Source: Blasia pusilla (taxonomy: Eukaryota). Taken from it: a stretch of DNA of 64,000 nt. Under the pieces are notes generated by a model. That model was given only the letters and a program-made list of their open reading frames with translations, searched no databases and was not told the DNA's origin. Of the stretch, positions 1-64,000 are shown one piece after another (position 1 is the first letter of the stretch; each line of letters begins with the position of its first letter). The translations under genes were made by a program, and so were the position numbers. The DNA is taken from positions 27,590,001-27,654,000 of the forward strand of contig CM114271.1 in the NCBI GenBank assembly GCA_050084515.1, in the 5' to 3' direction.

Positions 1-1068
1 GAGTGGAGGCTCTATGAAGACAAGGGCCTCTAAGGAGCAGAATGTCCTAGATAGGGCGGGCTTCGTCCCATAGAGGCCCCTCTCCTCATAGAGCAGGCCT
101 TTCATGGGTCGAGCCCGCACTCCTTGGGCCTACCTTGGACTAATGCGCCCTTAGGGCGGGCCAATATAGGCAATTTCCAGCCCACCTCTCTTAATTTGAA
201 CCCGCACCCATTCTTGTGTCTCAAGCCTGCGCAGGCCACTTGGGTACCAAAAACACCCGGATGGGGAAATTCTTGGGCATGTATGTTTTTGTGCAACCTT
301 GGGGCAAGTGCTCCATCTTGGAGGAGGTGATGAGCCCACACCAAGAGTATACGAGTGTGATCACGGGGGCTCGTGTTGTGGCAGGAGAGAGGAAGAGAGG
401 AGAGGAAGAGAGGAGAGTCTCTCTTAAAAAAAAAGGGCCAAATCCGCCTCCTCTCTTCAAAAAATTTTGACATATTTGAAATTTTTGTTTGCTTTCAAAT
501 TCATGAAATCTTTAGAAGAGAGTAGGTAGTGGTCCACATTCGGGCCTTAAGAAACCTCCTTTTTTCAGAGGGCGAAAAACAAGTAGACATCATAAGACCA
601 CTACAAACATTTTTCCATCACTCTCCATGTGAGCCTAAGTTCCTTCACATTGCCTGTCTCGCCTGATAAGTTGTGCCTGTGGCTATTTTTTTGGAGGACC
701 ATTGGCAAATAATGTGACCAGAAGTAGCAATCTCATCTCAATGAAAGGTTCAAATAAAGACCAACTTTGTGAAATGTGAACACAGGAGACAATAATTAAA
801 CCAAAAGATTGTTAGCTGTCTGGAGTAAAGAGAAACTGATGTCCCTTCATTCAGATCCTAAATCTGATAAACCGAGAAGCTGCACTCCTCCCAACCCGTC
901 GGAATTTTATAGGTTCCAACTCTTGCAACCCATCGGAATTAGATGGCTTGCACCCCTTGCAAGCAAGCTTACCATAACAAAGGAAAGATTTGAGAAGTGA
1001 TTCCATTCCACCCTGTACCCACGAAAATTTAACTGTTTGGGAATCCGAAATGGCAATCCGACAGGTTA

Positions 1069-1929
1069 TAAGAATCCAGCACGTCTTAGAGAAGAAAAGA
1101 AGCCTAAGATTGGTTTGATGATACTAGGGGAACGAGCCAAAAGTGAAGAAGCCCGTCACAATGCCTCAAAATTTGGTCTCCCAGGGAAAAATTCGGATCA
1201 CTCAAGTAGCCAACCTGTCAAAATCCGACAGCTTGCCTAGAAATGGTTGAAAAGTTGCAGTGGTCAAAAAGTGAAAAGTTGCAACCCATCGGAATCCGAC
1301 GGGTTGCAAAATTGTAATTCTAAGTAGCTAGACGAACACAATCCACAAGTCCAAAAAAAATATTCAGCAAAATTTTACAAACACCATTATCGGTTGAAAA
1401 AATCTCGTCCTTTATTACATCCGAAGGAATCTCGGAAATGTACATGTGATCTAGTCTATGATTTCTTCAGCCTTCTCATCTACAAATTTGCTCATGACTC
1501 TCCTAGGTTCCTGTACAAAAGGAATGTCTTGGGATACAAGTGGCTCCTTTGGCCGATTGTAGACGGGGATCGAAAATGTTGGCGAATTCGAGAGCCTTGG
1601 CCCCCCCCTAGGTACACCATAACGGTCCCATGTAACCTGATTTGAGTCCCATCGCCTTCCTCGGCAGTATATCTTGTACGCTCTGCAATGTGACATCCAT
1701 CCAATATCAATACGTGCTCCGTCCTTGGAAATACCATGATGGCAATCCCACAGGTAGTAGGAATCCAACATGTCTTGGAGAAGAGAAGAAGCCTACGCCT
1801 TGTTTGATGATACTAGGGGAAGGTGCTAAAGTGAAGAAGCCCGCCAGAATGCCTCTAAAGAGTCCGAAAGAGTCCGATCACTCACGCAGCCAACCTGTAG
1901 GAATCCGACAGGTTTCCTGGAAGTGGTTG
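1069..1929 (+). repeat. ~190-bp imperfect direct repeat (copies ~1069-1249 and ~1738-1929) inside the MULE
   Basis: Both copies read ATGGCAATCC..AGAAGAAGCCTA..TTTGATGATACTAGGGGAA..AAAGTGAAGAAGCCCG..GATCACTCA..GCCAACCTGT..AATCCGACAG..TGGTTG. Confidence 0.85.
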
Positions 1930-2543
1930 TCGTGCGCATACATATCGCTACACAACATACATCGCTTCGTCACATCTATACCACACAACACCGATCTTCC
2001 CCACACACGGGTCGATCCACACATGTACAAAAATCAACCCATACATATACATGGAGATCACACAACAAAAATAAAGAGTAGAAAAAATGGCAACCCGGCC
2101 TAAAACTCCACTCTTCAATCTACATCGGCATATCGAGCCTCGTCCACCCTGTGCTATCAAGGAATCCGGACGCTAGCACCCTAGTCCTAGCTCACACACA
2201 TACAAGGGAGGTGCTCCAACGGCCCAACATGAGAAAGATGGCTTAGGAAAGCCATCTTCCTCTCTTATATAGGTTGGGAAGAGCCAAAAGGCTCTTCCCC
2301 TAAAAATAGCCCTTCCCTTGGTAACTCATACAAGAGGTTACCAGGGGCGGGTGACCTGGTCAACAAGTCATCCGTCTGTAAAAGACCTCAACATGAAAGT
2401 CGTCAGAAACGACGTTCCTGACACAATGGACCTATCCTCAACCTCATCTGACACTGTGGGACAAAGTTACACTCAAGATAGTCCTCTGGCTCCTACGCCC
2501 TATCCACGATAGATCTCGGCCTATCGGCTACCCATATGTGACA
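1928..2543 (-). mobile_element. Solo terminal repeat (A+B unit) of the DNMT-gypsy family
   Basis: On the minus strand it starts TGTCACA and ends TGCGCACGACA, the same 3' end as the other family members. TATA-like CTATATAAG near 2265. 1928-2323 is near-identical to 21488-21884. No TSD found. It truncates the MULE cargo gene. Confidence 0.8.
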
Positions 2544-5500
2544 CCCCTGAAAGGCCCACTAAGTCGAACACCAAGTCACCCGGCCTTGAGCAGAGCTCGA
2601 TGAGCGTTTGCATCAGGGTTGGCGACTTTTCCTTTCCTCCAAGTAAGGGGGTACTGTCTTGCATGTAAATTCCCGGGGGGGAATTTTATAAACTATCTAA
2701 GTTGTACCCATTGGAGCATGGATCCACAAGATCCAGGATCTTAAACACCTTGAAGTTGTGCTCGGGCCGAACAAAGCAGTAAACATAGGAGTGGTCCATC
2801 TGTAAAGAAGCACGTTGGAAACAATGTCAGCAACAAGAAAGAGCTACTTGACCACAAGTCTACTCTCAGTATGGTGACATAATGTGCAACACGTCCCCAA
2901 AGAACTTCGCATTATAATCCTAACATTGGAGCAACCTATCGGAGTCCGACGGGTTGTTTTACAAGTGTTAGTGATTTTTTTGTCCATGAGCAACCCGTCG
3001 GAAGGCGAAAGGTTGCTGGCTTAGAGCAGCCCATGGTTGGCTAAGAGCAACCTGTCGCTTTCAAACGGGTTGCATCATTCCAGAAACACAAGGAAAAATC
3101 ATGAGCACTTGCAACCCGTCGGGTTCTGACGGGTTGCATTCACCCAATGGAGACTTGCGGTAAATTTGCAACCCGTTGCTTTCAGACGGATTGCACCACC
3201 GAAGTCTCCAGCTCAAACAATCCGATGGGTTGCATGCAGAGATGCAACCCGTCGGAGAAAGACAATTTGGATATAAATTTAGAGCCCTTACTCGAATTTG
3301 ACTCGTCGCGGATCGGAGTGGGTACTCGTTCTTGATGACCCACGATTGCGCCGTCCTCCACTTCAGCGACCTCTTGACGCACTGGAGGTTGAAGAGCTTG
3401 TCCTTGCTCCCTCCAGTCAAAACTAAGAAACATCCCCTGTCACTGAGATAAGCGTCTACAAAGGAAAACAGGAGCGTGATCTGGTCATAAGAAAGAGGGA
3501 CATTCCAGTCTGGGACCCCGTCGAACGGATTCTCGTCCCACAAGCGCAACCCCGAGGGAAAATCGGCGACGAGGAGATCCACCGCCACCTCTTTGACCTC
3601 CCCATGGACCGTCCAGGGAGCGTGCCCATTTTTTTGAAGCTTGCGTCCCAGCGTTGTCAATTTCTCGATGGCGGGTGTCGACGCTTGGGAACTGAAACGT
3701 TTCAGCTCATCGAGAAGATTTGTGTAGTGAATGATGACGCTTGTCCAGGTCGTTGTTTCTCTATGTCTTCCCAAGGATGATGGAGTGTATTCCACATCCT
3801 GGTCTGCTCCGTGGGACAACCCTGGCGCCTCTCGCTTCCGCTTCTCCCGAGTCTGCGGTCGGCTTGTTGGGGTCTCTATGACCTCAGACTCTGGTGGAGT
3901 TTTTTTTGCAAGACCTGGTCCGACCCTCTCTCCCCGCTCGCCCGGACGATTCCGGCTCTCGCCTTGAATTTTCAGCCTCTCTTTGGGAAGACTCGGCCTC
4001 GGAATTCTTCGATCCCCTCGCCTTGGCTTTGAGACCCGCTGTAGATTTGTCCTTGGCGGTGACGACATTGGACACCAACTCCGCTGTCTTGAGGGCTTGC
4101 TCCTCCGCATCTCCTTCGAAAAAGTCTTCAGGCTGCACAAAATTGGGGATGTCGTCCCTACCTGCGGCCACTGCATCATAGAGCTGGCGTAGATCTTTCT
4201 CGGTTATGTCCTGAGGGTCGTTGAAGTCCAGCCAAATCGAGAAATTCTCCACCTTCCAATCGGACATGCTTTGAGCCATCTCCATGTCGTACATGGAAAA
4301 TGTCTCTCCATCAGGCGGAGAAGCCCATAATTTGCAGGCTGCCGATATTTTTCGGCAGTTACCTGCATTCTTACAATGGATAAGGTACCTGAACACCATG
4401 CGTTAGGCAACTCTTAGTCGAGATGCATCGGCTTCCTGCTCCTGAAGATCTTGCTTCTTCTTTGCGAAATCCCTTTTTTTCGCTTCTATTTCTTCGTCAA
4501 GGTCTGCCTGAGGGAGGATGCGATCCTTGAACATCATCCTAAAACCTGGGTTTTTAATGGGCTTGTCCCGCATGTCATCCAGGCAAAGTTCAAAATCTTC
4601 AGCACTCTCCAGGTTTGTTTCCTCCGGAACTGGCTCTATTCTTTTCAGCTCCGCTTGGAGACCCACGAGCATGGACTTCCCGAGAAGCCGCAACGCGTCC
4701 CAAAATGACCATTCACGGAGCCAATGGGAGATCACTGGATCAGAGACACCCAAAGGATGGTGTGCCGCCCTCTTTTGGGCCTCTGTGCCCTCGAGACTGA
4801 TTTTCATCAGTCGAATTCTCCTAAATTCGCTAATTCTAGACAAGGCAAATCGATGCACGCGATCGAGAGACACTTTCTCCCCAATCCGACCTTGCGGATC
4901 TTCATCCCTCTTCCGCTGGCGCTTGATTATCGCCTTCAGCTCCTTGTAGAAATCGGGGCCAAGTTCGGGGTTGAGAATGGCGATGTAGCGTTGCATCTTG
5001 CTTGCCGTGTACTTCGTAGCTGAAGATACTGCCGCTTGGATGAACTTTGCATGCTCAGACACAGACACATTCTCCCTCCGCTCCAGCTCCAGTGCAGCGC
5101 TCTTCTTGGCGGCCTGTATCTTCGACCAGCAAAGGATTGTCATGGCTGCATCTTGGGAAATAAATTTATTTGCCCAAGTCTTTTTTTTATTTGAGCACCC
5201 TTTTCCAGGATGTCATTTACAAGGGCGTCGCCCAAGAACCCCTTGTACTCTGCCGGATGCGTCGTTAGCACTTTCTTCACCCAATCGCAATCTTGGATCC
5301 AGTGGTGGGTGACATTCCCCTCCGATACAATCCTGCACATCCAAACTCAATATGAGAAATTTTGCAAGGTCCATGGGTTCTTGCAACCCGTCGGACTCTG
5401 ACAGGTCGTCACAGCTCATGGTCGGAATGGTAGCTACGAGCTAAATTTTGCAACCCATCGGAGTCTGACGGATTGCATTCAGATTTATGATTGCCTGGTT

Positions 5501-7335
5501 TCAACCCGTCGGACTCTGACGGGTTGTCAGATAATTTGTATTTAGAGAGTGATTACAGAGAGAAAAGTGAACATATCAACCCGTCGGAGTCGGACAGGTT
5601 GCACAATTTCAATTAAAGCTGCAATTTGACGCCAAAAATGTAGCTCCCCTACTTCCAAATGCAACCTGTCGGACTCCAACGAGTTGCTTTCGGCCAAAAA
5701 CATTAAAAAATAGCTATGAGTCAAGCAACCCGTCGGACTCCGACAAGTTGCTTTCTTCAAAAAACATCCAAAAACAGCGGCCAGTCGAGCAACTCGTCGG
5801 ACTCCGACGAGTTTCTTTCGGCCAAAAACATCCTAAACCTGTGGTCAGTCGAACAACTCATCAGAATCTGACGAGTTGCTTTCGGCCAAAAACATCCTAA
5901 ACCTGTGGTCAGTCGAACAACTCGTCGGACTCGCTTTCGGCCATAAACATCATAAACCTGTGGTTAGTCAAACAACTCGTCGGAGTCCGACGAGTTTCTT
6001 TCGGCCAAAAATATCCTAAACCAGTGATCAGTCGAACAACTCATCGGAGTCCGACGAGTTGCTTTCTGCCAAAAACATTCCAAAAATAGTGGCGACTCAA
6101 ACAACTTGTCGAAGTCCGACGGTTTGCAGCAAGAGGAAACTTACATGTTCATGGCATGCATGGCCATCTCCACCGTCGCCATGTGATGAGGGAATGGATG
6201 TAGCACCAGTGCCTTCATGCAAAAATGTGCCTCCAATGAGTTTGGGCGCTCCTCTGCAAACTGGGTCCACGTCATGAACATGTGGTTTCCATCCCAGATG
6301 AAGAAATACAGCTTCCGCATCCAGCTGAATTCCATCCCCTCTATCGCCCTTCTGAATTCCTGATCTCTCATCCTCCAGAATGTGTCGAGCGCTTCCAAGT
6401 CCTCCTCCATAACCAGCGCTTGGGTTCCATGGTCATCGTAAGGCTGAACATAGAACGGAGGGAAGTTGTCGACTTAGGATGCTGTCGCTGCCGATTATTT
6501 CAGCTTTGCAATATCCTTGTCAGACTGAATTTCGCAGACGTACTCCATTGTTCGCAATTAGCAAAGTGGAATTCTCGGGGCGTTATGGCCCTCCATCAGT
6601 GCCATCTGCTTTACCACCTGTCACAACGGGGACAAGGTCAATAAGCTACACTAAATTGCCAATGAATTGCAACATGGGCCTTCATATAATTCAAAGAACA
6701 CAGATCCTCTCTTACTCGCTCAAAGACTGGGTCGGTGTCTTGGCCAGCCAACTGCTCTGGGACAGCAGTTAGCAAGTCCACTGGAAACTCGTCGATCCGA
6801 TAGAGGTCGATTTCTTCCACCGGGCTTAGAGACGAGGATGACCGCTCTCCTGGTTCTTCAGCGATGTCCACCATCTCCACGCTGGCGGTCCTCATGACCT
6901 CATCGTCCGTCACTTGAACTTCAGCCATTTTCGCTATATTGATTGTGTCCCCGGACTTCATCGGGGACATTTCCTGCATCTTAACACTTTTGGTTGGACG
7001 GGCAGGGATTTCTTCAATGGCAATTTCTTTTTCCCTCCGAGCTTTTTCCAATTCTACTCTCCTCATCGACGCGTCTTTTCACGCTTTTTGTCGGTGATCC
7101 TTTTCTTCAAGGCCTGCGACGCCTTAGCCTCTGCGTTCTATTTTTTGAGTGCCTCATTTACACGTTTTGCAAGAAGCTCCTGCTTGTGCATCTCCGCTTC
7201 CCTTTCCCGCTCCTCGATTTCTTGCTGCCTTATCTCATTGGCCGAACGAGGCCCTAGAGATGGTGACGCAAGAGTCCTCATTGACTTGGGAGTGAAGCTC
7301 CCAGCCTTGTTTGCTTTAGATTTTTTCCTCGTCAT
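2544..7335 (-). pseudogene. MULE cargo gene: ParB/Srx-like N-terminal domain + coiled/low-complexity middle + beta-class N4C/N6A DNA methyltransferase-like domain (introns 6715-6618, 6144-5333, 3291-2800)
   Basis: Three GT-AG introns splice in frame (FER|VVK, MNM|IVS, QIR|MDH). ParB-like IPLC*LRTMEYV..FFIWDGNH (6280-6570). MTase motifs VDLLVADFPSG (DPPY position), YLSDRGCFLVL, and EKSPTLMQTLIELCSRPGDLVFDLVGLSG (motifs X/I). Several stops and homopolymer frameshifts. Confidence 0.75.
5655..6130. repeat. 64-bp tandem array (8 palindrome-containing units) in an intron of the cargo gene
   Basis: CAAC palindrome cores start at 5662, 5726, 5790, 5854, 5918, 5973, 6037 and 6102. Unit is approximately CAACTCGTCGGACTCCGACGAGTTGCTTTCGGCCAAAAACATCCTAAACCTGTGGTCAGTCGAA. 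Confidence 0.9.
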
Positions 7336-7679
7336 TGTTCCCGAAAATACCTCATATGGACAAGCAAATTGCTCTCTCTGCATGAGGAATCGCCTTGATG
7401 AGTCGCCTTGCTGATGTCGCGATGAGTCGCCTTGATGAGTAGCTCGAATCATCTCGCGATAGTTCTCTCAAATTGTCTCGCGATGAGTTGCCGTGTAAAT
7501 CGCCCCTTGGTATCTGGTCAGCTACTGTGCGGAAGAGCAATTGAGATCGCAAAACGAAAAACCGGAAATGAGCGAACCTTCCCCTATTTATACTTTTCGA
7601 GCCGTTGGGCTGACCGTTGGGTCGCATCGTCCTTTCGACAGCGACGTGCCAGCCGTTATGGAAATTTGGACGTGAAAAA

Positions 7680-8625
7680 CACCAACCCAACGGCTTCGAC
7701 AAGTTGCACGCTTCTCGAGGGTTCAAGGCATCCGTCCTCGTGGCAACCCGTCGAAGACCGACAGGTTGCACGCCTCTGCCGTCTTCGGACAAGAACGCGA
7801 GGTACCCGCGCAACCCGTCGGAGACCGGTGGGTTGCACCCTTCCCTCGTCTTGGGATAACAAGGCGGGCTTCCAGCGCAACTCGTTGGAGGCCAACAGGT
7901 TGCACGCTTCCTTCATGTAAGCGTTACAAGGCGACTCATCGCACAACCCGTCTGAGGTCGACGGGTTGCGCGCCTCCGCTGTCTTTGGGCAAGAAGGTGC
8001 GGAACCCGCGCAACTCGTCGGAAACAGACGGGTTGCACGCTTCCTTAATGTAAGCGTTACAAGGTGAGGCAATTGCGCAACCCGTCTGAGGCCGACAGGT
8101 TGCGCGCCTTCGTCGTCTTCGGGCAAGAAGCCACGGCACCCGCGCAACTTGTCGGAGATCGATAGGTTGCATGCTTCCTTCATGTTAGCGTTACAAGGTG
8201 AGGCACAAGTGTGCAACCCGTCCGAAGCCGATGGGTTGCATGCTTTGCTTATCTTGGGTTAATAGGCGAGGTACAAGGGCAACCCGTGAGTTATCGACAG
8301 GTTGCACGCTTTCCTATCCCTCGGGTAACAATGCGAAAACGCATAGTTCCGAGGCAACCCATTGCAATCCGACGGGTCACAAGATCTACCCTGAGTTGGA
8401 CAATCCCGCAAAAGTCCCCAACGATTGGTCGCCTTAGCATATGCAAGCGATATCTTGTGTTTGATGCTAGCAAAATCGACTCAACAGACCTTTGGTCGGC
8501 AAGAAGGGGGTACCAACCCAACGGACTCCGACGCGTTCCAACAAAATGAAGTGTGTGCTTCGCAACCAACGTCTCTGATTCCCAAATTCTGCAACCCACT
8601 TGACTCTGATAGGTTGCAACAGAAT
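7680..8625. repeat. Array of 27-bp palindromes GCAACCCGTCGGA-N-TCCGACGGGTTGC with ~67-bp period, between the two divergent MULE genes
   Basis: Cores start at 7744, 7811, 7878, 7944, 8011, 8078, 8145, 8214, 8280 and 8355, with further copies near 7684, 8514 and 8591. Confidence 0.9.
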
Positions 8626-8710
8626 TGAATCCATTGTGTCAGATATTTTCACCTACCAAACTTCATCTTGTTAGTCAAATTCTGTCAGGAGAATCTGAGT
8701 CCCTATTCAC

Positions 8711-8760
8711 TATAAATTAAACATTCTCATTCTCATTCTCATTCTCATTCTCATTCTCAA
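8711..8760 (+). promoter_or_regulatory. Putative TATA box followed by (CTCATT)n microsatellite upstream of the transposase ATG
   Basis: TATAAA at 8711, about six CATTCT units at 8722-8760, ATG at 8787. Confidence 0.4.
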
Positions 8761-8786
8761 TCTCCTCCGGGTGGAATCTTCTGGGA

Positions 8787-11700
8787 ATGGATAATTATGT
8801 GAAGCTCACTTGTGGCAGTCATCTAGCGGCCCTTCCTCAATCAGAAATCGTTCGACTGCAAGCTCGTGAGTCTTTCATACTAGTGGATGAAATTTTTCTC
8901 TCACTTCGATTTCTTCTCCAAATTGGAATCATCTTTGTATCCAAGGATGTTAGGGTGGACGGTACGGAGGACATAATAGATGAGACAGTTCAGCCAGTGA
9001 TTGCAGACCGTAAAGTATGGAATCTCCTACCTCTAGCAAATGGTCAATATAGAGTTTACGGCTTGCCCCTTAATTCTTCTGTTTCCCAAGTAGACGGTCG
9101 AGAATTTCCTAGTGCACCGAGCTCTACGTTTGCAACTCCTAGCTCAGTAGATCCGGCTTCGACTCCAACTTCACATGCTCGTAACAATGTTGTACTTCTT
9201 GAAGACATTCCGTATGTTATCAACCTCAGTGGATCTGTCGGACACCAACCAGGCCCTCTATTCGCCTACTCGTTCCTCTTGCCAGTATTAGGCAATAGTT
9301 TGCTATCGTCTCTGGCCTTGAAAATGTTCAAGCACATTCTTGTCGATGAGTTGCCACCCACGTACGATGATAATTGCATTTTTGAGTTGCCTCCACTTGC
9401 TACTCCTGCTCAAAAGAAAGATGGAGGACGCTTGAAGAGTATGGACAGAAAGTCTGATTGTCATCGATGGTGCATGCTTCAACGGACTAGTGCTTCAATT
9501 CCAGATGGTCCTTGGATTGTCTCCCACTGCCAATACGTTGGAGCCTTGGAGTGTAGAAGTCCAGCATGCCTATATCTAGAGTGCAACGGGCGAGTCAATA
9601 CGTCGCAATTCCCCCCCAAGAATGCAGAAACTCCATACGAGGTCGGTGCCACCATACCGCCGGGAGGCCATCGATGTTCTCATTGTCAGGCATCCCCCTT
9701 CTGCGTTGGAGCGTGTCCTGCATACATATTTTTCATTGTCCACGACTTGGGCTCCACGTCAAAGTACACAAGGCTGGAAGTTCATGTTGGCTCCCACACT
9801 CATCTTGTGACCGATGCAATTCAGAGACACATCAAGGAGGATGTGGCGAAGAAAGTTTCGGAGGTCTACAGAAACTCTCCGGGTTCAAAGCCCGGAGTGA
9901 TCAAGCTCACAATAGCATCACAAATTTGCGAACAATTGCTTGGAATCCCTCGACAGGGCGAGATCACGGCTGATGAGGAGAAACAACTATGGGAAAATCT
10001 TGCATTTCTCGCTGATCCTGAATGCTTCTGGAATTTTCTGAGTCAAATACGGGTACTGGATGGAAAGCCGGCCGAAATGGATGCCATTTCCAGAATCAAG
10101 GCCAACTCCAGATTTCCATTCATTCAGAGATGGCAGTTCATGGGCCAGGGAGGCGAGGGATGTAGGGCCTATGTCTTCAAAATGTCAACCACAGGTCCGT
10201 CGAGTGGCCTCGATCTTATAGATCGAATGAGAGAAGGGGAAGATCTTTACGGCAGCTAGGTAAGCTTTGATATTTGCTACAGAGTGCTGAATGGATGGTT
10301 GAGAATGGGTGCTTACGTTTATGACCATGTGGAGAAGGGACTCAAAACTATATTTGTCTGTGAAGTAAAACCAGAAGACGTTGGCAGTTTGAAGATGTGG
10401 TGGTTACTCTTATTGGAGGTGGTGAAGGAAAATAAAAGGCCACCTCCGGAAAATTTATGGGTTCATGGCGGACAATGCACAACCAGGGTGGATTGCTATC
10501 AAGGAAGTGTTCTTGGGTGGAGAGGTTCAACCGGAGAGGGAAAGTTTGGATGCTTTCCATTGGCAAGAGTCTGTGACCCGTACACCAAATCTTGCATCAA
10601 GGAGAATAAGAGGACAGAGCATATCACTCTACTCCAACGCTGTTAGGACAACAAAACCTTGAAACACGCCATGGAATGCCAAGAAGAACTTCATGGATGG
10701 TGGAGGAAGCATGCGATTGAGGGGAAGTACAAAGAGTTGTGCTCTTGGTTGAGTTGGTGGACTGTACGTATGAGACAATGGGGAAACTTCATGTGGCAGG
10801 TGAGTTCACTATTTCTTCTTGTCAAGTTCACGCTGAGAATTTTTTAAAAAGTTGCAGCTCAAGTTGAGAAGCGTGGGAACTATAGGGATTTCAAACCGAA
10901 GAAACCAAGCAATTTTTCGGATGGGATGGGTTGCCCGACTGTGCAACCCTTCGAAATGGACAGGTTGCCTGAGTGTGCAACCAGTCGGAGACCGACGGGT
11001 TGCATCCAGAATTTTGGTGCAACCCGTATATAAGTATGCAAGTCGCATGTATACAAGGCCTGCAAATAGTTCGACCCCGATGGGTTTCGGATGACTTGCA
11101 CTTGGATCTTCCATCCCGGAGTGGCCAAAGGTTCTTGCAACCCGTCGGAATCAGACGTGTTGCAATAGGTGTTTCCTAGGTGTTGCAACACGTCGGGACC
11201 CGATGGGTCACAGAGTAATTCATGGGATGCCTCAGCCTTGCAACCCGTCTGGTTCCGACAGGTAGCTTATTTCTTTGACTTCTGAGCTATTTTCGTTCCC
11301 TTCTAACATTGCCGTCGTTGCAGGGATTGAACATTCATGAAAATTCCCTCTACCCCAACACAAGTGGAGCAAAAAGTGTTCATTCCTCCTGGAGGTTGTC
11401 ACAAGCATGCCAACGAGTTTCACTTGTGGAGGCATGCCAACAAGACGAGGCAAGAGCAATGCTACAGTCTGCAGCATCCCATATCTTCCTCACAAAAGGC
11501 ATAACAAAAGGAAGGGGGCCTTCGATCTACGAGCTCTATGTCAGGGCGGCTGTGAGATCCGGTGATGAAAAACTCTATGTGGAAGCCTTCAACCGATGCG
11601 TAGCAGGAACTCCCCTCGAGCAAGACGTACATATTGGTGGGGATATTCGTGGGCGGGTTTTAAGATGTCCCATACAGATGGTGGTAGAGCAGTCCGAGCG

Positions 11701-14113
11701 AGACTCGTGGAGACCAGATAAGTATCTTGATTTCAGGCAGCCGAAGAGGCAGCATCAAGGAACGAATCCGGTGATTGATTTGGATGAGGAAATTACGTAT
11801 ACGCCGCCTAGGTATTCGGGGACCCCGGACCGCTGTCGTATAGTAAAATCAACCAGTGTGTAAACTCCTTCGTCATTAAGTGTTAGATAGAGTTTCATTA
11901 GTATTAAGTAAATTGGCTTAGAAAAAGGAGATTCTTATGTTTAAACCTCTTTATGGTGCCTCTTTTATGCGGGCCCAACTTTAGGAAAAGGAGGTAATAA
12001 ATAAAAGATGACTTTATAAAAGTAAAGTAGTTGCTTTAATGAAAAGCAAAAGTAGTCTTGGTTGGTGGCTAGGTTAGTTGGGGTAATTTGGAAAATATCA
12101 AGTGGGTAAAAGAGGATATTTTGGAAGAGATAAGAGGAAATCTACTTGTATCAAAATGTGATTGGCTAAGCCTTGAGAGGAAGCCATGTGGCACAAGATA
12201 AGATAAGCTCTATTTCGTACTCTTGTGGATCCCTTGTGAGTATATAAAGAGGAGGGACCTTCAAGGGTTCATCACCTTCTATTCCACATCTTGAGTCTCT
12301 CGTGTCTCTCTTGAGTGTATGGTTTTGGGATTGCTTGCTCTTCCAATGAAAGTGGATCACCCCTCTTGGGAGAGTAACTTGACCATGGTCTATTGTTCGA
12401 GAGATTTCTAGAGTGGTGTGTGTGTGTATGTGGGGATGAGAGGTTTGTCACCGTAGAGGAGTTTAGTCATACTAAAATAGCGGATGTTTTGGCTTGTTAC
12501 TTCCCCAATGAGAGTGGATTATCCCTCTTGGGACAATAACTTCGCCAAAACCCATTCCTGAGGAGAGTAGAGAATGTCTGTCAAGCATGGATAGGGTGGA
12601 GCACGAGCTGTGCCGACTTTCCTTTCCTCAATCCTTACCATGTCAAGGTACTCTTTGTAGATAGGCACTGGTTCACTCGCTATTTAGTTTATCATTTTGG
12701 GGAGGCGTTCATGAACTAGGTCATGCAATCTCCAACTCCGGTGATTCTTCCTATTGTCACATATGGAAGGACATGGGATTGTACTTTGTATGTCCTTATA
12801 TAGCGATCCATGGATGTCAATAGGCCTGCTCAAGTAGGGTTTAACACTAGTTGTGCTATCTTCCTCGTGTACAAGCGTAAAATAGTTTATAGGGATTTTA
12901 TAGTTAGGAATTTTGGGGTCCGATGTTACGAAGAAGAAGTGATCGCTCGGCACTTCCATTTGTGATATAATTGTCGTGAGGGAATGGAGAGTGTACATCA
13001 TAATTTTGTATTAAAAAAGGAGAACTTATTAGAGAGTTCACCTTGCATCGACCGCATCTACCGCAGCTAGAAGGCCCGCCCTTGCTCGAAGAAAGACTCT
13101 CGACACGACACCGCTCCCAAATCCGTGATGGAATAACTTCTCCAAAATCAGTGAATGTTTTATTTCAAAAGCCCTCCGTTGCTGGAAGTTCGCAACATCC
13201 GGTCGGTGGGGTAGTTCAACAATATGGGATTCCGGTAATGGAGGTGGATTGCAACCTAAAACGGTGGCATATATCTTGGAGCAACCCAAGACGTGCACCC
13301 ACTTGCAGGGCAGGATCTGATGGCATTAGGAGAGCATACGGCACTTTCTTGAATAAGAATTGTACAAGGATTGGATGACCACTGCGTGGGTTTTGGGGAC
13401 TCAAAACCTTTGTTCGTTTCACGAGGACCGGGGATCAATTGAAGTATTTCTTCTGCCCAAATGAATCTTGCGCTTTCCAGAAGTCTTATCTGGCTGCCAT
13501 TTGAGCTCTGGGGAATACCCCCACGACTTGGCCCATCGCTGCAAGGACGAACTGCACTCAAGACGAAGTGGACAATCTTACAAGTGCCGGTTTCAGACTC
13601 GTAGACGGAGGAAGTTCGAAGCATATTTGCATTACAGAGACCTTCGCATTTCGTATTCAACCCAAGATTGATGTCAACATGTACCCGGGGAAGGTGGATG
13701 ATCTCAATCCACTATTTCTGTTTGAGTCTAGAAATGGGGTGAAGAGAAACAGAATGTGTAGGCCAATGGTGGAGAGAGCAAAGCGAATTGCATCAGCTCG
13801 GGAGGCAAAAATGGAGATCATCGCCACGAAAGATGTCCTGAGTGGCAATGGAATAGGAAGGATGTATTGGATCAGGAACAACAGTGTAAATTCAAGTGTC
13901 ACAAGGGTGTATGTGGTGCACATCTGTTGCTTTCCCACATGTTTATGTGATGACTTTGTCCAAAGAGAGACATGTGGCAAAAGGTATTTCCCTTGTAAGC
14001 ACATGTACTATGTGTTGCTGGTAGTTTTAAGAGAGTCGAAGGTAGGAGTAGGAATCCACCAACCAATTCTGTCCCTCAAAGAAGTGCAAAGTATTTTAAA
14101 CAAACCACTTTGA
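8787..14113 (+). pseudogene. MULE-type DDE transposase with N-terminal Cys/His zinc domain and C-terminal SWIM finger; intron 10800-11323; interrupted by a solo LTR
   Basis: Cys/His cluster CRSPAC..CSHC..CPA..HTH. Core motifs VSFD..NGW..VYDH (D1), FMADNA (D2), AFHWQES (CxxH position), TSGAKSVHSSW (E position, mutated). SWIM motif PTCLCDDF..PCKHMYYV in 13568-14113. Donor CAG|GTGAGT, branch CTAAC, acceptor TTGCAG|. In-frame stops and frameshifts. Confidence 0.8.
11834..13050 (+). mobile_element. Solo LTR (1217 bp) of an unrelated LTR retrotransposon, inserted in the transposase
   Basis: Starts TG, ends TTGCATCG (CA mutated). 5-bp TSD ACCGC at 11829-11833 and 13051-13055. TATATAAA at 12241. AT-rich and non-coding. 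Confidence 0.7.
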
Positions 14114-14528
14114 GGATGCAAAATGAGGTTTTAGATTGTACTTTCATTTTTCCAGAACCTTCACTTTGAGCTTGAACTCTATTCAGCCCAGGGAAAATGA
14201 TAGATTGTTTCCACACCTTGGATGGAAAAAGTGATTGGTTCCACACTTACGATTCCATTGATTTTTCAGTTTTCTAAATTTTGTGCAATTTGCAACCGGT
14301 CGGATGGACTCAGATGGGTTGCCAAAATATGGAAGAGGAAAAGAAAAAAAACTGTGGGACTGCTTAATAACTGAGCAAAAAAGTGCAAAAAAATTCACAC
14401 AAAAAGTTTCCTCTCTTCAACCCAACGGAAACTCTCTTTAAAAAAAAAGTATCTATTTCGGTTGAAGGTAATTTCCTCTCTCCTCTCTTCCTCTCTTTCT
14501 CTCCTCTTACCGCACCTCGTGTGATCAC

Positions 14529-16180
14529 TATCAACAATATGGTTATACACACACTAGGTGTTACGTCCAGACCGAGGGCCAAAGAGGACAATAGAGCGAG
14601 TTGGCGATCCGGATGGACCTAGTGGTCGTGCACCAAGTGGTCCCGTTGGGGGACAAGGAGTTGGATTTGCCTATGGGGGTGGTGGATATGCCCGTGGAGG
14701 AGATAGAGTTGTGCCACCTAGACGAGTTGAGGAAGACTCTAGACGTGAGGCTGGGATGGCTGCTTGGATAGAGTAGCTACAACAACGATCGTCGCTCTAG
14801 CATTGAGGATTTATATACCTGATTTTGGATTGGTGGCATCAACATCATATGGAGCAACCAGAGATATGTGGAAGATCCTGGTCGGATGTGTGGGGCTGCA
14901 TAGATGGAGATAGCCGATGTTGTTATAGGTAGAGCAATTGTAGAGTTGCATCTATAGAGAGTGAAGCCACAAAATAAGCCTAGCTTCCTTAGTCTTTTAC
15001 TTTATCTTAGGCCATGAGATCATGAAGATCCCATTGATGGGTCCTAATCAAAGTTTGTCGAGAGTGGGTGTTATTGGTGTGCAGGCACGACGGGCGATGG
15101 GAGAAGAAATTGCGACAACTCCTATTGCTGATGCTTAGGGGGAACTCGTGTTGAGTACATTGTTGGGGGCAAGCACTATTATATACCATGCCCCATGGTT
15201 TTTAGCTTATGATGTTACGATGTTGGGAGGTATGGCCGATGAGGTTTACCGGCTGGCCGCTATGCTATGTGAGTGTGGAGATGGTGTCACTAACTCATGT
15301 TCAAAGATGCTTGAAGACGAGGTGGTGGACGTGCCCTTTGAGCATGGTTGCACAAAATCGGATAAGTCTGTTCATAAGATGAACATGGGCGGACAAGTTT
15401 GGAAATATCCACAGACATGGATTGCAAAAGGTGGGGCTCACTCTTATAGTTCATGGTGGAAGGCAAAGCAAGGATGGATGGGGCAAGAAGGGAGGAGGGA
15501 GTGGAGGTAGGAAGAGGAAGAAACGAGAAAGTATGGATCAGAAAGGCAAGTGTGGGGATGAGAAAGTAAGGGTAGATGGGGCTAACATAGATAAGTCCTT
15601 CTATAGGATGGACGTAAGTCCACGCATATGGACATGTCCGCAAACACTGAGTTTTTCCATATGCAACCTTGCCTTGGAGCCTATGCTCAGGCCGTCGACC
15701 TTAGATTCATGGCAAGTTAACGTTGCTAGGATGATGGAGAAGCCCGCTAGACCCGCAATAGAGCGTGCCATGGTTTCTTTGGTGTTTTTTTGCTAGAAAC
15801 TTGAGGAGATGTCTTCAATTTGGTGAGTCCAGGAGGCAAAGTTTTTTTCCGCATCGCATCTTGTTAGATTTGCGATCGCAACCCTTGATGTTGGGGAAAG
15901 TAACAATTACAGGGTTAGACCTATTGAGGGCTGATGTAGAATGTTGCTAATTTAGCATACACACATCCTTGGATGGAACAAGTACAATGCAATTTATCAC
16001 CCGACATGAGGTCGTGTTAAGGATTTGACCAAGACATACGTTAGATGAGTTTGTGGTGCGAGCTTAGGCAATAGTGACCAATCCCGAGTCCTATAATGTT
16101 TTGGTTGGAGGAGAAATATTGTACTTGATGGGATTTTCCTAGATTATTGGGAGGAGTCAGCATCCTACAGACCATGATGC
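14529..16180 (+). mobile_element. Decayed gag and protease fragments of the DNMT-gypsy family (host of the MULE; continues from ~270-364)
   Basis: GMAAWIE*LQQR matches MATRIEQLEQK. PHRILLDLRSQPLMLGK (15850) matches PNRFLLDSGVHSLMLGK. ESYNVLVGGEILYLMGF (16085) matches ESYDVLVGGAVLYPMGF of the copy at 28106-37823. Confidence 0.7.
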
Positions 16181-16428
16181 ATATGGAAATCGATTTTCCC
16201 TAGAGTACTAGGAGGCAACTTAGCTGGTTACCCATTCAATTCACGAGTGTAGTGATTGAGCGACGGCCATGAGAGATGGAGACTCTGGCAACATTCAGTA
16301 GTGCCATCACGTGGTGTGAAAAATTGATTGAGGGTCTTGTCCATATGCATCTGCTGGACACACTTGTGATTGACATCCCTTTGGAAAAGAGTGTTATGGT
16401 GGTAACACCATTTTGTGGAGCAGAGGTG

Positions 16429-19400
16429 TGTCGTGCGTGTACACATCGCTATACAACATACATTGTTGTCACTGAATACACACATAAACACGCACGATCC
16501 CATGCTAACTCATGGCATCCAAAGAAGCACACAAGAAGTACCAAAATATCTCCAATCGCCCTCCTAGCTGGTGGTTAGGTCCTTCTAACTCTAGATAGCC
16601 ATCTATCCCTACCTACCACGACATACATCTCTCGGACGCTAAGATCAAGAAGGTCGTGTGCTCATGTGCCCCATCGTTAGTCGCCTTCTTGTCATCCATG
16701 TCACAGACACAAGTTGGAATTTATAACTACCTACTCTATGTACATCTGGGACACATCCATTGTCCCTGAGGAACTCTAGTGAGAGGTGGCATCATGCATG
16801 ACACATGCCATCCTCTCGAACGTCCATCATAGACTAGCATAGTGGCTGCACCACGCGCACAACCATCAACATACATTACAAGCCTGCAAGAACTACTGCT
16901 ACGCTCGGATCAAGTGTATCGTCAATGTTCGAAAGGTGACTCGGGGCACAGTTACGCACATGGTCTTCCAAACCATACCATCGCGTCCCTCCAATAAGAG
17001 AACACATGATGGCAAAACCTCATGCACTCTCAAGATGGTGCGCCTTGCAATCATATCCAACGTTGTGTGTGACGTCTGCTGCAAGTAGACATAGTCTCCC
17101 TGATCAAAACTCCGGATAGTAGGTCGATAACCACCCCGTGAATAGTTGCATATCTCAATGTATCTCGATGTTGTGCGATCACTCTCAAAAAAAATTCAGC
17201 CCTGTGAGAACATGCTCGCATCCATACATCACGGTCATCAAGGTTGAACACCTCACCAACATCTTGACGAATGGCCGTAGGTAAATCTAGCTCTCGGCCA
17301 TACAAAAGCAAGTACGTTGAGAAAGACCCTAAGGATGCCTGCCTGCTGAATGTGTATCCCATCGCCAACCACGGCAACTAGAGGTCCCAATCTCCTAGGT
17401 GACCTCTCTGCAAGCCATACTTGCGTAGTCCTCTTTTCACCGTCTGTACAACCCACTCCACTAGTCCATCCGCCTCACGATGATCTCACGAAGTAGTGCG
17501 GTGGTCGATCAGTGCCAGATCACGCAAGGCCTCAAACTCCCTGCGGAACTCTGTATCCTCATTTGTCAACACCTCAATTGATGAGCCGTAATGACTCATC
17601 ACTCGATCTAGGAAGGCATACGCTATTCCCTCACTCGCTTTGTCAAGCAATGCAACCAACTCTATCCACTTTGAGAAGTGCTCGACCATCACCAACACAT
17701 AACGACTATGGCACTATGTCAAAGGCAAAGGTCCTACGGAATCCAAACTCCATCTACAACCTAAATCCATGATCGGAAGTGGATGCAACTATGAGGTCGG
17801 AGCATTGAATGATGCTCAGACTCGATCACACACCATATATCTATTGTTGAACGTCAGTCTGCATGCATCACCACCAGTACTGAATTTGGAGCAAGATGTA
17901 CGTCCGCTTCACTCCAAAATGATCCAACTCCTCGTTGGTATGACGCACCAAATATGCTCTCTAGAAAGGATGAGGTACTACACGCACTCTACCATCCTCC
18001 CACACTCACAACACATGTGTCCCCTCCCACTGGAACCGTCTGGTTTGTTGTAGGATCCGATCTTGCTCTCTAGCACCCATTGTGCTCACGACGCTACCAG
18101 TACGCAGGTACTCCAAGACCACTCCATCGTCATGAATGTCCGGCCACTTGTTGTCTCCTCACAAGCCTCTGGATCTAAGGATTCTCCATCAGATCTCGCC
18201 ATCAAAGTCTCAAAAATCTGGCTCTCCATAGCCAACAAGCCCAAATAGGTTGACGCACGCCATCCTGGCACCAACTCCTCATCACTCTCACCATGCCAAC
18301 TAGTTCCAGTTGCATCTCGCTGACTCGGCCATAGGTTACGGCTCAAACCATCTGCATCCTGGTTGAGCGTCCCAGGTCTATGCACCAACTAGAAGTCATA
18401 CTTCTGCAACAAAAGAGCCCACCTTGCAAGCTTCCCTGTAAGCTTGTCGGACTCCATCAACCACTTAAATGGCTGATGATCAATAATGATGGTAAAGGGA
18501 TTTCCGGATAGATAAGATCTGAAATGTGCGACAACGCATACTATAGCTAAGCACTCACCCTCATACAAGCTATACTTTGCCTCTGCAATATTTTTTGAGC
18601 GACTACCGTAAGCCACCACGAACTCTCTACCATCATCGTCTTCCTGGGTGAGCACGGCTCCAAGCCCCAACATGCTCCAATTGGTATGCAATTGGAAAGG
18701 ACGCCCCTTGATCGGTCTACTCAATATGGGCACGAACGTCAATATGTCCTTGAGCATCTCAAATGGTCTCTCTTGCTGATCCCCCTAGTGCCACTCTTGA
18801 TCCACCGTGGTCAGCAAGGTCAACGGCTTTGCAATCGAGCTAAAACCCTTGACGTACCGTCAATAGAAGTTTGCCAATCCCATGAATGCACAAACTTAAC
18901 TCACATCTGTAGGGCGTGGAATGCATGAAATAGCCTCTACCTTCGTGTGCTGCACACCAAGGCCCCCTGGGTCTGTCGTATGACCCAAGTACTCAATCTG
19001 GTCGTAGAAGAACTTGCACTTGGCTTGATGTAGCTTCAACCCATGTAACAGCAATCGTCGAAACACCTCCTCTAGATGTCGCTCATGCTCCTCAATCGTG
19101 GCGCTAAAGACTACAATGTCATCAATATAACACCTAGAAAAATCCAGACTTTCCAAGATCCTATCCATGATCCTTTGAAGCTCATCCGAGGCGTTCTTTA
19201 ACCCAAAAGGTAAGAACCGCCATTGGTACAAGAAATCCTTCCCGTGAAGATCGATGCCCCAAAATTCTATCGTCTGCCTGTCCTCCAATCTTATAGGCAG
19301 TTGATGGTATCTGGCTCAAAGATCTAATGAACTGAAGATCTTTGCATGCCCAATAGCATCAAAGATCTCCTCAAGAGTGGGGATGGCATACTTATCGGAC

Positions 19401-21487
19401 TTTGTTTGCCAATTGATAGGTCGGTAATCTCCACACATCCGCCTATCCGTCCAGTTGCCATGCACATCCTTCTTGGCGAGCATGACAGTGGCAGATGCAT
19501 ACTCTCCATGCGACATCTCCACAAGTCCTACGCCAACCAAGTCATGGCTCCTACTCTGAATCAGAGCCCTCTCCCTGTCACTGTACTTGTAGCATCATCA
19601 GAAGATCGACGTGTCACTCGATAACTCAATGCGGATCCCTGGATCCTTCAGCGTACCCAAATCATGCATACTAAATGCAAAACAACTCCTATAACTCCAA
19701 AGGAACTACTGTATCCGGCGCCGCTCTCCTTTTGTCAACTTAGGGCCCATATCTGACTCCCAAGTCTCCATTTTGACTACGGTAAAACTCTCTGGTGCAG
19801 GTGTTGGTGGTTGCCATGGTGCAACCCCATCTTGGACAACAAAACTCGACTGCTCCCCAGCAGCAAACTACAGAATCGGATCTCCATTTGCAGTTTCCGG
19901 AACCACATTCAATGTTGTGGCTATCATCTCTTGGCGTACCTACAAAACATCCCAAGAAGTCCAAGGGTGTCTCTCCCAATCACCCTTGGTGTGTCGATCT
20001 CCTCGGGTCTTGCCCCCCAACCACTGCCTCAACCGTCTTGGTAGGCATGGGGCTCACCAACGCAACTTTTGTGATGTGTCGCATCCTCAAACGACGTTGC
20101 TCAGCTAATCCTAAGCTGAAAATCAATGTTAAGCAGTTCAAGTCCATCGCCTGACCCAAGACATGACGTCGTGATGCCTTTGATAGTGATGGTACCGCCG
20201 TCACTCCTGTGGGGAATCCCATCGCTTGCTCTGGCTCATCAGCGTTGGGCTCCACCAACCTCTTTACCTGGTCATCCCAAACCAAGCCAGGTCCGGCCTC
20301 CTTGAATGCATAGGAAGTGAGAAAACTCACCAATGTGGAAAAGGCTACTCATGGCATGCCAATCTTGTTGACCATAGTGAACGGCAGTTGATCATTGTGC
20401 CTCACTCCATGTGATCGACTGGCCGGACCCAATATAGAATCCACCAAAAAATTGGAGGGATGCTCCACTCTCGCATAAGCCCTCTGCAATACCTCATGTG
20501 GTACCTAGTTGGTGCACCAAAGACACGGGCCGTGTGCTCTAGAACCTACACTCGCCGCATCTAACAACACTGCAGGGCCAATCCCTGCGCGCACTTGATG
20601 TGCACTCGTCACCACACGGGACCTTGAATCGCCAAAAACTAGCACATTCTCCAAAATATATGATGGAGAATGAGGCTGATGCTCTTGTAAATGTCCCAAG
20701 ATCCGCATCATCTCCCAAAATAACCTGGACCAAGTGTCACCTAACCCACTACCTCGTCCAGCACTCGATTGGCCTTGACACGACCAACCAACAATAACCA
20801 AGTCTATGGTCCCTACCCGCTCCAAATCTTGCGCCCCCAACAATGAAATGTTCCTTGGTAGGAAACTCTAGTAACCCTGAATGGCGGACACAGACAACAA
20901 GTCGGGAAAACGAAGGCATAAGTGCGCCACATGATGAAGTGAAGCGCGCCTCACAACATCATAAATCTCCACATAAAAGTACTACTGCACGCGCACTCCA
21001 ACGTGCAAAATAGCAACTAACCCAGTGTTGATCCCTCCAAAGAGATCCAGCATCCAAATACCCTCCTCTGGGATGCACCACACAATCGGGGTGATGTCCA
21101 AAGGGGTCATAGCAACACTCCTACCTACCTGGGGTTCCTCTGACCCGTCACACTCTAAAGCAAACGTCTCGCTCCACGCGGTCTACACATGCTGAGTGGC
21201 TAAGCGTCGAAGCTCCTCAGTCGAGCCCCAAAGCAGCACCTCTCCTCCATGGACTGATGCGGCTACCATGACACTCCTCTCCATAAAAAGTCAGGAACGG
21301 GAGTATCCTCTATACGGACATGTCCCTCAATCAAATCACTAGGCCAAGTTATGGCACTCCTAAATGCTGCTAAGGTTGCCATCTCTCTTGGCCGTCGCTC
21401 GGTCACTGCACATATGAATTGAACGGGTAATGAGCTAAGGCGCCCATCACTTGACTGCCATCATGGTTTGTAGGATGCTGACTCCTC
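16429..21487 (-). mobile_element. 5'-truncated Ty3/gypsy copy G1: DNMT-RT-RNaseH-INT-PHD, ending in a B repeat
   Basis: RT (RMCGDYRPIN, PFGLKNA, YIDD), RNase H (FQLHTNWS..YGSR..EGECLA), integrase (VMVEHFSKWIE), PHD remnants ~16740-16880, purine tract GGAGGGCGA, then B repeat ending CACGACA at 16429. Confidence 0.9.
20130..21060 (-). pseudogene. DNMT3-like C5-cytosine methyltransferase domain in G1
   Basis: MLDLFGGINTGL (I), IDLVIVGWSCQG (IV), YILENV (VI), LDAASVGSRAHGPCLW (VIII), EQAMGFPTGVT (IX), RRHVLGQAMD (X). Confidence 0.85.
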
Positions 21488-21884
21488 TGTCGTGCGCATA
21501 CATATCGCTACACAACATACATCGCTAATCACATCTACACCACACAACACCGATCTTCCCCACACACGGATCGATCCACACATGTACAAAAATCAACTCA
21601 TACATATACATGGAGATCACACAACAAAAATAAAGAGTAGTAAAAATGGTACACCCGGCCCAAAACTCCACTCCTCAATCTACATCGGCATATCGAGCCT
21701 CGTCCACCCTGTGCTATCAAGGAATCTGGACGCTAGCATCCTAGTCCTATCTCACACACATACATGAGACGTGCTCCAACCGCCCAACATGAGAAAGATG
21801 GCTTAGGAAAGCCATCTTCCTCTCTTATATAGGGTTGGGAAGAGCCAAAAGGCTCTTCCCCTAAAAATAGCCTTTCCCTTGGTA
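21488..21884 (-). mobile_element. Truncated terminal repeat, second copy of the 1928-2543 repeat
   Basis: Near-identical to 1928-2323 over ~400 bp. Confidence 0.9.
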
Positions 21885-22794
21885 GGTCATCCTCAACCTC
21901 CTGAGTCTGTCCTCCACTACTAGTGAAGGCGCTCTACTAGATCTCACCGATCTATCCTAAAATACGTGAGATACGCCACACAATGGGTATGGTGTCCAAA
22001 GGTGACATTGTAGCACCCCGTCTAACTCAGGTTCCTCTTACTTATCATGCTCTTGTCCAAATGCCTCACTCTAGGTCATTTGCATATGCTCATTATCCAG
22101 TTGCAAGCTTTGAAGCCTCTCACTCGAGCCCCTCAAAGGCACCTGTCAAAGGATAGATCGATGAGATCTAGTAGAGCACCTTCAGGAGTAGTGGAGGAAA
22201 GACTCAGGAGGTTGAGGATGAGCTATTGAGGCTCCGGGAAACCTGAGGGAGTAGGTTTCCCCTTCGTTTCGGCTCATTTGGAGCCATATTGAGGAACTTA
22301 CTATTTTAGATATGTACCATTTTGAGTATATGATTGACTTTCTATTTTTGGTAAGTGGCCCTTGACCTCCTACATTAGGTCAAGAGCCAAGGATGTGACT
22401 TGGAAGCATAAGTTACCGTGGAGAGAGCTTGGAAGAGGGGAGGGGTATACCTCAAGGAGAGAGAGCTTGAGAGCTCATTCTCTTTGTTGAACCTCTTGGC
22501 ACGAGGCAGTAGAGCTATAGTCCCTTGCCTTATGAGTGTAACCGAAGCCTCTTATTAGGAGAGTGGGTTTAGTTTGACATTGAGAGAGACATGTTAGAGT
22601 GCACACATGTGAGGACTATGGTGTTGTGAGAGAGATTGGATATTACTTTATTGGAGATATTTTGGTACTTCTTGTCTCGTTGTTTGGATGCCATGAGTTA
22701 GCATGGGATCGTGCGTGTTTTGTGTGTGTGTGTGTGTGTGTGTGTGTTTGGTGATAACTATTTATGTTGTGTAGCGATGTGTATGCGCACGACA
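21885..22794 (+). mobile_element. Solo A+B terminal repeat whose 5' start and flank are inverted
   Basis: A part 22150-22650 and B part 22651-22794 ending GCGCACGACA. Its 5' start lies inverted at 21971-21885. TSD CGTA (21975-21972, minus strand) / GGTA (22795-22798). (GT)n at 22722-22746. Confidence 0.75.
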
Positions 22795-23549
22795 GGTATC
22801 CTAGCGGAGGGTATTTGAATGTTGGATCCCTTTGGAGGGATTAGCACTAGGCTGGCTGCTGTTTTGCTAGCATACGTGCGTGTGCAACAATACTTGTACA
22901 TAGATCTTGATGAGATTATGAGATGCATCTCTCTTCAACATGTGGCGCAATTATGCCTCTATTTTCCTAACTTGTTATCTACGTCAACCGTGCAGGAGGA
23001 TTAGAGTTCTTTACTGGGAGACATTTCTTAGCTAGGGGCACAAGACTTGGATCGGGCAGGGTCCGTGGGGACCATTGATTTGATCATTGCAGATTGGACA
23101 TATCATGGCCAATCGAGTGTTAGACGCAGTAGTGGTTTAGCTGACACATGGTCCAGGTTATTTTGGGAGAGGATAAAGATCTTGCAACACTTGCAAGAAC
23201 AATAGTCTTGTTCTCTAGCTTACATTATGGAGATTTTTTTTATCTTGGGCGATCCGCGGTCACGAGTGATGACAAGTATATATCAAGTGCATTCATGGGT
23301 CGGCTTTGCAATATTCTTGGATGCGGAAAGTGTAGGATCACGAGCACATCACCCACATCTTTGGTGGACCAATTTGGTACCACATGAGCTATTGAGGAGG
23401 GCATACGCAAGAGTGGAGCATCCCTCCCATTTTTTGGTGGATTCCATTTTGGCTCCAAGACGACCATCACATGCAATAAGGCACGATGATTGCCTTTCGT
23501 TAATAGTGGTCAACATGATTGGCATGTTATGCGAAACCTTTCTCATATT

Positions 23550-26500
23550 TGTCAAGTGTCTTGCATTAGAAAAGTGGTAAAGAAGCATAACTGGTGGAAA
23601 ACTGCTCTCACACTCACACACCACCATGGAGAAAAAATTTTGCAATAAGAGAAAGAGTGGAGGGTGTTCCCCTTCTCAATTATATAGGGTATGTACAAGC
23701 AACCCTAACCCTAATCTTAACCATAGTCTCGAGTAAGACTAATTGTGATTAACTAACCATAGTTAAGATAATGGCGCTGAACTAACTAACCAAGATTAAG
23801 CTTCCCTACTTCGTGTGAGTACCAAATATAGCAATTCAGGTGTTTGATGAGCTTCACTATAACTCAATCTTCAATAATCCCCCTCAAGCTCATATCGATA
23901 TCTCTAACACTTAAATCATTTCTAAACATCTCAAACTTATCTCTAGACAATGCCTTTGTAAAGATGTCAGCAATTTGCTGATCCGTACCTGTATATAAAA
24001 GATCAATTTCTCCTAAAAGCACTTTCTCTCTGATAAAATGATAGTGCACCTCAACATGCTTTGTACGAGCATGAAACACAAGGTTATTAACAAGCTTGAT
24101 GCTACTAATATTGTCTGCATATATTACACTAGGTCATAAGTTACTAATACCAATCTCAACAAGTAATCGATGAAGCCACACCGCCTCACATGTTGCATTG
24201 GTTGTTCCTCTGTATTCAGCCTTTGTTGAAGATAAAACAACTTTAGGTTGCTTCTTTGAATCCCAACTTATAACTGCACTTCCCAAAGTAAACGAAGAAC
24301 CAGATGTGGAGTGTCGATCAGACACGCTTTCTGCCCAATCAACATCTGTGAATCCTTGTAATTATAAACTTGGAGAAGGTTAAAATTGAAGGGAAGTCAT
24401 TATATATGCATGATGTGTCGCTAGGAAACCTTCATTTATGAATCTATGAACAGGATGTGTGACTCTACTTAATCTATGAAATTGTTGTTCAGAGGTAGAT
24501 GCCTCTAAAACCTGACTCAAGATCTGACTAGTGTCAATAGACTAAATACGTACTCTTCTCGTCTATGGACTCACATATTTAACTTAAAAATCTAGGATCT
24601 CTTCTAATTCAACGCTAGTACTTGGGGAATTTGAAGACAATGTCTATTGGTTTATAGTCATATTCTCCCCCTTAACAGACGAGTTTAGAGATGGAATAGG
24701 CTCAGATAGAGCATATAATGATTTTAGCTCATCAAAGATAACATCGCGACTGATACTAAGTTGCATAGAGGATGGAATATAGCACTTATATCCCTTAGTT
24801 CTATTAGCTTAACCAATGAATATACATCTTTCAGATTTGGGATCTAATTTCTTACGTATTTCAGAAGGAACATGAGCATAACAAATACAACCAAATACTT
24901 TCAAGATGGAAAAATCAGGTTTACTTCTTGGAGTCTTATCATAAACTCCTCTTGTTGGAATTCGGTTGATCAAGAAGACTACACACGCTACATCCTCTAT
25001 CCAATACACCATAGGCATGTTCTTCTCATTCAGCATACCTCGTGGCGCCTCAACAATATATCGATTCTTCCTCTTAGCCACTCCATTTGATATGGGGTGT
25101 AACATCAAGTCACTTGACGTTGGATGTCATTCTAACGTAAGTAATCATCAAACTCTTGAAAGATATCCTCCTCCTCCTCCATCTCAACGCAATTTTGGAA
25201 TGTGTTCTCCAGTCTGCTTCTCTACTAGAACTCTGAATGTTTGGAATATTGAGAATACCCATATATAACTAAAGAAGTCATCAATAAATGAAACAAAATC
25301 CTTGCAACCACTAAGACTATGTTGTAATGTTGTCCACAAGTCATTGTGAATCAACTCCAATATCTTGGATGCTCTTCTATCTTACTTTGGAAAAAGAAAT
25401 CTAGCTTGTTTTCAAAATTGACAAGCAGGACATACCTCTAACGTAGGAGGACTCGTTAATTTAGGAAGTCCTATTACTATATTAGATTATGAAAGACTCT
25501 GTAATCTTTGAAGATTCATATGTCCAATTCTCTTATGCCACACATTTAGATCTGTGACTTGTTGGCCACTTTGACCATACATTGTTGTTTGAATCTTTGG
25601 CATAGAAACATCTAATTTGAACATTCTGCCAGATCTACTTCCTTTGGCTATTGTAGTCTGGTCATCCATTATTTCAATTAAACAACCATTTATTTTAAAC
25701 TTCACTTGATAACCCTATTCTATTATTGTCCTATAGAGATCAAGTTTCTTGCAATGGTAGGACCATAGAGAGCATTTTCAAGAGCACAAAGACCATCTGA
25801 TGCTATCGGAACTTTACCAGTCTGCGTGATATGCTGAGTGTCATCCCCTATGAGCACAATTGAAGGATCTTTCACTGGCTCCATACTACTAAACCATTTA
25901 GCTTATTAGATCATATGATTTGATGCACAAGAGTGAATATACCAATTTGTTGTCAAATCTTTCTTGATCATTGCTCCCATATGATGAGTCATAACCAAGA
26001 AATGCTCAATTTGTGAATGTTGTTGTTCTTGGTACTGCCCTTGGTGTTATTGCTCCAGATAGTTTCGTTGTTATAAGGCTTCTATTCTCATATCTATCTT
26101 ATTTTTGAAGCAAAAATTTGCATAATGATCCTTTATCCCATAGTAATTGCAAGATCCAAGGATCCTCTATTGTTGACCTCGATCCAAACGGTTTCTACCA
26201 TCATCATCTTGTAATTCTGTCTCGTACTGATTCATAGTTGATTGAGTGATGTTATATTGAGTGTCTTTTCCTCCATAGGTTTGATATCCACCACGACCAC
26301 GGAAGTTTCTACCACGACCCCTGCCTCTGTTTGATCCATAATCTGCAAATAGCACACTCTCTTGTAGACTAGACGAGCGAGCGTTGCCTACTAGACGCAT
26401 CTCTTCACTGATTAACAATGGCACTAACTCTTGAAAGGTTAGATACTTCTCTCTCACATAGATAGAGATCTCAAAGGACTTGTAATCCTTTGGAAGGCCT

Positions 26501-27343
26501 TGAAGAGTGAAAAAAATCAGATCATCATCTTCTACTGTCACTGCAATGCTATTCAACTGATCAACAATATGTGTGATACTCAAAATATAATCATTAATGC
26601 TCTGCGATTCTTCCCTCACTTCGTTCAATTTTTGTTTCAATTGAAGCTTTATGGCCGTTGTAGATGTCTGGAACAAATTTTCTAATGCATCCCAGTCAAC
26701 CTTCGGATTATCAACATCTTGAATATGACCTATCATTGGGGAATTGATCGTTATTGAAATGTAGTGGATTACTTGCCTTGCGCGTTTGTTCCAAACGCGA
26801 ACATTCAAGTCTATTGAGTCACCTTCTGGCTTGGCCTCATCACCTATGACAAGCTCCCATAATTCTTGACCCATGAGGAATTATTTCATGTGAAACTTCC
26901 AGACATTGTAAGTTTGCTTATCTAGTTTCTCGCTTGTGATTGTTGTTGAGGAATACTCCATCACGAACAATTTCACTCACAAAAACGTAATTCCAGACTC
27001 TCTAGTGCTCCAATTGAAACATAGACCACTCTTTATCATAAATCAACCTGAAATTTGCCAAAATTGATCAATTGTATGAAAGAACTAGTCGAAATTGGCT
27101 TGTAGAGAGCAAATTGCACAACTTTTCTTCACTAATTGCACTTTCCTAGACTCAAATTGCTATTGCATGAGCTCAGAATGTCATAATTGAGCAATTTTGG
27201 ATGCATTGGAAAGCTCTCAATGAGCTCTACAAGACAATAAGAGCTTAATTGACTAACCAAGATTAAGCTTTCCTATTTCGTGTGAGTACCAAATGTAGTA
27301 ATTCAGGTGTCTCATGAGCTTGACTGTAACTCAATCTTCAATA
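23550..27343 (-). mobile_element. Decayed, internally deleted Ty1/copia retrotransposon inserted in the G2 DNMT domain
   Basis: Copia gag (26167-26874), GAG-pre-integrase WHKRIGH, integrase NGVAKRKNR..VFGC..KLDPKS, RNase H HARTKHVEVHYHFIRE. Most of RT is missing. PPT GAGGGGGAT next to the 3' LTR (23550-23876). A 5' LTR remnant ends TCTTCAATA at 27343. Confidence 0.9.
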
Positions 27344-28105
27344 CTCACTTCTTATGCATATAAAGAGGCTAGTCCGGATCCTGACTTGGTTTGGGATGGC
27401 CAGACACAACGGTTGGAGCCAAATGTTGATGAGCGAGAGCAAGCGATGAGGTTTTCCATGGGAGTGACGAAAATATTGACACTATCAAGGGCATCATGAC
27501 ATTATATCTTGGTTGAGGCAATAGACGTTAATTTCTTGACATGGATTCTCAACTTCAGAGTAGTGAAGCAACTTGGATGAGGTTGCGACAAATCATTGTT
27601 GTTGCTTTTTTGAGCCATTTCTTGAACCAAGACGGTTCAGGCAATGCCCGGGGGCCAGATCTGAGGAGATTGACATATCAAGGTTGATTGGGAGATACGA
27701 CTTTAGACTTCTTGGGATATCTTGCTAGTACATCGTGAGATGGCAGCCACAACATTGAGCGTGGTACATGGTTCCGTACACCGAGGAAAGAAGAATGCAA
27801 AGTTGGTTGCAGGGGAGCGATTAAGTTTTGTCGTTTAAGATAGTGTTACACCATAGCAACCACACATACTTGTGTGAAAGAGTCCTACAATGATCACAAT
27901 GGGGATCCAAATATGGGTCCCAAGTTGACAAGAGGAGATTGACGTCGGATACATAAGTTGTGAAGGAGTCATATGAGTAATTTTGCATTTAGTATGCATG
28001 ATTTGCAATTGGGTACGCTGAAGGGTCTAGGGATCCTCATTGAGTTGTCTAGTGACACGTGGATCTTCTGACAACCTTATAGGTATAATGATATGGAGAG
28101 GGCTC

Positions 28106-28473
28106 TATCATGACCATACGGATTATGTCATAGAGTATAGAGTGCTAGTAGAGGCCATACCTTATGTAGGGCCGTAGTGTCTAGGTAGAGATGCGATTTC
28201 ATACATAGGGTTGGGGGTTACTCAGTTGAGGGTGACTTTTCCAATAGAGCCCGCTCTTAGGTTGGAGGATATAGTGTGGAGTGTACTTAAAGAACAGTTA
28301 GTTCTTTGAGTTGAGTCTCTTGCGTTGGGAGTTAGCCTTGGTAGTGAGTAGAGCTCTTGGCTATGGTGATTCCCGCAAGCTTTGACCTGGATTCTCCCAT
28401 CGTGGAGTGGGTTTGGCTCAATTCTATGTGATTCTATACGTGTTTTATGACAGTAGGTCTTTCACGGATTTCA
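28106..28473 (+). repeat. Repeat A1 (368 bp) of G3
   Basis: Colinear and highly similar to 37350-37717; homology stops at CACGGATT(T/C)CA. Confidence 0.92.
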
Positions 28474-31400
28474 CTCAAAGAATTTGAGTAGTCTGATGGT
28501 AGCTTCGATCGTAGATCAGTAGGATCTTATTAGGGTTGATTGTGTACTCAGCCATGGATGTTCATGGCTTGTGGCCTATATTGGAGGTGGGAATCTGGTA
28601 AGTGGTTGGTTGGGAAAGAAGCGCCTTGCTGAGAGCTTTCCAACGCGCTTTAGATCGCCGGATTTCGTCAAGGGAATTGGAAGTTATCAAGGATTGAAGA
28701 TTCTGGTTCGTGTTCAAGGGTTTTTTGATGTGGAGAGCTTGGAGTGCGGAAGCTCTGCTGAAGTTCATCCACATCGGGAGAGGGTTCCTATTGCTACCTG
28801 TATTGTGATCTCATGTGAAGCTATCTGCTTGAGTGTGTGGAGTGTTGCGGATTTCTGTGTGCATGAATCTGGGCGGAAGCGCTGTCGGATTTACGATTCT
28901 GGAGGTGTATGGACAACAAGTTTGTTTGATTTTTAGCTCGGAGTAGAGAGCTTGGTTGTAGCTGATTTTTTGTGGAGAGATAGCTATGGTGGCCAATTGA
29001 ATTCTGGTCAAAACAGAGTAATTTTTGATCGAAATTTTGTGGACAGCAGACCGGAGGGGCTGGTTGGTTGGTGACTCGTCCGTTGTTGGAGACGCCTATC
29101 CTGTTGGGGGCGCCCTGGTTGGGGCTCTCTCCATAGCGAAGCATGGAAAAGCATGGCGAACGGGGCAATAGGGGCATGTCTCGAGCATTTCTCAATGTTT
29201 TGAGGATTCGAGGCAACTCGTGGTAGCTCGGGGCGAGTGGGTGTGAGAGACTGAGTAAGGAGCAAGGAGCAAGCAAGCAAGCTTGCTTGATTGGGCGTGA
29301 GGCAGTTTTTTCAGGATTTGTGAGTTGAGTGTTGCATAACTGGTCACCCATCTTTGGGCTATTCTGCCTAGAAGACGCTTAACTGCTGAATTCTTAACTA
29401 TGCTAGTGTACACACTGGTGTAGCTCATTTGGTGTTGTTTGGAGATGTGTTAGGCGCTTTATGCATCTCGGGTTTTCGGTTGATGGACCTCTAGCGCATA
29501 GTATGATGTAGCCTCTCCATGCAGGTGATATTTTTTTCAAGTGCCACTAGCACGTCATCGACCAGCGGCGGAGTAGCTATTGCGTTAGAATTGTGTGGTG
29601 GGTTCTGTGGATTCAGGGGGCGCCATGTTTGGTGGATTGTGTTACCTTGATTTCCATTTGCGATTGGAGGGTTTTCGTCGGACTTTCTGTGTTTGGATCC
29701 CTTCCATCGTTGCTTCTTTCTTGCGCGCCCATTGTTAGGGTTAACGCTGATTTCCAGAGTAGTTTTACTCCTGTATGCTACAGGTAGTGAGGCTCGAGTG
29801 ATGACCAGTAGACCATGGGAGGCTTCTTGTGGTGATGACAAGTTAGGCTGCCTACACCCATAGCTAGTAGAGCTAGAATAGTACAGCGACATCGGCGTCA
29901 CTTGGTTACTTAGTGGTGGTGATTTGGTGGTGGTGCGGCATTGGCGTTGGTCATCACAGAGTTGTCTGTTGGTCTGGTTGGGGACCGTGGTGCGGACAGT
30001 GGTGGTTTTACATGTAGTGGATTGAGGTATCGGCTACCTTTTTCACTTTCGACAGTTGATGAAGAGGAGGACGAGGGTGTTCCAAACACCGAGTCTTCTA
30101 CGTTGTTATCGAGAGTTGCAACTTCATTGATTTGGGACATGGACGGGATATATAGGGCCATGAAGGGCCCATGACGATACTTGGGTGCAATGGGCACCAT
30201 TGAGTTGGAGGAATTCATTCAGGAACGCCACATTGTTTACACCCTTCTTGGCTTGGAAGGGGTTGTTTCATCACTTGGAGGGACCACCCATGGATGATTA
30301 CCATGAGTTTAGGAAGTACCATGTTTTTGAGATTGAGGTGTGGAGATAATATTGGTCTCCAGGCTATGTGTCTATCACCCATGGTGGTATTGGTAGTAGT
30401 GCTCCTACTATGCCAGCCAGCCCGACGTTGAGTGGTACAAGTACGAGCCGGAGTGGGGTAACCACTGGAGGTACCCATGGAGGTACCAGTGGAGGTACTA
30501 GTGCCCCACCATCGTTCAGCCGGGTTGCTGAGTTCTTCAAGAGGTTGAAGAAGAACTATTAGGGAGTGAAGACAGAGAAGTTTAGGAGTCTTCAGGAATT
30601 TGAGCGAAAGACTGGTGAGAGTCTTCGTGAGGCATACACTCGTATGGGACGCTTGATTTCAGTTACCCAAGGTGTGACTGAGGCTCAGGCAGTCCAATTT
30701 TGGAATGGGATCTTGGACAGAGAGTTGCGTCGCAGGGTATGTGATGCTACTCTTATGAGTGATGATTCACCCACATTGACCCATGTGTTTGCTCTATCTG
30801 AGAAGATTGAGCTTAACATGGTGGAGGAGAGAGTGGTGACATCTGCATTCAGTAGGGATACAACTACTACTTCTCGTGTTCAACAGTCCATCTCACAGTC
30901 TCATAGTAGTGGTGGTGGTAGTAGTAGTAGTGGGAGTCGTGGGGGGTACACACGACCTCAGTCAGGTCCTAGAGGGACACTTGCGTAGAGACCATTGCCT
31001 TCATTTGCTACCCCGCAGCAAGGACAATCATGTTGGACATGTGGAGGTGATCATGTTAGGAGGTTTTGTCCCCAAGAGGATGGGAGATGGAATTTGGAGG
31101 ATGGGCCTCAGTCGGCCCCAACTCAGTGTGATCATTGCGGGAGACCAGATCATCCTTAAGAGCGTTGCTTTGATCTTCATCCAGAGTTGAGATCAGGCCA
31201 CGGCCGTGGTGAAGTAGCTCCGAGAGGCCGAGGTGGTAGAGGTGGTAGGGGTGGTAGAGGTGGACCAGTGGTTGGAGAGCCTATGGTGGCTACCCCTACC
31301 ACTACGACAAAGTCAGCTATGGCTACCAGGATTGAGCAGTTGGAGCAGAAGTTGGCTACTATGGTTGGTATCCAGCATAGAACAGGTTCGGGAGCAGGGG

Positions 31401-32790
31401 CTTCCATCTCTTATGGAGGGGATGATCTCTCTTATATGGCAAGTGCAGCACACGTTGAGGCATCAACTGCAGTTACGAGAGGAGCCACTCGAGCATCAGA
31501 GCCAGATGGTGCTATTGTGGAGTTGGACCCACACAAGGGTGAGGCTGGGAGGCAAGCTAGGCTTCCCCAATCATTCTTGTTGTCTGAGATGCTTAGGACT
31601 CCATCCATGGTTCCTTCGCAGCCTATTGAGCCTACAGTGGGGACTGAGGCATCTACATCGCGTGTAGTAGACACGGATGTAGCATCCAGTGGAGTATTGC
31701 GGATGGCAACTTCAGTGTTGGGATCCCAATTGTTTTCAGCCACGGAGCTGATGGCTTTAGGAGTTGACTTAGCTCTTGTATTTCAGCTAGCAGCCACGTT
31801 GTGTGAACGTGGGGGTGTTACTGCTACACGTGCTGAGGTGTATGAGGGTGTTGCGGTGGAGCGACCCTCTATTTCAGGTGTAGCATTAAGTACCAGTGCT
31901 ACTTGGCAAGCAACAACGGCAAAGATGGATGCATTACCAACTCGGCCACCCATTGATTGTGAGAGGCTTACACCTGGTGTATGTATGTTGGACAACCGGA
32001 GTGGGATATTCCGATTGGTGAGTCCTACAAGATAGGTGTATAGACCAAATAGATTCTTGTTAGACTCTGGTGTCCATTCTTTGATGTTGGGAAAGGCGGC
32101 ATGTATTGGTTTGGGTATTCGGAGGTCAGAGCTTGAGCCTTGCCCATTCCAAATTGAAACATCACTTGGAGGAGCCAATGATAGGTCTCAATTCATGACA
32201 CGGGAGAAGTTGTCTGTACAGTTGAGACCTGATAATGCGATTGATAGCTCCCGGTTGGGAGTACCTGCAGTGGTCACATCAGCCGAGTCATATGATGTAC
32301 TAGTTGGAGGAGCAGTATTATACCCGATGGGTTTTTAGATGGATTACTGGACTGAGACAACGTCTTATAGACCTGGTTAGCACTCCGAGGATGGACATAT
32401 GAGCCACGTTCCTGTGAGATTTATTTATGGCGTTCGACCAAGAGGCTCTTCCCCAACGGTGTTAGCATCTGTGGCTAGTTTTTGTGGAGTAGTCACTTAG
32501 CCATGAGACTTTTTGGAGGGTAACCTTTCTGCTATGGATTCTCGTGTGCATGAGGAGGTAGAGGAGGTCCCTAGTTTTGCAGCTGTGGTATCCTCATCGT
32601 TGGATGTGCCACTTTGGAGTTCAGGCGGTGCACTACGGAAGGAGGCTGATCGCCTAGTGCAGGAGGCTTGGTGTGAGGCTGTTATACGTCACGAGGAAGA
32701 GGAGGCCCACGGCGGACTCCTACTTTTGGTCCAGTAGGGTTATCCCCTTTGGATACTACACCCATTGTATGGCAATATCCGCCGGAGGGC

Positions 32791-33720
32791 ATTTGTGTGT
32801 TAGATCTCTTTGGTGGGATTAGCACTGGTTTGGCTATAGTGTTGTAGGCCGGTATTCCTGTGCAGAGATACGTGTATGTGGAGCGAGATGAGACGGCCCA
32901 GAGAGTCTCATCCCGACATATTGGTCAGTTGATGCGGAGATATCCTGAGTTGTTGCCGCCATCAGCTATTCGTGAGTACCATCATGCTTTGCCATCACAC
33001 ATTGCATTGTTAGGGATGCAGGACCTTGAGAGGGTTGGTCCTGTGGATTTGGTGATTGCTAGATGGCCATGTCAGGGTCATACACGTGTTGGTCGTGGTG
33101 AGGGATTACACGACCCTAGGTCTCGATTGTTTTGGGAGATGTTACGGGTGTTACGACATCTTGAGTTCATCGAGCACGTGCTCGGCTTACATTCTGGAGA
33201 ATGTTCCATTGTTGGGTGACACTCGGACCCGGATGATGGCGAGTGTTCATGAGGTGCGGTCTTGGATTGGACCAGCGGTGTTGTTGGATGCAGCGCGAGT
33301 TGGCTCGCGTGTACATCGTCCATGCTTGTGGTGGAAAAACTTGTTGCCTAGCGAGGTTCTACGTCGAGCATATGATGCAATGCAGCAGGATCCTTGCCTT
33401 ACAGTGGATAGTATCTTGGATATTGGGCGACTTTCTCAGGTGGTGAGGGTTATTGATCGGTCATCCATGGCAGTGGTGAACCGTGTGGGCCAGCATAGGA
33501 TGGCACTACCCACATTTGTGAGTTTTCCCTCGTCACATGCCTACAAGGAAGGTGGTCTAGAGCTTGTTTGGGATTCTCATGTGCGACAGTTGGTGGAGCC
33601 TAACGCTGATGAGAGAGAGCGTGTGATGGGATTTGCTATTGGTGTGACAGCGATTGCTTCCATTTCTGAGGGTTCACGACGTCATGTGTTAGGTCAGGCC
33701 ATGGACCTCAGTTGTTTGAC
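32791..33720 (+). pseudogene. DNMT3-like C5-cytosine methyltransferase domain in G3
   Basis: VLDLFGGISTGL (I), YVYVERD (II), VDLVIARWPCQG (IV, catalytic PC), YILENVP (VI), PAVLLDAARVGSRVHRPCLWW (VIII), ERERVMGF (IX), RRHVLGQAMD (X). Confidence 0.9.
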
Positions 33721-36700
33721 CGAGCAGCGTCGACTTCGGACTATGTCTATGGGTCTTCCACCCCTTGTGATGAGCTTGATGGCTACTTGGATGGTAGAGA
33801 CATCGGCTGGGGGCGAGGAGAATAGTATTTTGCATCCTTGGAGTAAATGGGATGTAATGGTTGGGCATGTGGAGTTGGTTGCTCATGCTGGTGGAGGAGT
33901 TATTTCCTCAAATGATGGTGTAGCTAGGGGTGTACCATCTTGTGAGGGCGTTGCATAGCAACCAATGGTGTCGTCCTCTCACTCTAGTGTGCCAGTGGAG
34001 GAGACTTGGGAGCCATTACTTGGGCCCAAGCTTAGGGGAGGTGAGAAACGACGCTTGACACAATTCCTACGTGCTTATAGGAGTTGTTTTGCCTTTAGCA
34101 TGAAGGAGTTGGGTGCTTTGGTTGGACCTGGTATACGGATTGATTTGGCTAGTGATTCGCCAATCTTCCGTCGTCCCTACCGATATAGTGATATGGAGAG
34201 GGACCTGATTCAGAGTAGGACGTTGGACCTTTTGGAGGCTGGATTAGTGGAGTTGTTGCATGGAGAGTATGCATTAGCCACAGTCATGCCTGCTAAAAAG
34301 GATGTGCATGGCAAGTACACAGATAGGCGGATGTGTGGAGATTATCGTCCTATCAATCGGCAGACCAAGGCCGATAGGTATGCCATGCCTACACCTGAGG
34401 AGATCTTTGATGTGGTGGGACAGGCAAAGATTTTCAATACTTTGGATCTTCGGGCAGGGTACCATGAGTTGCCAATTCGAGAGAGTGACAAGGCCAAGAC
34501 AACATTTTGGGGTGTCAACTGTCATGGCAAGGATGGTTTGTATCAGTGGAAATTCTAATCCTTTGGGTTGAAGAATGCACCTGCCGAGTTTCACATAGTG
34601 ATGGACAGGATCCTAGCAGGGTTGGATTTTGTTCGCTGTTATATTGATGATATTTTGGTGCTCAATAACATGGTGGAGGAGCATCACATACATTTGCAGA
34701 TTTTGTTTGAGCGGTTGAAAGCTCATGGTCTACGTTTGCATCTAGGAAAGTGTGAGTTCTTCCATGAGGATGTTGAGTACTTGGATCATGTGATCTATCC
34801 AGGTGGTTAGGGAGTTCAGCAAGCAAAGGTGGAGGCTATTGCACTTATTCCTTGTCCGGTAGATGTGAGTAGAGTTCGGGCATTCATGGGATTGGCGAAC
34901 TACTATCAGAGGTATGTGAAAGGATTTAGTACTATGGCAAAGCCTTTGAACCAATTGCTGAAATCAGATCAAGGGTGGCATTGGGAAATGATCAGGAGAG
35001 AGCTTTTGTGGATCTCAAGGCCCAGTTGGTGACGGCGCCTATCTTGAGGACACCTATCAGAGGGCGCCCATTTCAGTTACACAGTGATTGGAGTAGGTTG
35101 GAACTTGGAACGGTGTTGACACAACATGATGATGAGCACATGGAGTTTGTGGTGGCTTATGCAAGTCGTTCGAATAATGCAGCGGAGTCGCGCTATAGTT
35201 CATATGAGGGAGAGTGCTTGGCAGTAGTGTGGGCTATGGCACACTTTAGGTATTACTTTTTTGGCACACAGTTTACCCTAGTTACTGATCACCAGCCGCT
35301 CAAGTGGTTGATGGAGTCTGACAAGCTTACAGGGAAGCTTGCACGGTGGGCTCTTATCTTACAGGAGTATGACTTCTAGATGGTACATAGACCTGGGATT
35401 GCCAACCTTGATGCTGATGGGTTGAGTAGGAACCCATGTACTAGCCAAGAGGATGCAATTGGGGCTAGATGGCATGGCGAGGTTGATGAGGAGATGGTGC
35501 CAAGTTGGCATGCATCTGCCTTTTTATGTTGGTTAGGGGTGGACTCTAGTATGGAGGACCACATGACATCTTACTCTAGTCAGAGGGTAGATGGTCAGCC
35601 TTCAGATCCTAAGGTTGGAGATTATGGTACGGATCAGCGTGATATTCATGATGATGCATTGGTGTTGGAGTTCCTACGGACCAGTAGGGTGCCAGGCATA
35701 GTGAGTACCAAGGAGCGAGATCGTGTTCTTCAACGTGCTAAGAGGTATCGATTGGAGGGAACACATATTCTCCGTGTGTGGGAGGATGGTAGAGTATGAG
35801 TAGTGCCGCATTTGGATCAGAGAGAGCGCATTGTGCGACATGCCCATGAGGAGTTGGGACATTTTGGGGTAAAGCGTACGTATAGCTTACTCCTTGGTCA
35901 GTATTGGTGGCGTGGCATGCATACTCAAGTGCAGCAATTGGTGTCACGTTGTATAGTTTGTGACCAGGTGAGGGCATCATTCTATGCCCCTACACCACAG
36001 TTACACCCCTTGCCTATTATGGGGTTGGGTTACCGTTGGAGTGTGGACTTTGCGGGACCGTTATCATTGACTGTACGACATCATCGATATGTGTTGGTGA
36101 TGGTGGAGCACTTCTCCAAGTGGATTGAGTTGGTGGCATTACCTGACAAGGCAAGTGAGGGAACGGCATATGCATTTCTTGATAGAGTGCTGAGTCATTT
36201 TGGTGCACCAGCTGAAGTGTTGACCAACCAGGGTACAGAGTTTCAGGGTGAGTTTCAGGTCTTGTGTGACAAGGCGTTCGTTGATCATCAGACCACGTCT
36301 CGAGATCATCCAGAGGCGAATGGTTTGGCTGCAGGTGTGGTTTAGACGGTGAAGAGCGCATTGCGCAAGTATGGCCTACAGAAGGGGCATCTTGGAGACT
36401 GGGATATTCAATTGCCATGGTTAGCCATGGGGTATAGGTTCAGTTGCCAAGCATCCTTGGCTTCCTTCTCACCTTATTTTCTATTATACGGCCGAGATCC
36501 GGACTTGCCAACAGCAATTCGTCGAGAGTCTAGTAAGGTGGTGAACCTTGATGACCCAGAGATATGGATGAGAGTGTGTTCTCAGCGGGCAGAGCTCTTT
36601 CGGAGAGTTATGCCAACAGCCTTTGAGAATCTTGCCATTGCTGAACACAAGGATATGTTGCGGTATGCAACCATTCGGGGTGGAGGTTATTGATTCCATA

Positions 36701-36926
36701 TAGGGGAATATATCTATTTGCAGCATATTGCACCGACAACAATGGATGTGACGGCAAGCCACACTATTTTACGAGTGCGCGAGGTGCTAGCTTGTGGAGT
36801 TCTCATATTAAAGGGTCGTGATGGAGTTTTTTGGAAGGACCATATGCGTAATTATGCGCCATGTCATCTTCCAAATGTGGATGGTACTGTTGACCCAAAC
36901 TTAGTCATGATACGTGCTAGCTTGAG

Positions 36927-37066
36927 GTGCATGTTGTGTGGGTCTACTGGTAACGTAGCCCGTATATTGGTGTGTGATCGATGTTCTAGGGGTTGGCACA
37001 TGATGTGTTTGACTCCACGTATGGATGTTGTTCATACTGGAAGGTGGGTTTGTCCATGATGTACTT
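36927..37066 (+). other. PHD finger (C4-H-C3) at the integrase C-terminus
   Basis: CMLCGSTGNVARILVCDRCSRGWHMMCLTPRMDVVHTGRWVCP*C. Confidence 0.9.
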
Positions 37067-37241
37067 AGGAGAGGTAGATGACTTGATCTTTGCATGATAT
37101 GGATTACAGATGTGCGACTGATGATGGGGCAACCTAGCACCCGGCCTTCTGATTCTTGCACCCACGAAGGTGTATAGCATGTAGTAGATGTATAGGGCTA
37201 CCTGGGAGTTAGAGGGACCTAACCACCAGTTTGGGGGGCGA

Positions 37242-37823
37242 GTTGTGGTACACGGGTATTTGTGGATGCTCTCGTCTATGTTATGTATGTATGTGAGTTT
37301 GATATGTCAGCAATGTATGTTGTATGACGATGTGGATTCGCACGATAGCTGTCATGACCATACGGATTATGTCGTAGAGTATAGTGTGCTAGTAGAGGCC
37401 ATACCTTATGTAGGGCCGTAGTGTCTAGGTAGAGATGCGGTTTCATACATAGGGTTGGGGGTTACTCAATTGAGGATGACTTTTCCAGTAGGGCCCGCTC
37501 TTAAGTTGGAGGATATAGTATGGAGTGCACTCAAAGAACAGTTAGTTCTTTGAGTTGAGCCTGTCGCGTTGGGAGTTAGCCTTAGTAGTGAGTAGAGCTC
37601 TTGGCTTTGGTAGTTCCCGCAAGATTTGACCTGGATTCTCCCATCGTGGAGTGGGTTTGGCTCGATTGTATGTGATTCTATACGTATTTTATGATAGTAG
37701 GTCTTTCACGGATTCCAGTTGTGGTACACTTGTGTTTCTGGATGCTCTCATCTATGTTATGTATGTATGTGAGTATGGTATGTCAGCGATGTATGTTGTA
37801 TGACGATGTGGATTCGCACGACA
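37242..37823 (+). repeat. 3' B1-A2-B2 repeat block of G3
   Basis: Purine tract GGGGGGCGA (37233-37241), B1 (106 bp), GC spacer, A2 (368 bp), B2 (106 bp) ending CACGACA. Confidence 0.92.
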
Positions 37824-40764
37824 GCTCTGATTCACAGTAGGAGACATGACTTGGTTGGAGTAGGACTAGTGGAGATGTTCCATAGAGAGTATGCATCTGC
37901 CACTATCATGCTCACCAAGAAGGATGTTCATGGCAACTGGACATATAATCAGATGTGTGGAGACTATCGACTTATCAATCAACAAATGAAGTCCAATAGA
38001 TATGTCATGCCCACTCCTGAGGAGATCTTTGATGTTATACGACATGCAAAAGTCTTCAATTCATTCGAAACCCAAGCCAGATACCATCAATTGCCTATTA
38101 GATTGGAGGACATGTAGAAGATGATATTTTTGGGCATCGATCCATACAGGATAGATTATTTGTACCATTGGCGGTTCTAATCATTTGGGTTAAAGAACAC
38201 CCCAATAGAGTTTCAGAGGGTCATGGAAAGGATCTTGGCTGGTTTGGATTTTGCGAGATGTTACGTTGATGAGACCGTAGTCTTTAGTCTCATAGTTGAG
38301 GAGCATAAACGACATGAGTTGACATCTAGAGAAGTTGTTCTGAAGATTATTACAATTATATGGGCTGAAGGTACATCCAAGCAAGTGCAAGTTCTTCTAC
38401 GATCGCATTGAATACTTGGGTCATACGATATATCCCAAATTTCCTTGATGTATAACGGACGAAGGTAGAGACTATCTTATGTATTCCACACCCTACATAT
38501 GTGAGTTGAGTTCGCGTATCCATAAGATTGGAAAAATTTTTCCAACGATACGTCAAGGATTTTAGTTTGATTGCAAAGTCACTAACCTTGCTGACCAAGG
38601 TGGATTATAAGTGGCATATGCATAAGGATGATGAGCAAGAGAGATCGTTTCAACTACTTAAGTATAGGTTGATGTCCGTGCCCATATTGAGGAGAGATAT
38701 TAGAAGACATCTTTTCCATTTTCATGTAGATTGGAGTATGTTGGGGCTTGGAGCAGTTCTCACCTAGCATGACAATAAGGGTAGAGAGTTTATGGTGGCT
38801 TATGCTAGTTGCTCGAACAATGTTGCAAAGGCAAAGTATAGCTCGTATGAGGATGAGTGCTTAGCTGCAGTGTGGGCTGTAGCGCATTTCACGTGTTACT
38901 TATCCAAAAATCCCTTTACTATCATTGCTGACCATCAACCATTTAAGTGGTCGATGTAGTCCAAAAAACTTAAAGGGAAGATTTCCAGATGGGCTCCATT
39001 GTTGCAGGAGTATGACTTTACATGGTATGTCAACTTGGGATGCTCAACCACGATGCAAATGGTTGGGGCCGTAATCCATGCCCGAGTCAACAAGATGCGA
39101 TTGAAGCTCATTAGTATGGAGGAAGTGATGAGAAGATGGTGTTGAGATGGCATGCGTCAGTCTATTTGGGCTTGTTGGCTATGGAAAGCGAGAGTGTTGA
39201 GATTTCGATGGCGAGATCTGATATATGGAGAACCCTTAGATCTAGAGGCCAATAAGGAGGCGATAGATGGTTGTGATATCCATGACGATGGATTAGTCTT
39301 GGAATACTTACATACTAGCGGCGTTATGAGCACAATGGATGCTAGAGAGTGAAATTAGATCCTATAGCAAGCCAAAAAATTCTGGTGGAAGAGAAGGAAC
39401 ATGCTACAAGTTTGGGAGGATGGTAGAGTACGCGTTCTACCTCATCCTTCACAAAGATCATATTTGGTGTAGCCTGCCCACAAGGGGTCAGGTCACTTTG
39501 GAATAAAGAAGACGTCCAACTTGCTCCAAATATAGTATTGGTGGCGAGGCATGAAGGCTTGTGTTCAGCAGTTTATTTTCAGATACATGGTGTGTGATCG
39601 GGTCCGAGCATCGTTCAATGCTCTAACTCCAAAATTACATTCACTATCGATCATTGGTTTAGGTTATAGATGGAGTTTGGATTTGGCAAGACCTTTACCT
39701 TTGATAGAGCGCCATAGTCGTTATGTGCTGGTAATGGTTGCGTACTTCTCAAAGTGGATAGAGTTGGTTGCATTGCTTGACAAAGCGAGTGAGGGAGTAG
39801 TGTATGCCTTTCTAGATTGAGTGATGAGTCATTATGGTGCACCAGTTGAGATATTGACATACAAGTGTACAAAGTTTTGCAAGGAGTTTCAGGCCGTATG
39901 TGATCAGACGCTGATGCACCACTACACTATTTTGCGAGATCATCTTGAGGCGGATGGACTAAAGGAGTGAGTTTTTTAGACGATGAAGAGAAGTTTACCC
40001 AAGCATGGCTTGTAGAGAGATCACTTAGGAGATTGGGACCTAAAATTGCGTTGGTTGGCAATAGGATACACATTCAGCCAGTACGCGTCCTTAACATCTT
40101 TCTCACCATACTTATTGATTTTTGGCGAAAAGCCAAAATTTCCTGCCACCATTTTTTGTGATGTGAGTGATGTGTTGAACCTCAATGAACATGATGTATG
40201 GATACGAGCATGTTCTTAGATGTCTGAGTTGTTTTGGAGAGTTTTGCCCATTGTATTTTAGAACTTAGCGATTGCGCAACATCGGGATACTTTGAGGTAT
40301 CCGACTATGCGGCGAGATGGTTATCGACGATTCAGAGATCTTATTAGGGAGAATATATCCACTTGCAGCATACAACATCTAAGAAATTAGATGTGATCAT
40401 AGGATGCACCATTTTGAAAGTCCGTGATGTCTTACCATTTCGTGTTCTCTTATTGGAGGGACGTAATGCTATGGTTTGGAAGGATCATGTGCGTAATTAT
40501 GCGCCATGTCACTTTTCTAACATTGACAGTAGGGTTGATCCGAGCTTAATAATAATAATTGCACGATTGTGTTGTATGTTATGTGGTTCTGCTTGTGGTG
40601 CAACCATTCTGCTAGTCTGTGATGGATATTCGAGAGGGTGGCACATGGCATGTTTGACACCTCCTCTCACTAGGGTTCCTCTGGGATGATAGACGTGCCC
40701 CATATGTACATAGAGTAGAGACTAGGTAGTTATAAATCCATACTCATATTTGTGACATGGATGA

Positions 40765-42946
<2,182 letters not shown>

Positions 42947-43087
42947 ATGACAAGAAGATAGCTAACAATGGGGCCACATGAGCAACTGCCTTTTTTGCTC
43001 TTAGTGTCCTAGAGATTTGTATCATGGTAGGTAGGGATAGATGGTTATCTGGAGTTAGAGAGACCTAATCACCAACTAGGAGGGCGA

Positions 43088-43640
43088 TTGGAGATATTTT
43101 GGTATTTGATCATATCGATGTTTACCATGAGTTAGTATGGTATCTTGTGTGTTTGTCTATGTATTCAATGACAACTATGTGTGTTGAGTAGCGATGTGTA
43201 TGCGCACGACAGTTGTCACGTGTTTTAGGATATATCGAAGAGTTCATAGTAGAGCATCTTCTAGGATACTATAGGATAGTCTTAAGAGATCAAGAATGAC
43301 CTCCTAAGGCCTCATGTATCCGAAGAGAGCAAGTTTTCCCTTTGTTTCAACTCATTTGGAGCTATATAGAGAATTTACTATTTTGAGTAAGTTATCGTTA
43401 TGAGTATAGTTGAATTTCCACTTTAGAACGTAGCCCTTCATCCCTACAACAAGTCAAGAGCCAAGGAGGTGACTTGCGAGCATAAGTTACCATGAAGAGA
43501 GCTGGGGAGAGGGAAGGAGATATAGCTTTGGAGCTTATTCTCTATTTGTTGAACCTCTTGGCATGAGGCGGCATAGCTATGGTCCTCCTTGCCTAATGAG
43601 TAACCCAATACTTTCATTAGGAGAGTGGATTTGGCTTGAC

Positions 43641-43681
<41 letters not shown>

Positions 43682-43812
43682 TGATTTATTAGAGATATTT
43701 TAGAACTCAATTGTCTTGATGTTTAGATGTCATGAGTTAGTATGATATCTTGTGTGTTTTTGTATTCAATGAACACGATATATAGTGTGTAGTAATATGT
43801 ATGAACACAACA
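43088..43812 (+). repeat. 3' B1-A2-B2 repeat block of G2
   Basis: GGAGGGCGA tract, B1 TTGGAGATATTTT..GCGCACGACA, GT spacer, A2 TGTCACGTG.., B2 TTAGAGATATTTT..GAACACAACA. Confidence 0.85.
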
Positions 43813-46649
43813 ATATTCATATTAGCCATGTTTTGGGTCGATCTACCTTGGATCTTTCAAGTTTAGGTCTTGGGTTACCAATTGGGTTAAGCTCAATTGT
43901 CCTAAACGTGGTCAGATACGGATCTAAACCCTCACTCCCTAACATAGAAAAGCTATTGAAGACTTGAGACAAACTTCCTTGATAGTCCAGAGATGTAGAA
44001 TGACAATGATGCACATGGTTGTCCTGACTAACCAATGGATCTCAAAAGAGTCTCTAAGTGGGACTCAATATAGGGGCCCGAGTCAAGATCCGAGGATAGG
44101 ATCCAAGTTTGGTGTTAGGTCTAGCCACCATGAATTTAAACATGGATAACCACCAAACGATCATTTAGATTCGAAGCTAGCTTAAAGCCTCCTTGGAGTC
44201 CAACTCTTATGGGACTTGCTGCGGCGGAACGCGCGAAGTGAGGTGCCGACTAGGGCTCACAACAGACGGCAGAGCGGGGCCCGGAGTTCTTCTCAACTTC
44301 CATCTTGCATTTGGTCATGCTCTATCGGGTCACAATCGTTATCATTCAAGGTGTTGATTTAAGTTTGCGTCTGTGTATTAGTCCATGTTTGGTTATAAGG
44401 ATTTCCACCCGCACTCCCATTTCCATCTCCATGACCATCTCTCCGTTCCAAGTAGGAATTATTTTGGAATTAGAACAAATATAAAAATTAGAATGATATT
44501 TTCCAAAAGATTTTGGGTTCGATCAAATCGCTACAACTTGGCCAAAATTACTTTGTTGTGAGGGGTAATTCTTGGTACAAGTAAGTACAATTCCACCCAA
44601 TAGGTGGTGGGCGTAAAACTTTGTAGACGTGGTGCAATTGTGGGTTCCCTTGGATGATTGAGACAATGCCTTGATGGAGGCTTCATATCACTTAACCAAC
44701 AACTTGATCCATTTTTATATTGTACTAGTGGACACCCATGCAATACAGAGGTAGTTTAGATTAATGACAAGTAATTACCTCATGACTAATTACTTAACTA
44801 GCCTGAAAAACTCTTAATTTACCTCTCAAATCAATTTTGAATAATCTTATTGATTGAGGGATCCTATTGGTTAAGATAGCTAGGTGTCAAGAGCAAGGTT
44901 GCATACAGACATGTTTGTCCCTAGGACGGAAATGTTTGTGCAAGCCTAGGCACCCGCATCCGGTGCCGGTTGAGCTCGTAGCAGGCACCAGGGCTGGCCC
45001 ATGACCAGGCGTGGAGGGCGGTCTCAGGTTCGCGCAAGGCCCGTACGTGATGGGCTAGGTCCCCTTCGGATAGGCTTACAGCCCAGAGCCCGCCATGCGC
45101 GGACGTGGCCGCGGGCCACAAAACTAGAGCGAGCTCGGCCAACCCAAGTGCCCATTACGGGCTCGAATGCTGGCCACAAGTACCCGAGAGACATGTCCGT
45201 AGATATTTCTGGACTTGTCCATTTCCGTAGAATATTAGTGAAAAGAGTTCAATCTTTTTTTTAAAGAATGTTCCAATAATAATATATATTATTATATTAA
45301 AAAAAAACTAAATTAAAGCATCACTAAGATAAATCTTGTGCATGCTTTGATTTGCACATTGCGGGGCCATGTAAGGCTTGTTCTTGGTACTTGGAATTAA
45401 AGTGAAAATGGGGAATGGTGATTCAAAATCCAAGGTGTCTCAAACCCCTTGTGCCACCCATAAAAGTACTAACACGGACGACACCCCCTATTATAGATGT
45501 CAGAACACACATAATATATTGGCCTTAACAATAGAAAATATTGGTGTACTAAGTGATTCTCGATTACCACTGAAAATAACAGATGGCGGAGGAGATGGAG
45601 GGACGTCTAGAATTTTGCGTTTAACTATTTCCATGGTGATCCAATCTTTTCAATCTAAGGCCCAACGTGTTCATCTTCTCAAGTTTGAACTTTGGGGTCT
45701 TATTTTTTCCACTTAAGATTGAGTTTTCCAAAGTTCTTGGGATCTTTGGACCTCCTTCTCTCCTAAATATGCTCATAGATTCCTAAATGCAATTTCACAC
45801 ATAGCGCTCTCCTTCTAGAGTGATATCGGGTTATCGTCAGATTAAGGGATTCCTCTTGCTTTTCTCGATCTTTTGATATGCGCTGGGCCCAACATTACAA
45901 ACTCATTCCCTCATAGCAGTCATCGGTGGGTGACTCATTTTCTCCTCACATCCTCTTTTTTGGTGTTTCCAATTTCTTTCATAGCTTTCTTTTGGAGTGT
46001 CGGTTTTGGACATGTTTGATCTTATTTTGATCGGCTTGACAAGCTCGTTCTTTTCATACCAAACAGGTTTTCTAGTTTTTCTTATTTATTTGTAGGCGCC
46101 TATTTTTATGTACGGGTTTGTTTTAGGTCAATTCCTCCCAAACGTCTTCCTTGCTCTTTCAATTCTTTACCTTATTGTTTCACCCCTACATACATTTGCT
46201 ATCTTTTTAAGGACAGTAGAAATTCATATCCTCGAGCCACCTCTTCCGATACCATACATATCACTTTTTCTTTTCAATTGCTTTTTATTTTTCTTAAAGT
46301 AACTTTTAATCATAAATTCGATATTTCCTAATCTTATTCTCTCTATCTAAATTTCTTTTGGACGGATTCCACTACTTTTGTTTTGCTCGTTACCCTCATG
46401 CATTCTCCAAACCACGTTTCATATTTCTTCCCTTATCTTCGACGACTTGCCTACCTTTGCTTCTATGTATTTAGAGATGGAGTTGGATTGTCCATCTACT
46501 CGCTTGTCTGGTTTTATACGCCCTCCTACAACCGTAACCTCTCCCCCCTAGTTCACCTCCTCATTGTGGATCTCGCCATTTTCCTCGACATACTAATACA
46601 CCCATTACACTCGCTACATTTCTTCTAGATTCTCCTCTTCTCTCCTCTT

Positions 46650-49600
46650 TGTCTTGTCCTATTGAGCCTAATCTTATTCCATTATTACCGAATCCTACTA
46701 CTTTGCCATCCTCACATATCTCATCTGTACCCTTGCTTCCAGCTCCCATCTATTCTATCCTTATCTCCCCTCTTCCTCCTCCAATTTCCCCAACCTACTT
46801 CCATCCATGTCTTCCTCGTCCTAGACTCTACACTCGCATTCCTATTGCTCTTCGCCCCATCACTCAACAAGATTTTCTTTTCCCAAAAGAAAAGTTAGCA
46901 CGTAATCCCACAGATATCAATGCTTGATATCTTCTATTGCTCTTCCCATAATGGGTTTTAGTCCTCCCTCCAAGAGGTAGTGCGACGGATCATCGTGAGA
47001 CCTCTACACATATTGAACGCTTTAAGTCTGGACCGAGGATTGGAAGAATCTTCAGAATGAGCATGTACTCCGAGCAGAGGCCTTAGCTGCATCTCATCCC
47101 ACTCATCATGCCAATAACGCCTTCGACGAAGCCTACTTTTGGGGCATGTTGGTGAGTTTTCACGTGTAGCTCAAACATTGGGTCCTCTCTCTCCGACGGT
47201 TCCAAGTGCGGAAATAATTGCTCTCTTAGAAGCTCTTCATCCTCCTTCAAGTGGTGATGCACCACCTTTTGTGGCGGACTATGCAACGGATCTTGACTTG
47301 GAGCTTGACTTGGAGGTTTTTACAAGGGCTTTTCTTCATACTCCTCGCTTATCAGCAAGCGAGCTATCAGGGTTGGTTTTTTAGCATCTCTACAATTGCT
47401 TTATCCCGGCAGATTCAACAAGTGGGTTTGTCTCTCTATATAAGGTGTGTGCACATATTGCGGCATGTCGTCTACCATTCTCTTAGGGGCTTATCGTTTA
47501 TTGGTTGCGGATAGAGACCTTCAAGTGTTCGCCCTTTGGCTATTGGAGAGGTTTTATACCGCTTGGTTAGTCGATCCATGTGCTTGAAATTTTGTCCTCA
47601 CTTTAGTGCCCACTTATTTCCACATCAATTTGGAGTGGTAACTCTAGGAGGTTGTAAGGCTGTGGTGCATGGGATTCGCTCTACTCTTGATATTCATCCA
47701 AAATGGGTAGCAATTCAAGTCGATGTGGCTAACCCATTCCATTCAGTTTCTCGTGCTGCCATCTTTGAGGAGTTACATTGTGCAAGAGGACAACTTGCGA
47801 GTCTCATTCCATTTTTTTGCTCTTTCTATGCCTATGATACCCCCATTATCTCTTCTTATCATGCTACTTCCGAGGAATATAGTATTCTACAATCAACTTT
47901 TGGCACACATCAAAGTAATTCCATGGGTGGCCCACTCTTTGCCATTGCCCATTATTGTGCCCTTCGAGCATTAGCGCAAGTATTTCCATCTTGTCTTTTC
48001 CCTTCTATTGCTGATAACACTCACATTATAGGTCCTTCTTTTGAAGTGGTTCCTGTTTATACCCATTTCATGGAGCAACTCTCTTTCTTAAACTTTAAAG
48101 TCCAACCTAGTAAATATGGAGTATGGTCTCCTTTATGCCTTCCCTCAACATTCACCCTGCCTTCTCCTGATTTTCCCATCTACATTGAAGGGGTTAGGGT
48201 TCTTGGGATCCCAATTGGCTTCATCCACTATGTCTCAAAGTTCTTGGAGAAGGCCCTTTTGAAAGACGTGGAATGACTTCATTTGTTACATCATCTAGGG
48301 CATCCCCAAGTGCCTTATGGGATTCTCTCCCAATTTTTTCTACGACGTGCTTCTACCTTCTTCGCACTTGTCCTCCCACTTCAAGGTTCTTACATCGGTT
48401 GGCCTCTTTTGACGCTTCCATCTTGGCAACTTTTGTTCAACTTCTTGGCCCGAATACATTTGAGGGAGAGGATGGTGTCTTGGCTTCACGACAAGCTATC
48501 TTGCCTATTTCTTTTGGAGGGGTGGGACTTTCCTCCATAGTCACGTCTGCTCTCGTAGCCTTTTTGGGGAGTTGGGCATTGGTAGCACCGATTATGGCTT
48601 CAAGGTTTCTCCAAGGAGATACACCTATCTTGATGGATCATGTCGCCCATGTAGAGGAGGGGACCTATTATTTCAACAACAATTGAGATATGCATGAGCT
48701 CTTGTTCCTCTTGTTATACAAGAAATTCTACCCCCTTTCAGTCAATTGATTACAGAAGGGCTTGATCGACTTCAAGAGGATATCTCCGAGAATTTGCATC
48801 AAATCAACTTTTCTAGCATTCTCTCTGAGGCATCCTCTGACGCTTATTGAGCTCATTTGCGTTTATGTACGAGTACCAGAGCCGAGGCGTGGCTTACTGC
48901 AAATCCTCTTATTCTTCCATTTTGTCTTCCTCAAAGTATATTCTCGACTGCTTTGCGGTTACGCCTTGGACTTCCCCGTCCTTCTTTGTTAGGTGTGCCG
49001 AATTGTGTATGCGGGGATCCCATTGATCCCAAGGATATCCATATTCTCCGATGTGCACATGGTGGAGAATGAACGACCACACATGATGTCATTAGAGAGG
49101 CGGTAGCATCGATGGCTCGTACTGCAGAATACATCGTTGGGCAAGAGCAACTCTATGTCCTACCTTCAACCACACAAGCAACCTCTCGTCAGAGAGTTGA
49201 TCTTGTTATGTCTCGAGGTGGATTCCAGACACTAGGTGATGTGGTGGATGCTGATCCAACATGTTCTGACTTGGTATGTCGAGGCGCACATACCAAAGGT
49301 TTGGCGGCCAAAGCTGCAATAAGAATCAAGGAGTTAAGTTATGTTGTGACACATGCGACTGATGGATTTATTCCTTTTGCATTGGAACTATTCAATCATT
49401 TACATGTGTCTTTTGATACTTTCCTGATAATATGTGCTCACCACTCTCTCGAGAATCATCACCTTGCCCCTTTCCATAGTCCTTCTCTCTCTATAGTTAC
49501 TACTTATTTTCGGCAATACATCTCAGTGGTCTTACAACGTACACAAGCCTTAGCATTGAAACGTCGTGCCGAGGTGGCCGGGGGTTGCTCGCCTCATCGT

Positions 49601-49795
49601 CCGTTCATGCTTGACGAACCACTCGTGTTCTTGTCAAATTTGTTTCAGGCTATCAATCGTGTAGCTCGTTGAGTCGGTGTTTGCGTTAGCTAGTTGCCAT
49701 TTTCTTTTTGCACTCCATTATGCATTTTTTTACTCCTCTTTTGAGATGTGATTACCTTTCTTTGTCCTCATTTGAGGTTTATTTTATAATAAAAT
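46650..49795 (+). mobile_element. Decayed non-LTR retrotransposon with RT, CCHC finger and restriction-like endonuclease (CRE-like)
   Basis: RT: RPLAIGEVLYRL, HQFGV..GGC, QVDVANPF, IADNTHIIG, GVRVLGIPIG. Finger: CVCG..HILRC..HD. RLE: RVDLV..DV..KELSY..FIPFALE. A/T-rich 3' end. 5' boundary uncertain. Confidence 0.85.
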
Positions 49796-50587
49796 GGATA
49801 TATACATAAAAATGGTGATAGCAATATAGAGAATTTACGGCTTAAGACAATATTCAAAAGCTTAATGCTAGATCATTTTCTTTTTTATTGCAACTTGACA
49901 TACTCAATTTTACACGTACAAGTGTTTCATATAAAAAAAATTCTATTTTTACTAGTAAGAATGCCCATGCCATGCAAAGGGGGCATTCCTAGTTATTTGC
50001 ATCATACCATACATTAGAAAATGGATATCGCGGGCATTCTTATAACTAATGCAAGTAGTTTATAAAAATATAACTTATAGCAAGAGAAATATCTTCATAG
50101 AATTAAGTATCAGTAGTTAGGATCCGTGCAACCCTAAACACCCGATTTAATTTATTCAACCTATTTTATATGATAGACATACATACCACGCGTCATCCAT
50201 GCTTGTCTTTAAAAGACACTTGGTGAACGTTCAAGATGTGGCCATTTGAGGAACACTCCTAAAAAAATAGTATAGGTAACTTACCCATGCAATTCCGACT
50301 ACACCGCAACGTATGCAATTGGAGTTACACATATTATCGTGCGAGCGGGACAACCTGCTCATGTCATGCAATTTTGAGGCCATAAAATACACAAATTTCT
50401 ACCTCTCTTGAGAGCAAGTGGAAATTTTATCTAAAACTTGGCAAGAGTTTTAAATGCATCTTGAAGACCATGTTGGCCAAATTTCAACTCAAGATGACAA
50501 AATTGTGTTGGATTCTCAACATCCACTTCTCTGAGCATCATTAATCTGATTGGCCCTCTTATATGAGGAGAAGCCTAGATTGATGGT

Positions 50588-51385
50588 TGTGACTTAGACG
50601 TCGAAGGAGTCATAGTAATATGACGTAGGTGGTTTATGGAGTAGCGTTACTAGGATTATCTAACCCTATATTGCTTCAGGGTGCGGGACACCCTGATGCG
50701 TCGTGGGGGAAAAATTTTCTATTAATAGAAATGAAGAAAAATAGGTTAAAAATCCTAATTTCCTGAGTAGTGAAACAGTCGGGAATCGCAGCGGTAGCGC
50801 ATTCTTGTATGTCGAGTTATCTTCATGTTTAGGTTCCATCGAAGCTCTTCTATGAGCACACGAACGGACTATGCCACTTTGTATCTCCAAGTTTTATAAA
50901 GATCTCAGTGATTTCGTCACTTTCTATTTTCTCACATGGTATCAGAGCAGTAGGTTTTGCACTATTTTGTATATGGCGATCTAGTGTGTTTGCACAAAAT
51001 CTTGAGAGATGGCTACTTCTTCATCAGTTCGTGCTCGCCCTCCTTTGCTGGGTGAAGGGACGTTAGATGGGTCTAACTATACATTGTGGAAGTTCAAAAT
51101 AAGAACTATCCTCGAATCATTTGAGATCCGGGAGACGGCCACAGGGGTCGATTCGAATCCACAAGCTACTTTGAGTTCTGCATGTTCATCTTCATCTGGT
51201 GATATCGATCGTGTTGTATTGTTGGCATGGAAATGTTGATGCTCTATATGCGATTGTCACGAATATAACTGATTCTATCATGACTCTCATTCAACATACG
51301 ACCACTGCTACTGAGGCGTGGAACATTCTGAAGAATCAGTATGAAACGAGAAATGAGACTCGGATTCAAAATCTGGAGAATCTCA
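50588..51385 (+). mobile_element. Ty1/copia 5' fragment: LTR + tRNA-Met PBS + gag start
   Basis: LTR TGTGA..TCACA (50588-50936), PBS TGGTATCAGAGC (50937-50948), gag LDGSNYTLWKFKI..TATEAWNILKNQYE. Confidence 0.85.
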
Positions 51386-54213
51386 TTTTTCAATGGCCCC
51401 CTTGTTTTCTCGGTGGCATTCCATTCAATTCGTTCTGAGTGGGGCAGAAATTGAGCATAATTTGTCACCCAAACGTTTCAGCAAGCATCTTTCTCCTTCA
51501 ATGCCCTCGGCTTGACTCTCTTGTTCTCTCCCTCTCACCCAACTCCAACTTTTGCCCTAAAGTTACTCTTCCCTCCTACCTCCAACTAGTTATGCAAAAA
51601 TTACCCTCGCAACCATCGACACATTTACACCACCGTCTACAACTGTGTGGATGATGTTTGATATATATATATATTCAAAGTAGATCTATTTTCACACATA
51701 TAATTTGTGAGGCTGAAAAAAATAGGATGTCCCATGTCCATAAAATTAAGGTCCCGGTCATTTCCCCTAGAGTGCTTCACTTGTTCTAGGTGAACCCCTG
51801 GTGTTTTGTTAATAGAATAGACCTCGTAGCTAACATCCAATTAGAAAAAAATTCAGGTCAGATTGATGTCATAAGGAATATCCGAACTGAAAATAAGATT
51901 TCCATCGTGGAGAATTTCTTATAAGAAATATCTGGCCATAAAAGATTTTCGAGAAGATTTCAGTTTTGAGGAAAAAACTTCAGTGAGATATTTTCTAGAA
52001 ATTCCCCATGGAAAAGATTTCTTTGAAAGTAAGCCAGCAAAAGAATGTAAGATCAAATTTCCATGGTTGACACTGTTTCCTTCCAGAAATATGAAGTCCC
52101 TTACACCTAAAAGATATCCCAAAGAAATACATTAAAAATAAAGTCCTTATTTTGAACTATTAGAACTTTCTATTTACGACCACTCTTAACGCGATTATTT
52201 ATTTCTATCCCTCCACGTCACAAACACCCGATTAAGAATCAAAAGACAAAAGAAGAACTCTTCACGTGCGACCTCTGCATTTGCAAAGAATAGTTATATG
52301 CCTTATGCGCGAATGTGCGGTGACCCTCGTCTGAGACGGCATAGTATGGTCGCCGGAGCGTTTTCCGGGAGTGAAAAATGATTCCATAGAACGGTCGTTA
52401 CGATAGTCCTCTTTTCCATGGGATGTTATGACCCAGTGGTCGAATACGATAGTTTATTATACGGCTCGGTTTTGGCGCTTTTACACACTAACAGAGCCTC
52501 AATTAGGGTGTAGTAAAAATCGGGCTTGTTCCTATCTCGAAATTGTACTTTACGGACAGAGCGGATCGGGTGAAGGCACTGAGGACTGAAAGTTCTCGTA
52601 GAGTCGTAGGGTAGGTACTACTGGAGGGTAGGACCGAGGCGGGGCGCTCCGGCGGCTGACGACGACGTTCGTATATAGGAAGGCGGGAAGCGGGGTCCTA
52701 GGAGAGTGGTATAGATCGGATCGGCATTCTTCGTTCGTAAAGCCGGGCGACAAAATTTAGAGAAATATCTGTCTGGTAACTGAATGTTCGGGATGGGATA
52801 TCCCGACGATACATCAGGCGCCGTTTCGCAGTGAGATCCTGCAATTGCCGACTGGGACTCGCGAAATCCCGGACCGATATTTCCCGGTGTGCCTGAAGTG
52901 ACTACCTGAGCCGAGCCTTGATTCGCTCGTTCGGCAATGGCGGAAGCGGACGGCGTGACAGTGCGGAAGTCGGTCGCGAAGGGAGCAGGGAGCCAGGGTG
53001 GCGCAGGGCAGGTGCGGACTGCGGGGGGAGGCGGTATTAGATAACTAGAGGTGTCGGAGGTCAGCGGCGTTGCAGTGCGGCACTCGCTAGCGAACTTGCG
53101 CAGGGCTCGACAATGACGCGCGTAGTGGTCTGTCGCGTTAATGGCGGGGCCACTTCAGGAGCTTCGGAACGTTGACAATGGTGAACGTCTCACGTCAGGG
53201 GCCGAGAGGACATCGCCGAACAATCGCCTCGGGGACCACAATCTTTCCCGGTCATGGACAACGGCGATGCACAGTAGTCAAACTCGGAATTCTTTTCGAT
53301 ATTAAAAGTGTTCAACTCAACCTAAATGTCACGATTCAAGCCATGAAGTCAAAGTTGTGGGATTCGGCATCGTTCGCCGTATGTTTTTTTCCCTGTTCGA
53401 TTAGGTTGGGTCATCTGCTACGGCCGGATTTACTGCACTAGATGATAAGCCGGGTAAATGGTCCTTCTGTTGAATTTTGTAGCCGACGGACGAGTGGTGG
53501 GAAGGAAGAAAGAAGGGGCAGGCGGTCGGTCTTTCTTCCGTGCCGTGCTGCGCATGACTTCTTGCACACTGCAGAGTCCAATTTCTCCGCAAGAGTCCTG
53601 ATAGATGTGGCGGCTTCGCGTTCGTGCTCATGAGTAACTTTTGTTATTTCTGACTCTTCCCCTGTAGGTGCGCCTCCTTTCTGTCATGTGTACGGGATTG
53701 TCTGCCCATCGCCAATTTCGTCGTTGTTGTTTTGGGGGGTTTTGCCTGTAGCTGCATGCAGCGCGCGCATTCCTTGACCAGTCGCGGCTGGTAGAGTCGG
53801 ACTGATGTGCTCCCGGTTTTCTTCCGTTTCAATTGATTGATTTATGGCTTCAGCTCTGGGGCGTCATATTCTTTCGGTAGGGAGCATTGAGAATGAGGAG
53901 GGCAGTACCCTGCGGATTGGATTCATTCCATGGCCAGGGCGGCCTCGCGGTCTTTTCAACAGTCTCTCGAGTTGAGTGACAAGAGGCATGGCCTGTAGCT
54001 CTAGTGCCGGAAATTCTTCTGTGTCTCTTGCAGGATTTGAAGCCGCAGTTTCGAATTCGATTTCGAGGTTGGATCAGTCGAGGCTCCTGCCGTACTTCCG
54101 TTGATGATCCGTATGACTTCACAGGAGCGCCAGATCACTTCCATATAGTTTCACATCCATAGCTGGATTGGAACGCTGGCGACTCCGGACGGGATACTGT
54201 CTCTCGTCTTGTC

Positions 54214-57200
54214 ATGGACACGGTCCTACTGTTTCAGGAGACTCTTTGTTTCAAGTTCTTTACAGCCCTATTACTGATCAAGGTTTCTCACTGCGTCGAT
54301 TCGGATTTGGAGGCGCTCGTGGCAATCAAGGCACAGCTAAATAGCAGCGCTCCTGCAGGCTGGACCGGAATCAATCCGTGCAACTGGACTGGTATTGCTT
54401 GTGAATCATCAAATAATGCGGAGCGTGTGGTCAAGATATCTCTTGCGCAGATGAATTTGACGGGTACCCTCGATCCGGGGATCGGGAATTTATCATTTTT
54501 GGTGACGCTGGATTTGAGCAAGAATGCCATGTTTGGACCGATTCCTTTGGAGTTACATAATTGTCAGCGGTTGAAAGTCCTAAATCTGGAAGGAAACAAC
54601 TTCGAGGGAAATTTTTCAGGCCTGTTTGGATTCAGAAATTTGGAAGTGCTGAATCTCGCGCAAACCAAGTTAAACGGCAGCATACCATCTACCATAGGCA
54701 CACTTCGAAATCTACGATTTCTGAATCTATCTGGTATGACAGGTTTGGTGGGAACAATCCCTGATGAGATAGGAAACTCTAGCAGCTTGCAGAATGTGGA
54801 CTTCTCAGACGGCAATTTGACAGGCTCTATTCCCTCGTCTCTCTTCCAATTGAAACAGCTGAAAAATGTCAGTCTGAGCAGGAATAAGTTGAGTGGCACT
54901 TTGGATTCCATCTTTACGACTTCGTCCGTGTTGGAAAATTTGTCTCTGGACGAGAATGATTTTCACGGGAATATTCCGGAGTTTTTTGGTAATCTGTCAG
55001 ACCTTATTTCTCTGAAAGCGTCGAAGAATCAGTTCGATGGAGAGATTTGGCCTTCTTCTTTTACAGGGCTTGTAAAATTGGAGGGACTCGACCTTTCCGA
55101 GAACAGGCTTACGGGACAAATTTCCACCGAATTGAGAAGGCTGACTGCTCTACAGACATTAGCACTGAATAATAACTCCCTTACTGGACCGATTCCGGGA
55201 GAACTCTTCGACTGCCGCAAGCTGACTTCTCTATCACTTCATTACAATCGGCTGAGTTTCGAAATTCCACGGGAAATTGGGAACCTGGTATTTCTGGAAG
55301 TCCTGCAATTGCAGGACAACAGATTGAACGGAAGTATACCGACTGAGCTAGTCAAATGCAGCAAGCTGAAGCAGATAAATCTAAGCGGGAATGAGATTGG
55401 AGGTGAGCTTCCGAGGGGGTTGAGTGCGCTCGCCGGTCTCAGGCGCCTCCATTTGTCACAGAACAAGCTGGTTGGTAGTATTCCTTCTGAGTATTTTTCT
55501 CTGCGAAAAATTGAGTACATCGTCTTGTCTCAAAATTATTTGCGTGGCCCCATTCCTAACAATTTAGCGCTCATGGTCGAGCTGCTCAACCTAGAGCTTG
55601 CAGACAACCTTTTGTCGGGCGTTATGCCGAGCAGTCTCGGGGAGCTTACAAAATTGCAAAAGCTAGACCTAACCAAAAATCAGCTGGTAGGGGATTTGGG
55701 CATGATGGCTGAGGGGATAAACTCCTCGCAGCTGCAGTTTCTTCTGCTCGGTGAGAATGGCTTTACTGGAAACTTAAGCTTCTCTCTAGATTGCATGAAA
55801 GGCCTTCTGTCGCTAGATCTTCATGGTAACAACTTGTCAGGCAATCTTCCTCCCGCCGTCGGAGGTCTGTTTCAAATTCAGAAGATAGACCTCTCATCGA
55901 ATCACATTAATGGTTCTATTCCTCCCGAATTCAGCGATTGTTCCTACTTGACATTTCTCAACCTCTCTTTCAATCAGTTTGTCGGTCCTATCCCTGCTAA
56001 ATTCAGCAAGGCCTGGCCTTCGGAAATCACTATCGATATCTCCAACAACCTTCTCAGTGGAAATATTCCGACGGGCTTAAATGGATCGATTGTGAAGTTG
56101 AATGTAAGCAACAATGGGCTGGAAGGATCCATACCTCCATCCTTGCAAGAACTTGGTGAAAGCTCTTTCACGGGAAATCCTTGGTTGTGTGGACCTCCGC
56201 TGCCTACCTTATGTAGCGATGTTCTATTGAGTAGTTCAAGGAATCTGAGATTAAGTGCCCTCATTACGGTGGTCGTGGTTACTGCCTGTACAATTACAGG
56301 CGTTGCGGTCGTGCTGGTCACCTTCAGAGCACGGCTCAAAGCCTGGTTTAATAGGGGTCAGATAGGGTTTTCGAGGGAGCTGACTTCCGAAAATGGGCCA
56401 GTAACGTGGATCTGTGATAATCGACCAAGCGAAACATGTTCCAACTCGTCATTGATCAGGAAAAGGTTGCGACAACCTCTTACATATGCTGATTTAGCGA
56501 TGGCCACGGGGGGATTCTCCAACGACAATGTTCTCGGAGACGGAGGATTCGGCAAAGTGTACAAAGGGCTGCTAAAAGATGGATCCACAGTTGCTATCAA
56601 GAGACTGACGGAAGATGGATTTCAAGGGGAACGAGAATTTCTTGCAGAGATGGAGACGCTGGGGACCATCAATCACAAGAACCTCGTGCAACTGCTGGGG
56701 CATTGCACCTCAGGTTTGGAACGGTTGCTGGTGTACGACTTTATGCCTAACAACAGCCTAGATGTCTGGCTCCACAGTCGGACGGAGGATATGGAGCCTC
56801 TCCCCTGGCCCACGCGCATGAACATTGCGAAAGATGTGGCACGAGGTCTTACTTTTCTCCATCATTTCTGCATTCCTCACGTTATTCACCGGGATCTGAA
56901 AGCTAGCAACATCTTGCTGGATGCCAGCTTCAGTGCTCATTTGGCAGATTTTGGCCTGGCTCGATATCTCAACACATATGATTCCCACGTCAGCACTGGT
57001 GTCGCAGGTAGTCTAGGATACATCGCCCCAGAGTATGCACAGTCATGGAGAGTCACGACTCGCGGTGATGTCTTCAGCTATGGGGTTGTTCTGCTTGAGC
57101 TGCTTTCGGGGAAGAGACCGGCCGGAGGCTGTTATAAGCCCGTCAAGGGCGGAAATCTGGTGAGCTGGGTCCGCCATCTCATCCAAACTGCTCAAACTCC

Positions 57201-57348
57201 AATCCTTTTCGACGAAACCATTTCTGTAGAGGGTTTTGAGACGAAACTTATGACCACGTTGGAAGTTGCTCTGCGTTGTATACGTGACGAGCCTAGTAAA
57301 CGGCCGTCCATGCTCGAAGTTCTGCGCAGCCTCGAAGACAAACTTTGA
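54214..57348 (+). CDS. LRR receptor-like Ser/Thr kinase, subfamily X (EMS1/BRI1/PSKR-like kinase domain), intronless
   Basis: 1044-aa ORF with signal peptide, LRRNT cap (CNWTGIAC), >20 plant LRRs, GNPWLCG cap, TM helix, and kinase motifs GDGGFGKVY, VAIKRL, QGEREFLAEMETLG, HRDLKASN, DFG, GYIAPEY. Confidence 0.95.
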   Translation: MDTVLLFQETLCFKFFTALLLIKVSHCVDSDLEALVAIKAQLNSSAPAGWTGINPCNWTGIACESSNNAERVVKISLAQMNLTGTLDPGIGNLSFLVTLDLSKNAMFGPIPLELHNCQRLKVLNLEGNNFEGNFSGLFGFRNLEVLNLAQTKLNGSIPSTIGTLRNLRFLNLSGMTGLVGTIPDEIGNSSSLQNVDFSDGNLTGSIPSSLFQLKQLKNVSLSRNKLSGTLDSIFTTSSVLENLSLDENDFHGNIPEFFGNLSDLISLKASKNQFDGEIWPSSFTGLVKLEGLDLSENRLTGQISTELRRLTALQTLALNNNSLTGPIPGELFDCRKLTSLSLHYNRLSFEIPREIGNLVFLEVLQLQDNRLNGSIPTELVKCSKLKQINLSGNEIGGELPRGLSALAGLRRLHLSQNKLVGSIPSEYFSLRKIEYIVLSQNYLRGPIPNNLALMVELLNLELADNLLSGVMPSSLGELTKLQKLDLTKNQLVGDLGMMAEGINSSQLQFLLLGENGFTGNLSFSLDCMKGLLSLDLHGNNLSGNLPPAVGGLFQIQKIDLSSNHINGSIPPEFSDCSYLTFLNLSFNQFVGPIPAKFSKAWPSEITIDISNNLLSGNIPTGLNGSIVKLNVSNNGLEGSIPPSLQELGESSFTGNPWLCGPPLPTLCSDVLLSSSRNLRLSALITVVVVTACTITGVAVVLVTFRARLKAWFNRGQIGFSRELTSENGPVTWICDNRPSETCSNSSLIRKRLRQPLTYADLAMATGGFSNDNVLGDGGFGKVYKGLLKDGSTVAIKRLTEDGFQGEREFLAEMETLGTINHKNLVQLLGHCTSGLERLLVYDFMPNNSLDVWLHSRTEDMEPLPWPTRMNIAKDVARGLTFLHHFCIPHVIHRDLKASNILLDASFSAHLADFGLARYLNTYDSHVSTGVAGSLGYIAPEYAQSWRVTTRGDVFSYGVVLLELLSGKRPAGGCYKPVKGGNLVSWVRHLIQTAQTPILFDETISVEGFETKLMTTLEVALRCIRDEPSKRPSMLEVLRSLEDKL

Positions 57349-59354
57349 GGTTCCAAGCCTTCAACTTATGTACATATGCCCCGTGCAATACAACGGCCCT
57401 AGATCTTGTTCTTATGAGTTGTCTGCCAAGAACTTTTCAGTTTCTATGATTGTATTGGAGAGGGTCTTGAGTGATGATGTAAAACAGTCAGCTCTCAGAG
57501 GAATGCTACTCTCGAGTGGTTACCTGACGCACCAGAGCACACCACTGTTTTATCTGGGATGCGGGATGAAACCGCCATTTGAACGCACTAGAATCATCGA
57601 CCCCCGCCACAGCGGCCATTGTCTTCGCGTCTGGTCTGTTCGTCTGCTTGCCGTCATTGAAATCGTTGAGCTATCTACAGTATCGATGATCTCTAGCAGG
57701 TCGTAACATATCTCCTGGGCTGCCCCATACAGTCGCAGTCTCGCGTTATCTGCTTTAACAGCCTCGGTACTCGGAGCACAGAATGACCCAGGAAATGAAC
57801 AGTCTCAAGCTGTAGAATGCTCTAGATAAGCACCGTGCTTTCCACTCTTTCGAATTTCTGTCACCGTTCGGAATAATATGGACGACTCGAAGTCATAGCG
57901 AATTAATCGTAGGCTTTCTCACGAACGGAGGCATATGAATTAACGAGAGTTGTCATGGGAATAAACATAAGAACGCAAATCTCGGAGGTTCCAATTCCTA
58001 CTTCCAGCCTCACTTGAACCTCTGACGTCCCACTTTCACGCAAGGAATCTGTTGGGTTCTCTGGGGTTTCTTGTGTTCTTCTGGGCGACGTGCCCGTGTT
58101 ATCCACAGGCCAGGAGGTGTTTCTTCGTCCGCGCCATGCATTACAGACCCGTGTGTTACGAACAGGTTTCCAGTGGGTGAATGGGAGTCTTATCTCAGTC
58201 TCTTTTCACTGATAATTAATTCCCCAATGTCCAACAATAAATTGATCCATTATTAAATGTATATTATTATGGAATAGTGTTCTCTCTGGGTAACCGGGAA
58301 AAAAATATTTCGCCCGCGACGGAACTTGCGTGCATCATCATTAACCTCATCCTTTCACTAAATCTTAAACACTTACTAATATAGTTTTTTATTCGTTGGT
58401 TTGGTTGGATGGGCACTGGGTTTTAATAATATATTAGATCAGTGTACTCCACTTTCACCAACAACTGAGTTTTAATGTCCAATAATAAATTGACCAAAAA
58501 TAAATATAAATATTTTTATCATTTATAAACCTAGTTGACTCAGCCCGATAAATTTCATAATTTTTAGTTCAATTTCTCAAACATTTGTATTAATATCAAA
58601 ATAATCGACCCGAATTTTTTTTTAAACATAAATAGATACGGTCATGTTTTTTATACAGCCAAAATCTACCGGTTCTCCACTCCCGGCGTCTCGCGCAAAG
58701 AAGTAGCGTAGGCAAGCTGTGATTCTCCGCTCATACCAGTCCGTAACAGAGGGAGACGTCGGTGAGCCGGACGGAATGCGACGGATGGAAGAATGAGAAA
58801 AGCAGTTCCACACCATTTCCAAATCCTCCGTAAAGGAGAATATTCTATGAAGATGCCAAGGTCGGCCTGAATTCTACGGGGACACGGCACCGACCTGACG
58901 CTTCAAATGCCTGCCGGGGCCCGCAGGATCTCCGGCAGGATGACTCATACCATGTCAGCATGCCAAGGAAGAGAGAGAACCTACCACTATAATAATACCA
59001 TAATACCAATGATATCATACAAGGACAATAATACAAAGATATCATACAAGGACCCAGGCCAGGAACCTTCGTGTCGATGGGCCGAGTCACTTTCGGTCTG
59101 ACTCTTTTGGGTTTCCATGTTAATCGTAAGTCACTAAGTGTAGAATTCGAGGACGGCATGACTTAACAATCACGTTGCCAACATAGAGACATTTTTATGC
59201 TTTCCGATTATTTTCTTTTGAAGAGAAAGTTTATTAAGTGGAGAAGTTATCATTGACAAGAACTAGTGGATTCACGTATATGATAGAGTGTATCTATACT
59301 ATTATGGGCAACCCCACATGCATAATAGAATGAAATAGTCATATAAGACAAAAT

Positions 59355-59486
59355 AGGTGTGAAAAATTGTTAAAGAAACATAATCGGTGGAAAATGACTC
59401 TCAAGATTAAACTTCCTATTTCGTGTGAATACCAAATGTAGCAGTTCAGATGTCTCATGAGCTTGATTGTAACTCAATCTTCAATA
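59355..59486 (-). mobile_element. Remnant solo LTR of the copia family at 23550-27343
   Basis: AAGATTAAACTTCCTATTTCGTGTG..TAACTCAATCTTCAATA matches 23790-23876 and 27258-27343; the upstream part matches 23568-23610. Confidence 0.8.
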
Positions 59487-59697
59487 ATATAGACATCTTT
59501 GATTTTCCCTCTCGTCCATAATATGCGGAGAATAAATTAGAATGTTGTTAGGGGAGAATATATGCACGCGTTATAAGAAATTATGTTGCTTTGGTGGGGG
59601 AGGGGGTTTTGTTCTTGGATATTATTTACATATTGGGGCTTGAATGCGTACGGGTTATAAATAAGTAGTGGGATTTAATACGCTCGAAAAAATCTTT

Positions 59698-59726
59698 TCG
59701 TGCAAAGCATAGGCATGCTAACTAGT
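59698..59726 (+). mobile_element. Possible Helitron 3' terminus
   Basis: Short hairpin CGTGCAAAGCATAGGC followed by CTAG|T. Confidence 0.4.
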
Positions 59727-61347
59727 TATGGTGAAACGTGACGAAGGTGGCAAGCCTCAGCTGAACCCCTAAATTAACTTTGGAAGATCTTATTGGTAGA
59801 GAAGATGAATGATCTTTATTGGCGGAGAACATCATATGTCCAAAAGAGAGGTGACTGAAAGTCAAAAAGATGTTTTTCCCATGATAATATAGATGATCAG
59901 GTTTTCAGCCTTTACGTCTATGCACCAAAGAAAATATATTGTTGATGAGATTGAAAATCGAAGTATTAGTCCAAAATTGTACCATTACAAGTTTAAGGTT
60001 ATTTTTCATCGTTTTCTTATTCTAATTTTCCATCATTTGGAAAATTAGTTCTTGTCCAACCATTTTCTTATTCTGATTTTTTCCAAAATATTCCTTAATT
60101 TTCTTCCAAAACAAACACGAAAGTTACTTTTTAATCAATTTTTTGCACAAAATAAATTAGCAAATAAATTTCAATTTTGAAATGAGCAAAGTTAATGAAG
60201 AAGCGCAGGATTCGTAGGAGTACGTTTCATAAATATTGTGGACGCTTTATAAAATATAAATGAAAATTTGTTTTAAAATTATTATTATTATTATTCTATT
60301 TAAATTTTCTCCTTGTGAAAAAAAAATTTCAATAAAAATAAAAATTTCAACTTCAATAATAAAATGAAAAATAGAACAAATAATTATAATTACTAAAACC
60401 TGCTACTCAATCTACTTTTCAGATTAGTATAATTAAAAAGAGCTTCCTTAAGGTCAATCATTGATCCTCCATATGAAGCAACACGTAGAATAGTATGATT
60501 CAAAAAAAAATCATTTAAATTCACATATCACAACTCTTTACCGTTACCACAAAAAGTACCTATGAAATACCCTATTTGTTATTTCCTTGTAGTGTTCGTT
60601 TACGTCCAAAAAAAAAGGGGATCCATCTACAACAACAATTTCCATACCTTAGTTGTGAATCCCCCTCGTATGGGGGATTCACAATATGGGGCACACCAAC
60701 GCCACAATTAGAGCACAAAGGACATCTACGGTACCAACTCAAGGCCTTTACCGAAGCATGGCATATCAATTAGCTTCATGCTTTAATCCTGCTCGGTGGG
60801 TCCGAATATAGTGAATTCTTATGTGGTCATCAGATGTGTTGTATCCATCACGTTGCATCATTGTAATCCCAGGAAAATATTTCTATCATGGAAACATATT
60901 AGTTCCAATGTATGAGTTTGGGCCAATCTACAAATCTAGGGGTATGTGGATTGGCTTCTTGTATCCCTACTTCTATACCCTCAAAGTAATCTACACTATC
61001 TTCCCAAATAGAAGGCATGTCTATTGATTCCTTTTACTAGGGATGTAAATACCTTTACTCATTCTAAAGACCAATCATTTCCAATTGAAGTAAACATACC
61101 TCTATAGGTGGTTGTGGCACCACTTAGGATTTATCCATGGCCATGGACTATCTCTAGAAATTGAGTCCTCTTAATAGAGCGAAGAAATCATGTTGAAAGC
61201 CAAGGCATTCACGAAAGAAAGGGTCAAATGCCCAAAATCTCATAGGAAATTGCACGTGGTATGAATCAATTATCATGATGTATTATAATTTTCTATTGAT
61301 CTGAAATTAAAACTCACCCTCCAACAAAGTCTCAATCCCCATGTTTA

Positions 61348-61351
<4 letters not shown>

Positions 61352-61384
<33 letters not shown>
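61352..61384 (+). repeat. (GA)n microsatellite
   Basis: Direct reading of the sequence. Confidence 0.95.
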
Positions 61385-61388
<4 letters not shown>

Positions 61389-64000
61389 ATTGTACAAGTA
61401 TCATAAAGTGTCAAAAGATGAACCTAATCAAACTTAATCTATCATAGTATCATCAAAGTTGTAGGAAAGATTATCGAATCATCTTCCTTTGAGATTGGAG
61501 TATCTAGTTGACATAATAAGTTTGGGTGTTTTCCCTCTCGGTCAAGGATGATTTGTTGAAGAGATGAGAAACTTGACCAGTAGTGTTGAAAATAATCCAT
61601 TTGGGACTATTTGGAAGAGCTTAATGATATGGGTAAATTTTTATTTTGGGCATCCTCACACTTACATGGGAATTTTTTTAAAATATTTAAATAATTATGT
61701 AAATTACAAAAAAATGACTAAAAAATAAGCACTACATACACATTGGAGAATCTATAACTTAGAAAACAGAACGACTCTGAAAATCAAGAGATAAAACCGA
61801 ATCAAAGAGGCTTACCATCCCTACCAGAAAGGGAGAGGGAGAAAGGTTTCACAAATGCACATCCACGCACAAAAATGCTTTTCCTAAGATCAGAGGTATG
61901 ACTTTTCCACGGACGCCTTGCCCTTGCTTAGAGAGTAAGTAGAATTCAAGTCAAAAAGGGGGTATAAACAAATAGCTCACAGACAGATTAACACTACAAC
62001 CCAATGTGTAGCCATTATGTCAACTCAGAGTACTGAGTTGCATAAAATGATCTTTAACCATGATCTCAGCCAATCACCACTCTTGAATCTTGAAGATAAC
62101 TACATCCTTTGCACAATATCCTTAAAACACGATGTTCATCTGATTTCTGTGCCTGCCATGAAAAGTCTACTCTCAATTTATGAGGGCTAGATCCAGAACT
62201 GAATTTTGTAGGAAATCAATTAGTCCAGCGAAACAAATCATCAGAATACTTATCCAAGAATTGATCACACCGATCAATCCATCCGAACGATATAGATTAG
62301 TTTAGGATCAATGTTCTGTTTATGACCATTGATTACTGCTAGTATCGTTTCATCTTGCGAAACGATACATAACTATGAGACATTTCTGAAGTGACACAGT
62401 TTCCGTCACGTCTTTTGATTACGGCTCTTAGTTTAGAGCAGACTTTACTACTTATGTATCGGCTTTTCAATCCATCAACACAGAGAACACTGAGAGTACG
62501 AACGCAATTTCGATTCATTCCGCATTTCTCACAAATTTCACCAAAAACACTGCCTGCATAAACACACCTTGAGGTTCAAGAGGATCCGCAGTTTCCTATT
62601 GAGATGCTTACAAGATGACATTCATACTCTATAATGTAGAAAGCAAATCCAATGTCCTCCATCCTCCAATACAATTCACAAAAAGAGCTGAGCATCTGTG
62701 ACAAGTCAGAATGATCCAAAACTTTCCACCGCTGAAGTCTTAATTCCTCAAAAATTGAGATGTGACTTTACTTAAAGTTTTCATGATGAAGAAGCACTTC
62801 GAACTTGCCCCAAACTTCAAGAGGAGAAGAACCACAGAAAAAGTCTTTGATGCTCTAAACAGAACTAGTTGAACTACAAGACTATCAAACAGACGTCTTG
62901 AGAGATGAACAATGATGAAAAAACAGTTGATTTAAGAAGTCACCATAACCTCAAAAATTCTTACTTTGCAGACCCTGTACACTGTACATAGTGTGTGGCT
63001 GCTAGACTGGAGCATGTACAGCATTTAGTTTCTAAGGACATTGCTCACGTCTATTGCTGTCAGTTTCAGTCTTGGTTAATCTAGCTAGCCTCAGTCCTGC
63101 AATTACTGTAATTTCAAGTCACCTCTTGGACCCCCTGGAACAAGAAGTCACTTCCTTCAGTCTCACTGGCTTTGCCAAAACTACCTCTTTACTAAGAAAG
63201 TTCCGCCTCTGGTCTACAAGTACCTCAAGACCTGTTCATGATCAAGCCCAGAGTAAACTATGGCAAGGATCACTCAAGGCTAGTGACTGCATATGAGGAG
63301 GGGTTTAGAGTATCAAACTTGTTGGACTCCTTACTTTTAGGGAGTGATAGTGAGACATCCATTCTGCACAGTCAGGAGGAAAACTTCAGCTTACAGAAAG
63401 AAGACATGCACAAAAGTGTTGTAAACATTCTCTTCCATACATGAAGAAGTATATCAAGATACTATGTCAAACTATATTTCTTGATATGGTCAAATCTAGT
63501 TTGAAGCGACTATATATCAAGAAATACAGTTTGAAGCAACCAAGCAAGCTATTCACCTCATCCCTGTAGATCAGCTGCTGAAGGCGGCATGTAATTTATC
63601 AGAACTGGTTCTTGTTCCCACTGTACACAACTCTGGTCTTCCCTAGTGAGAGTAATCTTGGCTGTTCAGAATGCCTTCATAATAAGAATCACAAATTCCA
63701 AGGAAAATTCCTGCGTCAGTATCTCCTCAATTGATACTGAGACTATGTAACTTCACTCAGAACCCAATAATGCCCCTGTAAAATGAATGGTTTTGTTTTC
63801 AAATTAAAACTCCCCTTAAATCATGTCCAGGACAGCCTTACCACCTTTTGTTTCAAAAGGAGGTGTGTCCTTTAATCTCTTTTCAAGGACTAAACACAGC
63901 TGCTTGTCTTTGAAGCAGGGCAGTTCCTCCTATGTGGAACCGGTGACTTTCCATTACATTCATTTGCTACAGAAGAATCTTTACTGGAGTTCCAGTACCA

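What the first reader, a model, noticed from the sequence alone, without database searches (positions are those of the whole stretch)
890..14325. A 27-bp palindrome saturates the non-coding parts of the MULE and avoids its exons
Seen: GCAACCCGTCGGA-N-TCCGACGGGTTGC and variants occur roughly 40-50 times (counted by eye). They lie subterminally (890-1310, 14292), in cargo introns (2930-3260, 5380-6130), between the genes (7680-8625) and in the transposase intron (10920-11265). I saw none in the reconstructed exons or outside the element. Some variants keep symmetry through paired changes (CAACTCGTCGG/CCGACGAGTTG). Inference: these are binding sites for an element-encoded dimeric protein (parS-like loading sites for the ParB-MTase protein, or transposase sites), comparable in logic to VANC target motifs in VANDAL MULEs. 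They are also CG/CCG-rich potential methylation targets.
Basis: partly seen in the sequence, partly recalled or inferred. Interest (0 to 1): 0.72.

Follow-up and report, generated by a model that had tools for sequence, protein, structure and literature searches.

The report
Palindrome arrays inside a plant transposon
A very abundant two-gene Mutator-like transposon packs its introns, promoter region and short non-coding derivatives with one 27-base palindrome that is kept while the DNA around it is replaced, which points to docking sites for a protein the transposon makes itself.

Summary
Confirmed. The palindrome GCAACCCGTCGGA-N-TCCGACGGGTTGC occurs 39 times in full (plus about 7 partial sites) in a 14.2-kb MULE (365-14518, 10-bp TSD). 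None lies in the exons, in two nested LTRs, or in the other 49 kb of the window. Genome-wide there are 522 exact sites, and every sampled site traced to this family. New here: (1) an abundant MITE consists of the same termini, A/T filler and 1-5 palindromes; (2) a sister subfamily (60% protein identity) keeps 11-12 palindromes in the same intron although its spacers share no similarity; (3) transposase relatives in metagenomes carry a related TCGG-NN-CCGA core in non-coding DNA; (4) RNA reads confirm that two array-bearing introns are spliced. Arm covariation is weak (about two independent origins). No RNA-hairpin signal was found, and the motif's CG sites decay like the rest of the element. 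The accessory gene has a beta-methyltransferase fold but lacks DPPY; its ParB label rests on a motif only. Best reading: binding arrays for an element-encoded dimer (about 0.75), more likely the accessory protein acting VANC-like (0.45) than the transposase (0.3). No binding is shown.

The parts
365..14518 (.). Mutator-like element (MULE), decayed copy of a family with thousands of copies
   Evidence: Homology to other copies starts at 365 and ends at 14518; 2,216-4,180 first-look candidates
355..364 (+). Left target-site duplication GTGTGATCAC
14519..14528 (+). Right target-site duplication GTGTGATCAC
365..430 (+). Left end: G-rich terminus and AG-rich short imperfect inverted repeat; no palindrome
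14470..14518 (+). Right end: CT-rich mirror of the left end, family terminus ...ACCGCTCCTC; no palindrome
891..1916 (.). Left subterminal palindromes (891, 925, 1210, 1281, 1890; partial 1057); 1050-1250 is duplicated at 1739-1929
1928..2543 (.). Foreign TG...CA repeat (probably a solo LTR) in place of the 3' end of the accessory gene; no palindromes
2544..7335 (-). Accessory gene (broken here): exons about 7335-6716, 6617-6145 (WDGNHR, ParB-like motif), 5332-3292 (helical region and MTase motif IV), 2799-2544 (MTase motif I)
   Evidence: exon 2-3 junction seen in RNA reads
2800..3291 (-). Accessory-gene intron 3 with 6 full palindromes (2931-3270), spacing 57-76
   Evidence: GT..AG ends, splicing not seen in reads
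5333..6144 (-). Accessory-gene intron 2 with 11 full palindromes (5383-6127), mostly a 64-bp unit
   Evidence: spliced in 3 of 3 RNA runs, 2-3 reads each
7682..8617 (.). Intergenic (divergent promoter) array, 12 full palindromes (7743-8617), 67-bp unit
   Evidence: almost no RNA reads
8787..14113 (+). Transposase gene (broken here): GCM/FAR1-like zinc domain about 9440-9810, DDE core (FD, MAD, DAFH, AESVH in family copies), C-terminal SWIM-like CxC...CxH
10800..11323 (+). Transposase intron with 5 full palindromes (10977-11266) and 2 partial ones
   Evidence: spliced in 2 of 3 RNA runs, 8 and 6 reads
11834..13110 (.). Solo-LTR-like insertion (TG...CA, 4-bp duplication) splitting the last transposase exon; no palindromes
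14292..14322 (.). Right subterminal palindrome variant with 4 extra central bases

Best explanation
The palindromes are cis-acting DNA sites for a two-fold symmetric protein encoded by the element, most likely the accessory protein (ParB-like motif, helical region, catalytically degenerate beta-methyltransferase fold). The protein would bind each 27-bp site as a dimer and coat the arrays in introns, promoter and subtermini. It would mark every family member, MITEs included, for family-specific activation or escape from silencing, as VANC does for VANDAL elements. Shown: distribution, confinement, fixed geometry, retention through complete spacer turnover, retention in MITEs, splicing of two array introns. 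Inferred: that a protein binds, that it is the accessory protein, and that the outcome is anti-silencing.
For: Sites sit in introns, intergenic and subterminal DNA as tandem units with unrelated spacers (spacer identity between arrays 0.39-0.45 against 0.39-0.45 shuffled). This is the pattern reported for VANC21 sites (PMC5735166, passages), whereas the accessory-free AtMu1 transposase peaks at the TIRs (bioRxiv 10.64898/2026.08.24.746577, section 7). The termini carry different motifs (AG-rich repeats, ACCGCTC; also at the ends of relatives L146 and L151), so the transposase has other candidate sites. A subfamily with 60% exon-2 protein identity keeps 11-12 sites in the same intron with spacers at shuffle level (0.29-0.30 against 0.30-0.31). 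966 of 1,018 half-site pairs keep the exact spacing. Motif bases diverge less than spacers among copies (9.0% against 13.7%). Beta-class methyltransferases are homo- or heterodimers (PMC7544214, passages). Metagenome loci L181/L182 pair the same accessory domain with the transposase and carry a decayed palindrome array beside it.
Against: No binding, methylome or chromatin data. The ParB fold and any DNA-binding HTH were not recovered. 24 of 25 MITEs keep the sites, which fits a transposase requirement equally well. The TCGG-NN-CCGA core spans transposase clades for which the accessory protein is not identified. The motif is conserved across subfamilies, unlike the fast-diverging VANC motifs. 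Motif CG sites decay nearly as fast as exon CG sites (8.3% against 10.2%), so copies were not lastingly protected. L179 and L180 carry the accessory domain but showed no site in the scan, and L178 showed one.
Confidence: 0.45

Rival explanations
1. The sites are internal binding sites for the transposase's own GCM/FAR1-type domain. They act as transposition enhancers or as autoregulatory and activating sites.
For: MITEs made of termini, A/T filler and palindromes amplified to about 1,600 candidates. The transposase N-terminus resembles WRKY-GCM1 DNA-binding domains (Atlas 0.95 FAR1-like, 0.90 GCM 12% of members; Foldseek rank 1 is 1odh GCM-DNA at E 0.17; MULE DBDs in PMC1702500, passages). The core occurs in several transposase clades. 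A MULE transposase alone can activate cognate copies and non-autonomous partners. The half-site TGCAACCCGT resembles the Aft1 and GCM sites (recalled, from no call).
Against: No site lies within 500 bp of the left end of full elements or within about 150 bp in most MITEs. Most sites are mid-element, in introns. AtMu1 transposase binds TIRs. The fold evidence is weak (model pLDDT 44.6).
Confidence: 0.3
2. The sites recruit a host dimeric transcription or chromatin factor that the element exploits for expression in a particular cell type.
For: The densest array sits in the divergent promoter region, and the core is conserved between distant elements, as expected for an unchanging host factor.
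Against: All sampled sites are in family DNA, none in host-like sequence (27 of 27 in 200 kb of arbitrarily placed windows). A 27-bp site is long for a host factor. The geometry differs by one base between this family and its relatives (N3 against N2).
Confidence: 0.1
3. The palindromes act as structure: RNA hairpins in introns (splicing, small-RNA source) or DNA cruciforms.
For: A perfect copy folds as a 12-bp hairpin at -22.5 kcal/mol. Two array introns are transcribed and spliced. One intron shows a slight G:U bias (108:80, p 0.049).
Against: Over three introns G:U-preserving changes are 204 against 174, similar to the skew in the intergenic and subterminal arrays (78:67, 61:47). The sequence, not just the symmetry, is conserved. 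The inner pairs are broken in many site consensuses. The intergenic array has almost no reads. No Rfam match.
Confidence: 0.07
4. The arrays are a neutral by-product: one ancestral palindrome spread by tandem duplication and gene conversion and survived only where no reading frame forbids it.
For: Absence from exons is expected for any insertion. The arrays are tandem repeats. Copies decay neutrally after insertion.
Against: Spacers of five arrays and of sister subfamilies are unrelated while the 27-mer is kept. MITEs keep it inside A/T filler. A related core recurs in distant relatives (8 exact against 0.8 shuffled).
Confidence: 0.08

Closest known systems
VANDAL/VANC anti-silencing system (Arabidopsis MULEs; PMC5735166 and PMC10398659, passages)
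   Same: MULE with an accessory gene and degenerate TIRs; a family-confined motif amplified as tandem repeats in introns, intergenic and terminal non-coding DNA; repeat units turn over between related copies.
   Different: VANC21 binds a 9-bp non-palindromic motif in one orientation that diverges between families. Here the motif is a 27-bp palindrome of fixed geometry, conserved across subfamilies. The accessory protein is a methyltransferase-fold fusion with no VANC-like match.
AtMu1 transposase and Spm TnpA as sequence-specific activators (bioRxiv 10.64898/2026.08.24.746577, abstract and section 7)
   Same: An element-encoded protein recognises motifs shared by autonomous and non-autonomous copies.
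   Different: AtMu1 binding peaks at TIRs and the element has no accessory gene; here the sites are mostly internal.
Bacterial parS/ParB (recalled)
   Same: Clusters of palindromic sites beside a gene with a ParB-like DGNHR motif.
   Different: Eukaryotic transposon, no ParA, 27-bp site; ParB fold, HTH and CTP binding not established.
Beta-class amino methyltransferases (CcrM; liverwort MpDN4MT1; phage DNA methyltransferases)
   Same: Motif order IV-TRD-I; PHROG methyltransferase hits (E 7e-5 in this family, 2e-7 in Riccia); CcrM is the Foldseek row with highest probability (0.84, E 1.1); many sites have the CcrM target GANTC at their centre.
   Different: DPPY is replaced by D[L/F/M]PS and FxGxG by VGLSG, whereas MpDN4MT1 has TSPPY. 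GANTC is kept in 208 of 231 intron-2 sites but only 9 of 129 intergenic sites.

Membership tests
Mutator/MULE superfamily | 8-11 bp target-site duplication | tested here: met
   10 bp in the window; a 9-10 bp duplication found for 16 of 25 MITEs; range from PMC6446971
Mutator/MULE superfamily | DDE transposase with C/DxxH signature | tested here: met
   FD, MAD, DAFH and AESVH in family copies, aligned to relatives with CxFH; motif labels recalled; no Pfam hit
Mutator/MULE superfamily | WRKY-GCM1-type N-terminal DNA-binding domain | tested here: inconclusive
   Atlas FAR1/GCM/ALS2CR8 look-alikes; Foldseek rank 1 GCM at E 0.17 on a pLDDT 44.6 model; VIA-align uninformative
Mutator/MULE superfamily | Terminal inverted repeats (long, or degenerate in non-TIR MULEs) | tested here: inconclusive
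   Only about 45 bp of imperfect AG-rich inverted repeat
VANDAL/VANC system | Family-confined motif in tandem repeats in non-coding DNA | tested here: met
VANDAL/VANC system | VANC-family accessory protein | tested here: not met
   The accessory protein hits only methyltransferase families; VANC itself was not aligned directly
VANDAL/VANC system | Target motif diverges rapidly between related families | tested here: not met
   Same 27-mer in subfamilies at 60% protein identity
VANDAL/VANC system | Protein binds the motif and removes silencing marks in trans | not testable with these tools
   needs EMSA, ChIP and methylome data
parS/ParB | Clustered palindromic sites near the gene | tested here: met
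parS/ParB | ParB N-terminal (CTPase) fold | tested here: inconclusive
   Invariant DGNH and a C-terminal AMHxxN pattern across this family and Riccia; no hit with Pfam, PHROGs, NCBIfam, PDB profiles or Foldseek; PF02195 finds no family copy in the genome
parS/ParB | HTH that reads the site; CTP-dependent loading and spreading | not testable with these tools
   The helical region is confidently modelled but matched only generic helices
Active beta-class amino methyltransferase | Motif order IV-TRD-I | tested here: met
   definition in PMC7544214
Active beta-class amino methyltransferase | Catalytic DPPY-type motif IV | tested here: not met
   Of 45 rows (overlapping loci not removed): DLPS 24, DFPS 12, DMPS 3, other 6; 1 of 45 has an aromatic fourth residue; Riccia homologs D[L/M/I]P[S/T/I/K]
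Active beta-class amino methyltransferase | SAM-binding FxGxG motif I | tested here: not met
   FDLVGLSG in this family; IDFAGGWG in Riccia

The most novel reading that the evidence does not exclude
A bryophyte MULE lineage has taken up a prokaryotic ParB-methyltransferase fusion, lost its catalytic residues and uses it with parS-like logic. The dimer loads at arrays of a 27-bp palindrome, spreads along the element and holds off or displaces host silencing. This would be a bacterial partition-type clamp repurposed as a transposon anti-silencing device, old enough to be shared with distant bryophyte elements, and perhaps opening family copies as preferred insertion targets.
Probability: 0.17. 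Interest if true: 0.9.

Novelty: new variant of a known kind. Interest (0 to 1): 0.62.

Why it matters
Sequence-specific counter-silencing by transposon accessory proteins is worked out mainly in Arabidopsis and maize. This family offers a defined 27-bp site, natural variants, hundreds of MITE reporters and two candidate proteins, so the question of how general such systems are becomes directly testable in a bryophyte. If the accessory protein is the binder, it is a new kind of anti-silencing or regulatory factor built from a prokaryotic methyltransferase fold. A long, family-specific site would also be a handle for targeted epigenome editing.

Tried and rejected
Word-indexed homolog searches with single proteins found nothing; HMMER over representatives and an alignment query did. 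The first metagenome scan found no relative. Pfam, NCBIfam, PDB-profile, Foldseek and VIA-align searches did not confirm ParB or an HTH; the Atlas gave only sub-0.9 HECT leads for exon 2. No exact site in viral contigs; no Rfam match; no earlier scan notes. Rejected: L087 as a Helitron-borne independent use of the motif. It is a 670-bp piece of intron 2 of a third subfamily lying inside a Helitron, and another Helitron copy has the empty site. Rejected: GANTC as an obligatory methylation target. Rejected: strong arm covariation. Helical phasing of neighbouring sites is not supported (no peak near 10.5 bp). Self-targeted insertion is not established: 16 of 47 family ends are nested in family DNA against 6 of 40 for two LTR controls (5 of 20 and 1 of 20; p 0.035 pooled) and 31 of 660 tiles. 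No separate, closer transposase family stood out in the genome. No RNA holder was listed by the index; raw runs were laid instead.
Full report
OBSERVATION. The palindrome is present as described: 39 full sites with at most 8 mismatches at 891-11266 and about 7 partial or mis-spaced ones, including the 31-bp variant at 14292. Shuffles give 0.025 sites and the remaining 49 kb of the window none. None overlaps an exon or either nested LTR. The best-kept positions over 1,327 distinct instances are C2, A3, A4 and T9 (93-99%); C6 and C7 often read T.

THE ELEMENT. Homology to other copies runs from 365 to 14518, with a 10-bp duplication and only about 45 bp of imperfect AG-rich inverted repeat. Two divergent genes are present, both broken in this copy. 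The plus-strand gene is a transposase: DDE and DxxH motifs in family copies, relatives at 28-42% identity in metagenomes and Riccia, a weak GCM/FAR1-type N-terminal signal and a SWIM-like end. A solo LTR at 11834-13110 splits its last exon. The minus-strand gene has 31 homologs among 1.8 billion representatives; the 10 looked up are all from Riccia. It joins a WDGNHR domain, a helical region and a beta-methyltransferase fold. Motif IV is D[L/F/M]PS and motif I is FDLVGLSG instead of DPPY and FxGxG (PMC7544214, passages), so it is probably a pseudo-enzyme (inference). The ParB label rests on the motif pattern (recalled) and on no library hit. Stranded RNA reads from three runs of one study, mostly 85-95% alike and so from other copies, show low expression of both genes and splicing of intron 5333-6144 (3 of 3 runs) and 10800-11323 (2 of 3 runs). 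The host looks like a liverwort (inference).

CONFINEMENT. The genome has 522 exact sites and 0 for the reversed control. The first 15 loci (overlapping, about 11 places on one contig) all align to the family. In 20 arbitrarily placed 10-kb windows, 27 of 27 sites lay in or within 600 bp of family DNA, 26 of them in one element, and 18 windows had none. In 20 windows chosen around exact hits, 391 of 414 sites lay within 600 bp of family DNA. Of the other 23, 14 are in diverged copies and 9 (L087) proved to be intron 2 of a third subfamily lying in a Helitron. This is a sample, not a full scan.

EVIDENCE OF SELECTION ON THE MOTIF. Spacers of different arrays are no more alike than shuffles. A subfamily at 60% exon-2 protein identity has 11-12 sites in the same intron with spacers at shuffle level. 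Among 209 aligned segments, motif bases differ from consensus at 9.0%, spacers at 13.7% and exons at 8.5%; misalignment of tandem units may inflate the spacer value. 966 of 1,018 half-site pairs have the exact spacing (many loci were found through the pattern or share ancestry). A MITE family (1,584 first-look candidates) has the same termini, A/T filler and the palindrome: 24 of 25 copies of 306-734 bp hold 75 sites. Of 41 metagenome loci with a related transposase, 4 hold 8 exact TCGG-NN-CCGA cores against 0.8 in shuffles (maximum 3 in 30). They lie upstream in tandem repeats (L147, L167), near the right end (L151) and in the homologous transposase intron (L156; my mask mislabelled these two as coding, corrected). 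L181/L182, which also carry the accessory domain on the opposite strand, have a decayed array with the same core. The pattern was defined after seeing the data, but TCGG ranked first among GC-rich 4-mers. 37 of 41 loci lack an exact core; most are short contigs. On a tree of 36 rows (12 of the 41 loci dropped as too short, among them L167), the palindrome label needs 5 changes. The core there is one base shorter than here.

RESULTS AGAINST. Pooled covariation looks strong (C6T on both arms OR 6.5, C7T 2.5, A13G 10). By site class, however, the symmetric variants trace to one run of intron-2 units and one duplicated segment. Within classes there is no excess at CG/CCG positions (OR 0.65) and a small one elsewhere (19 double changes, OR 2.9, subfamily structure not removed). 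G:U-preserving changes show no clear strand bias (204:174 in introns). CG transitions are 8.3% in motifs, 11.9% in spacers and 10.2% in exons, against 3-5% at CHH, so the element including its motifs bears a methylation-decay signature. Central GANTC, the CcrM target, varies from 90% to 7% between arrays.

MECHANISM. A conserved sequence of fixed two-fold geometry, kept through spacer turnover and in minimal derivatives, is best read as a site for a dimeric protein made by the element (about 0.75 in total). The layout matches VANC21 sites in introns, intergenic and terminal non-coding DNA (PMC5735166, passages; PMC10398659, passages), while the accessory-free AtMu1 transposase binds TIRs (bioRxiv 10.64898/2026.08.24.746577, abstract and section 7). 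The termini here and in relatives carry other motifs. I therefore favour the accessory protein (0.45) over the transposase (0.3). MITE retention and the wide spread of the core keep the transposase reading open.

NOVELTY. It works like a VANC-type cis array but is not a VANDAL/VANC member, and membership of parS/ParB is unproven. I found no description of this element, its accessory gene or the palindrome in six searches of open literature (listings only). The passages seen of PMC4738411 describe other ParB-linked eukaryotic methyltransferases; its supplement, which I did not open, could list this family. PMC6446971 and PMC12973397, passages only, name other MULE accessory genes. The MpDN4MT1 preprint (passages) concerns an enzyme with intact TSPPY. 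Verdict: a real, selected feature; new variant of a known kind; interest 0.62.

Noticed in passing
L119-L143 (e.g. G000:C1:44221366-44222025): Abundant MITE of 300-730 bp with the family's termini, A/T homopolymer filler and 1-5 palindromes; L122 is inserted inside a palindrome.
   Followed up: yes
L017-L040, L119-L143 against L185-L224: Family copies are often nested in other family copies (16 of 47 ends), but one LTR family also lands there often (5 of 20; L189 may be the same insertion as the window's), so a general hot spot is not excluded.
   Followed up: partly
L087:4481-5146: A 670-bp array fragment from a sister subfamily's intron sits inside a Helitron next to a UBA/FAF1-domain gene; another Helitron copy has the empty site.
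   Followed up: yes
P0028: A predicted protein fuses a piece of this transposase type to the accessory protein, hinting that the two genes are neighbours in the relative as well; its source was not looked up.
   Followed up: partly
L144, L147, L167 upstream regions: These metagenome elements have a divergent minus-strand ORF with a basic, NLS-like N-terminus; in L147 and L167 the palindrome repeats lie just beyond it, possibly in its first intron. The protein is unidentified.
   Followed up: partly
L146:3930-3970, L151:3470-3530, window 14500-14518: Right ends of distant relatives and of this family share an (A/C)CCGCTC motif, a candidate transposase end site distinct from the palindrome.
   Followed up: partly
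window 1928-2543 and 11834-13110: Two high-copy TG...CA repeats (solo-LTR-like, 95-97% identical copies) are inserted in this element; the first replaces about 550 bp of the accessory gene's 3' end.
   Followed up: partly
G000:C23:43897-44163: The only Pfam ParB_N hit in the assembly is on a small contig and is unrelated to this family; possibly bacterial DNA.
   Followed up: no
window 5334-5950: RNA reads cover accessory-gene intron 2 more deeply than the flanking exons and come from a diverged copy: intron retention or read-through.
   Followed up: no

What the first reader, a model, noticed from the sequence alone, without database searches (positions are those of the whole stretch)
2544..7335. 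Mutator-like transposon carries a spliced ParB-like + N4/N6 DNA methyltransferase fusion gene
Seen: the ORF track shows only fragments, but three GT-AG introns join them in frame. The N-terminal part has IPLC.LR..V.EI..D..KL...FYV..FFIWDGNH. The C-terminal part has VDLLVADFPSG..YLSDRGCFLV, then in an exon absent from the track (2799-2544) EKSPTLMQTLIELCSRPGDLVFDLVGLSG. Known: DGxHR marks ParB/Srx domains. DPPY-before-FxGxG with KP..L...LI..S..GD.V.D is the beta-class amino-MTase (N6_N4_Mtase) signature. ParB-MTase fusions are typical of phages and prophages, and a 4mC methyltransferase of bacterial origin is known in Marchantia. Inference: a prokaryote-derived epigenetic module domesticated as TE cargo. 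The DPPY-to-DFPS and FxG-to-LVG changes may mean an inactive, DNA-binding-only protein.
Basis: partly seen in the sequence, partly recalled or inferred. Interest (0 to 1): 0.85.

Follow-up and report, generated by a model that had tools for sequence, protein, structure and literature searches.

The report
Dead transposon gene with methyltransferase-like domain
A decayed, cut-off copy of a very abundant plant repeat carries a gene whose end looks like a bacterial-type DNA methyltransferase with a spoiled active site, while the claimed ParB domain and the Mutator label found no support.

Summary
The minus-strand ORF fragments at 2544-7335 are real and belong to one multi-exon gene. This copy is dead. 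It has five in-frame TAA stops and a frame change near 3910. At 2543|2544 an LTR-like sequence cuts it off inside methyltransferase motif I.

DNA reads show a very high-copy family. RNA reads are sparse.

**Methyltransferase reading: supported.** The exon 4 end spliced to exon 5 aligns in one colinear stretch to a PF01555-type profile that I built (hhalign probability 95, P 3.5e-8; 0 of 100 shuffles reach it). The order is that of the beta class, motif IV before motifs X and I. Pfam and PHROGs hit only motif X/I, weakly. Motif IV is DFPS here and DLPT, DLPK and DVPE in the only three database relatives, two of them from Riccia liverworts. A non-catalytic or atypical enzyme is therefore likely.

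**ParB reading: not supported.** Pfam gives nothing. A ParB profile that recovers 22 of 22 real domains scores the N-terminal region below shuffled sequence.

**"Mutator-like": not confirmed.** There is no Pfam hit in three read-through frames.

**Also seen.** A 23-nt palindrome clusters in the element's non-coding DNA, with 20 of its 22 window matches there.

The parts
7138..7467 (-). It ends in TAG 7140-7138 and lies in a different frame from the next piece. Whether it is coding is unsettled.
6716..7078 (-). Exon 1 (acidic, no family match). It ends at donor CGA|GTAAGA.
6618..6715 (-). Putative intron 1 (GTAAGA ... GTGACAG), in frame.
   Evidence: sequence only, no RNA joint seen
6174..6617 (-). 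Exon 2, the claimed ParB-like part (IPLC*LR ... FFIWDGNH). Three in-frame TAA stops at 6560-6558, 6497-6495 and 6476-6474. No ParB support.
5180..6173 (-). Putative intron 2; boundaries uncertain. Holds a 64-bp tandem array (5668-6121) and 9 copies of the palindrome.
3292..5179 (-). Large exon, colinear with the Riccia proteins P0003 and P0004. Premature TAA at 4405-4403 and a frame change near 3910-3912. Its last ~100 codons are the motif IV half of the methyltransferase-like domain.
3553..3564 (-). Motif IV equivalent, DFPS, in place of (D/N/S)PP(Y/F/W).
2800..3291 (-). Intron 3 (492 nt, GTAAGG ... TTTACAG), with 2 palindrome copies.
   Evidence: RNA depth is 0 in both bins inside it (2913-3254) in all 3 RNA runs, against 1.1-4.7 in the flanking bins. 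The domain alignment is colinear across the junction.
2544..2799 (-). Exon 5. TAA at 2688-2686 (TAC in 815 of 843 DNA reads). Motif X/I (EKSPTLMQTLIELCSRPGDLVFDLVGLSG) at 2545-2631. Cut off at 2544.
1928..2543 (+). LTR-like sequence that abuts and truncates the gene. Its first 396 nt recur at 21488-21884 (95% identity). Its start motif also occurs at 16429 and, inverted, at 22794.
7743..8311 (.). 67-bp tandem array between the two divergent gene sets, built around the palindrome. Seven palindrome matches lie between 7745 and 8537.
8721..14113 (+). Divergently oriented ORF pieces taken as the transposase: 8721-10259, 10260-10662 (two frames), 11279-11863 and 13505-14113. The last holds a CLCx16CKH string. 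No family match.

Best explanation
This is one decayed, 3'-truncated copy of the non-transposase gene of a very abundant repeat family, probably a DNA transposon, in a bryophyte-like plant genome.

The ancestral gene was spliced and encoded a protein of roughly 1000 residues. Its C-terminal domain descends from the beta class of N6-adenine/N4-cytosine DNA methyltransferases, with motif IV first and motifs X and I after. In all four known family members the catalytic tetrapeptide is D-(L/F/V)-P-x, not (D/N/S)PP(Y/F/W). The motif X/I part is better kept, but it is known only from this copy.

I infer that the protein no longer methylates in the canonical way. I think it works as a DNA-binding, perhaps S-adenosylmethionine-binding, accessory factor of the element. 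Possible target sites are the palindromes clustered in the element's non-coding DNA.

- **Shown:** the gene structure, the decay of this copy, the high copy number, the liverwort relatives and the methyltransferase-like homology.
- **Inferred:** loss of catalysis, DNA binding, and the role in the element's life cycle.
For: **Homology to beta-class methyltransferases.**
- Pfam PF01555 matches residues 19-43 of the exon-5 ORF, E 0.008.
- All three PHROGs hits of that ORF are annotated 'DNA methyltransferase': E 0.003, 0.0057 and 0.068.
- I built a template from E. coli YhdJ plus 30 non-redundant IMG/VR relatives. All 7 of the 7 members I checked carry PF01555, at E 2e-21 to 2e-47.
- hhalign against the trimmed template:

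| Query | Score | P | Shuffles reaching it | Template columns |
|---|---|---|---|---|
| Motif IV half, 4-sequence alignment | 29.7 | 3.7e-4 | 0 of 150 | 27-112 |
| Exon 5 alone | 33.5 | 1.7e-5 | 0 of 150 | 171-199 |
| The two spliced together | 55.7 (probability 95.0) | 3.5e-8 | 0 of 100 (max 22.9) | 27-197 of 230; 167 aligned columns |

- For P0003 residues 340-488, the ESM Atlas lists methyltransferase clusters by features (0.91 for a cluster in which 42% of members carry PF05175). By structure it gives TM 0.50-0.53, including a PF01555 cluster. These are leads only.

**A real gene family.** A phmmer search of 1.84 billion proteins found P0003 (Riccia sorocarpa, E 1.3e-12), P0004 (Riccia fluitans, E 1.7e-11) and P0005 (E 9e-4). 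P0003 is colinear with window 5002-4055 and 3669-3289.

**A repeat family.** About 1 in 100 of a whole-genome run's reads gives a depth of 170-1091 per bin across 2571-7358. 23,902 reads were laid, most of them 90-95% alike.

**At least one defect is private to this copy.** TAA 2688-2686 reads TAC in 815 of 843 DNA reads.

**Palindromes.** 22 matches against 0 expected. Twenty lie at 2933-11161 in non-coding parts, and none lies in 11.2-64 kb.
Against: - The Pfam score is 16.5 bits. The gathering cut-off is 26.7, and only 25 residues match. NCBIfam and PDB sequence searches found nothing.
- The significant hhalign result rests on a template and a query alignment that I built. The query profile has only 4 sequences, and the exon-5 part has only one.
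- Both AlphaFold runs failed (mean pLDDT 34.7 and 45.8), so no fold comparison was possible.
- Loss of activity is inferred from motif IV alone.
- Nothing shows that the protein binds the palindromes.
- No RNA splice joint appeared among the 15 joints shown; 132 were not shown.
- RNA depth over the exons is only about 0-6.
- The neighbouring 'transposase' has no family match, so the type of element is not established.
- The inserted G's at 3910 and 3911 (190 of 411 and 220 of 407 reads) join the two coding frames only if both sit in the same reads. A single one leads to an early stop.
Confidence: 0.6

Rival explanations
1. The protein is an active amino-methyltransferase with an unusual motif IV. 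It writes 6mA or 4mC on the element's own DNA or on host DNA.
For: Same homology evidence as above. Motif X/I keeps D...G.SG. The invariant D and P of motif IV are kept in 4 of 4 sequences. Liverworts have a working beta-class 4mC enzyme, MpDN4MT1, as read in passages of 10.1101/2021.02.12.428880.
Against: None of the 4 members keeps the second proline or the aromatic residue (DFPS, DLPT, DLPK, DVPE). MpDN4MT1 has TSPPY.
Confidence: 0.15
2. This is a phage-type ParB_N plus N6_N4_Mtase fusion taken from prokaryotes, and the ParB part is simply too diverged to score.
For: Such fusions exist. One IMG/VR protein in my template set (L050) has PF01555 plus a weak ParB_N match at E 3.9e-4. The strings IPLC.LR and DGNH are in the sequence.
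Against: There is no Pfam hit. hhalign scores 9.9 against a shuffle mean of 11.2, while 22 of 22 left-out ParB_N domains score 50-243. A profile of phage ParB-like N-termini of methyltransferase fusions gives P 0.23. The Atlas gives no lead. About 560 residues separate the two parts, and DGNH is followed by M, not R. The phmmer search returned only three proteins, none with a prokaryotic name.
Confidence: 0.08
3. The methyltransferase-like part is a host gene fragment captured by the element, for example from a liverwort DN4MT-like gene. On this view it did not arrive directly from prokaryotes, and the gene may never have served the element.
For: Liverworts carry host beta-class methyltransferases. 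A review abstract notes that Mutator-like elements tend to acquire host gene fragments (PMC6446971, listing).
Against: The homologous region in Riccia spans about 450 colinear residues, not only the domain. phmmer did not return any DN4MT-like protein at E up to 0.001. I could not fetch MpDN4MT1 to compare.
Confidence: 0.1
4. The methyltransferase likeness is chance, and the gene encodes something unrelated.
For: Every library hit is below its curated threshold and covers under 30 residues. There is no structural model.
Against: Two separate segments match the right parts of the domain in the right order. The spliced query gives P 3.5e-8, and 0 of 100 shuffles come near it. The Atlas lead on a homologue is independent.
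Confidence: 0.07

Closest known systems
Beta-class N6-adenine/N4-cytosine DNA methyltransferases (Pfam PF01555; E. coli YhdJ served as the seed of my template)
   Same: Domain order is motif IV first, then motifs X and I. One colinear alignment covers 167 columns. The hE..l.f.K-like and KP..L...I..S.PGD.V.D..GSG stretches are recognisable.
   Different: Motif IV is D-(L/F/V)-P-x. The match is below Pfam's cut-off. The gene is encoded in a plant repeat, interrupted by an intron, and preceded by about 800 residues of unknown sequence.
Phage and bacterial ParB_N-methyltransferase fusions
   Same: A methyltransferase domain at the C-terminus of a longer protein carried by a mobile element.
   Different: No ParB_N signal could be found here. 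In the one example seen (L050), ParB_N ends at residue 179 and PF01555 starts at 276. Here the gap is about 560 residues.
Marchantia MpDN4MT1a/b and the bdelloid rotifer N4CMT (eukaryotic beta-class 4mC enzymes)
   Same: Beta-class enzymes of bacterial type in eukaryotes, one of them in liverworts. Sources: passages of 10.1101/2021.02.12.428880, and the title and abstract start of PMC8885841.
   Different: The passages I read describe MpDN4MT1a/b as two tandemly duplicated genes with an intact TSPPY motif, and 4mC is undetectable in their double knockout. For the rotifer N4CMT I saw only the title and the start of the abstract. This family is highly repeated, has a degenerate motif IV, and has no shown activity. 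Direct comparison was not possible.
DNMT (5mC) genes inside retrotransposons of dinoflagellates and charophytes (PMC5890265; title and abstract start only)
   Same: A mobile element that carries a DNA-methyltransferase-type domain.
   Different: Those are C5-cytosine enzymes in retrotransposons. This is an amino-methyltransferase-type domain next to DNA-transposon-like ORFs.
VANC anti-silencing proteins of Arabidopsis VANDAL (Mutator-like) elements (PMC5735166, PMC10398659; titles and abstract starts only)
   Same: An accessory gene beside the transposase. The abstracts say VANC binds non-coding regions of its own element. Here a palindrome is clustered in the element's non-coding DNA.
   Different: No sequence relation was tested or claimed. 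Binding and anti-silencing are conjecture here.

Membership tests
PF01555 N6_N4_Mtase (beta-class amino-methyltransferase) | Score above Pfam's gathering cut-off (26.7 bits) | tested here: not met
   16.5 bits (E 0.008) on the exon-5 ORF. 13 bits on the read-through of exon 4, intron and exon 5. No hit for P0003-P0005.
PF01555 N6_N4_Mtase (beta-class amino-methyltransferase) | Permuted motif order: IV-VIII first, then X and I | tested here: met
   hhalign places the exon 4 end on template columns 27-112 and exon 5 on 171-199. The spliced query gives one alignment on 27-197, probability 95.
PF01555 N6_N4_Mtase (beta-class amino-methyltransferase) | Catalytic motif IV (D/N/S)PP(Y/F/W). The motif definition is recalled; TSPPY is confirmed for MpDN4MT1. 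| tested here: not met
   DFPS in the window, DLPT in P0003, DLPK in P0004 and DVPE in P0005.
PF01555 N6_N4_Mtase (beta-class amino-methyltransferase) | Motif I FxGxG glycine loop | tested here: inconclusive
   DLVGLSG aligns to DPFmGSG. The F is replaced, and this copy ends inside the loop. The next 30 nt seen in other copies' reads stay open in frame.
PF01555 N6_N4_Mtase (beta-class amino-methyltransferase) | Methyl transfer to DNA | not testable with these tools
   Needs an enzyme assay or long-read base-modification calls.
PF02195 ParB_N (ParB/Srx fold) | Profile match to ParB_N | tested here: not met
   No Pfam hit at E up to 10. hhalign score 9.9 (P 0.48) against a shuffle mean of 11.2. 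22 of 22 left-out true domains score 50-243.
PF02195 ParB_N (ParB/Srx fold) | Conserved arginine after the glycine-histidine box (GxxR or DGxHR; recalled) | tested here: not met
   The window reads DGNHMFMT. Of the family differences shown, the only one in this stretch is at 6272, four codons after the His, and it changes T to A. 450 rows were not shown.
PF02195 ParB_N (ParB/Srx fold) | ParB fold in a model | tested here: inconclusive
   AlphaFold model of ORF 6141-6473 has mean pLDDT 45.8, too poor to search with.
Mutator-like element (MULE) | MULE transposase domain (PF10551) or SWIM finger (PF04434) | tested here: not met
   No Pfam family at E up to 10 in single ORFs or in three read-through frames of 8721-14122. 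Nothing exceeds shuffles against 21 bacterial ORFs from loci that match PF10551. A CLCx16CKH string is visible in ORF 13505-14113.
Mutator-like element (MULE) | Long terminal inverted repeats with 8-11 bp target duplication (recalled) | tested here: inconclusive
   No inverted pair frames the region. The left end is cut off at 2544, and LTR-type sequence begins at 16429.

The most novel reading that the evidence does not exclude
A bryophyte DNA transposon family carries its own epigenetic accessory factor, derived from a bacterial-type N6/N4 DNA methyltransferase. The protein recognises the 23-nt palindromes packed into the element's introns and intergenic DNA. There it either deposits a non-5mC mark or, as a pseudo-enzyme, occupies the sites and shields the element from host silencing. 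That would be a counterpart of VANC built from a methyltransferase fold. The same lineage could be related to the liverwort sperm 4mC enzyme.
Probability: 0.15. Interest if true: 0.85.

Novelty: new variant of a known kind. Interest (0 to 1): 0.55.

Why it matters
Mobile elements that carry DNA-modifying domains are rare in eukaryotes. My library searches turned up C5 methyltransferases in retrotransposons (PMC5890265). Four searches found no paper describing an amino-methyltransferase-type gene in a plant DNA transposon.

Liverworts are also where a bacterial-type 4mC enzyme is essential for sperm function. An abundant repeat family with a related fold in a liverwort-like genome would make two questions testable: where such enzymes came from, and whether transposons use them against silencing.

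For this window the practical message is more modest. The copy is a truncated pseudogene, the ParB label should be dropped, and the Mutator label is unproven.

Tried and rejected
**Tools unavailable**
- No whole genome is held for the window.

**Protein searches that found nothing**
- The search for homologous proteins found nothing in three searches. Its word filter missed P0003 and P0004, which phmmer later found. These blanks therefore say little.
- PDB sequence searches with the read-through, with alignment A2 and with alignment A3 gave nothing useful.
- NCBIfam gave nothing.

**ESM Atlas**
- On the plain 110-aa ORF it gave only HECT-labelled clusters at 0.86-0.87, no better than chance.

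**Structure prediction**
- AlphaFold on the 4-sequence alignment gave mean pLDDT 34.7. On the 110-aa ORF it gave 45.8.
- I ran no fold search on such models.

**hhalign runs set aside**
- A2 against YhdJ alone gave probability 0.7, P 0.084.
- Untrimmed templates gave artefact scores near 130 in gappy columns, for shuffled queries too. That explains the single outlier of 137 among 200 shuffles. Only the trimmed templates are used.

**Transposase tests**
- Pfam on single ORFs and on three read-through frames gave no family.
- hhalign against bacterial ORFs bearing PF10551 gave nothing above shuffles. This is a low-sensitivity test across a large distance.

**Sequencing runs**
- No RNA holder was listed.

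**Splicing by RNA**
- No RNA joint was among the 15 joints printed; 132 were not shown.

**The missing 3' end**
- The continuation of the family beyond 2544 is not in the window.

**A reading I dropped**
- I first read the G insertions at 3910 and 3911 as a simple repair of the frameshift. I withdrew this.


Full report
**Setting.** The window is plant DNA. It holds an intact 1061-aa LRR receptor kinase ORF and several LTR retrotransposon pieces with gag, RT and integrase matches. No whole genome is held for it.

**What is in the sequence.**
The quoted peptide strings are there.
- The dots in those strings hide damage:
  - The stretch with IPLC.LR...FFIWDGNH has three in-frame TAA codons, at 6560-6558, 6497-6495 and 6476-6474.
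  - Exon 5 has a TAA at 2688-2686.
  - The pieces 4403-5212 and 3884-4402 lie in one frame, separated by TAA 4405-4403. A Riccia homologue aligns straight through that stop, so no intron is needed there.
  - Coding then moves to another frame near 3910.
- I listed all in-frame GT-AG pairs:
  - 3291..2800 is unique and has good consensus (CGA|GTAAGG ... TTTACAG|ATG).
  - 6715..6618 is plausible.
  - The middle intron has only a weak in-frame donor at 6173. The strong GTAAGT at 6146 does not fit the downstream frame in this copy.

**Reads from public runs.** I laid three RNA runs and one whole-genome DNA run of the same coded organism on 2400-7500, at 88% likeness or more.

*DNA run.*
- About 1 in 100 of the run's reads was used (1,966 million letters). 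23,902 reads were laid, most of them 90-95% alike.
- Depth per bin is 170-1091 across 2571-7358. I infer a family of hundreds to thousands of copies. The genome size is unknown to me, so this is not a count.
- This copy differs from the family at 490 listed places, of which 40 were shown.
- Among all kinds of change, 188 of 404 are places where the window has A or T and the family has G or C. That is the pattern of C-to-T decay.
- The exon-5 stop is private to this copy: 815 of 843 DNA reads give TAC.
- At 3910 and 3911, 190 of 411 and 220 of 407 reads carry an extra G. A script showed that one extra base leads to an early stop. The two coding frames join only if both G's sit in the same reads. 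This stays open.
- At 2543|2544 two repeat families meet. 808 DNA reads of other copies continue leftwards with one shared sequence (agreement 0.93), and it stays open in frame for ten more codons.
- In the window, an LTR-like sequence lies to the left instead (1928-2543). The copy is therefore cut off inside motif I. The missing part is not elsewhere in the window.

*RNA runs.*
- RNA is sparse: 135, 190 and 149 reads were laid.
- Most reads have the first mate on the plus strand. In the usual stranded libraries that means minus-strand RNA.
- Both bins inside intron 3 (2913-3254) have depth 0 in all three RNA runs. The flanking exon bins have 1.1-4.7. This fits splicing.
- No RNA joint was among the 15 joints printed; 132 were not shown.

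**Relatives.**
- A phmmer search of 1.84 billion representative proteins with the exon 4 end found three proteins only: P0003 (488 aa, E 1.3e-12), P0004 (305 aa, E 1.7e-11) and P0005 (176 aa, E 9e-4).
- The sources name the first two as hypothetical proteins of Riccia sorocarpa and Riccia fluitans.
- P0003 is colinear with the window over 5002-4055 (28% identity) and 3669-3289 (32%).
- Both Riccia models stop at or just past the position of intron 3, so neither contains the motif X/I part.
- None of the three has any Pfam family.

**Methyltransferase test.**
- *Library hits are weak but consistent.* PF01555 matches the exon-5 ORF at E 0.008, or 16.5 bits against a cut-off of 26.7. The three PHROGs hits of that ORF are all annotated DNA methyltransferase.
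- *Template.* I built a PF01555-type profile from E. coli YhdJ and 30 non-redundant relatives from IMG/VR. All 7 of the 7 members I checked carry PF01555 strongly.
- *Artefact.* Untrimmed alignments gave artefact scores near 130, so I trimmed gappy columns.
- *Results against the trimmed template*:

| Query | Score | P | Template columns | Shuffles reaching it |
|---|---|---|---|---|
| Motif IV half, 4-sequence alignment | 29.7 | 3.7e-4 | 27-112 | 0 of 150 (max 22.4) |
| Exon 5 alone | 33.5 | 1.7e-5 | 171-199 | 0 of 150 (max 25.4) |
| Both spliced at 3292/2799 | 55.7 (probability 95.0) | 3.5e-8 | 27-197 of 230 | 0 of 100 (max 22.9) |

- The spliced query aligns in a single run of 167 columns.
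- The order, motif IV before motifs X and I, is that of the beta class.
- The smooth run of the alignment across the junction is itself an argument for intron 3.
- As a separate lead, the ESM Atlas placed residues 340-488 of P0003 next to methyltransferase clusters, by features and by structure.
- Motif IV reads DFPS, DLPT, DLPK and DVPE in the four sequences. The D and the P are invariant. The second proline and the aromatic residue are absent in all four.

**ParB test.**
- Pfam gave nothing for the N-terminal pieces at E up to 10.
- I built a ParB profile from 22 PF02195 matches in five bacterial genomes and 25 phage ParB-like N-termini of methyltransferase fusions.
- The window's N-terminal stretch, read with X at stops, scored 9.9 (P 0.48). 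That is below the mean of its own shuffles, 11.2.
- Each of the 22 bacterial domains, left out in turn, scored 50-243.
- The Atlas gave no lead, and the AlphaFold model was too poor to use.
- The ParB reading therefore has no support beyond a short motif likeness.

**Type of element.**
- The divergent plus-strand ORFs at 8721-14113 have no Pfam family, either singly or in three read-through frames. They score no better than shuffles against bacterial transposases that bear PF10551.
- No inverted pair frames the region.
- A CLCx16CKH string and some D...D-like stretches look Mutator-like to me from memory. That is a lead, not a test.

**An unplanned observation.** The palindrome AACCCGTCGGANTCCGACGGGTT, with up to 3 mismatches, occurs 22 times against 0 expected.

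| Location | Copies |
|---|---|
| Left of 2544 (1283 and 1892) | 2 |
| Intron 3 | 2 |
| Intron 2 | 9 |
| Intergenic array, 7745-8537 | 7 |
| Non-coding parts of the plus-strand gene set | 2 |
| 11.2-64 kb | 0 |

**Reading.**
- The gene is the accessory gene of an abundant, lineage-restricted repeat. Its C-terminal domain derives from a beta-class amino-methyltransferase.
- The loss of the catalytic tetrapeptide across the whole family makes a binding, non-catalytic role the likeliest. Activity cannot be excluded.
- The clustered palindromes are natural candidate binding sites. VANC of VANDAL elements is the functional analogy (abstract starts).
- Liverworts own a working beta-class 4mC enzyme with TSPPY (passages read). 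I could not fetch it for comparison, so any link is open.
- Searches of the paper library found no description of such a gene in a plant DNA transposon. Supplements were closed.

**Verdict.**
- ParB is not supported, and Mutator-like is unproven.
- This particular copy is a truncated pseudogene.

Noticed in passing
window 2933-11161 (also 1283 and 1892): A 23-nt palindrome, AACCCGTCGGANTCCGACGGGTT, occurs 22 times at up to 3 mismatches, against 0 expected. It sits only in introns and intergenic DNA of the element and just to its left, and never in 11.2-64 kb. It forms the core of the 64-bp and 67-bp tandem arrays at 5668-6121 and 7743-8311.
   Followed up: partly
window 1928-2543, 16429, 21488-21884, 22760-22794: One LTR-type terminus (TGTCGTGCGCATACA...) occurs four times. 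1928-2323 and 21488-21884 are 95% identical direct repeats 19.6 kb apart. The stretch 16.4-21.1 kb is an inverted relative of the gypsy-type element at 28-43 kb. The nesting order was not worked out.
   Followed up: partly
window 54163-57348 (+): An intact, intron-less 1061-aa ORF with LRR repeats and a protein kinase domain (Pkinase E 1.9e-42). It looks like an ordinary host receptor kinase gene.
   Followed up: no
window 5432-5772 and 3685-3859: RNA reads here carry variant sets that are rare in DNA. One example is 5484 T>C, seen in 24 of 25 RNA reads across the three runs (19 of 19 in X19) and in 0 of 336 DNA reads. They also end in unrelated sequence. They seem to come from single sister fragments embedded in other transcripts, not from this gene's own mRNA.
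   Followed up: no
window 26167-26880 (-), 33959-36345 (+), 47515-48276 (+): A copia-type gag match, gypsy-type RT and integrase matches, and a further RT fragment. The window is largely nested retrotransposons.
   Followed up: no

Follow-up and report, generated by a model that had tools for sequence, protein, structure and literature searches.

Split A...B-A-B repeats are the family layout in a Ty3/gypsy lineage with a DDE integrase: a decayed element from Blasia pusilla and its relatives

Split direct repeats have been regarded as a signature of retrotransposons with a tyrosine recombinase. In PAT elements (including Toc and Kangaroo), Ngaro and DIRS, the repeats follow the order A1...B1-A2-B2, and the internal pair lies after the coding region (PMC4157794). 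The combination of such repeats with a DDE-integrase gypsy element has already been noted once in print, for KnitGypsy-Dnmt3 of Klebsormidium nitens, to which de Mendoza et al. 2018 (Fig. 4c, legend) assign DIRS-like repeats (A-coding-B-A-B) together with gypsy domains (PMC5890265). No further description of this combination was found in the literature covered, from which most subscription journals are excluded. An earlier sequence-only reading of the locus studied here, which knew of no description of this combination, is to be corrected on this point. Foamy-virus and HIV-1 integrases cut palindromic LTR-LTR junctions (PMC1180852), and in Tf1/sushi elements and plant Tcn1 the primer site beside U5 is complementary not to a tRNA but to the 5' region of the element's own RNA (PMC6317226).

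The window analyzed here is a stretch of 64,000 nucleotides of Blasia pusilla contig CM114271.1. The element at 28106-37823, referred to as G1, reads A1...purine tract-B1-GC-A2-B2 on the forward strand, and its split layout, as claimed in the sequence-only reading, is confirmed by a repeat search and by direct reading. A1 (28106-28473) is the sole repeat at the 5' end; it starts with TATCATG (TGTCATG in A2) and ends with TTTCA. At the 3' end, the purine tract GGGGGGCGA (37233-37241) adjoins B1 (37242-37347, ending in CACGATA and also found by the profile), which is followed by the 2-nt spacer GC (37348-37349), A2 (37350-37717) and B2 (37718-37823, ending in CACGACA). The two A repeats are 93% alike and the two B repeats 92%. 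No B follows A1, the point on which the layout had been staked: blastn of B against the whole window gave none there, and of the nine B ends that an nhmmer profile of such ends located in the window, none is near 28474. GCTC flanks the element on either side (28102-28105 and 37824-37827). An older minus-strand paralogue runs uninterrupted across the insertion point (16692-19567 corresponds to 40764-37824, and 19563-20321 to 28106-27344) and has a single copy of GCTC. Since this paralogue serves as an empty site, the G1 boundaries are independently fixed.

The coding region is a decayed gag-pol (30533-37062, forward strand) with numerous stops and frameshifts, recognized by Pfam and by tblastn of a relative, P0003, with which G1 is collinear over residues 196 to 2344. 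Within it are a gag zinc knuckle, a protease region, a C5 DNA methyltransferase at about 32713-33700, RT at about 34319-34784, RNase H at 34984-35370, an H2C2 and rve integrase at 35815-36312 and a PHD finger at 36928-37062. The methyltransferase match (Pfam PF00145, E 5.5e-05) has a score of 23.2 bits, the cut-off being 22. The G1 translations contain FGG, PCQ and ENV, which we take to be the named C5-methyltransferase motifs, and PF00145 is present in many relatives. The succession RVT_1, RT_RNaseH, Integrase_H2C2 and rve is that of Ty3/gypsy pol, and the TG..CA termini (TGTCATG..CACGACA) and short duplication are likewise those of Ty3/gypsy elements. The two equal LTRs of such elements are missing, the 5' end consisting of A only and the 3' end of B-NN-A-B. 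G1 is a dead, decayed member of a green-lineage Ty3/gypsy clade with gag, protease, a Dnmt3-like methyltransferase, RT, RNase H and a DDE integrase with a PHD finger.

G1 resembles KnitGypsy-Dnmt3 in its gypsy domains, in the Dnmt3-type methyltransferase inside pol and in the A-coding-B-A-B repeats (PMC5890265). It differs in the host organism and in sharing only about 48% protein identity: the K. nitens protein KFL_009030040 matches an RNase H-integrase-PHD query with 48% identity over 84%, no closer than metagenome proteins and other green algae (40-49%). The accessible text of de Mendoza et al. is silent on purine-tract and primer-site positions, on duplications and on a mechanism (PMC5890265).

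With Ngaro, PAT and DIRS, G1 has in common the A1...B1-A2-B2 order and an implied circular or end-joined intermediate. It might be supposed that the family also moves as they do, a circle being inserted by a tyrosine recombinase that acts in trans or has been lost, while the DDE integrase stays idle. The repeat layout is identical to that of PAT and Ngaro, and green-algal Toc elements are counted among the PAT elements (PMC4157794). However, those elements have a tyrosine recombinase and no DDE integrase, whereas the G1 family has a DDE integrase. The leader, named in the sequence-only reading as a place to search for recombinase remnants, gave no Pfam match to a tyrosine recombinase in six frames of 28474-30900, nor did three frames of 28474-37240. 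The precomputed domains of relatives include rve and no PF00589. Moreover, five copies have perfect 4-bp duplications, all with TG..CA ends, which are marks of a DDE integrase; tyrosine-recombinase elements are not known to have such target-site duplications. Movement by a tyrosine recombinase is thus highly improbable. Because split repeats go together with a DDE integrase in numerous copies of this family, repeat layout and enzyme are separable, and the descent of DIRS-like elements from gypsy-like ancestors becomes open to study with a living intermediate form.

The census material comprised related elements on metagenome contigs, with duplicates removed, plus G1 and G2, an older element in the window. 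The purine tract-B1-NN-A2-B2 block is present in 13 distinct metagenome elements (two subfamilies), in G1 and in G2. It recurs in these 15 copies of three subfamilies with constant edges and a spacer that is always 2 nt, its letters differing. All 12 distinct 5' ends, G1 included, have A followed by the conserved leader, and B follows in none of them. In 16 of 16 copies examined the purine tract directly adjoins B1, and in as many B begins at one and the same nucleotide, whether it follows the purine tract or the end of A2. Perfect 4-bp duplications flank five of the eight elements with both flanks (G1, L005, L029, L024 and L002); the old copies L033 and L006 have no matching duplication. The A...B-A-B layout is the family norm in a DDE-integrase gypsy lineage and not a single-copy accident. 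The sequence-only reading, which had argued from a second block against an accident, had noted an rve integrase, TG..CA ends and a 4-bp duplication, and had called for a non-canonical route, is borne out in these respects. LTR finders will mis-call such elements, either pairing A1 with A2 as LTRs and misplacing the 3' end, or taking B1/B2 as a tandem.

The A pair and the B pair are equally diverged, at 92/94, 91/92, 89/94, 91/93 and 86/84% in five elements besides G1. B is strongly different between subfamilies, and within each of them B1 stays B2-like; no lineage specific to the B1 or the B2 position is apparent. The nearest neighbor of B within subfamilies was its own partner in 11 of 28 cases, which is not decisive, and the other 17 neighbors were in the other position (12) or in the same position (5). 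All copies seen are decayed, and no intact open frame was present in the nine related elements scanned, every one of which is stop-riddled.

A simpler explanation would be an ordinary LTR element with A-B as its LTR, G1 having lost the 5' B and gained by chance a partial LTR copy (B1) in front of the 3' LTR. A-B does occur as a solo insertion: a unit with TG..CA inverted ends (TGTGATA..CACGATA, 40765-42946, forward strand) is inserted in G2 with its own duplication, ATGA (40761-40764 and 42947-42950). Two copies in the window also showed, at first sight, a 5' A-B, but both are explained otherwise. The segment 22144-22794, considered as the 5' LTR of G2, was rejected because it is the displaced A2-B2 of an inverted third copy. 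The segment 21971-21488, considered as the 5' A-B of that third copy, was rejected as a chimera in which 95 nt of A and 403 nt of a repeat from another family are joined to mid-coding sequence. An ordinary LTR element is also difficult to reconcile with 0/12 distinct 5' ends having B and with a 3' block of fixed edges and spacer in 15 copies, and we give it almost no credence.

The 3' block of G2 lies at 43088-43812 on the forward strand (B1 43088-43211, GT, A2 43214-43688, B2 43689-43812) and is preceded by the purine tract GGAGGGCGA. It had been recognized correctly in the sequence-only reading, to which the nesting must be added: the sequence flanking 28106-37823 on both sides is G2, so that G1 lies inside it. 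A profile of A detected no 5' end of G2 in the window, and the nhmmer profile of B ends detected no B1 upstream of the X repeat (1928-2329).

Twelve distinct copies lack A2-B2 and stop at purine tract-B1; among them, L002 is flanked by a perfect TACA duplication, at its A start and its B end. The basic mobile unit could be a repeat-less A...purine tract-B, released by cutting both joints of a linear cDNA or a one-repeat circle, with A2-B2 copies as a by-product. Such a copy, however, has no downstream A to provide R and the poly(A) site and so could not yield terminally redundant RNA. Full copies are equally frequent (13 distinct and two in the window), and B1/B2 recombination within them yields the same product. 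As the shorter copies could arise either at integration or later through this recombination, they do not discriminate between the models, and we consider a repeat-less basic unit improbable.

The purine tract and a candidate primer site are both present in G1, yet what they bracket is B-NN-A, whereas the chromosomal ends delimit another unit. The candidate primer-binding site ACTCAAAGAA (28473-28482), immediately past the A1 end, is complementary over 10 nt to TTCTTTGAGT within A1 (28302-28311, with an A2 counterpart at 37546-37555), a candidate 5' self-primer; 0/500 control windows reached this complementarity. The sequence CTCAAAGAA is kept after A1 in L002, L005, L014 and L029. Complementarity of at least 10 nt between the leader start and mid-A was found in 8 of 13 elements, a length seen in at most 2 of 500 control windows, and the other five, which are decayed, have just 6-8 nt. 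The pairing covaries, since two subfamilies use different sequences (ACTCAAAGAA/TTCTTTGAGT and TAGAAAAACT/AGTTTTTCTA). The family thus resembles Tf1/sushi and Tcn1 in having a candidate primer site complementary to its own RNA region, here mid-A, with the RNA start known to 337-base bins. It differs from them in its PHD finger, in place of a chromodomain, and in its permuted repeats.

We propose that integrated G1 is circularly permuted relative to its predicted linear cDNA, the ends of which would be joined before integrase opens the palindrome within the repeat. We regard this as somewhat more probable than not: the repeat defined by reverse transcription would be B-NN-A, and the chromosomal ends lie at CACGACA-NN-TGTCATG inside it. 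Reverse transcription would build B-NN-A at both cDNA ends; U3 would consist of B and the first part of A, R would lie in mid-A, and U5 would be the last part of A. The minus strand is probably self-primed in the manner of Tf1. The cDNA termini (B start and A end) would then be joined, in a two-repeat circle or by equivalent end-joining, a step read purely from the anatomy, and the A2-B2 boundary would be the visible seam. Integrase would cut after both CA of one palindromic joint, dropping the 2-nt spacer, and insert both ends with a 4-bp stagger, giving A1...purine tract-B1-NN-A2-B2. The seam is mostly exact among the copies, with slight differences at the A end in L015, L019, L044 and L010. 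More scars might be expected from end-joining, and the exactness is a point against it.

Joined-end cDNA is usually viewed as a dead end in retroviruses; if the proposed mechanism is true, it would be the productive intermediate here. Besides the study cited at the outset, a second one (PMC1905944) has reportedly dealt with integrase cleavage of palindromic LTR-LTR junctions. As in the cleavage of 2-LTR circles, the DDE integrase would cut a CA..TG palindrome in duplex DNA to give processed ends (PMC1180852). The retroviral palindrome, in contrast, is created by joining the cDNA termini, whereas that of G1 (CACGAYA-NN-TGTCATG) lies within the repeat made by reverse transcription, the joined termini of which would form a separate, non-palindromic seam, A2-B2. 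The sequence-only reading had likened the B1/A2 joint to a circle junction. The joint is indeed palindromic and coincides with the chromosomal ends, but the purine tract and primer site place it within the repeat, and the circle junction proper would be the A2-B2 seam.

The third copy in the window may illustrate such cutting. An inverted segment (16429-22143, minus strand) consists of this copy, from 21971 down to 16429 and ending in purine tract-B1, and of 172 bp of host-element sequence (21972-22143). Its A2-B2 (22144-22794, forward strand) has been split off by the inversion, and the B of this remnant resembles the B1 at 16429-16555 most. One breakpoint lies exactly between B1 and A2, at the B1 end, with the NN spacer lost. 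The inversion target, 172 bp outside the third copy, is duplicated as GGTG at 16425-16428 and CACC (forward strand) at 22140-22143; the paralogue has a single GGTG. The inversion has the footprint to be expected from an integrase that cuts the joint and inserts the two ends close by; the breakpoint position, exactly at the palindrome, and the 4-bp duplication suggest that integrase cuts such palindromes. The internal joint may cause chromosomal rearrangement. It is possible, although we would put the chance slightly short of even, that a whole green-lineage clade of DDE-integrase gypsy elements replicates via an obligate end-joined (two-repeat circle) DNA opened by integrase at the in-repeat palindrome, and that the palindrome stays active in chromosomal copies, where its cutting would invert host DNA, as at 16429-22143, and presumably also delete it. 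If so, the clade would follow a DIRS/Ngaro-like life style with a DDE integrase.

The permuted form might also arise without joining of free ends, if reverse transcriptase made the seam of A end and B start by template switching, on read-through RNA or end to end, and integrase opened the resulting circle or tandem. The exact seam of most copies is in line with this, and DIRS-type models use internal repeats pairing with terminal ones (cited in PMC4157794). The RNA depth, from stranded raw reads of two runs labeled as the same species and counted in 337-base bins for a multi-copy family, argues against it. Sense depth is about 4-5 at 27900-28236 and 33-43 at 28237-28573, rising within A1; it is 123-187 at 36999-37335, 70-102 at 37336-37672 and 2.5-5.5 at 37673-38000, the bin of B2. 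A template carrying the A2-B2 seam would thus be rare, although the low depth over B2 is weakened as evidence because the B of most expressed copies does not map on G1. We consider template switching unlikely, but less so than the other alternatives, and favor joining of free ends. The binned depth indicates that family RNA spans from inside A1 to inside A2, and 69 and 159 reads in the two runs cross the purine tract into B of the G2/G3 type. The sole strong read start is at 37511 (23 of 66 molecules), about 35 nt upstream of the complementary site and not at it.

The decayed Ty3/gypsy retrotransposon at 28106-37823 (G1) carries a split direct repeat in the order A1...purine tract-B1-NN-A2-B2. 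The repeat finder and blastn place A1 at 28106-28473 and A2 at 37350-37717 (93% alike), and B1 at 37242-37347 and B2 at 37718-37823 (92% alike). Direct reading of the junctions gives the same arrangement, with the purine tract GGGGGGCGA adjoining B1, the spacer GC between B1 and A2, the termini T(A/G)TCATG and CACGACA, and GCTC on either side of the element. Comparing B with the whole window by blastn returned no match downstream of A1, and a profile of B ends found none near 28474 and nine elsewhere in the window. The split layout and the missing B after A1, both proposed in a sequence-only reading, are thus upheld. Besides the repeats, the boundaries are independently supported by an older minus-strand paralogue. 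In the window self-comparison it is continuous across the insertion point, matching 27344-28106 and then 37824-40764 with an overlap of 4-5 bases. It follows that G1 inserted into an older copy, G2. At its 3' end (43088-43812), G2 carries this block too, with GT as the spacer.

The split layout is general in the clade of G1 and, as had been argued before, no accident of one copy. Metagenome contigs were scanned for related loci; these were probed with A and B of two subfamilies, and their junctions were read directly. The scan yielded 80 loci, among which five pairs and L064-L067 are identical sequences from different assemblies; many others, from more distant families or with too short a flank, were left unclassed. 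The complete block, purine tract-B1-NN-A2-B2, was found in 13 distinct copies (L003, L005, L010, L013, L015, L019, L021, L024, L029, L033, L038, L041 and L044). A further 12 distinct copies stop at purine tract-B1 and continue into unrelated DNA with no A2-B2 (L002, L006, L016, L018, L030, L031, L037, L043, L048, L054, L075 and L079). Such copies might have integrated from a one-repeat form, or have arisen by recombination between B1 and B2. Two loci could not be classed, since the contig stops in A2 (L014) or the element is deleted (L007). At the 5' end, A runs straight into a conserved leader in all 12 distinct examples, G1 included, and B follows in none. Between B1 and A2 the spacer is always 2 nt long, most often GC (seven copies) or AC (four), with single cases of TC, TA, AA and GT. 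The flanking 4-bp duplications are perfect in G1 (GCTC), L005 (AAGG), L029 (CATA), L024 (ATGT) and L002 (TACA); L002 lacks A2-B2, and its duplication sits at the start of A and the end of B. In L013 three of four positions match, and the flanks of L033 and L006 show no matching 4-bp duplication.

The coding content is that of a gypsy element. Pfam recognizes RVT_1, RT_RNaseH, Integrase_H2C2, rve and a PHD finger in the decayed frames, together with a C5 DNA methylase match that is weak yet above threshold (23.2 bits against a cut-off of 22), and a zinc knuckle, CX2CX4HX4C, can be seen by eye. Pfam found no tyrosine recombinase in any frame searched of G1, and a search of the leader for remnants of one, as suggested earlier, found none in any frame. 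The polyprotein of a relative (P0003) aligns to G1 over residues 196-2344. Green algae (Tetrabaena, Pleodorina, Chlamydomonas), Klebsormidium nitens and many further assemblies supply the protein relatives that match best, with 40-49% identity. The C5 cytosine methyltransferase domain of the G1 pol lies upstream of the reverse transcriptase (32713-33700) and the PHD finger after the integrase (36928-37062); many of the best relatives likewise have both PF00145 and PHD.

The earlier suggestion that split repeats together with a DDE integrase were undescribed does not hold, because De Mendoza et al. (2018, PMC5890265) described KnitGypsy-Dnmt3, which combines gypsy domains with DIRS-like repeats. 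G1 is a further member of the kind of element noted there. The part of that paper available to us gives the DIRS arrangement as A-coding region-B-A-B and offers no mechanism for the KnitGypsy-Dnmt3 repeats. Further literature searching found no other description of gypsy domains with DIRS-like repeats. By the same searches, four points are apparently unpublished: the permuted-repeat reading, where the purine tract and the primer site lie, the census, and the footprint of the inversion.

Three lines of evidence, namely the purine tract, leader complementarity and RNA, point to B-NN-A as the repeat that reverse transcription produces. First, the purine tract adjoins B1, and in 16 of 16 copies B begins with an identical base whether it follows the tract or the end of A2. 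Second, the sequence immediately downstream of A1 and a site in the middle of A are complementary, over 17 nt in L005, 14 in L047, 11 in both L013 and L029, and 10 in each of G1, L014 and L024, lengths that no more than 2 of 500 control windows attain. In the other five elements the complementarity is 6-8 nt, not above the control. The paired sequences differ between the two subfamilies, so the pairing covaries. It resembles the self-priming of Tf1/sushi and plant Tcn1 elements, as given in the available part of PMC6317226. Third, stranded reads from two runs with the same species label contain family RNA in sense. Its depth is about 4-5 at 27900-28236, 33-43 at 28237-28573, 123-187 at 36999-37335, 70-102 at 37336-37672 and 2.5-5.5 at 37673-38000, in coarse bins and with reads from many copies, which locate the transcript ends only roughly. 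Reads crossing the purine tract into a G2-type B number 69 and 159 in the two runs.

A cDNA with B-NN-A at both ends would have the start of B and the end of A as its termini. These are joined (A2|B2) in every full copy, and the chromosomal ends fall elsewhere, at a palindrome within the B-NN-A repeat, CACGACA-NN-TGTCATG. The integrated copy would therefore be a circular permutation of the linear cDNA. We propose that the termini are joined and that one of the two joints is then cut, which would give exactly A1...B1-NN-A2-B2. Such joining and cutting would explain why, in six elements, the divergence between B1 and B2 is as small as that between A1 and A2. It would also explain why B, which is very different between subfamilies, matches between B1 and B2 within each, with no lineage found that is specific to either position. 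Integrase cleavage of palindromic junctions has a precedent in foamy virus and HIV-1, according to the available parts of PMC1180852 and PMC1905944. Judged from the anatomy of the copies, this permutation mechanism is moderately probable. One copy, L008 (14275-14747, equal to L061), has B1-GT-A2 followed by unrelated sequence in place of B2. Such a right end would fit either an unpermuted linear cDNA or a later rearrangement.

The region 16429-22794 bears on the cutting of the joint. At first it appeared to hold two copies with a 5' A-B, a reading that was rejected: it contains an inverted third copy and its displaced A2-B2. The third copy runs on the minus strand from 21971 down to 16429, ending at purine tract-B1, and its A2-B2 lies on the plus strand at 22144-22794. 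Consecutive parts of G2 are a plus-strand fragment up to 16428, 172 bp in minus orientation (21972-22143) and the plus strand again from 22799. Re-inverting 16429-22143 would reconstitute G2 and the third copy alike. One breakpoint falls precisely between B1 and A2, where the spacer is missing; at the other, GGTG is doubled, while the paralogue has it once. The flanks of the original insertion are CGTA/GGTA. Such an inversion would be the outcome expected if the joint were cut and both ends inserted 172 bp away. It may have arisen at integration or later. The 5' part of the third copy is chimeric, with 95 nt of A followed by 403 nt of another repeat and then mid-coding sequence. The 403-nt piece (21488-21890) is 94.5% identical to 1928-2329, a minus-strand sequence that represents the 3' part of another subfamily's repeat and ends in CACGACA; a search upstream of 1928-2329 detected no B1.

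Among the RNA reads, some link 28423 to 37379, that is, A position 318 to 29 (3 and 8 reads), and others link 35602 to 36611, omitting 1008 bases within the integrase region and carrying 9 different letters at the join (16 and 29 reads). Both are probably variant expressed copies. From 10001 to 44000 a strong strand asymmetry tracks element orientation, with a GC skew between +0.15 and +0.29 on the sense strand where copies are in plus orientation, and between -0.12 and -0.22 across the minus-strand copy; in G1, T exceeds A. G2 bears an AT-rich insertion of 3.8 kb (23552-27344) with direct repeats of 104 bp as its bounds (23776-23879 and 27243-27346, 88% alike); a similar piece occurs a third time at 59402-59488. 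Self-comparison also identified tandem repeat arrays at 5661-6127, 7743-8331 and 41577-41813, the last inside a 2.2-kb solo A...B unit that also has a long GA microsatellite.

Follow-up and report, generated by a model that had tools for sequence, protein, structure and literature searches.

In this work, we found that a Ty3/gypsy element carries a complete, non-permuted domain of the DNMT3 type between its protease and its reverse transcriptase. The element lies in the window, i.e., the whole stretch of 64,000 nucleotides of Blasia pusilla DNA that was analysed. We consider it likely that this domain is the methyltransferase (DNMT) of the decayed element at 28106-37823, and that it is a regular, selected, DNMT3-type coding part of the family, with the mechanism proposed below. 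The PF00145 score and the motifs confirm its prediction as a C5 cytosine DNA methyltransferase.

Anatomy of the main element

The main element and its flanks contain the following features.

28102-28105, plus strand: target-site duplication GCTC, 5′ copy (the same four bases at 37824-37827)
28106-28473, plus strand: A1, 5′ long terminal repeat, starts TA (TG in A2), ends CA
30139-32035, plus strand: gag region, broken over several frames, 60-75% identity to Marchantia proteins
32036-32338, plus strand: aspartic protease (PR; LLDSG), 75-78% identity to the protease of Marchantia and Sphagnum relatives
32686-33955, plus strand: DNMT3-like C5 cytosine methyltransferase domain (predicted), motifs I, IV, VI, VIII, IX and X in canonical order
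33956-33958, plus strand: in-frame stop TAG, then CAA CCA; ORF1/ORF2 boundary, candidate leaky stop
33959-34810, plus strand: reverse transcriptase (RT), one premature in-frame stop, 79-84% identity to Marchantia and Sphagnum RT
34930-35379, plus strand: RNase H (RH; PF17917 5.2e-35, PF17919 5.1e-29)
35800-36693, plus strand: integrase (IN), H2C2 zinc finger and rve core, premature stops (PF17921 6.9e-17, PF00665 2.3e-12)
36694-37059, plus strand: PHD finger, C-terminal end of the integrase (PF00628 1.5e-8)
37241-37349, plus strand: B1, internal short repeat after a G-run (GGGGGGCGAG), 91.7% identical to B2
37350-37717, plus strand: A2, 3′ long terminal repeat (TG...CA), repeat of A1
37718-37823, plus strand: B2, terminal short repeat, ends CA, repeat of B1
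37824-37827, plus strand: target-site duplication GCTC, 3′ copy, pairs with 28102-28105

The PR-RT-RH-IN order, the DDE (rve) integrase, the repeats and the short duplication identify the main element as Ty3/gypsy. It is bounded by split direct repeats (A...B-A-B), its ends are TG..CA and the target duplication is 4 bp long, and A1 is 93.4% identical to 37352-37717 over 366 nt. Because of the extra B repeat at the 3′ end, the termini are split repeats and not two plain long terminal repeats. The same A..B-A-B arrangement was observed in three related metagenome loci (L042, L043, and L044), and the G-run precedes B1, not A2, in both the window and L043. No primer binding site was recognised by eye beside A1. 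Terminal repeats were not found within the 9317-base contig of the intact relative L039, whose ends lie outside that contig. The main-copy gag starts with MDGIYRAMKGP, and the start of the Marchantia relatives is MDGMYGAMKGPRRYSG. Asp_protease_2 matches L039 at the same place as the window protease, under the cut-off, and the RVT_1 match is weak in the decayed reverse transcriptase of the main copy. The integrase PHD finger is also present in ORF2 of L039, in L059 and in P0022.

The methyltransferase domain and its decay

The earlier note had listed a full set of C5 methyltransferase motifs, and all of them were found in the sequence at the place it gave. Frame 1 of 32686-33219 encodes LFGG(ISTG) and WPCQG, and frame 2 of 33056-33958 encodes ENV (ILENVPLLGD), HRPCLWW, ERERVMGF and LGQAMD. 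Upstream lies LLDSG of the protease, and the reverse transcriptase begins directly after the TAG. Two lesions interrupt the domain, an in-frame TAG (32845-32847) and a frameshift (overlap 33197-33219). The FxGxG, PCQ and ENV motifs, the RxR-type motif VIII and GQ are invariant in all seven aligned intact relatives, and they are kept in the main copy.

The curated gathering cut-off of Pfam PF00145 is 22 bits. The main copy scored just over this value (23.2 bits, E 5.5e-5, for 32848-33219, and 22.5 bits for the main-copy protein P0001 with the stop read through as X), the minus-strand copy reached 33.3 bits at 20505-20867, and relatives from Marchantia and Calypogeia (P0005, P0012, and P0006) gave 35.1-35.6 bits. 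The highest of these scores, 51.1 bits, belongs to ORF1 of the intact L039, so the PF00145 check proposed in the earlier note was passed by two of the window copies as well as by an intact relative. The C-terminal half of the main-copy domain alone (33056-33958) had no Pfam match, and its matches in PDB were weak (best E 0.083, DNMT3B), so a profile of intact relatives was needed.

Further copies in the window

Elements are densely nested in the window. By searching it with pieces of the main copy (tblastn), two further diverged copies were found where the earlier note had put them, so that the domain occupies the same place in all three copies.

16748-21116, minus strand: second copy, DNMT (20007-21116), then RT, RH, IN and PHD; 5′ truncated, many stops
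22804-23550, plus strand: third copy, first part of the DNMT (tblastn)
27338-28105, plus strand: third copy, rest of the DNMT and start of the RT, resuming after a 3.8-kb insertion at 23551-27337
37828-40701, plus strand: third copy, rest of the RT, RH, IN and PHD, resuming after the nested main element

The amino acid identity of the DNMT to the main copy is 52-56% for the second copy and 45-48% for the third (22804-23550 and 27338-27541; both tblastn). In the second copy the catalytic P-C is replaced by S-C (WSCQG), and the catalytic proline is thus lost. No gag or protease was found upstream of 22804 in the third copy. Its reverse transcriptase is interrupted by the main element, with residues 4-83 at 27853-28107 and residues 83-199 at 37827-38177 (tblastn), and excision of the main element with one GCTC restores the frame (...ERALIH... 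vs ERDLIQ in the main copy). A fourth copy at 37827-40701 was considered and rejected, as this segment continues the third copy. Stops and frameshifts have left all three window copies dead.

Likeness to DNMT3

The earlier note had held the motif wording to be closest to DNMT3, and this was supported by profile, by fold and by structural neighbours. In a PDB search with the profile of the relatives, the best matches were DNMT3A (7e-20), DNMT3C (3e-19) and DNMT3B (7e-19), nine or more orders of magnitude ahead of other solved structures such as DRM (4onj, 1.8e-10) and HaeIII (1e-7). The AF2 model of the element DNMT is of moderate confidence (pLDDT 69.3, pTM 0.72) and is poor between motifs VIII and IX (pLDDT ~30). 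The top Foldseek matches of this model were all DNMT3B, DNMT3A or DNMT3C (E 4e-14 to 1e-11), and the Atlas structure neighbours were DNMT3A clusters (TM 0.66-0.67). Thus, among solved structures, profile and predicted fold support DNMT3A/B/C as the closest matches of the element DNMT.

The likeness to cellular DNMT3A/3B/3C covers profile, fold and motif order, with ~21-24% identity over the whole catalytic domain. On the other hand, the element DNMT is embedded in a Gag-PR fusion, has a longer stretch between motifs VIII and IX, and is without PWWP or ADD: no Pfam match to these reader domains was found in P0005, P0006 or L039 ORF1. The DNMT3s of some lineages are likewise without companion domains (PMC12344493). 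The plant DRM has a related catalytic domain, but it is circularly rearranged. The element DNMT aligns to DNMT3A in three collinear stretches and is therefore in canonical, non-permuted order, unlike DRM, against which only its N-terminal part aligns (profile positions 14-141), to the C-terminal part of DRM.

Relatives and the two architectures

The search for relatives yielded 76 related metagenome loci. At E<=1e-30 there were 438 cluster representatives, of which the best 150 all match the whole domain at no less than 225 bits. Among the 316 related proteins with both halves of the DNMT domain, the architecture was assignable for 264, namely PR-DNMT-RT in 66 and RH-DNMT-IN in 198. The former was found in named streptophytes (Marchantia, Calypogeia, Sphagnum, and Closterium) and the latter in named chlorophytes. 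The named relatives in Marchantia polymorpha, Calypogeia fissa and Sphagnum bear out the earlier description of a land-plant lineage. The DNMT, RT-RH and IN trees each part the two architectures by one branch (SH-aLRT 99 in the 54-row DNMT tree), and the topologies of RT and IN match that of the DNMT. No Klebsormidium protein was among the relatives found, which is weak evidence either way, as the search scores word-sharing candidates only.

Non-synonymous differences are far under synonymous ones in the DNMT of the relatives (pN 0.27-0.32 vs pS 0.71), as they are in the reverse transcriptase (pN 0.235-0.25 vs pS 0.635). The values of this dN/dS check are qualitative, the alignments having been picked by protein similarity, and only the contrast of pN and pS was used because synonymous sites are saturated (pS about 0.7). 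Together with the shared position in the window, the in-frame junctions described below and the assigned architectures, this contrast upholds the view of the earlier note that the domain is a stable part of the family and not a one-off capture.

Several relatives bear the annotation DNA (cytosine-5)-methyltransferase or hypothetical protein. A number of public gene models of the family, P0012, P0017 and P0022 among them, are clearly chimeric or spliced around stops.

ORF layout and the conserved stop

In the raw metagenome DNA of L039, ORF1 (1369 aa; gag, protease and DNMT) is uninterrupted and is followed by a TAG and, in the same frame, by ORF2 (1047 aa; RVT, RNase H, IN and PHD). The DNMT is thus the C-terminal part of a Gag-PR-DNMT ORF1, with an in-frame stop directly before RT-RH-IN-PHD. 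The junction reads TAG CAG TTA in L039 and TAG CAA CCA in the window. A stop followed by CAR was present at 44 of the 48 related junctions having a stop (28 TAG-CAA, 14 TAA-CAA, and 2 TAG-CAG), and 28 of these 44 have the DNMT in the same frame as the stop. Counted over all 51 related metagenome junctions, 28 have a DNMT match in frame with both the conserved stop and the reverse transcriptase. The reading frame shared with pol that the earlier note had made a test of its claim exists both there and in the intact L039. Some relatives (P0031, P0208, and P0213) are single ORFs without the stop.

Gammaretroviral Pol is made by UAG read-through, the read-through context of plant viruses is UAG-CAR-YYA, and a CAR context 3′ of a stop promotes read-through. 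The element likewise has an in-frame UAG before the reverse transcriptase, followed by CAA or CAG, and its upstream frame also holds the protease and the methyltransferase. Most junctions read CAA CCC, not the CAR-YYA consensus. By position and context, the UAG/UAA-CAR junction is a candidate for programmed stop-codon read-through.

Abundance, transcription and CpG content

The family was earlier called abundant, and 168,041 of the 10,516,715 contig records of DNA run X1 indeed fall on the element. Three RNA-seq runs with the same species label gave 3146-3631 element reads per run, at 92-99% likeness. The first mate is almost only on the minus strand, which indicates sense transcription. RNA depth goes up inside A1, is 30-64 over the DNMT and falls at the end of A2, and clusters of RNA molecule ends were observed at 37511-37674 (A2). 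Sister copies, mostly 90-99% alike, are transcribed in sense orientation, the reads being not provably from intact copies. The CpG o/e is 0.52-0.56 in family elements, even intact ones, and 0.75-0.77 elsewhere in the window.

Comparison with known systems

Retrotransposons with a DNMT were earlier said to occur in dinoflagellates and a charophyte, and the available text of de Mendoza et al. (2018; PMC5890265) bears this out. It describes KnitGypsy-Dnmt3 of Klebsormidium nitens as a Gypsy element with a Dnmt3-type domain, and SymbioDIRS-Dnmt3 of Symbiodinium as an element for which de novo CG methylation was shown in yeast. KnitGypsy-Dnmt3 gave no detectable methylation in yeast; the authors regard this as inconclusive because human DNMT3B failed there too. 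As far as that text goes, KnitGypsy-Dnmt3 is also an LTR element of Gypsy composition, with an intronless, non-rearranged Dnmt3-type domain within the polyprotein region, and it shares with the window family the conserved key residues, purifying selection and a streptophyte host, as well as the DIRS-like A-coding-B-A-B repeats (Fig. 4c legend). Its host is an alga, whereas the window family is found in land plants (liverworts, Sphagnum) and, in the second architecture, in chlorophytes. Matched on the published description and not on sequences, the window family is of the same, already known kind as KnitGypsy-Dnmt3.

SymbioDIRS-Dnmt3 is likewise, in the same text, a split-repeat retrotransposon whose Pol polyprotein includes a Dnmt3-type domain. 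However, it is a DIRS element with a tyrosine recombinase. The integrase of the window family is of the DDE type with an H2C2 finger, and the family has TG..CA termini and a target duplication of 4 bp. Chromoviruses also carry a chromatin reader at the integrase C-terminus, but it is a chromodomain, and in the window family it is a PHD finger; the available text of this plant LTR survey has 0 occurrences each of methyltransferase, PHD and Marchantia (Neumann et al., 2019; PMC6317226). In the full-text literature covered, which leaves out most subscription journals, no DNMT-bearing LTR element was found reported for land plants or chlorophycean algae. Such sequences may be listed in the supplements of PMC5890265 and PMC12344493, to which this negative result does not extend.

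Proposed mechanism and alternatives

We hypothesize that Gag-PR-DNMT is the main translation product of the family and that occasional read-through of the leaky stop would give Gag-PR-DNMT-RT-RH-IN-PHD. Since the leaky stop comes after the DNMT, the methyltransferase would be made in Gag-like amounts. The protease would release it, and it may travel with the particle or the pre-integration complex and act on the element's own new DNA or on the neighbourhood of the insertion. By analogy with SymbioDIRS-Dnmt3, the methylation would probably be at CG. Moreover, the PHD finger of the integrase may read a histone mark and so choose the target chromatin.

An active enzyme could have another target, such as host chromatin near insertions, competing transposons, RNA or RNA-DNA hybrids, and bring about a broader change of silencing. 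We regard this as rather unlikely, even though the place in ORF1 predicts Gag-like abundance, far beyond the need of one cDNA. The CpG depletion fits methylation and is silent on who deposits it. DNMT3-type enzymes act on double-stranded DNA, and the window evidence does not discriminate between the possible targets. SymbioDIRS-Dnmt3 methylated CG in DNA, according to the available text of PMC5890265. It is clearly less probable that the domain is a catalytically inert, DNMT3-like module (cf. DNMT3L), serving as a structural part or as an adaptor, for example by recruiting or titrating host DNMT3/DRM complexes. The long, poorly modelled stretch between motifs VIII and IX and the absence of methylation by the Klebsormidium Gypsy DNMT in yeast would agree with such a module, but the failure of human DNMT3B in the same text (PMC5890265) makes the latter result inconclusive. 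Furthermore, an adaptor would need neither the catalytic cysteine nor the SAM-binding motifs, and FxGxG, PCQ, ENV, the motif VIII arginine and GQ are all invariant in the intact domains and kept in the main copy.

That the domain is an accidental juxtaposition (a host DNMT3 fragment amid nested transposons, a one-off transduplication or a chimeric gene model) is hardly conceivable, for all the dense nesting of the window and the chimeric or spliced public models. The shared position in the three diverged window copies, the uninterrupted gag-PR-DNMT ORF1 in L039 raw DNA, the same order in hundreds of relatives with congruent DNMT, RT and IN trees, and a constraint on the DNMT equal to that on the reverse transcriptase refute it.

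Significance

DNA methylation is the main weapon of the host against transposons, and a transposon with its own de novo methyltransferase therefore turns this relation around. The Gypsy form was previously known from one alga, with few copies. What is new is that elements of this kind are abundant and transcribed in the genome of a land plant and that the family is very large, with the representatives counted above spread over bryophytes and green algae. Its anatomy is also new, the DNMT being in ORF1 ahead of a candidate leaky stop and the integrase carrying a reader domain.

We tentatively suggest, as a possibility to which we would not yet commit ourselves, that this is an old Ty3/gypsy lineage across the green lineage, combining a DNMT3-type writer with an integrase PHD reader. 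Its two forms would have split with their hosts, the streptophyte one being PR-DNMT-RT, with the enzyme Gag-like before a leaky UAG, and the chlorophyte one RH-DNMT-IN. If this is true, the transcription and abundance of the lineage in a bryophyte genome would mean that a transposon-encoded de novo methyltransferase may add to land-plant methylomes. Marchantia and Physcomitrium are tractable bryophytes. The question of 2018, namely what the enzyme methylates and for whose benefit, is now testable in a land plant with host-pathway knock-outs. Because of these elements, DNMT3 genes will be overcounted in the genomes of bryophytes and algae.

Identity of the methyltransferase domain

Stop-to-stop reading frames and Pfam matches in the window outline a decayed Ty3/gypsy element on the plus strand at 28-38 kb, the main copy, in which an extra domain separates protease (PR) and reverse transcriptase (RT).

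Domains of the main copy (gag, protease and RT from stop-to-stop frames and Pfam)
from about 30139, plus strand, gag
32036-32338, plus strand, protease (LLDSG)
32686-33955, plus strand, extra domain, C5 methyltransferase (motifs, PF00145)
33959-34810, plus strand, RT
34930-35379, plus strand, RNase H (RH; PF17917, 5.2e-35)
35800-36693, plus strand, integrase (IN; PF17921, 6.9e-17; PF00665, 2.3e-12)
36694-37059, plus strand, PHD finger (PF00628, 1.5e-8)

One frame of the extra domain contains LFGGISTG and WPCQG, and the next contains ILENVPLLGD, HRPCLWW, ERERVMGF and LGQAMD; all the C5-methyltransferase motifs listed in the earlier note were found there in canonical order. An in-frame TAG (32845-32847) and a frameshift (33197-33219) disrupt the domain, and the rest of the copy has more stops and one or more additional frameshifts. 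The PF00145 search proposed in that note gave scores above the cut-off of 22 bits for two readings of the main copy (23.2 and 22.5 bits), the minus-strand copy (33.3 bits), relatives from Marchantia and Calypogeia (about 35 bits) and the intact metagenome locus L039 (51.1 bits). The N-terminal half of the main copy on its own found DNMT3A in the PDB at 1e-7, and the C-terminal half on its own had no Pfam match and a best PDB E of 0.083 (DNMT3B). A profile built from seven intact domains of relatives matched DNMT3A (7e-20), DNMT3C (3e-19), DNMT3B (7e-19), DRM (1.8e-10) and HaeIII (1e-7) in the PDB. Because DNMT3A is matched in three collinear stretches and DRM only via its rearranged C-terminal part, the domain is non-permuted. 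The best folds for an AF2 model of the domain (pLDDT 69.3, pTM 0.72) were DNMT3B, 3A and 3C (E 4e-14 and up), and the structural neighbours of the Atlas's own model are DNMT3A clusters. The earlier observation of a DNMT3-like methyltransferase at this place is real and its interpretation is upheld; the window's own copies are relics. Throughout the family, a PHD finger forms the C-terminal end of the integrase (window 36694-37059; L039:5086-8226; metagenome locus L059), at the place where chromoviruses have a chromodomain.

Copies, nesting and selection

A tblastn search of main-copy pieces against the window recovered two more copies, bearing out the claim that three diverged copies carry the domain.

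Further copies in the window
16748-21116, minus strand, second copy with DNMT at 20007-21116 (52-56% amino acid identity)
22804-23550 and 27338-27541, plus strand, split DNMT of the third copy (45-48% amino acid identity)

The RT of the third copy breaks off at 28107 and picks up again at 37827, and thus the main element is nested in it. The insertion spans 28106-37823, has TA(TG)...CA ends and lies between the two copies of a 4-bp duplication, GCTC; when it is taken out, the interrupted RT frame of the third copy is restored. The stretch 37827-40701 was rejected as a fourth copy, being the remainder of the third.

pN and pS of the main copy against each other window copy, codon by codon
DNMT: pN 0.27 and 0.32; pS 0.71 and 0.71
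RT: pN 0.235 and 0.25; pS 0.635 and 0.635
Integrase: pN 0.16 and 0.23; pS 0.73 and 0.69

These values suggest that the DNMT was about as constrained as the RT during sublineage divergence, a qualitative result given the saturation of synonymous sites and the choice of alignments by protein similarity.

The main element begins with a long terminal repeat, A1 (28106-28473), which is 93.4% identical to A2 (37350-37717). A 109-base repeat, B, lies on both sides of A2 (37241-37349 and 37718-37826, 91.7% identical) and is absent after A1, so the arrangement is A-coding-B-A-B. The same arrangement was found in three distant relatives (L042, L043, L044), and a G-run stands ahead of B1 in both the main element and L043. 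The Klebsormidium DNMT-bearing Gypsy elements, described as having a DIRS-like repeat structure, share these A-coding-B-A-B repeats, as far as the legend of Fig. 4c goes (PMC5890265).

Other repeats also occur in the window. The DNMT of the third copy is split by a 3.8-kb insertion of low G+C (23551-27337; 0.36-0.40). Direct repeats of about 400 bp (1928-2329 and 21488-21890; 94.5% identical, 19.6 kb apart) end in B-like sequence in minus orientation, and could represent either the LTRs of a further large element or the ends of family members. Three mutually related A-like repeats (22149-22795, 40777-41245 and 43227-43760; 72-80% identical) probably represent the ends of additional family members nested here; the first, which has a B-like piece after it (22733-22795), adjoins the 5'-truncated third copy. 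Self-matches revealed tandem arrays at 5661-6127 and 7743-8331, repeating about every 64-67 bp. The elements at 16-22 kb (minus) and 28-44 kb (plus) have a GC skew of +0.20 to +0.25 (G over C) on their sense strand and are CpG-depleted (o/e 0.52-0.65 vs 0.75-0.77 elsewhere in the window); intact L039 has a CpG o/e of 0.55.

A conserved stop ahead of RT

Among 76 related loci from a metagenome scan, L039 is intact: ORF1 (976-5082, 1369 aa) encodes gag, protease and DNMT, and is separated by a single in-frame TAG from ORF2 (5086-8226, 1047 aa), which encodes RVT_1, RNase H, integrase and PHD. The domain is in frame with the pol region in this intact relative, as the reading in the earlier note required. 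The RT start is present in 51 of the 76 loci, and in 48 of these 51 an in-frame stop lies no more than 400 nt ahead of it; the stop-less loci (L058, L059, L062) belong to a second architecture, with the DNMT between RH and IN. CAA or CAG directly follows the stop in 44 of the 48 (28 TAG-CAA, 14 TAA-CAA, 2 TAG-CAG), with the DNMT match in frame with the stop in 28 of these 44. The main copy reads GCA TAG CAA CCA ATG at 33953-33967, and public ORF1-type proteins end at the equivalent place; in some relatives (P0031, P0208, P0213) the stop is lacking and the whole is a single ORF. In plant viruses the classical setting of a leaky stop is UAG with CAR (consensus CAR-YYA) behind it, and gammaretroviruses obtain Pol through UAG read-through. 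From the conserved stop-CAR and this viral context, we hypothesize that RT-RH-IN-PHD would be produced by read-through of the UAG/UAA-CAR stop. It would mean that Gag-PR-DNMT is the abundant translation product.

Relatives and architectures

A word-indexed protein search with the C-terminal DNMT half returned 23 proteins, many from Marchantia polymorpha (gag-PR-DNMT models of about 1250-1330 aa), one from Calypogeia fissa and some from Sphagnum fallax and S. troendelagicum. An exhaustive profile search gave 11,384 proteins at E<=1e-3 and 438 cluster representatives at E<=1e-30; all of its best 150 matches matched the whole DNMT domain. When the window domains were mapped onto 332 collected proteins, both DNMT halves were present in 316.

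Architectures of the 316 proteins
66: PR-DNMT-RT(-RH-IN-PHD), the window's order
198: RT-RH-DNMT-IN-PHD
51: undecidable, protein too short (left out)
1: P0022, chimeric gene model (left out)

A single branch parts the two architectures in each FastTree tree (PR-DNMT-RT plus RH-DNMT-IN rows: DNMT, 57 + 195; RT-RH, 8 + 123; integrase, 6 + 159). Its SH-aLRT was 99 in a quick IQ-TREE tree of 54 DNMT rows, randomly sampled (22 + 32) with the named proteins included. Named PR-DNMT-RT members are streptophytes (Marchantia, Calypogeia, Sphagnum, Closterium NIES-53 and NIES-54) and named RH-DNMT-IN members are chlorophytes (Scenedesmus sp. PABB004, Monoraphidium neglectum, Haematococcus lacustris); most members are unnamed metagenome or transcriptome proteins. 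Since the trees are unrooted, a single DNMT acquisition with one later relocation is the simplest interpretation rather than a demonstrated one. Liverwort (Marchantia, Calypogeia) and Sphagnum DNMT domains are joined by short branches of 0.14-0.19 changes per site (P0006, P0017, P0005), which could reflect slow evolution or transfer between bryophytes; the window copy is nearly equidistant from both. Members such as P0005, P0004, P0021, P0208 and P0250 are annotated as 'DNA (cytosine-5-)-methyltransferase', 'site-specific DNA-cytosine methylase' or 'transposase InsO family protein', and P0268 is filed under a bacterial MAG. Such annotations affect DNMT gene counts and taxonomic labels.

Gypsy elements with a DNMT3 domain are already a known kind. 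According to the accessible text of de Mendoza et al. (2018, PMC5890265), Symbiodinium DIRS elements and an LTR Gypsy element from Klebsormidium nitens contain Dnmt3 domains, which are under purifying selection; SymbioDIRS-Dnmt3 conferred de novo CG methylation in yeast, and the Klebsormidium enzyme gave an inconclusive result. That portion of the paper mentions neither Marchantia, Physcomitrella, Sphagnum nor Chlamydomonas, and the available parts of two later papers, PMC12344493 and the preprint 10.64898/2026.05.21.726589, cite it alone for streptophyte Gypsy-DNMT3. Methyltransferase, PHD and Marchantia are likewise unmentioned in the accessible text of the plant LTR survey behind REXdb (PMC6317226). 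A Chlamydomonas Gypsy element shares the PHD domain but, by its figure legend, differs in having no DNMT (PMC9940879). Among largely open-access full texts, no report of a land-plant or chlorophycean DNMT-bearing LTR element was found. What is added here is the occurrence in land plants, the family size and two architectures, the place of the DNMT in ORF1 ahead of a conserved leaky-type stop, the integrase PHD finger and evidence for current transcription.

Transcription and abundance

In X1, a DNA sequencing run, 168,041 of 10,516,715 contig records fall on the element stretch, and the DNMT-bearing family is a major repeat in this run. Three RNA-seq runs with the species label of the DNA run that best matches the window were mapped to 27900-38000. 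Per run, 3146-3631 reads fitted at 92-99% likeness and only 6-10 at 99% or more, so the RNA comes from sister copies; at least one frame break of the main copy is absent from the RNA reads. The first mate lies almost exclusively on the minus strand, which means sense RNA, assuming usual stranded libraries. Depth rises within A1 from 3.5-4.3 to 26-34, is 30-64 across the DNMT and drops from 46-65 to 1.8-4.5 where A2 ends, with B2 barely covered; molecule ends cluster at 37511-37674. This profile and the clustered ends fit A being a U3-R-U5-type LTR.

Two junctions were also seen in the RNA. Reads linking 35602 to 36611 (16, 29 and 45 in the three runs), with 9 other letters between and ends that are not GT..AG, suggest transcription of a sister copy in which about 1 kb of linker and integrase core is missing or replaced. 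Reads linking 28423 to 37379 (3-8 per run) run from the end part of A into its start part with B absent, resembling a tandem or circle-like A-A junction in one of the copies.
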